A stretch of 38,005 nucleotides of DNA from a bacterium (GCA_050125095.1 JASFEA010000012.1:1-38005); one strand, 5' to 3'; positions 1-38,005 are shown, counted from the first letter of the stretch. Program-made: numbers and translations. The notes: a model not told the origin generated them from the sequence alone.

Positions 1-1
1 C

Positions 2-3000
2 TCCGATACCACGGGTATCATTACCTGCGTGGCCGGCGCGCCCGCGAGGCTCGTAATCTCTCCCGATACCGCCACGGTGACAGCCGGCGCGTCCATTGCT
101 TTCGAGACCTCGACATACGACGCAGACAATAATCCCAGCTCCCCGGTCGCTATTGACTCCTGGGAGGTCTTAGGCGGCATCGGCAATATATCGAGCGAGG
201 GTGTCTTCGGGGCTACTACGGCCGGAACCGGAGCCGTGGCATGTTCGAGCGGCGGCCTCGTCGACTCCACGGGACATATCGTAGTGCTCGCGGACCTGCT
301 CGCCGAGCTCAACGTCTTTCCGGACTCCGTGGACGTCGCCCTCAGCGGGAGCCAGCAATTCACGGCAACAGGCCTTGACGCGTACGGCAACAGCGTCGGG
401 ACGGGCGGTCTTGCCTGGGAGGTTATCGGGGATATAGGTACGATCGACAATGCTGGACTCTTCACGGCCCAGAGTCCCGGGACCGGCCGCGTCGCCGCCG
501 CCAGCGACCTCGGCGGCGTGGTCGATACCAACAGGGTTGTGACGGTGCTTTCCAGCGACCTGGCCTACCTCCTGGTCACCCCCGATACGGCCTCCGTGAA
601 GGTCAGCGGGACGGTGCAGTTCGTGGCGTCCGGGTTCGACGCCGGCTACGAGCCGGTGAGCACGGGCCCGGTAGACTGGGGCGTGCTGGGGGGCATAGGG
701 ACCATCGACTCCGAAGGTGAGTTCACCGCCACCACCCCGGGCGTCGGCTATGTCACCGCCGCGAGTTCCATGACCGGGGCAAGAGACACCACCAACATGA
801 TAGTGGTGGAAGTCCCGACTGCGGCTGAGATCCCGCTCGGCGACAGGATAGTCCACGCGGGAGGCACCATGTCGCCCCTGCTTGCCTTCCGTCTCTCCAA
901 CTCGTTCAATGGGGCGGAAAGCGTCGAGAGCATAACCGTCCGCGACGCTTCGCGCGGGGAAGGCACCGCCGCCCAGGTACGTGCCAATGTAGATTCGCTC
1001 GACGTCTTCGTCGATGCAAACGGCAACTCCTTGCTTGACGGTTCGGATACCTGGCTCGCGTCAAGCGCCTTTCCGGCGGCCGCGACCACGATATCGTTCC
1101 CTCCCTATATTATAGGGCCCGGCTCGAGCCGCATCTTCTTCGTGGCGGCCAGAATAAGCGGATATCCCCGCGACAGGGATTCGCTGGATCTCTACCTCAT
1201 GCCCGACATCGACATCGAAATCGGCGACGGCTCAACCGTGGCAGGTGCCGATACCATAAACTCACTCGGCTACAATATCATCGACGGTCTCATCTCCGGC
1301 CAGGTCGCCCTCACGGCGCCTGAAATCACATCGGTGGCCCCGGGCGAGGGCGGGTTCAACGCCGTGACCATCGACGTCCCCCGGAACGGCTACAGCCATG
1401 ACGTTCTGAACATCCTCTCCGTATATAACTCGGGTACCGCCGATACGCTGGACCTGGATTCGCTTGTCCTGTACAGGGACGCAGGCGACGGAGCGTGGGG
1501 CGGTCCCGGTGCCGAGACCAGAATCGGGGAGCTTTCATTCACCGGAGACCAGTGGGAACTCAGCGGCATAAGCCAGTCCCTCGCAGGTCAGGTAACGCGC
1601 TTCTATCTTGCCGCTGCGGTGGCCGCGGACGCTTCAGACGGCGCCACTCTCTCCTTCGGCATACCGCTGCACGGATTCGAGATGAACTCGACAAATGACG
1701 GCCCCATTGATGCAGCGGTTGATCCCGTGGGCACCATAACGGTGGTGGACGTGGAGGCTTTAAGCGTGCGGGCCGTGAAGATCGCCGCCCGCGAACTCGT
1801 GCCGGGCGGGAGCACGGGACCCGTCGCGGCCTACGAGTTTGTGAACGGGTACGCGCTGGCCGTAGACATAGACGAGATCGTGATAACCTCATATGGCACC
1901 GATCCGGGCGGGGCGGACCCGGGCGATATAGACAGTCAGTTCGGCGACGTTTCGCTCTGGCTCGATCTCGACGGCGACCCCGCACAGCACGGGGCCGCGG
2001 ACAGCATGATCGCGTCAGGTACGCTGTCGTCGGGCAGCGTGGCTTTCGATACATACGGGCTGTCGCTTCCGCCGCACGGCGTGGTCGGGGTCTTCGTCGA
2101 AGCCCATCTCCTGGCGGAGACCGGCAAGAACGCCAATACGGTCAACTTCGGGATAGAGGCGGCGGCGGCCATCGAATCGAGCCCGTCCGTTCTAGTTTCG
2201 GGAGCCTTCCCGGTTAAGAACCCGGAGAGCTTCACGATCAACATATTCCCGGCGTCGCGAGTCACCGTCAACCCTGTTGAGGGGACCACCCTCTACGGAG
2301 GCGATACGGACGGCCTTGTCATGGATTTCAGCCTGCCGAGGAACGGCTACAGCGACGACGTCCTGAAGAGTCTCCGGATCGTAAACCGCGGCAGCGCGGA
2401 GGATGAAGACCTGCTCCAGAACGTGAAGCTGTGGGCGGACCAGGATGCGGCGGGCTTCGCCGGCGCCGACACGTTGCTGGGTTACTTTGCCATCTCAGAC
2501 TCTGCCTGGTCCGTCTCGGGACTCAACTACCCGCTCGACGGCGGGGCCAATCGCTTCTTCATAACGGTGGACGTGGCGCCCCGCGATTTCGTGGGGGGTA
2601 CGCTGAGGTTCGAAATACCAGTGGCCGGGGCGACTTATCTCTCGGGCGCGAACGGACCGGATGACGAGCCGGTCGGCAATACCCAGGCTCATTTCATTCT
2701 GCCGTCCAACCGCATAACCGTAATATCGATTCCGAGGGACGCAGCCAGCGTGCACCCCGGCAGCGCCAATGCCCAGGTGATGACATTCGCGCTTTATAAT
2801 GGATATACAGACCAGGCTCACACTCTCTCGGGAATCAGGTTGTCAAACCACTCCGTCACCGTCTCCGACGGTGAGTTCGCGGACTTTGAGCTCGGCCAGG
2901 TCTCGCTGTATTATGACTCGAACTCCAACCGGGAGTTCGACCGGGATTCGCTGCTTGCGTCGGGTTACTTCAACTCGGGCGGCCTCAGTATGGACGGCCT

Positions 3001-6000
3001 CAGCGTTTCGCTGCCTGCGGAGTCCCTTTCGTACTTCTTCATCACGTCGAAGGTGCCGCTCGGAGTCATAGACGGCGACACCCTGGAGATAAGCGTCGAG
3101 GAGCACTCGGATTTCACCTTCGGAAGGACCGTCAATCTCAACGGCGATCTGCCGCTCACGCGGGGCGGACCCCTGGTGATCGACGGGTCCGTGCGCGCCC
3201 AGTACAGGCTCTTCACGGTATCGGGGCGGACTCTCTCCCCGGGTGACGAATCAGTCACTCTGTTCGCTTTCAGGCCAGCGGTGAACGGCGACCAGGAGGA
3301 CACTCTCACATCGCTCACGATCATGAATGACGGTGACGCCGGCCCCGGCGACATCGGCAATCTGAAGGTCTGGGTGGATGCGAACGACGACCAGGAATGG
3401 CAGGCCACGGATATTCTTGCCGGTGGCCTCACCTATTCGGGTGGATCCTGGACCGTCGGCGGCCTTGAGATAGAAGTGGTTGAAGAAGCGCCGGCCGTTT
3501 TCCTGACGGGCGACGTCAAGATAGGCGCGGTGCCCAATTCGTCATTCCGGGCGGTCGTCCCTCTCGAGGGCTGCGAGTTCAAGTCCGGAAACGACGGACC
3601 GGTGGACGCGAACCTGGTCAGCGAGCAGATGTTTGTGATTTCCAGTTCCGGCCTGAGCATCACCTACGACCTCGGGCAGAGCAAGTACTCCGTTGGACAG
3701 GACATAGACCTCAAGGTCTATGTCACCAACATACTACCGACCCACCTTGAGGACATTTACTGCGATGCGACATTCGCGGGCGTCCCGGGCACGGTGGAGC
3801 TCGACAGCAGCTATGCCGGCCCGGCCAGCCTGGGGTCGGGCGAGACGGCGGAGTTCGACTACTACTATACCGCGGCGGCGCAGGGTGACGCATACTGGCA
3901 ACTCGGGGCATTCTCGACAAGCGTGCCGGAATCGTCGGCCACCGTAGAGACCGAAGTGGTCGAGATACAGACAGTCCCGACCGGGGTGGTTGTCGAGATG
4001 ATCAGCTCGATCCCCACTGCGGTCACAAGGGGCCAGTCTCATGTGTTCCCGCTCAGCGTGAGATACCATCACACGGACGTTTCACCGCTGTGCGCGCCGG
4101 TTCGGCTGGACAGTCTCCGCATACACGTGGAGGACGGCCTCGGCGGGGACCAGGCGGCACGTGATGTTTTTGAGCGGATGGTGCTGGGCGCGGGCTACAC
4201 CAACCTCGCCATCGTGGAGTCCTTTGACTCGGAGTCGTCCGTCCTGCTCGAGTTCGCCGAACCGGCGGTGATCTCCCCGGGAGAGGAGCAGATACTCTCC
4301 TTGAGAGTGGACATAGACAGCACGGCCGCCGCCTCGGCTTTCGCCCTTTCGCTCGGGAGCGAGAGCTCGGTCAGGTTCCATGACAGCAACACCGGCGGGC
4401 ACGTCCCCGTGGATCCCGGCGTGACATTCCCGCTCAAGACCGCATCATGCACCATCAACGACCCCTCGCAATCCCTGGCGGTGTCATATGTGCCGACACT
4501 CTCCGAACACGCCAATTACGGGCAACCGGACGTCTCCGTAATGCAGCTCATACTCAGGCACTACGGGGCGGCCGGCAACTCTCAAATCAAGTTCACGGGG
4601 CTCTCTTTTGAATTCACCGACGCAGGAGGCGCGGCGCTGTTCGCGGGCGACCTCGTGGAGAGCGTTGAGCTCCTCCAGCAGCAGACGCCGCTCGCCGAGC
4701 TCACGTCCTTTACATACGGGGACTCGCTGCTCACGCTATGGCTCACTTCGCCTCTGGTGGTGAGCCCGGGTCACCAGGATACCGTGAGGATTGAGGTCAC
4801 ATTGAAGTCTCAGTCGCAGTACACGGGCTTCGGAGTCACCATAGAAGACAGCAGTCTCTTTGTCCTGAGGGACCTCAGCTCGGGCTCCACCGTCCCCGCC
4901 GTGGGCGACACCGCGGCGGACGTCATCCAGCCGGTCTTCCCCATGACCTCAGGTTATGCAGGACTCAGGCAGCCGGCACGAAGCCCGGAGATCTGTCTCT
5001 CGTCGGGTCTCAACGATGGGATAGTAGCGGGTGATGACTCCGTATCGCTGCTGAGACTTGATCTCAGCTACGATGCGTCGGGAGACTACTCGCCCGTTGT
5101 ACTCGAGTATGTGAAGGTGTCCGTGCTCGACACATTGGGCAGGTCGCTGGATCCCGGCCAGCTTTTCGATCGAATAGGCTTCGCCCTTGCGGGCGGGCAG
5201 GCCCGGTATGCGACATCGATCGAGCTTGAGGGGGGCTATACATTATTCCGCTTCGGCGATGACGGGCTCGAGGTGCCTCCCGGCGGAGAGCTGGCGGTAA
5301 ACCTGATCGGCGACATCGAAGCCGACACTCCATACGACCACTTCCTCATGAGGATACATGGGGCGGGCATGATCGGAATCGCCGATGCCACCGACCCCGG
5401 AGCGAGTCCCGGCTTTGAGGAGGCGCCGGGGTGTGAGGATATCTTCCCGTTTGAGACCGGCAGCGCGAGCATATATCTGCCGGCCGGCACGCCCGAGTTC
5501 GAGGTGATATCCGTAGCCACCCGCATTGGCGCACCCGGAGGGCAGGACCTCAAGGTCTTTGTCGGGGAGCTTACCTATGAAACGGATAGCCCGCAGGGCG
5601 ACCTGGTCCTCGTCAGTATGACGGGCGATGTGCTCAGCAGGACCGGTTCGGGCGATACGCATGTCTCCGCGGCGGAAGTGTTCGACGCCGTCCATCTCAT
5701 GTCGGGCGACGAGATCGTGGCCACCGACAGCGTTCTCACGGGCAGCGGAATTCGGTTGCTTCCGGGAAGCGAGTATGTCATTTCGCGCGGTGTCGAGCAT
5801 ACGCTCGAGATAGTCTGTGATCTCAGCCCCTCGGTCGCCGCGGGCAACTATGTGATTGAGTTCGGCGACGTCGCCTTCATGCGGCTCGCTGACAGGAATC
5901 TGGCTACCGATGTGTACCCGGATCTCGTGGGCGCCGATTTGCCCGTGCGGAGCGCCGAGATCTCCGTGGCAAACGAGGATCTCGCCGGCTCATTCACCAA

Positions 6001-6289
6001 TTATCCTAATCCCTTCAATCCCGCGCGCGGCGAGCATACGACGATAGGGTTTTACATAAGCGAAAGCGCGCGCGTGGACATAGAGATATTCACCGTCACC
6101 GGAGAACTCGTCAAGAAGGTCGCCTGGAATGAGGATAAGTCGGAGGGGCCCCATCAGGATGACACCTGGTCGGGCCTCAATGAAGACGGACTCGGGGTAC
6201 TGCCGGGGACCTACCTTTGCCGGATTACTGCGAGGTATTCATCGGGCAGGACAGAGACCTGTCGAAGGAAGGTAATGGTCATAAGATGA
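2..6289 (+). CDS. Giant (>2090 aa) secreted Ig-like repeat protein with FlgD-Ig/T9SS-type C-terminal domain; 5' end lies outside the window
   Basis: Frame is open from base 2. Three Big_2-like repeats at the N-end (RLVISPDTATV, ELNVFPDSVDV, YLLVTPDTASV). Recurrent Asp-rich loops (FVDANGNSLLD, YYDSNSNREFD, WVDANDDQEW). C-terminus FTNYPNPFNP...IEIFTVTGELVK...WSGLNEDG...PGTYLCRI...KVMVIR at 5993-6289. Confidence 0.85.
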   Translation, partial: SDTTGIITCVAGAPARLVISPDTATVTAGASIAFETSTYDADNNPSSPVAIDSWEVLGGIGNISSEGVFGATTAGTGAVACSSGGLVDSTGHIVVLADLLAELNVFPDSVDVALSGSQQFTATGLDAYGNSVGTGGLAWEVIGDIGTIDNAGLFTAQSPGTGRVAAASDLGGVVDTNRVVTVLSSDLAYLLVTPDTASVKVSGTVQFVASGFDAGYEPVSTGPVDWGVLGGIGTIDSEGEFTATTPGVGYVTAASSMTGARDTTNMIVVEVPTAAEIPLGDRIVHAGGTMSPLLAFRLSNSFNGAESVESITVRDASRGEGTAAQVRANVDSLDVFVDANGNSLLDGSDTWLASSAFPAAATTISFPPYIIGPGSSRIFFVAARISGYPRDRDSLDLYLMPDIDIEIGDGSTVAGADTINSLGYNIIDGLISGQVALTAPEITSVAPGEGGFNAVTIDVPRNGYSHDVLNILSVYNSGTADTLDLDSLVLYRDAGDGAWGGPGAETRIGELSFTGDQWELSGISQSLAGQVTRFYLAAAVAADASDGATLSFGIPLHGFEMNSTNDGPIDAAVDPVGTITVVDVEALSVRAVKIAARELVPGGSTGPVAAYEFVNGYALAVDIDEIVITSYGTDPGGADPGDIDSQFGDVSLWLDLDGDPAQHGAADSMIASGTLSSGSVAFDTYGLSLPPHGVVGVFVEAHLLAETGKNANTVNFGIEAAAAIESSPSVLVSGAFPVKNPESFTINIFPASRVTVNPVEGTTLYGGDTDGLVMDFSLPRNGYSDDVLKSLRIVNRGSAEDEDLLQNVKLWADQDAAGFAGADTLLGYFAISDSAWSVSGLNYPLDGGANRFFITVDVAPRDFVGGTLRFEIPVAGATYLSGANGPDDEPVGNTQAHFILPSNRITVISIPRDAASVHPGSANAQVMTFALYNGYTDQAHTLSGIRLSNHSVTVSDGEFADFELGQVSLYYDSNSNREFDRDSLLASGYFNSGGLSMDGLSVSLPAESLSYFFITSKVPLGVIDGDTLEISVEEHSDFTFGRTVNLNGDLPLTRGGPLVIDGSVRAQYRLFTVSGRTLSPGDESVTLFAFRPAVNGDQEDTLTSLTIMNDGDAGPGDIGNLKVWVDANDDQEWQATDILAGGLTYSGGSWTVGGLEIEVVEEAPAVFLTGDVKIGAVPNSSFRAVVPLEGCEFKSGNDGPVDANLVSEQMFVISSSGLSITYDLGQSKYSVGQDIDLKVYVTNILPTHLEDIYCDATFAGVPGTVELDSSYAGPASLGSGETAEFDYYYTAAAQGDAYWQLGAFSTSVPESSATVETEVVEIQTVPTGVVVEMISSIPTAVTRGQSHVFPLSVRYHHTDVSPLCAPVRLDSLRIHVEDGLGGDQAARDVFERMVLGAGYTNLAIVESFDSESSVLLEFAEPAVISPGEEQILSLRVDIDSTAAASAFALSLGSESSVRFHDSNTGGHVPVDPGVTFPLKTASCTINDPSQSLAVSYVPTLSEHANYGQPDVSVMQLILRHYGAAGNSQIKFTGLSFEFTDAGGAALFAGDLVESVELLQQQTPLAELTSFTYGDSLLTLWLTSPLVVSPGHQDTVRIEVTLKSQSQYTGFGVTIEDSSLFVLRDLSSGSTVPAVGDTAADVIQPVFPMTSGYAGLRQPARSPEICLSSGLNDGIVAGDDSVSLLRLDLSYDASGDYSPVVLEYVKVSVLDTLGRSLDPGQLFDRIGFALAGGQARYATSIELEGGYTLFRFGDDGLEVPPGGELAVNLIGDIEADTPYDHFLMRIHGAGMIGIADATDPGASPGFEEAPGCEDIFPFETGSASIYLPAGTPEFEVISVATRIGAPGGQDLKVFVGELTYETDSPQGDLVLVSMTGDVLSRTGSGDTHVSAAEVFDAVHLMSGDEIVATDSVLTGSGIRLLPGSEYVISRGVEHTLEIVCDLSPSVAAGNYVIEFGDVAFMRLADRNLATDVYPDLVGADLPVRSAEISVANEDLAGSFTNYPNPFNPARGEHTTIGFYISESARVDIEIFTVTGELVKKVAWNEDKSEGPHQDDTWSGLNEDGLGVLPGTYLCRITARYSSGRTETCRRKVMVIR

Positions 6290-8319
6290 TGCGGGTTGCG
6301 GCTGGCATAGTATGCACCGCGGTACTGGCTGCAGGGGCAGCCCTGGCCGGCAATGGCGGCACGGAATCGCCCTTCAGCATGGGGGCGGGCACGCGTGAGC
6401 TGGCAATGGGAAGCGCCGATCTTGTGTATTGCCGGCCGGGCGCCGCGGTTTACTTGAACCCGGCGGCGCTTGCGCTGGCCGAGCGGTACTCGCTCGAGGC
6501 TTTCCACAGCAGCCTGTTCGAGTCGGACGCGGGCTACCAGTACTTCGGTTTCGCCGTTCCCACAATGGACTACGGCAGCTTCGGACTGGGAGTCTTCCGG
6601 CTCGGCATAGACGGCATAGAGAAGCGGGACGCCAGCAACCTATACCTCGGGGATATCTCGGACAGCCGGCTCGGTCTCTATCTGGGCTATGGCCACACGA
6701 TTTCGGGTTACGAGGTCGGGGCGGCCGTTACCGTGGAGCAGCACTCTCCCGATGTCTACAGCGCGACGTCTTCGCCGGGCATAACCCTGTCGGCGGGGCG
6801 CCGTTTTAAGCCGGGCAGCGACAGGTTGCCGGAGGTCGGGGCGATGTTCGTCGCCCGGAATCTGATAAGGCCCAGTATCAAACTTGACGAACAGAGCGTC
6901 ACCTATCCCTATTCGGTCGACGGTGGTTTATCGCTCCAGTTCCTTCCTGCCGGCACCCATGATCATGTCGTCTTGCTGTCGGCCAAGTTAAGCAAAGTCG
7001 AGAACCTGAACGCAAGGGCCGCGTTCGGAGTGGAGTACAGTCTTTATGATTGCGTGGGCCTCCGCGCGGGACTTAAAGACGGTGAGGCCTCATTCGGCTT
7101 CGGTCTCTTCTATAAATATGTGGGCTTCGACTATGCAATGCTCAAGCGCGACCTGGGCACGCTTCATACGTTCAGTCTTACCGCGGGCTTCGGCCTTCCG
7201 ATCAGCCTCAAACGGCGGCAACGCGAGGAGAGACGGGAGGCGGAGTTCAACAAACTGCTCAACCAGCGGTTCGCCGAATCCAACCGGATCATGATAAATG
7301 ACCTGGTTGAGCAGGCGGGGCGCATGGAATCCTCCGGCGATCTTGCCCAGGCGATTACCCTGTATGATCGGGCGTTGTTCCTTGCCGCCGACGCGGGGAT
7401 GGATACAACCGAGATTTCCTGGCGCGCTGTGAAGTCCCGTGAGCGTCTTGAGGTGGAACAGATCAACGCCGCCTACAGGCGGAGTATTGACGATGCCCGG
7501 GCGAGATTCGATTCGGGCGACTTCCTCGGCGCCAGGTACTTCGCGAACCTGGCCCTCTCGGTCAATCCGGATTCCGAAGAAGCTGAGAGTCTTCTCAAAC
7601 GCGCCGACGCCGTTGTCGCCCGGAGCGTCTCCCGGGAGCAGGAGATTGAAAGAGGCCTGATGATGGCCGATTCGCTGGCGAGCTATGGGGAGATCGATGA
7701 TGCGCTGGTTGTGGCGCGTTCGCTCAAGAAAGTGGACAGGGATGATCCCCGCGTTCAGATTGCGATCAGGAAGGCAGAATTCGCATACTGGCAGGATATC
7801 GCCGAGAAGGCCTTTGTGCGGGCCGACTATGGCCAGGCAGGGGCGGCTGTCGACTCGGCGGCGGTCAGGTTCCCGGGCCATCCGTGGATCAAGAATCTGA
7901 ACGGCAGCATCGCGGCCGAGACCGAGCGCAGGAGTCCTGCGGCAGCTCGTCCGGTTTCCGAACCCGGGTCGGAGGTGCAGAGGCCCGCAACTCTCAGTCC
8001 CGAAATGCAGAGAGAGGTGGCGGCCACTTACAAGCGCGGTCAGGACCTGTTTGAGAAAGGCAGGCTCTCGGAGGCCGTTGTTGAATGGGAGAGGGTCGAG
8101 GCGCTGGCGCCGGATCATATGTCCGTCCGGGATTACCTGGTGGATGCCTACAAGTTCCTGGGGGTGGAGCTGTATACGCAGAGCAAACTCAGCGAGGCGG
8201 TGGACGTCTGGAAGAAGGCCTCGCGCATAGCTCCGGACAGCACGGAAATCGAGAGTTATATAAAGCGCACCGAACATGAGATAAGCAAGCTGCAGGAGAT
8301 GTCCTATGACAGACGATAA
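6286..8319 (+). CDS. PorV/PorQ-like outer-membrane beta-barrel fused to coiled-coil and TPR domains
   Basis: ATG at 6286 overlaps the upstream TGA (ATGA). Signal peptide, GAGTRELAMG and YLNPAAL motifs, amphipathic strands ending LGTLHTFSLTAGF, then helical TPR-like repeats (YKRGQDLFEKGRLSEAVVEWERV). Confidence 0.75.
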   Translation: MMRVAAGIVCTAVLAAGAALAGNGGTESPFSMGAGTRELAMGSADLVYCRPGAAVYLNPAALALAERYSLEAFHSSLFESDAGYQYFGFAVPTMDYGSFGLGVFRLGIDGIEKRDASNLYLGDISDSRLGLYLGYGHTISGYEVGAAVTVEQHSPDVYSATSSPGITLSAGRRFKPGSDRLPEVGAMFVARNLIRPSIKLDEQSVTYPYSVDGGLSLQFLPAGTHDHVVLLSAKLSKVENLNARAAFGVEYSLYDCVGLRAGLKDGEASFGFGLFYKYVGFDYAMLKRDLGTLHTFSLTAGFGLPISLKRRQREERREAEFNKLLNQRFAESNRIMINDLVEQAGRMESSGDLAQAITLYDRALFLAADAGMDTTEISWRAVKSRERLEVEQINAAYRRSIDDARARFDSGDFLGARYFANLALSVNPDSEEAESLLKRADAVVARSVSREQEIERGLMMADSLASYGEIDDALVVARSLKKVDRDDPRVQIAIRKAEFAYWQDIAEKAFVRADYGQAGAAVDSAAVRFPGHPWIKNLNGSIAAETERRSPAAARPVSEPGSEVQRPATLSPEMQREVAATYKRGQDLFEKGRLSEAVVEWERVEALAPDHMSVRDYLVDAYKFLGVELYTQSKLSEAVDVWKKASRIAPDSTEIESYIKRTEHEISKLQEMSYDRR

Positions 8320-9913
8320 GCAAAGCGTTCTCGCCGGGGACGCCTGGCCGGAGCCGTCTGAGTTCAAGAAGTCGATACGCCTGGAGTTCACGATGTACGT
8401 GTCTGTCATCATCGTGGTGCTGATGGCTGTTACGGGTTACGTCATCTCCAGCCAGTACGTGAAGACGGTCACCGAGAACGTAGTCGAGAAGCTCGTGGTT
8501 CAGGCGCGATCATACTCCAACCCGGCGGGGAAACTCATCATATCCGAGGACGGTCCCGATGCCCTGCTTCTCAACAACATCTGCAAGAAGCTGGCGGACG
8601 ACAATCCCGACGTTCACTGGGCCGGGATTACAGGGGATGACGGCGTCTTCCTGGCGCATACGGACATCAGGCAGGTCATGAGCGGCGAGAAGCTCAAGCG
8701 GTTCGCCGCCAGCGGATTCTTCGACATACTGCGGCCCGACGAGAGCTTCGCCATAGCATCGGATACGATATACATATCCGTTGGAATACGGGAGAACGAG
8801 GTGAATCTGGGCACCCTGGCCGTTGCGGCATCTGCCGAGCCGATCCTGGGTGCGAAGAGAGCTTCCATACTGACGGTCCTATATATCACGGCTGCCATGA
8901 TCATCCTGGGCATACCGGCGACTATCGTCATCCTCAGACGAAAACTCAGCCCCATCGGCGTGATCACGGATCACCTGAAAGGGGTCGACCTCGAGAACCT
9001 GTCGATTGACATCCCGGTCAGAAGCGAAAACGAGTTCGGCTTCCTTGCCGAAACGCTCCGTGTAATGGGCTCCAAGCTCAATGTCGCCAAGAGGGCGCTT
9101 GTCGACAAGGAGCGAATGGAGAGGGAGTACGAAATCGCCAGGGAGATCCAGGCAAATATACTGCCAAGGGAATACCCGAGTGGAGCGCATTTCGAGATTG
9201 CGGGAGCCTACCGCAGCGCCAAGGAGGTCGGAGGGGACTACTATGATTTCGTCGAGTTTGACGAGAACAGGCTCGGCATACTCGTGGCTGATGTATCCGG
9301 CAAGTCGCTTCCCGGGATGCTCGTAATGCTCATGACGCGCGACATCGTCAAGGAGCTCACGAAATCCTTCATGGAGCCCGAAAAACTCCTGGCGGAAGTC
9401 AACAGACGGCTCCTCCCCAATATCAAGAAGGGCATGTTCGTGACCATGTTCTTCGGGGTGCTGGACCGGAGAGACGGGCGGTTCCGCTATGCTTCGGCGG
9501 GCCATAACCCGCTTGTGGTTCTGAGTCGCGATCTGGATTCAGCGAAGCTGGTCAAGACCAAGGGCTACCCGCTTGGAATGGTCCCGGCAGCCGCGTACGA
9601 AAAGAGGGTGGAGTGCCGGGAGATCACACTGGGAGAAGGCGACTGGCTCATACAGTACACCGATGGCGTAAATGAGGCCCAGGACAGGGCGGGCAACGAG
9701 TTCGGCATGGAGAGATTCGTCAGCATGGTGGAGTCCCACCGGGATCTCGAAGCCGCGGAGCTGGTCGACCGGGTTCTGGCTGAACACGCCGAGTTCGTGG
9801 GAGACGCCCCGCAGTATGATGACATCACGCTATTAGCGCTCAAATGGACGGCACAAGTCGCCGATATGAAGAGGGAAACTGTGGGGAGGACTGCCTATGT
9901 CGGTCAGGGCTAG
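8306..9913 (+). CDS. Membrane PP2C/SpoIIE (RsbU-like) Ser phosphatase with extracytoplasmic sensor and HAMP
   Basis: Two TM segments, HAMP (ENEFGFLA), PP2C motifs VGGDYYDF, ADVSGK, SAGHNP, YTDGVNEA, DDITL. Confidence 0.92.
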   Translation: MTDDKQSVLAGDAWPEPSEFKKSIRLEFTMYVSVIIVVLMAVTGYVISSQYVKTVTENVVEKLVVQARSYSNPAGKLIISEDGPDALLLNNICKKLADDNPDVHWAGITGDDGVFLAHTDIRQVMSGEKLKRFAASGFFDILRPDESFAIASDTIYISVGIRENEVNLGTLAVAASAEPILGAKRASILTVLYITAAMIILGIPATIVILRRKLSPIGVITDHLKGVDLENLSIDIPVRSENEFGFLAETLRVMGSKLNVAKRALVDKERMEREYEIAREIQANILPREYPSGAHFEIAGAYRSAKEVGGDYYDFVEFDENRLGILVADVSGKSLPGMLVMLMTRDIVKELTKSFMEPEKLLAEVNRRLLPNIKKGMFVTMFFGVLDRRDGRFRYASAGHNPLVVLSRDLDSAKLVKTKGYPLGMVPAAAYEKRVECREITLGEGDWLIQYTDGVNEAQDRAGNEFGMERFVSMVESHRDLEAAELVDRVLAEHAEFVGDAPQYDDITLLALKWTAQVADMKRETVGRTAYVGQG

Positions 9914-10679
9914 AAGGACGGTTACCCTTCTTGTACCCCTGGACATTTACGGGGATACTCTTGAGAGCTTCTACGAGGAGCTGCGCGGGCGCTTGAAAGA
10001 GCAGCCCGAGGAAATACGTCTCGACTGCTCGCTTCTGGAGCACGCTACTTCAGCGCACATCAACACCCTCTGGCATGCACAGAGCAAATGCGAGGATGCA
10101 GGCGTGTCCGTCAAGCTCATCTCGGTCACCTACGGGCTTGAGCGAGTGCTTGCCGTCCTCGACCTGCGCGACCTCTTCGTTGTCGAACGCGACGAAGTCG
10201 AGGCGAGGGCCGGGAAGTATCGGCCGGTGCGCGACGAAGAGGCCCCCGACGCGCTGTCGCTGGCGGTGGCGCCCACTGTTGAGGGTATAAGCGAGGGCAT
10301 GCAGTGCCTTCATGACTACCTTCTGGGGTTGAACCATGGGGAGATGTTCGCGTTCGATCTTGAGACGGTCTTCTATGAGGTCACAACGAATATCCGGCTT
10401 CATGGTGATCTGCCTGAGGGCGAATACATAAGTTTTACCGCCGCCGCCCGCAACGGCTCGGTACACCTGTGCTTCGAAGACCAGGGGGCATGTTTCGACC
10501 CGACCAGCCGTAGAATCGATTTCGATCCCCAGAGAGCCATAAGCCAACGGCAGACACGTGGATTCGGGCTGGCGATGATCAGGAAATTGGTGGACGGCAT
10601 TTCATATGAACGGCAGAACGACAGCATCAACACCCTGAATCTCGAGAAGAAGATCAATTGGAATGGAGGGCAGTTCTAA
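9897..10679 (+). CDS. STAS domain fused to RsbW-like anti-sigma Ser kinase (HATPase_c)
   Basis: N-half is STAS-like (IRLDCSLLEHATSAH, LERVLAVLDL). C-half has GHKL boxes EVTTNIRLHG, EDQGACFDP, RGFGLAMIRKLVD. Confidence 0.82.
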   Translation: MSVRARRTVTLLVPLDIYGDTLESFYEELRGRLKEQPEEIRLDCSLLEHATSAHINTLWHAQSKCEDAGVSVKLISVTYGLERVLAVLDLRDLFVVERDEVEARAGKYRPVRDEEAPDALSLAVAPTVEGISEGMQCLHDYLLGLNHGEMFAFDLETVFYEVTTNIRLHGDLPEGEYISFTAAARNGSVHLCFEDQGACFDPTSRRIDFDPQRAISQRQTRGFGLAMIRKLVDGISYERQNDSINTLNLEKKINWNGGQF

Positions 10680-11026
10680 TGATATCAGAGAAGCGACTGG
10701 GCATCGAGACGATAGTCCTTAAACCCGGCAAGGCTCTGGACAACACGAACGCGCATGAAATGACTGAAGCAATATGCAAAGCCCAGGGAGAGGGTTTCAA
10801 GAACATAATCCTCGACATGGAGGAACTGCAGCTCCTGTCGTCCGCCGGCGTGGGGTCGATTCTCGGAACCGTCGAAATCTCGAGGGACATGGGGGGAGAT
10901 ATAGTACTCTGCGGCGCCGGCGACAAGATCGTGCACATACTGGAAGTGCTCGACCTCTGCGACTATCTGACCATCAAGTCCAAAGACGAAGTAGATAAGC
11001 AGTACCATATGCAAGAGGTGAACTGA
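10679..11026 (+). CDS. STAS anti-sigma-factor antagonist (RsbV/SpoIIAA-like)
   Basis: TAATG overlap gives ATG at 10679. IILDMEELQLLSSAGVG carries the phospho-Ser motif. Confidence 0.9.
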   Translation: MISEKRLGIETIVLKPGKALDNTNAHEMTEAICKAQGEGFKNIILDMEELQLLSSAGVGSILGTVEISRDMGGDIVLCGAGDKIVHILEVLDLCDYLTIKSKDEVDKQYHMQEVN

Positions 11027-12672
11027 TGAACGACGTCCCGGAGGGACATGGCCAGGCGACGGCTGTGACGGAAGCGCCAAAAGAGCCTCTCGAGAGGAGG
11101 CTCCTGGCGCTGGACGCGCTTTCGAAGCTCGCCAGGCAGTTCTCCGCAAAACCCGACTTCGAGCATCTCATGAGCGTGCTTCTCATGACGCTGTGCGGGC
11201 AGTTCTCGGTCGGAAATGCGGTGGCCATATTGAAGCGCCCTCATTCGGGCTCATGCGGTCGGACTTTCTTCGCCACCGGGCGGTTCCGGAATAGCAGTGG
11301 ACTCGCCGGGCTGGACATCTCAAGCGAGAGCTGCTCGGCGCTTATGGGCGGGCAAAGCTCATGCAAGCTTAAGGACCTTGACCTGTCCGACAGGCATTCG
11401 GGGATCATCCCCGTCTTGAGAGAGCAGGGCGTAGGCCTTGTATGTCCATTGATTCATGACGACGACCTCCTCGGGATCATCGGAATCGGAGACAGGGTAA
11501 CAGGTAAGGAGTTCGACCGGGAAGAGGTAGAACTGATAGTCGCGATTATTGATACGATCACTCCATTTCTGGCGAACACGTATCTATTCTGGGAAATAGG
11601 CAGGCTGAATACCTGGTATCTGGACATACTGAACAGCGTGAAGCAGGGGGTGTTCGTGTTTGACTCCTTCAACAGGCTTAAGAAGATAAACACAGCCGGA
11701 CTGGATATATACCAGGCCTTCGCCCGGGGTATTTCAGACGCCGGCGAGATCTGTGGGAAGCCCATCGAGCAGGTCTTTCCGCCCCACGCTTTCGGCGGCC
11801 TTGTGCCTGATGTGATGACTTCGAAGATCGCCGGCGGGAGCGCGGGTGCGAAGAGCTTCGTGGCGCGCGGCAAGAATGCGAACCGGGTATACAACCTGCG
11901 TTTGAGCGAGAGCAGGGAGGGTGACGAGAACGGGACGGATCTCATAATGACTCTGGACGACATCACCGCACAGAGAGAGGCTGAGGAGAGGCTCTTTAAT
12001 CTCCAGCAGCTCGCCGACCGCGGTGTTATGGCGTCGGCCATATCCCACGAGCTGAGGAACTTCCTGGGCCTTCTCCTGGGAGGGTTGGAGCTCACTCAGG
12101 TTGCAATTACAAGGGGTGAGGGAGACAAGGCCGATGAGCACATAGACAAGCTCAAATCGACGGTTGAGAACCTCGAGAAGTTCGCATCGGGCCTCATGGA
12201 TTATAATAAGTTCGAAGTTGACAAGCAGACATCAAGCCTCAACGGCGTGATCAGCGATGTGATTTCCTTTATATCGGGCCAGCAGCACTTCAAAGACATA
12301 ACCATCACGGCAGACCTCGACACAGACCTGCCCGAGGTCATGATAGACGCCGATAAGATCGCGCAGCTGCTCCTCAACCTTCTCCACAACGGGGCCGACG
12401 CTATCCTGGAGGCCGGCCGCTCCGACGGCGAGATCATGGTCGGGACGTTCTCGGATGAATCCGAAGTGGTGTTGATCATCTCCGATAACGGCGCCGGCGT
12501 CAGTCCTGATATCAAAGACAGCCTTTTCAAGAAGAGGTTGACCACCAAGAAGCACGGGCATGGCTACGGCCTGGTGACATGTGCGAGCATCATAGAGGGG
12601 CACAATGCTACGGTGACCGTTGACTCGGAGCCAAACGAGGGTTCGGTCTTCACCTTCCGATTCCCCGTATAG
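11026..12672 (+). CDS. Cytoplasmic GAF/PAS sensor histidine kinase
   Basis: TGATG overlap. GAF-like (CPLIHDDDLLGIIGIG), PAS end DDIT, H-box SHELRNFL, N-box NLLHNGADA, DNGAG, GHGYGL. Confidence 0.9.
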   Translation: MNDVPEGHGQATAVTEAPKEPLERRLLALDALSKLARQFSAKPDFEHLMSVLLMTLCGQFSVGNAVAILKRPHSGSCGRTFFATGRFRNSSGLAGLDISSESCSALMGGQSSCKLKDLDLSDRHSGIIPVLREQGVGLVCPLIHDDDLLGIIGIGDRVTGKEFDREEVELIVAIIDTITPFLANTYLFWEIGRLNTWYLDILNSVKQGVFVFDSFNRLKKINTAGLDIYQAFARGISDAGEICGKPIEQVFPPHAFGGLVPDVMTSKIAGGSAGAKSFVARGKNANRVYNLRLSESREGDENGTDLIMTLDDITAQREAEERLFNLQQLADRGVMASAISHELRNFLGLLLGGLELTQVAITRGEGDKADEHIDKLKSTVENLEKFASGLMDYNKFEVDKQTSSLNGVISDVISFISGQQHFKDITITADLDTDLPEVMIDADKIAQLLLNLLHNGADAILEAGRSDGEIMVGTFSDESEVVLIISDNGAGVSPDIKDSLFKKRLTTKKHGHGYGLVTCASIIEGHNATVTVDSEPNEGSVFTFRFPV

Positions 12673-12729
12673 CGAGTATCCTGCCGCGGGCCGACGCTCA
12701 ATCGGCGCTTCGTAATCCCCGGCTGCCTG

Positions 12730-13062
12730 CTATCTGATCATGGTTAGAACCATCTTGAAGGGCGTCACGGCGCGCAGCGCATGCGGCTCGCTGGCAGGCA
12801 TTATGATCATATCACCCTGGCTGAGATTGAAGGGCTTTCCGGAGATCATTATCTCGGCTTCCCCGTCGAGCACATAGACCATCGCGTCGAATGGAGCGGT
12901 GTGCTCGCTGAGACCCTGTCCCCCGGCGAAGGCGAAGACAGTAATGGTGCCGGTTTTCTTGTCTATAACCGTTCTGCTTACGACGGAGCCCTCCTGGTAG
13001 TCCACGAGTTCCGCCATGCTCAGCACCTCTGACAGTGGTGCGGCGCCTGAATCATGGGGCAT
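12730..13062 (-). CDS. Cupin domain protein
   Basis: GQGLSEHTAP and MPASEPHAL cupin motifs; AGGAGG SD upstream. Confidence 0.9.
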   Translation of the reverse strand: MPHDSGAAPLSEVLSMAELVDYQEGSVVSRTVIDKKTGTITVFAFAGGQGLSEHTAPFDAMVYVLDGEAEIMISGKPFNLSQGDMIIMPASEPHALRAVTPFKMVLTMIR

Positions 13063-13091
13063 AGTTTTCCTCCTGATTATCTATATCGATA

Positions 13092-13655
13092 TTACTTAAG
13101 CTGCTTCCGCATTATGGGCCTTGTCGGCGACCTGCGGGCGACTTCCGCGAAGCCGGCGCCTCGGTAGGCCGACACCGGCCCGTGGTAGGCGAAGGTATCG
13201 GGCGTCTTTCCCTTCCTTGGATCGACAGCATAGCCCTCCACGACCTTCGCGCCATTCTTGCGGGCGAAACTCGCCGCGGCCTTCAGCAGCCTGACGCTTA
13301 TCCCCTTCTTGCGGTGGCTCTTCGTTATGAACAGGCAGACTATGGACCAGACGGGCTCGGCATCGACCGGTTTCAATATCCTTGATCTCTCAAGGCGCGG
13401 GAAATGCGAGCGGGGAGCCACGGAGCACCAGGCGACGGCTTCGCCGTCAAGATAGGCTATTATGCCGGGGATCTGTCCCGATTTAACGAGTTTCCGCATG
13501 GCCCTGCGGTTGGGCTCACCCTTGCTGGCCTCGAATTCCTTCGCGCTCAGGCGCCACCACATGCACCAGCAGCCGCCGCAGGCGCCCTTCTCCCCGAAGA
13601 GCGCCTCGAAGTCTTTCCAGGTGTCCGCCGTGAGCGGACGGAACTTAAGCATCAT
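13092..13655 (-). CDS. GNAT N-acetyltransferase with CxxCxC N-terminal motif
   Basis: CGGCWCMWW, WSIVCLFI, HRKKGIS acetyl-CoA motif, VEGY; ATGA overlap with the upstream gene. Confidence 0.85.
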   Translation of the reverse strand: MMLKFRPLTADTWKDFEALFGEKGACGGCWCMWWRLSAKEFEASKGEPNRRAMRKLVKSGQIPGIIAYLDGEAVAWCSVAPRSHFPRLERSRILKPVDAEPVWSIVCLFITKSHRKKGISVRLLKAAASFARKNGAKVVEGYAVDPRKGKTPDTFAYHGPVSAYRGAGFAEVARRSPTRPIMRKQLK

Positions 13656-14314
13656 TCGTCCCGGGCAGGGTAACCTACCGTCTGCGTAAGCACTATGTGC
13701 CGCTCCGGTCCGAGTTTCATAACCTCCGAAAGGCGCTCACGGTCGAACCACCCGCGGACGACGGTTGCCAGCCCCTCAGATGCGCAGAAGAGATAGACGT
13801 TCTGGCTGATGAAACCCACGTCGGCGGCCGAGTAGACTTTCTTTTCCTCGTCTGAGGCCTGGCCCATCTTAGACAGGTCGGCTACGAAGACCAGGTTCAC
13901 CGGTGCGTCCTTCACAAAGGGCTGCATACCTGTGGCCCCGCGGATGTCCTCGGCCAGGACGGGCTTGAGGACGTTATTGTGGGGATCATATAAATAGAGG
14001 CCGCTCTCCAGGGCGACATAGATCTCGGTTTCCTGCCAGTTCATCGCCGATGGCGCCGTGCGCTTCCCGGAATCCGGGCGGTTTATGCCGAAGGCGGCCC
14101 ACAGAAGATCCGAGAGCGTCTGGGGCGGAAGGTCTTCCGGGGCGTATTCCCGTTGAGTCGACCTTGCTTTCAGCGCCTCCATCAGAGGCATCCCGCCCTT
14201 CATATTAGGTTCAGGCAATTCAATCGGCTTGAGTTCATTGCCCTCTGCAAAGGCGGATGATGCCAGGGCCGCCAATGTAAGAAGGGTCATGATCGCGAAT
14301 GTGGATTTCCTCAT
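13652..14314 (-). CDS. Nitroreductase / SagB-ThcOx-family FMN oxidoreductase with signal peptide
   Basis: GGAGG SD, MRKSTF signal peptide, LKARSTQREY, RTAPSA, SQNVYL. Confidence 0.88.
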   Translation of the reverse strand: MRKSTFAIMTLLTLAALASSAFAEGNELKPIELPEPNMKGGMPLMEALKARSTQREYAPEDLPPQTLSDLLWAAFGINRPDSGKRTAPSAMNWQETEIYVALESGLYLYDPHNNVLKPVLAEDIRGATGMQPFVKDAPVNLVFVADLSKMGQASDEEKKVYSAADVGFISQNVYLFCASEGLATVVRGWFDRERLSEVMKLGPERHIVLTQTVGYPARDE

Positions 14315-14345
14315 ATCAGCCTCCAGATTTAATTTTGTCAGATGA

Positions 14346-15131
14346 CTATTCTGACTCTTCTTCAAAGTCAAGTGAAGCGGAATTTATGCAGTACCGCTGA
14401 CCCGTCGGCTTCGGTCCGTCCTCGAAGACATGTCCCAGATGGGCCCTGCAACTGCTGCACAGCACCTCCACGCGCTTCATGCCGTGGCTCTCGTCCGACT
14501 GTGTCGCCACCGAGGCCTCGTCCACCGGAGCGTAGAAACTCGGCCATCCGGAGCCAGAGTCATACTTGGTATCGGAACTGAATAGCGGCTGCCCGCAGGC
14601 CCCACACCTGTAAATGCCGGGCTTCTTGTTGTCCCAGTATTCGCCGGTGAAGGCCCGTTCCGTGCCCTTCTCCCGCATTATTCGGTACTCCTCTGGAGTC
14701 AATCTGGCTTTCCATTCCTCTTCGGTCAGGGCGAGATTGTCATCGAGGTACTTGTCCGGATCGGCCTTAAGCTTCTCACCGCAGGCGGAGCAACACACGT
14801 AATACTTCTTGCCCTCAATCTCAACATACGGCGTGCTCTCGCCCACTTCAAACCCATTCCCGTTGACGGGGCAGATTAGGGTCTCGCCCTTCCGCGCCTC
14901 AGCCGAGCTGTATGTCTGGCGCATTCCGCTATCCTCCTTGCCGCAGTCGGCCGCTGTTCCGCTCCGTTCCGGAGCCCCGGTTCCCATTGTGCCGCATGAA
15001 GCCCCTGTCTTGGCGCCCGCGCCTGCGCCCGGACAACATGAACCACCCGCCCGGGCGGCGGGCCCCGCCACCATGAGTGCCATAGCCGCAAAACCTGCAG
15101 CGGCGACTATTCTAAATCCTACCGACTTCAT
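14346..15131 (-). CDS. msrB: Exported peptide-methionine (R)-S-oxide reductase with N-terminal YHS/TRASH-like domain
   Basis: KGTERAF, CGAC and CSSC Zn ligands, [21 protein letters not shown]. Upstream CPV...YYVCCSAC domain and signal peptide. Start chosen at ATG 15131 after a GAGGT SD. Confidence 0.9.
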
Positions 15132-15171
15132 AATATACCTCACCTTCAAGCCTGCCTCCCCATCCTTATCT

Positions 15172-15199
15172 TTAGATGTGTATCCGGGCTCTATGTTGC
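15172..15199 (-). promoter_or_regulatory. Possible ECF-type promoter for the msrB operon
   Basis: Minus strand reads GCAAC-N16-CATCTAA about 40 nt upstream of msrB. Confidence 0.35.
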
Positions 15200-15229
15200 C
15201 CGGTTTGGCGCGATCGGCTGTTTCGCCCG

Positions 15230-15257
15230 TCAAGCGGGCCTCCTGAATTGTCGATAG
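15230..15257 (+). promoter_or_regulatory. Sigma28 (FliA/SigD/WhiG)-like promoter, pilin 1
   Basis: TCAAG-N15-GTCGATAG ending 6 nt before the ATG. Confidence 0.55.
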
Positions 15258-15263
15258 AAGTAT

Positions 15264-15656
15264 ATGAGATGTGAACGGGAACACGACCGTCGCGGCCAGG
15301 GCGGCTTCACGCTGGTGGAGCTCGCGGTCGTCCTGATCATCATATCGATTCTCGTGGCCATATCCATTGCCGCTTACGGCCGCATGAGGGACAACGCTTA
15401 CCGCGCTGAATGCAGGTCCAACCAGAGGGGCATTGTGCAGTCGGCCTACGTGTACTCCATGGACTTCGACGTTCCCGACGGGCAGATGAACGTCGAAGAC
15501 CTGTTTATGGCCGGGTATGTAATGGGGGACCTGTGCGAGTGTCCCAATGACGGGGCCCTGGACATGAATGACTATATAATCACCTGGGAGGACGGCCGAC
15601 CCGTGGATGTCGATTGCGACGAGGCGGGCGCCGACCACGACTGGGCCCCTAATTAG
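15264..15656 (+). CDS. Type IV pilin/pseudopilin-like protein 1
   Basis: Prepilin site GG|FTLVE, hydrophobic helix, CxSNQR, LCECP, C-terminal HDW. Confidence 0.88.
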
Positions 15657-15688
15657 GTGCCGGCCCGCCTGCTGAGCCCTATCTCATA

Positions 15689-15727
15689 ATACCCTTAAAG
15701 GCCATACCCTTATAGGCCCCATAGGCC
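15689..15727. repeat. 15-bp tandem direct repeat ATACCCTTAWAGGCC x2 plus a partial copy
   Basis: 15689-15703 and 15704-15718 differ at one base; ATAGGCC recurs at 15721-15727. Confidence 0.8.
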
Positions 15728-15755
15728 TCAAGCATGCTCTTGCATCTGCCGATGT
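15728..15755 (+). promoter_or_regulatory. Sigma28-like promoter, pilin 2
   Basis: TCAAG-N15-GCCGATGT, same -35 and spacing as before pilin 1. Confidence 0.6.
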
Positions 15756-15765
15756 ATACGATGAG

Positions 15766-16155
15766 ATGGAAAGCAAGAGCAAATACATGTCGGGGCAGAG
15801 CGGCTTTACCCTCATAGAGCTCATGGTTGTGGTAGTCATTATCGGCATACTGGCGGCTATCGGCACCGCCAATTTCGCCCGAATGAGGGAGAACGCCAAG
15901 CTCGCCGGATGCGTCAGTAATCAGAGGCACATTTTCCAGACCGGATACAACTATGCCATATGGAACGCGGTACCCGACGGCGATATGAATGTCTCGGTGC
16001 TGGCCGCGGCCGGGTTTGCTCCGGACAACCTGTGCGAGTGCCCTTGCAGCAATAACCCTGACTTCAATGACTATACGATAACCTGGCTGGATGGCCTGCC
16101 TATCGATGTAACCTGCGATGTGGAGGGGGCGGTGCACGACTGGGAGCCGGAATAG
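15766..16155 (+). CDS. Type IV pilin/pseudopilin-like protein 2 (paralog of pilin 1)
   Basis: SG|FTLIE; shares RMRxNA, CxSNQR, VPDGxMNV, LCECP, NDYxITWxDG and HDW with pilin 1. Confidence 0.88.
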   Translation: MESKSKYMSGQSGFTLIELMVVVVIIGILAAIGTANFARMRENAKLAGCVSNQRHIFQTGYNYAIWNAVPDGDMNVSVLAAAGFAPDNLCECPCSNNPDFNDYTITWLDGLPIDVTCDVEGAVHDWEPE

Positions 16156-16189
16156 AGTAAAGGCCGATGGGGATCCCGACCCGCTTCTC

Positions 16190-16522
16190 CTAGAAGCGCA
16201 TTTTATCCGGGGGACGGCGCTCGGGAACGTGCCGGTGTTCGATCCTGCCCTCGTTCCAGTCCTTTGATACATAGAGATTGCAGTAGCAGCTCCCGTATTC
16301 CGCGACATCCGCTTCGCGGTAGGCGCAGGGGCAGATTATGTCGCGGTCCCATTCCGGGTCCTCGCCGGCGAGCCGGCAGGGGCAGCACATATAGCCGTAC
16401 CGCTCCTTGTTCAGGAGGAGGGCGTTCAAGAGGTCCATAACGTGCTCGCGGTCATTGGAAAAGAAGTAGCCCTTTGGCTCCTGGACCTTTCTGAGCATTT
16501 CATAGAGTTCTTCGGCATTCAT
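16190..16522 (-). CDS. Ferredoxin:thioredoxin/disulfide reductase catalytic subunit
   Basis: CPC...CPC...CYC motifs, RYG, PERR tail. Confidence 0.9.
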   Translation of the reverse strand: MNAEELYEMLRKVQEPKGYFFSNDREHVMDLLNALLLNKERYGYMCCPCRLAGEDPEWDRDIICPCAYREADVAEYGSCYCNLYVSKDWNEGRIEHRHVPERRPPDKMRF

Positions 16523-16537
16523 GCTTGAGCTCCGTTC

Positions 16538-16792
16538 CTAAAGGCCCAGGGCGGCCTTCAGCTTTCCTTCCTCGTTTCCCACGACAACTTCATCCCCGAT
16601 TAATATGGTGGGGAAAGTCGTGTTCGGATTGTACTGCCTCATTTCCCTGATCATGTCCTTGCGTTCCTGGCCCTGAAGAAGGTCCACGTCTACGAATTCA
16701 TAATCGACTCCGTGGTCCGCCATCCACTTCTTCGCGGCCTTGCAATGGCCGCACGTGCTCAGTGTGTACATCTTGACCTTGCCCTGATTCAT
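16538..16792 (-). CDS. Glutaredoxin/NrdH-like redoxin
   Basis: YTLSTCGHC, TFP cis-Pro motif, GGAGG SD. Confidence 0.92.
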   Translation of the reverse strand: MNQGKVKMYTLSTCGHCKAAKKWMADHGVDYEFVDVDLLQGQERKDMIREMRQYNPNTTFPTILIGDEVVVGNEEGKLKAALGL

Positions 16793-16818
16793 CTCTATTC
16801 CTCCGTATCAATAATGGC

Positions 16819-16904
16819 CCGGGGCCGCAATGGCACGGCCCCGGCGCTTGCCTTATATTCTGACGCGCGACGGCCATATCGGATTCGCCCCTTATGGCCG
16901 CGCG
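16819..16904. other. Two adjacent GC-rich stem-loops between sppA and the glutaredoxin gene
   Basis: CCGGGGCCG/CGGCCCCGG (16819-16844) and CGGCCATA/TATGGCCG (16871-16900); no clear U-tract. Confidence 0.5.
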
Positions 16905-16921
16905 AAATGAACGCGCTGACC

Positions 16922-19354
16922 CTAGTCCTCCACCGTCAGGCCCATCATCTCCGCGGGCAGCATGGGCAGGGGGTCGCCGTTGTGATCGAGACGGAACTTG
17001 ATAAGCTCTATGAACTCGTCCTCCTGCCCGGCTTCGATCCCGAACAGCCTTGGCGCGAAGAGGTCCGAGCTCATCAGCGCGGGCCTCGGCATTTCGACAA
17101 TCTCGACTTTCTCGTCTGCAGGAATACCCGCCTCGCGCTTCGCAAGCTTTATCGCCGTATCGAGGCCGCCCAGCTCATCAACCAGTCCGTTCTTTCTGCC
17201 GTCGGTGCCGAGCCAGATCCTTCCCTGGCCGATGGCGTCCACCTCGTCGTATTCCATGCGGCGGCCCCGAGCTACCTTCTCCACGAACTGGCGGTAGAAG
17301 TCCGTTATATGCTCCTTCATCCTGGCGAACTCGTCGTCAGTCAAGTTGCGGTCCGGGATCCTCAGGCCCAGAATCGGCAGCGTAGCGCCGAAGCCCAGGT
17401 CGGCATGCTCGCCCGCCTTAACGAAGTCGGTGCTCATACCGAGTTTCTCTTTGAGTCCCTTGTTGTAAAACCATCCGCCGATAACTCCTATTGAGCCGGT
17501 TATGGTCGCGGGGGAAGCTACGATCTTGTCGCCGTACATGGAGATCCAGTAGCCGCCCGAAGCCGCCACCGCGCCCTGTGTAACGATCACGGGTTTCTCC
17601 GCCGCGCACTTCTTAAGGGCTTCCGCCACCAGATCGGAGGCCATACCGCTCCCGCCGGGCGAGTCCACCCGGAAGACAACGGCCTTGATATCCTTGTTTT
17701 TCCTGGCGGCGTCGATGTACCGGGACAGCTTCCTCGCGTTTATGCCATCGTCCATTGCGCAGACGCCGATGGCGTAAATGAGAGCTACCTGCTTGCGGCT
17801 TCCCCAGTATCCCTCCCTCGGCAGGGTGGACATCTCGAAGTACTTGGGGCTGACAGTCGCCAGCTTCTCTCCCTCGAGGTCCTCAATAGCGTCCTCGGTG
17901 GCGTCCCACTTGCCCAGCTCGTCAACTAAGCCGAGCTCAAGGGCCTCCTCCGGCATGAGGAAGGCCATTTCATTCACCACGCGGTCGTACTCCTCGGGGC
18001 TTATGCCGCGGGCATCACAGATCTTCTCTCTGATGATGCGGTAGGCCTCTTCGATTATCCTCTTGATCTGCTCCTCATCGCCCTCGGAGAAGTCCGTCCT
18101 GCTATATCCCTCGTACGCGGACTTGTACTTAAAGAATCGCCACTCGTCGAAGCCTATGCCGACCTTGTCGAGGGTCTCCTTCATATAGGTGCGCCCGGCG
18201 AGCATGCCGGGCATCGCGAGCCCGCCGGTATCGTCCATGACGATCTTGTCGGCCACTGTCGCCAGAGTGTAGGTCGTAAGGCCTACGTCGTCGACGTAGA
18301 CCACCACCTTCTTGCCGGACCTCCGGAAATCCTCGAGCATATCACGGATTTCCCACTTATTTTCTATGTTGGCGTAGAGCCCCGAGGTGTTGACCACGAT
18401 GCCGGCGATTGAATCGTCTTCCCTGGCTCTATCGATCGTTTCAAGCAGGCCCACGAGGGTCGTGGACCGGTCGAACCATATATATCGCTGGTACCTGACG
18501 GGGCCCTTCAGATCGAGCCGGAGATAGCGTTTCTTGCCGACCCTACCATGGAATACATTGCGGTCGAAGGCGCCTGTGCGAACCCCGTAAGTGTTATAGC
18601 CGTGCTTGCTTTCATTGTCCCACAGCGCCTGCGCCGCGACCCCCGCGTGGCCGAGGCTGAAAGAGAGCCCAACGGTGAACGCCTCGGTGTCGAAGTAGCG
18701 GCCGGTCAGGCGAATGCCCGGCAACATCTCCAGGATAACGCCGGCGCTCCATGGCGCGTCCTCCATCCTCATGCCCCGCTGTATGGCGTAATCCGCGTAA
18801 ACCGTCAGGCGTTCGTCGCCGAGGACGCGGACTGCGGCATCGAATATGCCCTGGTTGTCCCTGCTGGTGGTGGAGAACTGGCCCACCGCTCCGAGCGAAA
18901 GGTAGCGCATCGGGCGCCCCAGCCATCCGACGCTGAAGAAGCTGGACCTGTCGAGCGTCCGGTTGCTCCCCGCCGACCAGTTGTACTGGAAGCCGATGCT
19001 CGATGTGGGTCTGCCGCCTGCAAAAGAGAGCCGGTAATCGTAAGAGGATCCGGCGTCCATCTGGTCCCTTATCACTCCGAATCCCGTGTTAAGGGCCGGA
19101 ATTCCGGTGAAGAACCCCCAGCCGTCGAAGCTGCTCCAGTCGTCCTTGGCGTCTGACCAGGCGAAGTAGAAATCAGGCTGGTGAAGATACGTGAGCAGAG
19201 CGGGATTCACGTATCCGTAGAGCCCCATCCCCATGGCGCCGGGAGATGCCAGGAGATATTTCGAATGAGTGTGATAGTGGGGTATGGTCGCCCAGCACAT
19301 TCCCGCGAGCGCGAGAAGCAGTACGGCCGTGAGCAGGAACTTCGCCGGTTTCAT
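16922..19354 (-). CDS. sppA: Signal peptide peptidase SppA (S49, tandem domains) with N-terminal beta-barrel-like region
   Basis: FKYKSAYE (catalytic Lys), RVDSPGGS, AASGGYW (catalytic Ser), TITGSIGV, GQGRIWLG. N-terminal ~270 aa of amphipathic strands with YVNPALL. GGAGG SD before ATG 19354. Confidence 0.9.
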   Translation of the reverse strand: MKPAKFLLTAVLLLALAGMCWATIPHYHTHSKYLLASPGAMGMGLYGYVNPALLTYLHQPDFYFAWSDAKDDWSSFDGWGFFTGIPALNTGFGVIRDQMDAGSSYDYRLSFAGGRPTSSIGFQYNWSAGSNRTLDRSSFFSVGWLGRPMRYLSLGAVGQFSTTSRDNQGIFDAAVRVLGDERLTVYADYAIQRGMRMEDAPWSAGVILEMLPGIRLTGRYFDTEAFTVGLSFSLGHAGVAAQALWDNESKHGYNTYGVRTGAFDRNVFHGRVGKKRYLRLDLKGPVRYQRYIWFDRSTTLVGLLETIDRAREDDSIAGIVVNTSGLYANIENKWEIRDMLEDFRRSGKKVVVYVDDVGLTTYTLATVADKIVMDDTGGLAMPGMLAGRTYMKETLDKVGIGFDEWRFFKYKSAYEGYSRTDFSEGDEEQIKRIIEEAYRIIREKICDARGISPEEYDRVVNEMAFLMPEEALELGLVDELGKWDATEDAIEDLEGEKLATVSPKYFEMSTLPREGYWGSRKQVALIYAIGVCAMDDGINARKLSRYIDAARKNKDIKAVVFRVDSPGGSGMASDLVAEALKKCAAEKPVIVTQGAVAASGGYWISMYGDKIVASPATITGSIGVIGGWFYNKGLKEKLGMSTDFVKAGEHADLGFGATLPILGLRIPDRNLTDDEFARMKEHITDFYRQFVEKVARGRRMEYDEVDAIGQGRIWLGTDGRKNGLVDELGGLDTAIKLAKREAGIPADEKVEIVEMPRPALMSSDLFAPRLFGIEAGQEDEFIELIKFRLDHNGDPLPMLPAEMMGLTVED

Positions 19355-19493
19355 GTAGTCCTCCTTCCGGGCATGAGTCACAGTGCACTCGAGTCATAGG
19401 GGAATCAGCGAATGTGATTCGCTGAGCCTTTCCGGTGAATGGTTCGGCGCTACCATCTGAATAGATCGACGCTGCAGTATATCACCGGGCCCA

Positions 19494-20078
19494 TCACAAG
19501 TCAATATACCAGACTAGCATTACCTCATGAGCCACCCGGCGGTCGTGGGCGTATGCGTGCAAGTTTATCTCGCCCAGCCGGCAGCCCCTGGCGTAATAGA
19601 AGCGACAGGCCGGGACGTTGATGTTCTGAGTTTCAATCTTCATCTGCACCGCGCCCCGGCCGCGCGCCCACGCGAGCGCGTGGTTGAAAATTCTGGTGCC
19701 GGTTCCGGAGCGCCGCAGTCCCGGGGCTACCCGAATGTCCCACAGCACAGCCAGGTCGCGGCGCCCGGCGAGCATATTGACCCCCGGGGTATCGTAGGCC
19801 ACGGTCGCGCAGCAGATGGGGGAGGCGTCCTCATAGCCGATGAATATACCCCAGTTCGCCAGGTCGAACCTCCTTGCCCAGCGTTCCGGGCCGCCTTCTT
19901 CCGAGTCGTCGTAGTTCTTGATATAAGGGGTTGCAACGGGCTCCTCCGTCAGGCTTATGCCCCCCAGGCCCCCGTCCACGCGGTCGATGCGGAGCACCGA
20001 ACTGACTTCGAAGGCTATGGAAACTTCCGAGTACTCGCGGAGGCCGTCCCTGCCCGTTTCGACTATGCTGAAGGCCAT
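19494..20078 (-). CDS. GNAT acetyltransferase, streptothricin-acetyltransferase-like fold
   Basis: LWDIRV, RRSGTG, ETQNINVPACRFY. Confidence 0.82.
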   Translation of the reverse strand: MAFSIVETGRDGLREYSEVSIAFEVSSVLRIDRVDGGLGGISLTEEPVATPYIKNYDDSEEGGPERWARRFDLANWGIFIGYEDASPICCATVAYDTPGVNMLAGRRDLAVLWDIRVAPGLRRSGTGTRIFNHALAWARGRGAVQMKIETQNINVPACRFYYARGCRLGEINLHAYAHDRRVAHEVMLVWYIDL

Positions 20079-20125
20079 TTATCTTTCCCCGCAGATATCC
20101 CGGCAAAGCGTTGCGCCCGAGTGGA

Positions 20126-21070
20126 TCAGGCGCCACGCGCCTCCGTCACGGGATACGTGTACGAGTTCTTCATTTCACGCGCCCGGTCCATATAATGCGT
20201 CATATGCTGGCCGCAATTGCTGCCGATATGGTTCTCCTCAAGCTCCCCGATTGAGAGGATGACGTCGTAACCCGCGCCTCGCAGCTCGCGGACAGGGCCG
20301 CAGTCCTCACCGCCGGACGAGACCAGTGAAGCGATGTCGTTCCTTCTCGCCTGGTAGGTGGGATTTACGGGAGTTATCTTTATCAGGAAATCGTCCGGGT
20401 CGAAGAGCGACCGGAGAAGCCCGGAGTCCACCGGCACGCCGCGGGCGAGCGCGAAATTGAGGGTGACTTTGCGCTCGCCTCGTACGTGAAAAGACCTGCC
20501 GTACTCGGCGATCTTCTCGAGTCCCCACTTCCTAACCGGAACCAGCCAGGACCTGGCGCCCTCGTCGGTCGAGTGTATGGAGAACTGCAGCTGGAACCTC
20601 CTGCCGTACAACCTGTTCTTGATGTCGCGCAGCCCATCGAAAAACGCCTCTCTGCCCGCCGGCGCAACCGTAGAGAGCGAAGGGAACAGGACGTCGGGCG
20701 GGTAGAGTTCCGGAAGGCGCTCCAGCGCCTTGAGCACCTCGTCGTTGAGAGCGGGCTCGCCCATTCGCGCGAACTGGATCTTGAGCCTGCGGGTGCCTAT
20801 TCGCCCGTCCGGAAACCGGCGCGACACGAGGTACTCGACCTGTGAGAGGATCTCGTCCGCCGTGAGCTTGCCTTCGTAGAAGTTGCCGGCATCGCAGAAC
20901 GGGCAACCTACCGGGCATCCGAAGAGCGTCGACAGGATGAGCACCCATTTCTCTTCGAGCGGAACCGGTGGCTGCACGGATTCGACAAACTCCATCTTTT
21001 TGCCCCCATCCGTCTCGGCGATATATACCCTGGCGAGTTCGTCCTTTCCGGTCTCTGCAAGTACTCTCAA
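20126..21070 (-). CDS. RlmN/Cfr-like radical SAM enzyme, atypical
   Basis: CPVGCPFC, RMGEP, FSIHS, TPVN, C-terminal NCGQ; TTG start. Confidence 0.85.
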   Translation of the reverse strand: MRVLAETGKDELARVYIAETDGGKKMEFVESVQPPVPLEEKWVLILSTLFGCPVGCPFCDAGNFYEGKLTADEILSQVEYLVSRRFPDGRIGTRRLKIQFARMGEPALNDEVLKALERLPELYPPDVLFPSLSTVAPAGREAFFDGLRDIKNRLYGRRFQLQFSIHSTDEGARSWLVPVRKWGLEKIAEYGRSFHVRGERKVTLNFALARGVPVDSGLLRSLFDPDDFLIKITPVNPTYQARRNDIASLVSSGGEDCGPVRELRGAGYDVILSIGELEENHIGSNCGQHMTHYMDRAREMKNSYTYPVTEARGA

Positions 21071-21092
21071 CGCTTCCGCTCCGGTGCCGGAT

Positions 21093-21995
21093 TCACTGAT
21101 TGATCCGGCCTTCAGATCTGAGATGTTTCGCTATGTGCATCGCGGCTTCCACGCCGTTCCCCACCGAAATCGATGCCTGCCGGTAAAGGCCGTTTCTCAC
21201 ATCGCCGATGAGGTGGAGCTTATTTCTCAACGTGAGGTATGCCGACTGCTCAGCAAGTCCCCTGGTGAAGAAGTGAGTAGCCGGTTCCCTGCCGACCGCA
21301 ATGACCAGGTAGCCCACACTGACCGTGGTTTCACCCGGCCTGCGGAGATGGCTGCAGGATAGCAGCAGTTTTCCGCCGCGTCCAACGGCTTTTCGCACCT
21401 CAATGCCGGTCATCAGGGATATGTGGAGCGAACTCGCTGCCTTTTCCCAGAGTCTGTGATTGCACCTGGGGGCGGCGCTCCTTGCCAGCACGGTCACCTC
21501 GTTCTGGCGGGAGAGGTTAAGCGCGTAGTCAAATGCCGCATCCCCCGCGCCGACGATCGCGATGTTCTTATCGCGGACGTCCCGGATGGGATAGACTTCG
21601 TAGAATACGCGATCCATGATGTCATCCGGGATTGCCAGATCGGGGATCTTCCTGGGCTCGGTTCCGGATGCGACCACAGCGACGCGACATATCGTCCCGC
21701 CGCCGGCGGTCCTCAGTAAATACCGGTCTTCCCTGTAATCCAGCGACACCGCCCTCTCGCGGCGCACCTCGACGTCATTGCGCCCCAGATGATCCCGCAT
21801 GAGCGCCACCAGTTCGGGACCGGCGATGCCCTCGGGGAATCCGGGATAGTTCTCGACCATGTAGGCGTTTCGGAGAAGGCCGCCGACTTCATCCTGCTCG
21901 AAGACGACCGGAGATATTTCCTGGCGCCTGAGCTGAATGGCCGCTGCGATTCCAGCGGGGCCGGCGCCTATTATGACCACGTCCCGCGCTTCCAC
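21093..21995 (-). CDS. FAD/NAD(P)-dependent oxidoreductase, thioredoxin-reductase-like, lacking CxxC
   Basis: GAGPAG, ENYPG, GAGDAA, GDV...YRQA. The active-site position reads VFYEVY. GTG start abuts the upstream TAA. Confidence 0.85.
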   Translation of the reverse strand: MEARDVVIIGAGPAGIAAAIQLRRQEISPVVFEQDEVGGLLRNAYMVENYPGFPEGIAGPELVALMRDHLGRNDVEVRRERAVSLDYREDRYLLRTAGGGTICRVAVVASGTEPRKIPDLAIPDDIMDRVFYEVYPIRDVRDKNIAIVGAGDAAFDYALNLSRQNEVTVLARSAAPRCNHRLWEKAASSLHISLMTGIEVRKAVGRGGKLLLSCSHLRRPGETTVSVGYLVIAVGREPATHFFTRGLAEQSAYLTLRNKLHLIGDVRNGLYRQASISVGNGVEAAMHIAKHLRSEGRINQ

Positions 21996-22652
21996 TTATG
22001 CGCCCTCCAGGGCGGCCAGGAGGTCGCGTGTCAGAATCGGCACGGCAAAACCATGTGAGAGGTTGAGCAGGCTCCCGAAGTGGAAATCCTCGTTGTAAGT
22101 CGCCGTGGCGTCCACGGGAATCAGGACGGTGAAGCCCCTCATGAATGCCGACCTCGCCGTGGTCTCACAACACAGATGCGTCATCACTCCCGTGACGACA
22201 ACCTGCGATACGCCCCGCTCCCTGAGCTCCTCCTCCAGCCTTGTCCCGTGGAATGCGTCATACTGCGTCTTCTCGATGACAATGGAGCCTGGTGAAATGA
22301 GCGCGGGCTCGATCTCGCTGTAGCGGGTGCCCGCGCGTATGAGGTCCTTCCACCATGTCGCCAGGAGGCCCGCGTCCTCTTGGGTGTTGACGTGACGGGT
22401 GAGGACCACCGGCAGTCCCGCCGCGGTATAGGCAGCTTCCATCTCCTCTATACGGCCGATGACGGGGAGGAGGCTGGGTATAAAGGCATGCGAGTCGGGG
22501 TCGCTGAAGTACCGCTGAACATCGAGAATCAGGAGCGCCGAATGCCTCGGCTCAACCTGTATGTCGCGCACCTTGACCCGGTCGCGAATGCCGGAGAGCA
22601 TGGCCTGCGCCCTGTCGTCGATGTTGTCTTCTGTGAAATACGCGGTTTTCAT
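21996..22652 (-). CDS. Isochorismatase/nicotinamidase-family cysteine hydrolase
   Basis: Asp-Lys-Cys triad motifs ILDVQ, EKTQYDAF, GVMTHLCCETTAR. Confidence 0.92.
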   Translation of the reverse strand: MKTAYFTEDNIDDRAQAMLSGIRDRVKVRDIQVEPRHSALLILDVQRYFSDPDSHAFIPSLLPVIGRIEEMEAAYTAAGLPVVLTRHVNTQEDAGLLATWWKDLIRAGTRYSEIEPALISPGSIVIEKTQYDAFHGTRLEEELRERGVSQVVVTGVMTHLCCETTARSAFMRGFTVLIPVDATATYNEDFHFGSLLNLSHGFAVPILTRDLLAALEGA

Positions 22653-22717
22653 TTCCAGAGCAGAGCCAGGTCAAAGTCGCGGATGCCTGTTGTGCCGGGT
22701 GCGGTGGCGCCCCTGCC

Positions 22718-23308
22718 TCAGAACTTGCCGAGCCTGAGGGTGAGGGTGGCGGCAACGTCCCGGAGATCCTCATTGCTGAGTCCTTCCATCTGGAGATCGG
22801 AAACGAAGCGATACGTATAGCCGAAGTCAATGCGCCAGCCCTCGCGGATGTTGAACTCCAGGTTGAATCCGGGCTCTATTATCAAGAAGGAATCGCCATC
22901 CCATTCTTCGTCGCTGCCCTCTTCGCGCGTGAAAAAGTCGGCACCTCCGACGCCGATAAGGGTGTATAGCGTGAAGTGAAACATGTGCTGGGGGTAGAAG
23001 ATATACTCCACTTCGACTCCGCCGTAACCGAAGTTGAGAAGAGCCGAAACGTCGGTCCGGTCGAAGTCGGTGGTGATATCCGAAGCCAGCCCGTACCCGC
23101 CCACGCCGAGACAGAACTGGTGATTTGCGACCCATGCGACCCGTCCCCCGGCCAGCAGTGAGAACTGCCCCAGGATTTCCGTCCCCTTGAGCACAGGGGC
23201 AGCAAACGCCCCGTGATGGTGTATCGACCCGACCAGCGTGCGGTCATCCGCCGCAAGAGCCGAAGCGCAGACCAGGATGAGGAGGGCGACAAGCATGAGC
23301 TTCTTCAT
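22718..23308 (-). CDS. Small outer-membrane beta-barrel protein
   Basis: GGAGG SD, MKKLML signal peptide, alternating strands (FGYGG, IEPG), terminal Phe (LRLGKF). Confidence 0.8.
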   Translation of the reverse strand: MKKLMLVALLILVCASALAADDRTLVGSIHHHGAFAAPVLKGTEILGQFSLLAGGRVAWVANHQFCLGVGGYGLASDITTDFDRTDVSALLNFGYGGVEVEYIFYPQHMFHFTLYTLIGVGGADFFTREEGSDEEWDGDSFLIIEPGFNLEFNIREGWRIDFGYTYRFVSDLQMEGLSNEDLRDVAATLTLRLGKF

Positions 23309-23353
23309 ATTGCTTCCTCCGTAACTGTGACTGCCGGCATCATTTCTCCCTGA

Positions 23354-23383
23354 ACCGTAAGGGCTGCGGCCACGCTTTGTCAA
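23354..23383 (-). promoter_or_regulatory. Possible sigma70 promoter for the OMP-hydrolase-oxidoreductase-radical SAM run
   Basis: TTGACA-N18-TACGGT on the minus strand. Confidence 0.35.
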
Positions 23384-23433
23384 GCGCCTTGAGAGCGGCG
23401 GCCCTGCGCCCGTCTCTTAGCCGCCGGCCGCCC

Positions 23434-24063
23434 CTACAGCCGGCGGCACCAGAACTGCAGTATCGTGTCGCCGAAGGCCTTAACGGGATAGAACTCCTCC
23501 TCGACTATGTCAAACAGTCCCCGCACCAGCCCCTGCATCTCTTCGGCGCCGTAGTAGGCGTAGTATCTCGGGGCCCCCGGGTATGAACGGGGGTTCTCTT
23601 CCATACCTTCGCCCTCGCCGGTCTTGAAGTTGAATGAAAATACCCCGCCGGGCTTTATCACCCGGTGTATTTCGGTCATGGCAGCCGGCAGGTCGCGCTT
23701 GGGGAGATGGTAGAGAATGCCGCTTGCCCACAAACCGTCAAGGTAACCGTCGAGCAGAGCCAGGCCGCGCACGTCCATGTTAAGGTGGATGCCCTCCGGG
23801 ACCCTTCTGGCCGCTTCAGCGAGCATGCCCCGCGAGAGATCGACGAGGAGCACGCGCGCTCCCCCGGCGATGAGATGTCCCGCGTCCCTTCCGTCCCCGC
23901 ACCCCACGTCGGCAATCAGCGGGGCCTTACGGCCCATCAGCCGGAGGAATCTTTCAAGGAAATCCTCTTCAATGCGGCGGAACTCGTCGCGCAGAGTATG
24001 CCTGCAGTAATCGCTTGCGATCTTGTCGTAGGATTCAATCGTGGTCCGGACTTCATCGGGCAT
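23434..24063 (-). CDS. Class I SAM-dependent methyltransferase
   Basis: DVGCGDG, VDLSRGML, KPGG; GGAGG SD before ATG 24063. Confidence 0.9.
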   Translation of the reverse strand: MPDEVRTTIESYDKIASDYCRHTLRDEFRRIEEDFLERFLRLMGRKAPLIADVGCGDGRDAGHLIAGGARVLLVDLSRGMLAEAARRVPEGIHLNMDVRGLALLDGYLDGLWASGILYHLPKRDLPAAMTEIHRVIKPGGVFSFNFKTGEGEGMEENPRSYPGAPRYYAYYGAEEMQGLVRGLFDIVEEEFYPVKAFGDTILQFWCRRL

Positions 24064-24219
24064 GCTTATCCTCCTCAAAGGGGAACGTCAGGGGACCTCC
24101 GGGGGATGTAACCTCCTGAAAACGCCGGGGTTCCAGCCCGCCGGTAGGGGGCGGATACACCGCCGGGCAGGCCTATCGACTCCATTCGAACCGGCCTGCC
24201 CGTTCAGTGCGAAGCAAAT

Positions 24220-24735
24220 CTAGAACTGGCCGTCCATCTTGTACTCCATGACGTCGAACCAGTATCCGTTGTGGGTCAGGTTGTCGATTTGCGACTGGAT
24301 GAGGTCGTAGTGCGTCTGCTCCTCATCCCTGATACGCCTGAAGACTTCCGCTGCTTCAGGATTGCCCGCTTCTATTATGGCTTTATCGAAGAACTGCATC
24401 GCACTCCGCTCGAGTTCGAGAGCTTTATTCAGAAAATCGAGCTCGACGGATAAGTTCTTGCACTCGCATTGCTCGCGCGCTTCATCGAAATAGGGGACGC
24501 GCTTGGCCGGCTGGACGTTCTTGACCGCCGCCTTCCATTCGCCGCCGCCCGACACCTCATCAAATATCTTCTGGAAGGTCCTCTGATGCTCTATCTCCTC
24601 ATTGGCGAGCCGGGTAAACATCTTCTTGCCTACATCGCTCTCAACCTTGTCGGCGGCGTCCATGAAGAACTTGTACCCCGACACTTCCATCTCTATGGCG
24701 GTCTTCATCGCCTGGGCAGCCTTGTCGTCGACCAT
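24220..24735 (-). CDS. Rubrerythrin/ferritin-like diiron protein
   Basis: AIEME...EEIEH and ALELE...EEQTH; AAAGGAG SD. Confidence 0.88.
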   Translation of the reverse strand: MVDDKAAQAMKTAIEMEVSGYKFFMDAADKVESDVGKKMFTRLANEEIEHQRTFQKIFDEVSGGGEWKAAVKNVQPAKRVPYFDEAREQCECKNLSVELDFLNKALELERSAMQFFDKAIIEAGNPEAAEVFRRIRDEEQTHYDLIQSQIDNLTHNGYWFDVMEYKMDGQF

Positions 24736-24790
24736 TGTCGCACTCCTTTCATATTCGGTCTTATGGGTAATCGGGATTATCGTCCCGGAT

Positions 24791-24819
24791 ATTCTAAGCC
24801 ACTTCCCGGAATTAGACAA
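24791..24819 (-). promoter_or_regulatory. Sigma70-like promoter for the rubrerythrin-like gene
   Basis: TTGTCT-N17-TAGAAT on the minus strand. Confidence 0.55.
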
Positions 24820-24880
24820 GCGATATGCTCTGTGCCCGACACCTCTTAGATGTATGGTAAGCAGCCTGCGTAGCGGGAAA

Positions 24881-25591
24881 TCACGGCTTCCGGGCGACGA
24901 CAACCTGAAAAAACTGGGAGGCCACCGCCTCTGTGCTCATGACCCGGAATCCCGCTTCGGCAATCTCGCGCGACAGGCCGCTCTCCAGCAGGTCGGAATA
25001 GGTCGGGTACTCGGGCGTGGGCCGCTCAAGCAGCCTGTAGAAAAGCGCGCGCCACCGCCCCTCCGGCCGGTTGTGTTCGAGAATGACCATGCGTGCGCCG
25101 GGCTTGAGCACGCGATAGGCTTCGGCGAGTATGTTGCGCCTCGCCGGCCCCGGTATCTCGTGCAGGGCGCCGAAGATCACTCCTTTATCGAATCGGGCAT
25201 CCGGATACGGGACGGCCTGCGCGTCGGCCCTCGCCAGTTCGACGTTGGCCGGGATCGATTTGTTCATCGCCACGGCCATCTGGCGGTCCGATATCTCTAT
25301 CCCGGCGACCCCGCCGGGGGCCGGCCCGGAACCCTGCCCCAGACCCGCGAGCCTGTTGCCTATCATTATGGCCAGCGTCCCCGTGCCCGAGCATATGTCG
25401 ATGACCCTGTCGCCGGGCTTGAGTTCAAGCCGGTCTATCACCAGCTCCCGGAGCCTTCGCTCGCCTCCGAATCCGCCGTTAAGCATGAAGAGCAGCAGCG
25501 GGACGAACAGGTCATAGTACCTCGAAAACCACCTGTACCAGGGCACGTACGTCTCGCGGTAGTAGTCCGGGATTCGGTTGCCGGCTTTCAT
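24881..25591 (-). CDS. Class I SAM-dependent methyltransferase (UbiE/MenG-like fold)
   Basis: DICSGTG, ADAQAVPY, ALHE, RVLKPG; exact start uncertain. Confidence 0.85.
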   Translation of the reverse strand: MKAGNRIPDYYRETYVPWYRWFSRYYDLFVPLLLFMLNGGFGGERRLRELVIDRLELKPGDRVIDICSGTGTLAIMIGNRLAGLGQGSGPAPGGVAGIEISDRQMAVAMNKSIPANVELARADAQAVPYPDARFDKGVIFGALHEIPGPARRNILAEAYRVLKPGARMVILEHNRPEGRWRALFYRLLERPTPEYPTYSDLLESGLSREIAEAGFRVMSTEAVASQFFQVVVARKP

Positions 25592-26009
25592 AATTGAGAT
25601 AATACCACCGCGCCGTCCGTGCTTCAACGGGTAGCGCGTCTCAAGGATTTTTCTTGACTCGCGCCCCCTCAAGGTGGATAAATCAAGTGCCCAGTGTTGA
25701 CAATGCGAATCTGCCAAGCTCGAAGCCGCGAGCAGGGATAGCGGGATTCTCTTGTTCGATGTCTGCGCAGACCATCGGGGTATTTCGCGGCATATGACTG
25801 TCCGGGCACCCCACTCCATATGTTATCTCATTCCCGGCCCCATCGGGGACCTTGAGCAATCCATAGGCAATAAATCACACACGTCAATAAGAAGTCTCCG
25901 AAAGGAGGTGTTGTCCGCGGGGGAATTCGTGCGGAATCAGGCCGGCATGGGGCTCATGCCGGTTACACAGGCAGATGGCGCAGCGAACATCAGTCCAGGA
26001 GGATAGAAA

Positions 26010-28121
26010 ATGCCAAGGAACAGGAAGGGCCTGGCGGCGGCATTCGCCGTGGCGGCCGTTTCGACTCTCATCGCGGGCCTTGTCATGGCTGCGATACCCC
26101 AGAAAATCAATTACCAGGGGAGGCTTACAGACGCGGGAACGGGTCTGCCCCTTCCGGGCTCCCACTCGGCCGTCTTCAGCATCTACGACGATCCGGTAAG
26201 CGGGTCGCTTCTCTGGACCGAGACGACCTCGGTTCAGGCTGATACCAACGGAGTCTTTGCGGCCGTCCTGGGAAGCGTTAATCCCATAGACATAGACTTC
26301 GACGGCCCGGCGTACCTCAAGGTCGTGATCGACGGTGAGACCCTCGATCCCCGGCGCGAGCTCGTCAGCTCGCCGTATGCGTTTAATGCCATGAACGCCG
26401 AGAACCTGGACGGGCTGCCGGCCGGCGACTACGCCACGGCCGACGCCCTTAGCGGGATCGGCACCATCAATGACCCGTCGAATCCGGTCGACTGGTCGCA
26501 GCTCAAGAACGTCCCGGCGGGATTCGCGGACGGCTCCGACGAGGCCGGTGGCAGCGGGGACGGCCACTCGCTGGACGCGGCGGACGGCGACCCCGTCGAC
26601 GTCGTGTATGTGGACAACACGGGCAAGGTCGGAGTCGGAACGACCATCCCTGAGGAAAAACTCCACGTATCGGGCGACATCCGGCTTGACAGCGGCGGTG
26701 ACATCGCCTTCGGTGACGATAACACCAGGGTATATCACTCGAGCGATGACCTGCACCTCACATCCGAGGATGATATCTATATCAGGCCCGACGATGACCT
26801 CTACATCGGGGTGGACGGCGGCAGTGATTGGGTCCATTTCGACGCGAGCTTCAAGAGACTGGGATTGGGGATTCTCAATCCGGCAAGGGAATTGCAGATA
26901 TATCAGCCTGGAAGTTCGACCTGTTATCTTCAGGTGACCAACACCCCCAGCGGAACCAATAGCACCGACGGCCTCATACTGGGATTGAACGGAGCTGCCG
27001 TCGGCTTCCTTTACAATCAGGAACCGGGGCTGGGGTTATGCCTCGGGACAAGCAACGGGACCAAGCTGTATATAGCCGGTGACGGCGATGTGGCGATCGG
27101 AAACAACAACACGAGCCCCGACCAGAAGCTCGAAGTCGATGGCAATATCCTGGCCGACAGCCTGTTCCTGGGAGAAGGTTCGACCGTTGGCCATCTGGAG
27201 ATCAACTCGGGTGCGGCTTCGGCCCCTATTGTGAAAGCCGATCAGTACTTTACCATGGGCGGGAGAGTGTGGTGTTATGACGAGGCCGGTGGTGGTATAG
27301 CGGGAATGGAAGCCGATTTTAACGGTACCGGCGGCTACCTTGTGGTATCTAGGAGTTCGGGCTATAACGGCTTCTTGGTCGACGGCAATTACAACAACAC
27401 AGGGAACCCGCACATGAGTATCTCCGGTAGCAGCAGGAGCGCCGTCTTTGATATGTCCACCTCCGGGGATAACTCGGTACAGCTTCCCAGTGACGCCATA
27501 TCCGCGCCCGAGCTCGAGGACGAACCCGGCGTCGCGTCCGCGAACCGCGATGGCCCGACCCTGACCCTTTCCACCAGTCCGACTAACATCGAATCGAGAG
27601 CCATAGTCAATCCGGCTGCGGGTTACTGCCTGGTGATAGGGTCCTGCGAGGTTCGGATAAGTCACACGAACGGCACAACCAGCTCTGCGATATTCGGGGT
27701 TACCACGTCCTCTCTCACGCTGCCTGCATCCCAGGACTACAGCCTGTATCTCTCCCCTAACGCTCCGACGGGCATTTATTACTTCCCGGTAACGGTTCAA
27801 TCCATAATTGCTACGTCCACGGGCAGCGACACCTTCTATCTGGTGGGGGAGGTATTTACCGGGAGCTTCTCCGTCTATGAGGCTCAGCTCTCCGTCATAT
27901 ACTTCCCGACCAATTACGGAACAGTGGACCCGCCGGCTCCGGGGGGGCCCACCGCCCCTGAAAATCAGACCGGGACGGCCCTTCCCTTGACGGAGGTCGA
28001 GGAAGAAGCCGAGCGGCAGGAGTCCGAGGCAGCCAACAGGGCGAGGATAGAAGAGGAAATGGCCGAGATGAGAGCCAGGCTTGAAGAGCTGGAGCAGATA
28101 GTCGAGGAGCAGCAGCAATAA
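26010..28121 (+). CDS. Secreted fibre-like (tail-fibre/adhesin-type) protein with C-terminal coiled coil
   Basis: AGGAGG SD, signal peptide, N-domain PQKINYQGRL...PYAFNA, GxVG(I/V)G...P...KLxVxG-type repeats, C-terminal EEMAEMRARLEELE. Confidence 0.7.
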   Translation: MPRNRKGLAAAFAVAAVSTLIAGLVMAAIPQKINYQGRLTDAGTGLPLPGSHSAVFSIYDDPVSGSLLWTETTSVQADTNGVFAAVLGSVNPIDIDFDGPAYLKVVIDGETLDPRRELVSSPYAFNAMNAENLDGLPAGDYATADALSGIGTINDPSNPVDWSQLKNVPAGFADGSDEAGGSGDGHSLDAADGDPVDVVYVDNTGKVGVGTTIPEEKLHVSGDIRLDSGGDIAFGDDNTRVYHSSDDLHLTSEDDIYIRPDDDLYIGVDGGSDWVHFDASFKRLGLGILNPARELQIYQPGSSTCYLQVTNTPSGTNSTDGLILGLNGAAVGFLYNQEPGLGLCLGTSNGTKLYIAGDGDVAIGNNNTSPDQKLEVDGNILADSLFLGEGSTVGHLEINSGAASAPIVKADQYFTMGGRVWCYDEAGGGIAGMEADFNGTGGYLVVSRSSGYNGFLVDGNYNNTGNPHMSISGSSRSAVFDMSTSGDNSVQLPSDAISAPELEDEPGVASANRDGPTLTLSTSPTNIESRAIVNPAAGYCLVIGSCEVRISHTNGTTSSAIFGVTTSSLTLPASQDYSLYLSPNAPTGIYYFPVTVQSIIATSTGSDTFYLVGEVFTGSFSVYEAQLSVIYFPTNYGTVDPPAPGGPTAPENQTGTALPLTEVEEEAERQESEAANRARIEEEMAEMRARLEELEQIVEEQQQ

Positions 28122-28156
28122 TGGCACCCATTGACCATAAACAGGAGGATGGAAAA

Positions 28157-30637
28157 ATGCTACCCACGCGAGACAGCGTGAGGTGGGTGCCGCTTGCCCT
28201 CCTTGCGATAAGTGTGATGTCATTGCTGGCGGTTGCCGGCACCGTCATCGCGGATACGGAGATGGCTGCGGATGTTGTGAGTGGAGGTGGCGGGAGCAGC
28301 CAGTCGGCGTCGTTTGTAATATCGGATACCTTCGGGCAGGGGCCTGTCGGGCCGGCAGCCTCCGGCGGAGCAATCGGCCTGGTTGACGGTTTCTGGGCTG
28401 CTGCGGCCCTGCCGGTCAAGGGCGACACGCTTCCGCCGGGCGCGGTTACCATATTCACGGCAACCCCCAGCGACGAGAGCGTGATGCTCGAGTGGACCAA
28501 TCCGGGCGACGCGGATTTCGCCAGGACGGTCATACGTTACTCGACCACGGGTTACCCCGGTAGCCCGTCGGCGGGAAGCCCGGTGGAGAACGGGGCCGGG
28601 GGCGCCTTCCCCAATGAACACTCGTCATCCGACAGTTTCATTCATGAGGACCTCGCCAACCTGACGACTTACTATTATACGGCGTTTGCCTTCGACAGCT
28701 CGTACAACTACTCGTCCGGGGTGATCGCATCGGCCGTTCCTTTCGATGAGGACCCGCCTCTCCCCGTCACCCAGTTCACGGCGGAGGGCAGTGACACCAC
28801 GGTCGCTCTTATATGGACCAACCCCGACGACTACGACTTCGACCATACGCTGATCCGGTACTCGACGACGGCATATCCGGCGGGGCCGGGCGAAGGCAGC
28901 GCGTTAGAGAATGGCCTGGGCGGGAAGTTCTACGGCGCCCGGGCCTCCGTGGATACTTTCTTCCACACCGGGCTCGACAATAACGAGATCTACTACTACA
29001 CGGCCTTCGCCGGTGACGAGATGCCAAATTACGCGGCCGGCGTCAGCGCAGCGGGCGACCCGGAAGATAACATAGCTCCGCCGGCCGTTGTGGCCTTCTC
29101 CTCGACGGCGGGGGACACCACGGTGACCTTGCGGTGGACCAACCCCGACGATGCCGACTTCGATCACACGCTCATACGCTATTCCACAAGCGCCTATCCT
29201 TCATCACCCACAGCGGGACTGGCCGTGGAAAACGGCTCGGGCGGCATGTTCGAGGCGGACGCCGCAACCGCGGACAGCTTCGCGCACACGGGTTTGGACA
29301 ACGGCACGCTCTACTACTACGCCGCCTTCGCGGGTGACGAGGTCCCCAATTATGCGGCGGCCCTGACGACCAGCGCAACGCCGGTGGACACGATACCGCC
29401 GGGCCCGGCCGGCGGATTCACGGCGCTTGCGCTCAATGACGGCACTGTGAAGCTCCGCTGGACGCGCGCGAGCGCGAGCGATGCCCGGGGTGTGCACATC
29501 AGGTACTCAGCCACCGCCTACCCCGACGACGAGACCGAGGGCAGCTATGTGGATAATGGCGCCGGAGGCATGTTCGACGGGGCTCCCGCACAGGCCGACT
29601 CCTTCATTCACTCGGAGCTCACTGTGGGGACCACATACTACTATGCCGCGTTCGCCTATGACGAGGAGGACAATTATTCCGGCGGCGTGACCGCGAGCGC
29701 CACCCCCTATGATGAAATCGCGCCCACATTCGACATCTCGGTATTCCAGAACCCCTATCTCACGAATCACCTGGATGTCTTCGTCATTCCCGCCGAAGCC
29801 ATCTTCGATACCAGCCTTGTAGTGGTCGTGAACGGCACGCATACCCTGGATATGGACGTGACCGACGCTTCGGAGAGAGTGTACCGGGGCGACTATGACC
29901 TCTATGGGACGGGCTCGGTGTCCATCAGGGCCTACGGAAGGGATGTCAATGACAACTACGGCTGGACCGAACGCAACTTCTCGTCGACCTTTGTCCTCGC
30001 CGGAAGCGGCGGCGTGGCCAGGAGTCTCGACGGGCTCTGCCAGGTCAATATACCCGGCTCTTCGGTAAGCGGCGACATGTACGTCATTGTGCTCGAAGAG
30101 TGGGGGCCGAACGGGGACATTATCTACGAGTTCTCCCCGTCGGCCGGTCTCGGCGACTTCGCGGAATTGTCCATTTTGCTATCGGACGACCTGGCTTCCC
30201 CCGAGCATCTCTCGCTGGCGAGGGTTGAGGACGGAGAAGCCGTCCCGATAGAGTCTTACATCGCTGAAGGCGAGAACAGGATAGTGTCGCATGTGGACCG
30301 GCTGGGTTCTTTCAGCCTGGTGTGGAGGGCGGATATAGAAACGCCGGTCTACGGCGAAGGCGACCTTGCCGTCTTCCAGAATGTGCCCAACCCGTTTGTG
30401 GGCAATACGACCATCGCATTTGAAATGCCGCGGCTCGGCACCGTGAAAGTTGATATAGTGTCGGTGGACGGGCGAATAATAAGGACTCTGTTTGACGATA
30501 CGGTGCTGCCCGGCAGGCGCAGCGTAGACTGGGACGGTCATGACGCCGACGGCAACAGGGTGGCGAGCGGCGTATATCTCTACAGGGTCCGCACCGACTC
30601 GAAGGTAGTTACAAAGAAGATGATTCTCTTACGATAG
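28157..30637 (+). CDS. Secreted protein with four FN3-like repeats and FlgD-Ig/T9SS-type CTD
   Basis: AGGAGG upstream of ATG 28157 (alternative start 28121 overlaps the TAA). Signal peptide, SGGGG...GQ...GFW N-module, CTD QNVPNPF...WDGHDADGNRVASGVYLYR...KKMILLR. Confidence 0.85.
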   Translation: MLPTRDSVRWVPLALLAISVMSLLAVAGTVIADTEMAADVVSGGGGSSQSASFVISDTFGQGPVGPAASGGAIGLVDGFWAAAALPVKGDTLPPGAVTIFTATPSDESVMLEWTNPGDADFARTVIRYSTTGYPGSPSAGSPVENGAGGAFPNEHSSSDSFIHEDLANLTTYYYTAFAFDSSYNYSSGVIASAVPFDEDPPLPVTQFTAEGSDTTVALIWTNPDDYDFDHTLIRYSTTAYPAGPGEGSALENGLGGKFYGARASVDTFFHTGLDNNEIYYYTAFAGDEMPNYAAGVSAAGDPEDNIAPPAVVAFSSTAGDTTVTLRWTNPDDADFDHTLIRYSTSAYPSSPTAGLAVENGSGGMFEADAATADSFAHTGLDNGTLYYYAAFAGDEVPNYAAALTTSATPVDTIPPGPAGGFTALALNDGTVKLRWTRASASDARGVHIRYSATAYPDDETEGSYVDNGAGGMFDGAPAQADSFIHSELTVGTTYYYAAFAYDEEDNYSGGVTASATPYDEIAPTFDISVFQNPYLTNHLDVFVIPAEAIFDTSLVVVVNGTHTLDMDVTDASERVYRGDYDLYGTGSVSIRAYGRDVNDNYGWTERNFSSTFVLAGSGGVARSLDGLCQVNIPGSSVSGDMYVIVLEEWGPNGDIIYEFSPSAGLGDFAELSILLSDDLASPEHLSLARVEDGEAVPIESYIAEGENRIVSHVDRLGSFSLVWRADIETPVYGEGDLAVFQNVPNPFVGNTTIAFEMPRLGTVKVDIVSVDGRIIRTLFDDTVLPGRRSVDWDGHDADGNRVASGVYLYRVRTDSKVVTKKMILLR
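28424..29710 (+). repeat. Four intragenic tandem repeats of 321/321/321/324 bp (107-108 aa)
   Basis: Units start at 28424, 28745, 29066 and 29387, sharing WT, IRYST/IRYSA, YP, (E/D)NG, D(S/T)FxH, YYYxAFA and NY. Confidence 0.9.
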
Positions 30638-30649
30638 GAGGTAATTCGA

Positions 30650-31249
30650 ATGAGGCGCGCGATTTTGGCTGGTACTCTATGCGCACTTGCTCTGGCCGTG
30701 GGGTGCGGGGGAGACGGCGGAGCCGGGCCCGGCGCCACGGCGGAGTCCAGGACCGATGAAGGCTGGGCCCTATTCGAGGCAGGTGATTACACGGGGGCCA
30801 TAGGCAAGTTCAATGAAGCAGTAGCGATAGATGATGAATACGCGGACGCATACAACGGCCTGGGGTGGAGCTTCGCCAAGCTGGATTCCCTTGCAAGGGC
30901 TCTGACCCACTTCGGGAGTTCTATCTCGAACGGCATGACCGGGGACCCCCATGCGGGGCGAGCCCCCGTGTACAGGGACGTTGACCCGCCTGAATTCGCA
31001 AATGCCGTTTCGACGGCGACGACTGCGCTTAATCATGACCGCAGGTACGAGTTCGAACACGATACCGACTTCGACTGGCGGGACCTTCATCTCATAATGG
31101 CGCAGAGCCATTTCGGCCTGGGCCAGTACGATCTAGCCAACGCCGAGGTGGACTCGCTGGGCGGGAACGTGCAGAACCCGTCATCGTCGACGTTCGTTGA
31201 AGACCTTGCGGACGAGATAGAGCGCCTGGAGGGTGTTTACGGTAGCTAG
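30650..31249 (+). CDS. TPR lipoprotein
   Basis: GGAGGT SD, lipobox LAVGC, TPR GWALFEAGDY...AYNGLGW. Confidence 0.85.
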   Translation: MRRAILAGTLCALALAVGCGGDGGAGPGATAESRTDEGWALFEAGDYTGAIGKFNEAVAIDDEYADAYNGLGWSFAKLDSLARALTHFGSSISNGMTGDPHAGRAPVYRDVDPPEFANAVSTATTALNHDRRYEFEHDTDFDWRDLHLIMAQSHFGLGQYDLANAEVDSLGGNVQNPSSSTFVEDLADEIERLEGVYGS

Positions 31250-31311
31250 ACGGGACGGTGATTAGACGGGACGGCAGCCTGACGGGCGGCGCGCTTCGAG
31301 GCGGGCTGCCG
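31247..31311. repeat. 12-bp direct repeat plus hairpin at a convergent gene junction
   Basis: TAGACGGGACGG at 31247 and 31263; CGGCAGCC/GGCTGCCG stem 31272-31311. Confidence 0.6.
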
Positions 31312-31317
31312 GGAGGT

Positions 31318-33450
31318 CTACGATGCGCCCTGTTCAGCCAGCAGGGCCTTGAGGTCCGCTGTGGACGTGGCCGGCGTTGCGCAGGCGAAGCCGGTGCATA
31401 CATAGGCCGTCGTCTTGCCGTCAACTGCGCTGTGCCCGGACAGAAACGGCGCCAGGCCCACAATCGGCGTGGCGGTCTCCTCCTCGGCGGGTTTCATCAT
31501 CACGACCTTGTTGGGAATGAAACTCGCATATACGGCGCCCAGCATATCGCGTACACCGGCGCCCCCGGATCCCTCCGCCAGGATAATCTCCCGGGACGGC
31601 CCCACGGCGAAATCGAGCGCCGCGAGCATGAAGGAATAAGAGCCGGGCATGGCGCCGATATCGCCGGAGAAGGCTTTCATGAGGTCGCCGGCGAGGGACT
31701 CGAATTCGGGCCTTGCCGTAAGTCTGCCGAGCCTGATGAGGTCGAGGGCGGCCACGGAGTTCCCGGATGGGATGGCCCCGTCATATACCTGCTTGGTGCG
31801 GATGATGAGCTCCTCCGAGCCCTCCGCCGTGAAGTAGAATCCGCCTGACTTCCCGTCCCAGAAGAGGTCCCGCATAATGCCGGCGAGCCTGATCGCCTCC
31901 TCAAGATATGCTGCGTCGAACGTGGCCTCATATAGATCTATAAGCCCGTGTATGAAAAATGCGTAATCATCGATTGTGGCCTCGATGCCCGATACGCCGT
32001 CGCGATAACGGTGAAGCAGGCGCCCGTCACGTCCGACGAGGTTTTCGAGTATGAAGCGGGCCGAGCGCTCGGCCGCGTCGCCGTATGCGGCATCGCCCAG
32101 GACTCTTGACGCGAAGGCGAGGCTCGCGATCATGAGCCCGTTCCAGTCGGTGAGTATCTTATCGTCGAGATGCGGCCTCGGTCTCTTATCTCTCGCCGCC
32201 AGCAGCCTCTTGCCGGATGTCTCCAGCGCGGCCCTGACCCTGTCCACGTCCATGTCAAAATGCTGGGCGGTGCCCTCCAGCGTGCTCGCCACGTAGAGGA
32301 CGTTATTGCCGCGGAACTCGCCGTGCGGGTCGGTGACGGCATTGCCTCCTGGCAGAATGCCGTAATGATATGAGATGACATCGCCTTTTTTCTCGCCCAG
32401 GACCTCCCGGATCCCGTCCAGCGTCCACAGGTAAAACGCGCCCTCTTTCCTGGTTTCAGGCCTTTCCGGGAGGGGCGAGTCCGCATCCTCCGCCGAGTAG
32501 AAACCGCCCCGGGCGTCGGTCATGTCCCTGAGCACGTAGTCCAGCGTCTTACGGGCGACGCGCGCATAGTGGCCGTCCCCGGTGGCCTGGTAGGCCTCGA
32601 GGTACGCCCTGGAGAGTATCGCCTGGTCATAGAGCATCTTCTCGAAGTGAGGTATGCGCCATTCGTCGTCGGTGGAGTAACGGTGAAACCCGCCTCCGAT
32701 CTGATCGTACATGCCGCCTGCGGCCATGGCCTTGAGGGTCTTCTCTGCCATCGCCAGGGCATCGGATTCGGTCGCCCTCATGGCGTATCTGAGCAGGAAT
32801 GAGAGGTTATGCCCCATGGGGAACTTGGGGGCGCCTCCGAAGCCGCCGCTGTCCTCGTCGAATGTCGCCCGGGAATGTGAGTATGCAAGGTCCAGGGTGC
32901 TCTCGCCGAGGGGGGCCGCGCGCCCGCCACCGGCCGCCTGCGCCCCGAGCGCCCTTGTGAGCCGCTCTCCGGACCGGGCTATCTCCGCTCTCCTGTTTTT
33001 CCAGGCATCCGCCACGGAGGTGACCACGGTCTTGATGCCGCTCATCCCCCATCTATCTTCGGGAGGGAAATAGGTGCCTCCGAAAAACGGCTTCTGATCT
33101 GGGGTAAGAAAAACAGTCAGGGGCCAGCCTCCCCGGCCCGTCATTGCCACGACCGCGCTCATGTATATGTTGTCGATGTCGGGCCGCTCCTCGCGGTCGA
33201 CCTTTATACAGATGAAGTGCTCGTTGAGCAGGCCGGCGATCCCGGGGTCCGAGAAAGACTCTCTCTCCATTACATGGCACCAGTGGCAGGTGGAGTAGCC
33301 GATCGAGAGGAAGACGGGTTTATCCTGGGCCCGGGCCAGCTCGAAGGCCTCCCGGCCCCACGGGTGCCACTCCACGGGATTGTCCGCATGCTGAAGAAGA
33401 TACGGGCTCTTCTCGCCTGAAAGGCGGTTCCTGCCTTGCTCTCCCGCCAT
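31318..33450 (-). CDS. YyaL/SSP411-family thioredoxin-domain plus (alpha/alpha)6 protein
   Basis: NRL...[52 protein letters not shown]. Confidence 0.93.
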
Positions 33451-33625
33451 GCCCTGTTCACCTCGCGATTTCAGCTCTATTACGGCCCCGTCGGCCACGC
33501 GGCCGTGCATACGTCACTACTCCGGCCCGGTGTTTTAGATGCGCGGGGTCGCCATAAGCTGTCATGAGAACTCGATCGGATGAAGAAAGCGCCGTCGGGT
33601 GCGGTCGCGCCGCCGGGGCACGGGC

Positions 33626-35035
33626 CTATTTGAGCGGCTCGTCCGGACCCTTGAGACAGGAGGACTTGTCTATGTCGATGATTGTCGCTCCGCCGACGTA
33701 TTCGCGGGTCTCGTATCGCGTTATCTGCTGGATCTTTCTCGAGATGGCGATCATTCTGTCGCTGGCTGCCTTTATTCTCCTGAGCTCGTCAGAGCCCGGG
33801 CCGGTTTCCCCCCTGTCCCGCAGCAGGAGCTCGGCGTAGCCGGAGATGACCTGCATGGGCTGGTTGAACTCATGGCAGGCGGCTCCGGCCATCTCGAGAG
33901 CCCCGCGGAGTTTCTCGCGACGCATGAGTTCCTGCTCGCGCTCGCGCTCGGCGCGCTTCCGGTTGGTTATGTCTATGAAAGAGGCCATCATCCTGATGGG
34001 GTTGCCCTGCTTGTCGGTGACAAGGGTGGCCGCCGTATCGACTTCGAATGTCGAACCGTCCCTGCGCCGGCCCACGAGCTCTCCTATCCACCCGCCGTCC
34101 CGGTGGAGTGCGGTCACGACCTCCCTGGCTTTGTCTGCCATTTCCCAGAACTCTATAACGGGCCTTCGCATCACTTCCACTTCGCTTTCGTAACCCCACA
34201 TCCTTATGAATGCGGCGTTTACATATGTCAGCCTGCCCTCCATATCCGCGATGGCTATTGCATTGATGGAGCATGCCATTGCGCTGTCGACGATGCGGAG
34301 GTCGGTCTCGGCGCGTTTCCGCTCGGTCATGTCGATAATGACTCCCCTTAAGCCCGCAGGTTTGCCGTCGCGGTAGATGGGAGCGGAGTGGATCAGCACC
34401 GGGAACTCAGTGCCGTCTTTTCGGACGGCCGTATATTCATGCGGCCCGCCGGTACTGCCTGAGAGGATGGCAGAGATGTTCCGCGTGGCCGCGGCCCGAT
34501 CCCGGGGCGCGATAATCGCGACGGCCTTCAGCCCGCTCTCGAAGTCCTCGGGCGTATAGCCGGTGAGTTCGTAGCCCTTCTGGTTCACGAATGTCAATTT
34601 CCCGTCCAGGTCCATCTCGAAGACGATTTCGGGAAGAAGGTCGGCCAGGTCCTCCGGCTGCACGACGCTTTCGGGGGGCTCGACACTGTGCCCGGTGGAA
34701 TCACCCGCATTGAGCGCGCAGATGATATGCGTGTCGCCCCCGCAGGCGCAGGGGAGTTCGAGGCCCGACAGATGAGCGTCGAAGGTGGCCCCGTCCGCGG
34801 CGGTCAGGCTTATGGGTTTCCTTCCGGCTGAGCCGTCGTCCGAGATCATAGCACTGATTTGACTGAAGTCGAGCCGCCCGCCCAGGAAGCGGGAGATGTG
34901 CGAGCCCTCGAGCTCCGGAATCGCCGCGCCAAGCAGGCTCGAAGCGCGCCGGTTCGCCTTAATGATCTCGCCGCTGTGCGCAAGTACGAGAATGGCGGGG
35001 CATGAAAAAGGATATAGTCTTCTGTCGTCGGTCAT
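33626..35035 (-). CDS. Multi-PAS protein ending in a HisKA dimerisation domain, with no ATPase domain
   Basis: PAS/PAC repeats (DMTERK, DITNRK) and CHEFNQP H-box. The protein ends YETREYVGGATIIDIDK... without N/G boxes. Confidence 0.82.
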   Translation of the reverse strand: MTDDRRLYPFSCPAILVLAHSGEIIKANRRASSLLGAAIPELEGSHISRFLGGRLDFSQISAMISDDGSAGRKPISLTAADGATFDAHLSGLELPCACGGDTHIICALNAGDSTGHSVEPPESVVQPEDLADLLPEIVFEMDLDGKLTFVNQKGYELTGYTPEDFESGLKAVAIIAPRDRAAATRNISAILSGSTGGPHEYTAVRKDGTEFPVLIHSAPIYRDGKPAGLRGVIIDMTERKRAETDLRIVDSAMACSINAIAIADMEGRLTYVNAAFIRMWGYESEVEVMRRPVIEFWEMADKAREVVTALHRDGGWIGELVGRRRDGSTFEVDTAATLVTDKQGNPIRMMASFIDITNRKRAEREREQELMRREKLRGALEMAGAACHEFNQPMQVISGYAELLLRDRGETGPGSDELRRIKAASDRMIAISRKIQQITRYETREYVGGATIIDIDKSSCLKGPDEPLK

Positions 35036-35119
35036 AGGCTGAACCGGAATCCCGTGCGGAGAAAGGTCTACTCCGCCGAATGCGAGTCCCCCTCGAACGC
35101 TATATCGTTCCCCACTTAA

Positions 35120-35146
35120 TAATCGGCATAATTCCAGAGAAATGAA
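35120..35146 (-). promoter_or_regulatory. Sigma28-like promoter (leftward)
   Basis: TTCA-N15-GCCGATTA on the minus strand. Confidence 0.4.
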
Positions 35147-35212
35147 GGTATTACCCGCCGAATCGAGTTGAATGCAGGGGCGTGGATTGCGGTATTTTGC
35201 GAACCATGTTGT

Positions 35213-35239
35213 TTAAGTCTTGCGCCCTTTTGCCGATAA
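35213..35239 (+). promoter_or_regulatory. Sigma28-like promoter (rightward)
   Basis: TTAA-N15-GCCGATAA with a perfect consensus -10. Confidence 0.62.
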
Positions 35240-35311
35240 GAAGATGGGACACGAGCATAACTGCATCCGGGGATTTGCGCAGCACCACAGGAATTTGCGA
35301 GGAGGTTCTCC

Positions 35312-37981
35312 ATGTCGGGGGATTGCGAAGGACATCAGGGAAGTGAAGCAGACTACCGTCACCTGATTGAGTTCCACCAGATCGTGACGACCATAGCATC
35401 CGTATTCGTCGGCATTCCCATGGACGAGATCGACCAGGGTATAGAAGGCGCGTTGAAATCCATAGGCCAGTTCATCGGCGCGCACCGGGGACAGGTTTTC
35501 ATACTCAATGGCGAGAAATCGAGGTTCGACAGTACCCATGAGTGGCACCCGGAGGGGACGGACTCTCATAGAGACCGCATGCAAAATGTCGAAGTGGAGA
35601 GCTTCCCCTGGTATATGGACAACCTCCGCCGCTTCCAGAGTATCGTCATTCGAAAGCTCGAAGATATACCGGAGGAAGGCGGGCGGGAGCGCCGACATCT
35701 CGAGTCGATGGGAATACGCTCGAGCGTCGCGGTCCCTTTGAGCCGGCATGGTAACCTCATCGGCTTCATGGCCTTCGATTCGCCTGACGGCGAGATGTCG
35801 CTCCCGGGCGACTGCGTGGCACTTCTGGCCGTCGTCGGAGAGGTATTCGCGGGCGCGATGGACCGGAGACGCATGAACCAGGCGCTGCGCGACAACGAGG
35901 AGTCCATGACGGCGGTTGAAGACATAACCGACCGGGAGCGGGCCGAGCAGCTGCTTCGAATACAGCGGGACGTAGCCGTCAGGATCGGGTCTACCACTCG
36001 GATTGAGGAGGCCCTGGACTATCTTCTCGAAGCTGTAAGCTCTATTGATGGCATCGACTGCGGCGGATTCTACAGGGTCGATCAGCGGAGCGGCTACCTG
36101 GATCTCCTGGCGCATCGGGGGCTTTCAGACGATTTCATCCGGAATGCCTCCCACTATGCCCCGGACAGCCCGAATACGCGTATTGTGATGGGGGGCGAGC
36201 CGGTGTACGCGACTTACAGCAATCTCGAAACCAACCAGGGGGACGTCGACGCCCGGGAAGGGCTCAAAGGCATCGCGATAATTCCGGTGAAGCATGAGAG
36301 GGCCGTGATAGGGGCGCTCAATATCGCCTCGCGCACCCATGAGGAGATACCGCTCCCCGCGCGCGACATGCTGGAGGCTGTTGCAGCCCAGTTGAGCGGT
36401 CTGCTCGGGCGGTTCAAATCAGAAGAAGCGCTCAGGGAAAGCGAGGGGCTGCACCGCCTTCTGGCAGAGAACATCTCCGATGTAATCTGGACTATGGACG
36501 TCGACTTCGGGAAGATCCGCTATATGAGCCCTTCCATCCGCAATCTGACCGGTTTCACTCCCGGCGAAGCTATGCGGATGTCCCTGGAAGACATGCTGGC
36601 GCCGGAGTCACTGGAGAGAGCCAGGGTCATCATGGAGAGCATCGTCGAGGAATTGAAGGATGGAGCATTCGAAACGCTCACCGCTGAGATGGACCTGGTA
36701 TGCAGGGATGGGGTGATTGTCCCGGTGGAAACCCGGATATCGGTCGTCTACGCGGACAATGGAAACCCGCTCTATATACTGGGAGTGACCCGTGATGTCT
36801 CGGAACGAAAGAGGCTCGAGGAGCAGCTGCGCCAGAGCGTCAAGATGCAGGCCATCGGAGAGCTCGCGGGAGGCATCGCACATGAGTTCAACAACATGCT
36901 CACGGGCATCCTGGGCTACGCCAATATGCTCAGGTTGACTGCGGAGCCGGGGACCACCGTTCACGACTCTTCGAAGGCCATCGAAAGGGCCGCGGAGCGC
37001 GCGTCGGACCTCACGCGCAAGCTTCTCGGATTCGCGAGGCGGGGCAGGCAACGCCGGGAGCCTGTGGACGCCCACGCCGTTATCAGGGAAGTCATCTCGT
37101 TGCTGCAGCAGACTGTAAGCGAGAGAATACACCTGTCATGCGAGATGAACGCGGAGGATATCATAATCACCGGCGACCCGGCACAGGTTGAACAGGTGCT
37201 TCTCAACCTGGCTCTAAACGCCCGGGATGCAATGCCTTCGGGCGGCGAACTTGTCTTCAAGACCGGAATAGAGGAGTTCGCAGATTCGCGCTCGCTGCCT
37301 GAACCGGACATAAGGCCGGGGAGATTCGCCGTGCTGACCGTAGAGGACACCGGGACGGGAATAAAGCCGGAGAACATGGAGCGCATTTTCGAGCCCTTCT
37401 TTACAACCAAGGGCAAGGGGCGCGGGACGGGCATGGGGCTCGCCATGATTTACGGCACGGTCAGGAATCACGGCGGATTCATCAGGGTAGACAGCGCCCC
37501 CGGCAAGGGTGCGACATTCAGAGTGTACCTCCCGCTCGAGAGTGACGCCGTGCGTGATGAAGAGCCTCCTCCTGCGGCACCGGCCCCCGATTCGGGGACG
37601 GGGCGGATTCTGGTTGTGGACGACGAAGAAACGGTGCGTGACGTGGCGCGCAGCATGCTCGAAATCTGCGGCTATGAAGTCGTCACGGTGTCAAATGGCC
37701 TTGAGGCAGTCGACTATTACAGGGATCATGGCGGCCGAATCGATCTCGTGGTCATCGACATGGTAATGCCGGAGATGAACGGCCGGGAATGTTTTCGTGC
37801 CCTGCGCGAGATGGACCCGAATATACGCGCGGTACTCTCCACGGGTTACGGCGCAGACGGCGAAGCCAAGGAAATCGTCCAGGAGGGTATGGCCGGGCTC
37901 GTATTGAAGCCGTTCAGCAAAGGCGCACTGGCGGCAACCGTCCAGGAAGCCCTGAGCGGAGACATCGTACCGGCCGGCTGA
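35312..37981 (+). CDS. Hybrid sensor kinase GAF-GAF-PAS-HisKA-HATPase-REC
   Basis: [41 protein letters not shown]; receiver VVDD, DMVMP, KPF. Confidence 0.95.
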
Positions 37982-38005
37982 ACCTCCGCCTCGAGGCGCT
38001 CCGAA

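Follow-up and report, generated by a model that had tools for sequence, protein, structure and literature searches.

Why should the genes for a giant surface protein and an outer-membrane barrel run straight into a set of cytoplasmic signalling genes? The question is raised by positions 2..12672 of the 38,005-nt stretch JASFEA010000012.1:1-38005 (GCA_050125095.1), the whole of which is called the window here. The original prediction described six co-oriented genes with overlapping junctions, and both the ORF listing of the window and the sequence itself confirm six + strand frames with an overlap at each junction:

2..6289, + strand: g1, 5'-open frame for a giant secreted surface protein, of which it covers the C-terminal 2095 residues
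5984..6286, + strand: C-terminal sorting domain (CTD) of g1, type-A-like for type IX secretion (T9SS), from TIGR04183 and FlgD_ig matches
6286..8319, + strand: g2, PorV/PorQ-family outer-membrane barrel fused to a TPR tail, 677 aa, with the ATG at 6286 taken as start
6379..7191, + strand: g2 barrel, residues ~32-302, 14 beta strands, from the NF033709 match and an AF2 model
7201..8313, + strand: all-helical TPR tail of g2, residues ~306-676 (~370 residues), from TPR profiles and the AF2 model
8306..9913, + strand: g3, TM - Cache-like - TM - HAMP - PP2C phosphatase, 535 aa
8450..8866, + strand: extracytoplasmic sensor of g3, residues 49-187, divergent single-Cache-like, from hhalign to the type-2 domain
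9897..10679, + strand: g4, STAS-like domain (13-103) fused to an RsbW/SpoIIAB-type serine kinase (152-249)
10679..11026, + strand: g5, single-domain STAS protein of the anti-sigma-factor-antagonist type
10841-10843, + strand: codon of g5 Ser55, the phospho-acceptor position, from profile alignment to SpoIIAA
11026..12672, + strand: g6, soluble GAF/PAS histidine kinase, 548 aa
12046-12048, + strand: codon of g6 H341 in the H box, invariant in 15 sequences

The g1 frame is open at its 5' end because the window begins at the contig start. Read from the sequence, the g1/g2 junction is an ATGA at 6286-6289; g2 and g3 overlap by 14 nt, g3 and g4 by 17 nt, and the last two junctions are TAATG at 10677 (g4/g5) and TGATG at 11024 (g5/g6). 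An alternative g2 start, the TTG at 6217, finds no support, as eight of eight aligned orthologues begin at the Met equivalent to 6286. The 4-nt overlap of g1 and g2 is retained in all eight + strand loci whose ORF ends were listed (L023, L026, L027, L042, L043, L045, L046 and L048), while g2 and g3 overlap by 8-20 nt in 14 of 14 loci, with start codons chosen by a heuristic.

Every relative, across three different architectures, has its secretion pair linked to signalling genes, as the original prediction requires. We call the architecture of this window, g1-g6, type 1. In 30 of 30 related loci with enough DNA, g2-g6 are kept in order without exception, and eight further loci are cut by contig ends: the order is found in 7/7 loci of related genomes, in 7/9 new loci of genome contigs (the other two end inside g2), in 2/2 loci of a distant lineage and in 14/20 metagenome loci (the other six are cut by contig ends). 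Wherever the DNA extends that far g1 lies upstream of g2, and in no type-1 locus does a gene other than g3 follow g2. This holds with g2 identities down to 38%, in records labelled Eisenbacteria, Zixibacteria, Calditrichaeota and 'Ignavibacteriales', and the genes flanking the six are not conserved across loci. The carriers are uncultured sediment bacteria, all the organisms are uncultured, and the evidence is comparative throughout. Linkage extends to co-occurrence genome by genome. Of 61 genomes, nine have a g2 orthologue. Full-length orthologues of g3, at 60% identity or more, turn up in the very same nine of this set, one of which carries two copies of both genes; the other 52 hold PP2C-domain matches or the type-2 relative only and no full-length g3 orthologue. 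With the identical order met again in each of the related loci examined, chance falls far short as an explanation of the arrangement. The six genes form one conserved, probably co-translated unit in which a secretion pair is joined to a signalling set, and they very likely act as a functional unit.

Distant lineages repeat the same combination of cargo, PorV-TPR barrel, membrane PP2C and STAS/RsbW proteins with shuffled fusions, in two further architectures. Type 2 consists of an 813-aa protein with a CTD-like end, a PorV-TPR protein (116.8 bits against PorV_fam, above the cut-off of 90), an RsbW-TM-sCache-TM-HAMP-PP2C fusion, a STAS protein and a GGDEF cyclase. Of 30 loci, 28 have its first three genes in this order and two are cut; STAS and GGDEF come next in four of seven wider loci, and Wza/Wzz polysaccharide-export genes follow the cyclase gene. 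Types 1 and 2 occur together in two genomes. Type 3 runs from an fn3/Ig cargo with a CTD and a glycoside-hydrolase-39-like domain through a 1247-aa PorV-TPR protein to HAMP-PP2C, STAS, RsbW and PP2C-RsbW proteins. The cargo bodies are wholly different among the three types; the core of barrel, tail and phosphatase is constant.

How firmly are the individual parts identified? Full-length g1 orthologues measure 2848-3192 aa and begin with a signal peptide and a right-handed beta-helix at the N terminus, followed by Big_2 repeats and then ~2000 aa without a Pfam match; by eye, the full-length orthologue of L042 opens with a hydrophobic signal-like segment, while the g1 of the window is cut at the contig start. 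The last 1100 aa of g1 are all-beta in the AF2 model (pLDDT 82.9), and a structure search with this model returned generic beta-sandwich-string matches only. The protein has the look of a giant adhesin. The reading of g1 as a CTD cargo is favoured: its C-terminus looks CTD-like, though the matches are weak and below both curated cut-offs (TIGR04183, 19.4 bits against 23; FlgD_ig, 20 bits against 27). The same C-terminus has a further match to the CTD end of the model for PorU (E 7.6e-8), and a profile built from the g1 CTD matches 161 ORF C-termini in the genome, that of g1 included. Type-2 cargo CTDs are weakly closer to that of g1 than ordinary CTDs are: of 37, seven score higher against it than does any other CTD in this genome. 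The genome also encodes PorU (542 bits, above the cut-off of 420), with a PorV-like gene directly after it, and SprA (above the model cut-off, 501 bits summed). The GldM model had no match in this genome and equally none in any control genome, and is hence uninformative. Given PorU, SprA, that PorV-like gene and the 161 CTD frames, g2 is an extra paralogue beside one particular cargo.

The protein starting at 6286 had been proposed to be a PorV-type barrel with a TPR tail, and its AF2 model does fold as a barrel, with 14 strands at residues 68-302 and helices at 306-676. Residues 32-300 match positions 9-324 of the 326 of PorV_fam NF033709, at 45.9 bits and below the cut-off of 90. The top Foldseek matches of the barrel, 8gl6_F (E 5e-10, target TM 0.61) and 6h3i_F (E 4e-9, target TM 0.59), are both PorV chains, which makes PorV the best solved match; FadL-family channels are also among the structural matches. 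The tail matches the profiles TPR_2, TPR_14, TPR_11 and TPR_1, and conservation in g2 is highest over its last ~110 residues. Because both termini of an even-stranded barrel face the periplasm, the tail should be periplasmic. The five other PorV-like matches of the genome lie on other contigs, in frames of 296-384 aa that are too short for a tail of ~370 residues. In the part of the published account available to us, PorV acts as a carrier and binds type-A CTDs with its extracellular loops (PMC10994853), and cognate PorV-like barrels are encoded beside their own cargo and may retain it (PMC10202324, likewise in part). By inference, g2 would bind g1.

Two hydrophobic stretches, read from the sequence at ~28-48 and ~188-210, flank the sensor of g3, in agreement with its proposed nature as an inner-membrane phosphatase with an extracytoplasmic domain. 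HAMP follows at 214-258 and a SpoIIE match of 161.9 bits covers residues 319-514; the metal-binding Asp motifs of the PP2C domain (GGDYYD, DVSGKS, TDG and DDIT) are invariant in 14 sequences. The sensor domain is highly conserved and has no Pfam match of its own. It aligns with the sensor of the type-2 phosphatase (hhalign probability 88.7%, E 2.5e-6), which itself matches sCache_3_2 (E 4e-5). Cache-like domains usually bind small molecules, and g3 may for this reason sense something other than the g2 tail.

The STAS-RsbW and STAS identities given earlier to g4 and g5 are borne out by profile matches. In g4 these are STAS_2 and HATPase_c_2 (44.3 bits); among PDB profiles, the N-terminal half matches a STAS protein and the C-terminal half the anti-sigma F factor SpoIIAB and RsbW. 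The N, G1 and G2 boxes (E161/N165, D195xG197 and G222xG224) do not vary across 15 sequences, and Ser52, placed at the acceptor position by eye, is constant in 15 of 15. For g5 the STAS match reaches 50 bits and that to SpoIIAA (1th8_B) E 2e-17; its SSAG motif aligns to the DSSG of SpoIIAA, with Ser55 at the first Ser of DSSG, and neither S54 nor S55 varies in any of 16 sequences. Three parts of a partner switch are present, namely PP2C catalytic residues in g3, an acceptor serine in g5 and a GHKL serine kinase in g4. The fusion of the RsbW kinase to the phosphatase in type 2 argues that g3 and g4 act jointly at the membrane.

The original prediction needs two corrections. The last gene is a kinase as proposed, not of the Ser/Thr type but a histidine kinase with H, N, G1 and G2 boxes: all of 15 sequences share H341, N451/N455, D487xG489xG491 and G511/G513/G515. 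HATPase_c matches at 72.6 bits and GAF, PAS_7 and HisKA weakly, residues 196-548 are AtoS-like, and no hydrophobic segment was found at the N terminus. RsbU/RsbV/RsbW-type modules control sigma factors, but neither the six genes nor their conserved neighbours include one. Nor is there a response regulator in the unit, or a receiver domain in 13 neighbouring ORFs of nine related loci, so that adjacency is the one ground on which g6 would be taken as the output of the switch. The N-terminal regions of g6 and the type-2 GGDEF protein have no detectable homology (hhalign probability 3.8%), and hence no common docking domain speaks for the last gene as a direct target.

How, then, could the surface protein and the switch be coupled? 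Among several possible couplings, the most likely is a relay in which the TPR tail passes the state of the surface protein on to the phosphatase. Export of g1 via its CTD would fall to the type IX secretion machinery of the genome, and g2 would receive or hold it at the outer membrane, as PorQ does with PorZ and SprF-type barrels with their own cargo. In the periplasm the tail would touch the Cache-like sensor of g3, directly or through the peptidoglycan layer; a barrel that is loaded, empty or strained would set the PP2C activity via the HAMP domain, with signalling running from surface to cytoplasm. The phosphatase would remove the phosphate placed by the g4 kinase on g5 Ser55, and the two enzymes would probably act likewise on Ser52 in the STAS domain of g4 itself. 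Whether the STAS and kinase partners are free or bound would then set the activity of g6, which would signal to a response regulator encoded elsewhere. Judged from the sequences, a direct relay from the g2 tail to the g3 sensor is plausible, and we give the six-gene relay as a whole about an even chance of being correct.

Regulators commonly adjoin their target genes, and the link between the two halves could be one of regulation only. The g3 phosphatase would itself sense a periplasmic small molecule, the switch and g6 would control expression or secretion of g1-g2 or a wider adhesion/biofilm programme, and the tail would serve secretion or anchoring through contact with the translocon or peptidoglycan. 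The Cache-like nature of the sensor fits this, as does the type-2 output, a GGDEF cyclase followed by Wza/Wzz genes, which recalls biofilm regulators such as SiaABCD as far as the consulted part of that literature describes them. TPR proteins are moreover known translocon components, SprE being part of the T9SS translocon in the portion of PMC10994853 available. Adjacency of regulator and target is, however, rarely as strict as here, with 30/30 complete loci, three architectures, exact co-occurrence in 61 genomes and a g2/g3 junction that overlaps in 14/14 loci (heuristic starts), and the tail-less PorV paralogues are not those adjoining phosphatases. We therefore regard regulation without physical relay as possible and distinctly less probable than the relay.

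A reversed direction is improbable. LapD and LapG control the retention of LapA, and by analogy the GAF/PAS kinase and the switch might act back through the g3 periplasmic domain on the TPR tail, so that the barrel keeps or releases g1; the cytoplasmic sensor kinase with its GAF and PAS domains, the adhesin-like cargo and the c-di-GMP cyclase of the type-2 unit are compatible with such control. Against it, known TM-sensor-TM-HAMP-output proteins pass the signal inwards, from the outer domain to an enzyme in the cytoplasm, the PP2C domain is an output enzyme whose catalytic residues are intact, and the unit encodes no periplasmic protease or other effector. Equally improbable is an import-and-sense locus resembling those for polysaccharide utilisation, in which the g1 beta-helix would cut an external polymer, the FadL/PorV-like barrel admit the product and the g3 Cache domain bind it: the beta-helix at the start of g1 orthologues is of a type seen in polysaccharide lyases and hydrolases, type-3 cargo has its glycoside-hydrolase-39-like domain, FadL-family channels are among the structural matches of g2 and the sensor is Cache-like, but by structure and by profile the barrel is matched best by PorV and not by FadL transporters, types 1, 2 and 3 differ wholly in their cargo bodies around a constant core of barrel, tail and phosphatase, and the TPR tail is left without a role.

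The relay through the tail may also have a wider setting. Other PorV-TPR genes likewise sit after a CTD cargo gene and before other envelope machinery: an ExbB-like gene comes next in 20 of 20 loci of the set with ExbB/ExbD/ExbD-like genes, and in another set 17 of 19 loci have a FliG-like TPR protein and, at a greater distance, MotA. Such varied machinery is in keeping with a tail whose inner docking partner can be exchanged. We tentatively suggest, with less confidence than for the relay itself, that PorV-type barrels with a periplasmic TPR tail could be a general trans-envelope coupling device of FCB-group bacteria, with a dedicated T9SS cargo on the surface and the tail plugged into an interchangeable inner-membrane module, be it the Cache-HAMP-PP2C partner switch (three architectures), an ExbB/ExbD-type motor or a FliG/MotA-like set. 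If this is true, the version in the window is a new form of cell-surface signalling that turns the occupancy of a giant surface protein, or the strain on it, into cytoplasmic Ser phosphorylation.

A literature search found no description of this system, and partner switching with an outer-membrane input looks like something new, a surface-to-cell information route of an undescribed kind. Its closest relatives on the cytoplasmic side are RsbU/RsbV/RsbW and SpoIIE/SpoIIAA/SpoIIAB, which share the PP2C phosphatase, the STAS protein with a phospho-serine and the GHKL serine kinase with intact ATP-binding boxes; SpoIIE is membrane-bound, as is g3. In contrast to these systems, the unit in the window is without a sigma factor, its g4 kinase has a STAS domain of its own, g3 adds a periplasmic Cache-like sensor and HAMP, and the whole is tied to a T9SS cargo/barrel pair and a histidine kinase. 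SiaABCD of Pseudomonas aeruginosa consists of the HAMP-PP2C protein SiaA, the kinase SiaB, the switch protein SiaC and the cyclase SiaD. As far as the sources consulted describe it, it has the same membrane HAMP-PP2C, kinase and small switch protein with a non-sigma output, whereas the unit here has a histidine kinase as its last gene; to our knowledge the Sia system has no outer-membrane partner. The SiaA model gives 44.3 bits for g3 and 61.7 for the type-2 phosphatase, both below the cut-off of 700, and the SiaD model 144.9 bits for the type-2 GGDEF cyclase, below the cut-off of 290.

On the outer-membrane side, PorV, PorQ-PorZ and PorP/SprF with type-B cargo offer the same 14-stranded PorV-like barrel beside one CTD cargo, with SprA and PorU in the genome; cargo genes cluster with cognate barrels and uncleaved CTDs are retained on them, according to the available part of PMC10202324. 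Compared with these carrier and anchor barrels, g2 adds a periplasmic TPR tail of ~370 residues, is fixed to signalling genes and falls below the curated family cut-off. The FadL-like 14-stranded barrels of Treponema pallidum have the same two-part design, with a C-terminal helical TPR-containing extension assigned to the periplasm; their tails are short helical bundles, in contrast to that of g2, and the portion of that report at hand mentions neither a cargo gene nor a PP2C switch (PMC8407342). The Treponema family model PF03687 weakly matches the type-2, class-B and G056:C28 (L031) barrels. In TonB-dependent signalling by FecA-FecR-FecI, barrel occupancy is reported through a periplasmic domain to an inner-membrane regulator, which is the logic of the relay proposed here; profile searches found none of the defining parts of that system among the six genes. 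FecA has 22 strands, a plug and an N-terminal signalling domain, whereas g2 belongs to another barrel family and has a C-terminal TPR tail, and where the output of the Fec system is an anti-sigma/ECF-sigma pair, the unit in the window has a PP2C switch.

The six genes that open the contig all lie on the plus strand, and the original prediction that each overlaps the next stands: the junctions are ATGA at 6286 (read directly) and, from the ORF list, 14 nt, 17 nt, TAATG and TGATG. From 5' to 3' they are:

2..6289, + strand: g1, cargo protein with a CTD (T9SS C-terminal sorting domain), 5'-cut
6286..8319, + strand: g2, PorV-like barrel with a TPR tail
8306..9913, + strand: g3, membrane-anchored sensor-HAMP-PP2C phosphatase
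9897..10679, + strand: g4, STAS-RsbW fusion
10679..11026, + strand: g5, STAS protein
11026..12672, + strand: g6, histidine kinase

The 5' end of g1 is missing because the window begins at the start of a contig, in an assembly of 3.35 Mb and 268 contigs. The genes 3' of 12672 (GNAT, nitroreductase, MsrB-like and others) lie on the opposite strand and are unrelated to the unit, and no conserved neighbours outside the six genes were found among the related loci compared. A scan of positions 1-13400 returned 8 terminators, within the shuffled range (mean 7.5, sd 2.6), and 7 promoters, modestly above it (mean 3.8, sd 1.8); none of these sites falls at a gene start, and the scan is uninformative. 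In one metatranscriptome run, g2 and g3 are matched by three contigs of only 151, 151 and 233 nt at 99% identity or more, and a fourth gives two 18-nt matches outside these; they hint weakly, at best, at transcription and have no bearing on co-transcription.

Elsewhere in the window, 26010-31249 (+) holds a possible second cargo group of three ORFs, encoding in order a 703-aa product without a Pfam family, an 838-aa fn3/DUF4959 protein with a C-terminal FlgD_ig/Por_Secre_tail sorting domain, and a 199-aa TPR protein. A 469-aa triple-PAS + HisKA ORF with no detected ATPase domain (33626-35035, -) is arranged head to head with an 889-aa GAF-GAF-PAS hybrid histidine kinase carrying a receiver domain (35312-37981, +).

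The association of the secretion pair with the signalling genes, on which the original prediction was built, is borne out in relatives by 30 complete loci and 8 cut ones, with no exception. A locus was counted as complete when g2-g6 stood in the window's order (hereafter type 1), with g1 upstream wherever the DNA extends; the tally includes two near-duplicate metagenome pairs (L099/L100, L101/L102) and one metagenome locus, L091, that is 98% identical to the window.

Completeness of type 1 loci by source
Wider loci, related genomes: 7/7 complete; no remainder
New loci, species-genome scan (16 returned, 7 duplicates, 9 new): 7/9 complete; 2 end inside g2
Distant lineage loci: 2/2 complete; no remainder
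Metagenome scan: 14/20 complete; 5 cut after g3, g4 or g5, and 1 ending inside g2

The genes also occur together. Of 61 related genomes, 9 have full-length g2 orthologues, a figure that includes the window's own genome and two where contig ends split g2. Full-length g3 orthologues (at least 60% identity, match starting within the first 12 residues) are found in exactly these nine, G008 having both genes in duplicate; the g3 search of the other 52 gave solely PP2C-domain matches or a distant phosphatase of the type 2 arrangement described below. The related loci come from lineages named Candidatus Eisenbacteria, Zixibacteria/Zixiibacteriota, Calditrichaeota and 'uncultured Ignavibacteriales'; the six-gene unit is kept across several candidate phyla from sediments and wetlands. 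Linkage and co-occurrence are thus observed directly, as are the domains, active sites and acceptor serines of the proteins, and we regard it as very probable that g1-g6 form one functional unit. In the Eisenbacteria genome G008, two complete six-gene units lie on contigs C170 (L023) and C62 (L026); their barrels share 47-50% identity with g2 of the window, and both phosphatases 61-62% with g3.

The 2095 residues of g1 in the window have a single Pfam match, a weak FlgD_ig / T9SS sorting domain at the extreme C-terminus. Full-length orthologues of 2848-3192 aa (about 3850 aa in a congeneric genome, by arithmetic on two sequence pieces) begin with a signal-peptide-like segment, followed by right-handed beta-helix domains, Big_2 repeats and a conserved body of ~2000 residues. 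In the g1 body itself, BLASTP at E 1e-3 found no internal repeats, and no match was found among PDB sequences. The last 1100 residues are predicted (pLDDT 82.9) to form a string of beta-sandwiches ending in the sorting domain, and Foldseek matched this model to generic multi-sandwich proteins only (TM < 0.2). The genome encodes SprA and a PorU above its cut-off, with a PorV-like gene directly after it; the GldM model found no match there, nor in any control genome. A profile grown from the end of g1 finds CTD-like C-termini in 161 ORFs of at least 150 aa, a very large cargo set for a 3.35-Mb genome; this makes g2 an additional PorV paralogue, placed beside one cargo of many. A single contig, C5, accounts for no fewer than 6 of the profile's 12 best matches.

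The N terminus of g2 resembles a signal peptide, and its match to the PorV/PorQ family covers nearly the whole model at 45.9 bits (cut-off 90). That this protein folds as a barrel, as originally proposed, agrees with its AF2 model (pLDDT 76), which has 14 strands at 68-302 followed by helices only at 306-676, and with its two best solved structural matches, chain F of 8gl6 and chain F of 6h3i, both PorV. TPR matches span residues 330-655. Both ends of an even-stranded barrel lie on the periplasmic side, and the tail should therefore be periplasmic. Protein clusters related to g2 number 155, all named either 'hypothetical protein' or 'TPR repeat protein'.

The cytoplasmic half is, as had been predicted, a partner-switch set of PP2C phosphatase, STAS protein with acceptor serine and GHKL-type kinase, with the active sites intact. 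In g3, hydrophobic segments at ~28-48 and ~188-210 enclose a domain of 140 residues, followed by HAMP and an intact PP2C domain; the window's copy of the sensor domain, searched alone, had no Pfam match, and hhalign (probability 88.7%) shows its homology to the sCache_3_2-like domain that the type 2 phosphatase carries. The g4 protein joins a STAS-like domain to a kinase of the RsbW/SpoIIAB type, whose ATP-binding boxes are invariant; g5 is a SpoIIAA-like STAS protein whose invariant Ser55 aligns with the phospho-acceptor serine, and g6 is a soluble GAF/PAS histidine kinase with every catalytic box conserved.

Distant relatives carry the same functions in other fusions. Type 2, first seen in a genome (G036) related to ours at the domain level only, consists of an 813-aa protein with an FlgD/CTD-like end, a 608-aa PorV-TPR protein (27% identity to g2; PorV family at 116.8 bits, above the cut-off), a single RsbW-TM-sCache-TM-HAMP-PP2C fusion, a STAS protein and a GGDEF cyclase, followed by Wza/Wzz-like genes. 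All 81 genomes sampled around G036 have a match at E <=1e-15, and cargo, PorV-TPR and RsbW-PP2C stand in this order in 28 of the best 30 loci, the other two being cut. Downstream, seven wider loci have STAS + GGDEF (4/7), GGDEF alone at 60 bits or more (2/7) or neither (1/7). Two genomes of the G036 lineage hold types 1 and 2 together, and metagenomes yielded two further divergent type 2-like loci. Type 3 is represented by L153 (G056:C13:8000-24000), with a 1921-aa fn3/Ig/GH39_C-like cargo bearing a CTD, a 1247-aa PorV-TPR, HAMP-PP2C, STAS, a stand-alone RsbW and a 779-aa PP2C-RsbW protein. Other contigs of the same genome hold more PorV-like matches in frames of 1300-1500 aa and two more HAMP-PP2C matches.

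The placing of RsbW thus varies: type 1 joins it to STAS, type 2 joins it to the phosphatase, and type 3 has it as a protein of its own. Cargo, tailed barrel and membrane PP2C form a constant trio. This constancy under reshuffling is the best reason we have to think that both halves cooperate. The type 2 fusion of RsbW to the phosphatase suggests that g3 and g4 come together at the membrane. Residues 1-27 of g3 (window 8306-8386) form a short cytoplasmic N terminus with a strongly conserved motif, WPEPSxFKKSIR, in which W14 and P15 are invariant; since the fused RsbW of type 2 occupies the equivalent position, the motif could be a docking site for g4. When the CTD of g1 was compared by BLAST with the 161 CTDs of its genome and 37 type 2 cargo CTDs (the type 1 loci L088, L090 and L104 being excluded from the latter), 7 of the 37 outranked all ordinary CTDs, too weak a basis for a special CTD class.

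We infer a relay from the outside in and give it roughly even chances as a whole; each contact, the direction of signalling and the output are part of that inference. T9SS would export g1, and g2 would take or keep it via the CTD; the periplasmic tail of g2 would then touch the Cache-like domain of g3, through whose HAMP the PP2C activity would be set. Together, g3 and g4 would set the phosphorylation of Ser55 in g5, and perhaps of Ser52 in g4, and the resulting partner exchange would act on g6, whose response regulator would be encoded elsewhere. Three points weaken this scheme: small molecules are the usual ligands of Cache domains; no output partner was found among the neighbours of related loci; and between the final genes of the type 1 and type 2 units no common docking region is detectable, an hhalign comparison of the N-terminal regions of g6 and the type 2 GGDEF protein having given a probability of 3.8%. 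Complex prediction for the g2 tail (304-677) and the g3 sensor (49-188) at 1:1, from alignments of 15 and 14 rows respectively, scored 0.00 without controls and counts neither way; Cache-HAMP proteins are dimers, and the 1:1 stoichiometry may therefore be wrong.

Further PorV-TPR genes also follow a large CTD cargo gene, with different machinery downstream. In one class (L032, G028:C31, 4438-13606; relatives L113-L132), a 1594-aa Ig/CHU_C-CTD cargo and a 605-aa PorV-TPR precede a 472-aa MotA/ExbB-family protein and two ExbD, and an ExbB-like gene follows PorV-TPR in 20/20 loci of the lineage, one weak and cut. In another (L029, G031:C1, 342-16539, minus strand; relatives L133-L151), the order is a 1915-aa FG-GAP cargo, a 357-aa PorV-like protein, a 557-aa PorV-TPR, a 650-aa FliG_N/M/C + TPR protein and a 1439-aa unknown protein, with MotA further on; the FliG-like gene follows PorV-TPR in 17/19 loci, and the remaining two are cut. 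Such gene orders fit a tail that would join the barrel to whichever inner partner adjoins.

Known inputs to partner-switching systems are cytoplasmic or inner-membrane, and to our knowledge T9SS carriers have been described solely as secretion parts. The literature covered, mostly outside subscription journals, holds nothing joining PorV or T9SS with partner switching, no description of PorV-TPR fusions, and nothing on T9SS together with Zixibacteria. The cytoplasmic half resembles RsbU/V/W and SpoIIE/AA/AB and has three of the features that define them, but the unit includes no sequestered sigma factor, which would be the fourth. Type 2 is like SiaABCD, as far as the portions consulted describe it, in logic but not in family scores. 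The outer half (g1-g2) is similar to the PorQ-PorZ and SprF-cargo pairs: in the sections available of PMC10202324, a T9SS review, PorZ has PorQ and type-B cargo has PorP/SprF as its cognate PorV-like barrel, the barrel gene lies next to that of its cargo, and the barrel may retain the cargo through an uncleaved CTD; those sections mention neither a TPR tail nor a phospho-switch for these barrels. PorV itself is a carrier whose extracellular loops bind the CTD (PMC10994853, in part; the 'PorV2' printed there is a reference superscript). For Treponema pallidum, three FadL-like proteins were modelled as 14-stranded barrels, each extended on the periplasmic side by a helical part with TPRs, to which the excerpts seen of PMC8407342 assign no function.

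We read the unit as partner switching with an outer-membrane, secretion-linked input, in which a T9SS carrier and a partner switch, otherwise separate, are welded together, and it stands a fair chance of being a new class of trans-envelope coupling. The tail, sensor domain, STAS proteins and kinase are small enough for in vitro work without culturing the organisms. If the tail relays the state of the barrel, this would be the first signalling route starting at a T9SS carrier, and it would offer a testable role for the TPR tails, so far unexplained, that 14-stranded barrels carry in T. pallidum and elsewhere. For the unit as a whole, the closest analogy known to us is TonB-dependent cell-surface signalling, none of whose parts occur here; a relaying tail would then be a second solution, besides TonB-dependent transducers, for reporting the exterior of the outer membrane to the cytoplasm.
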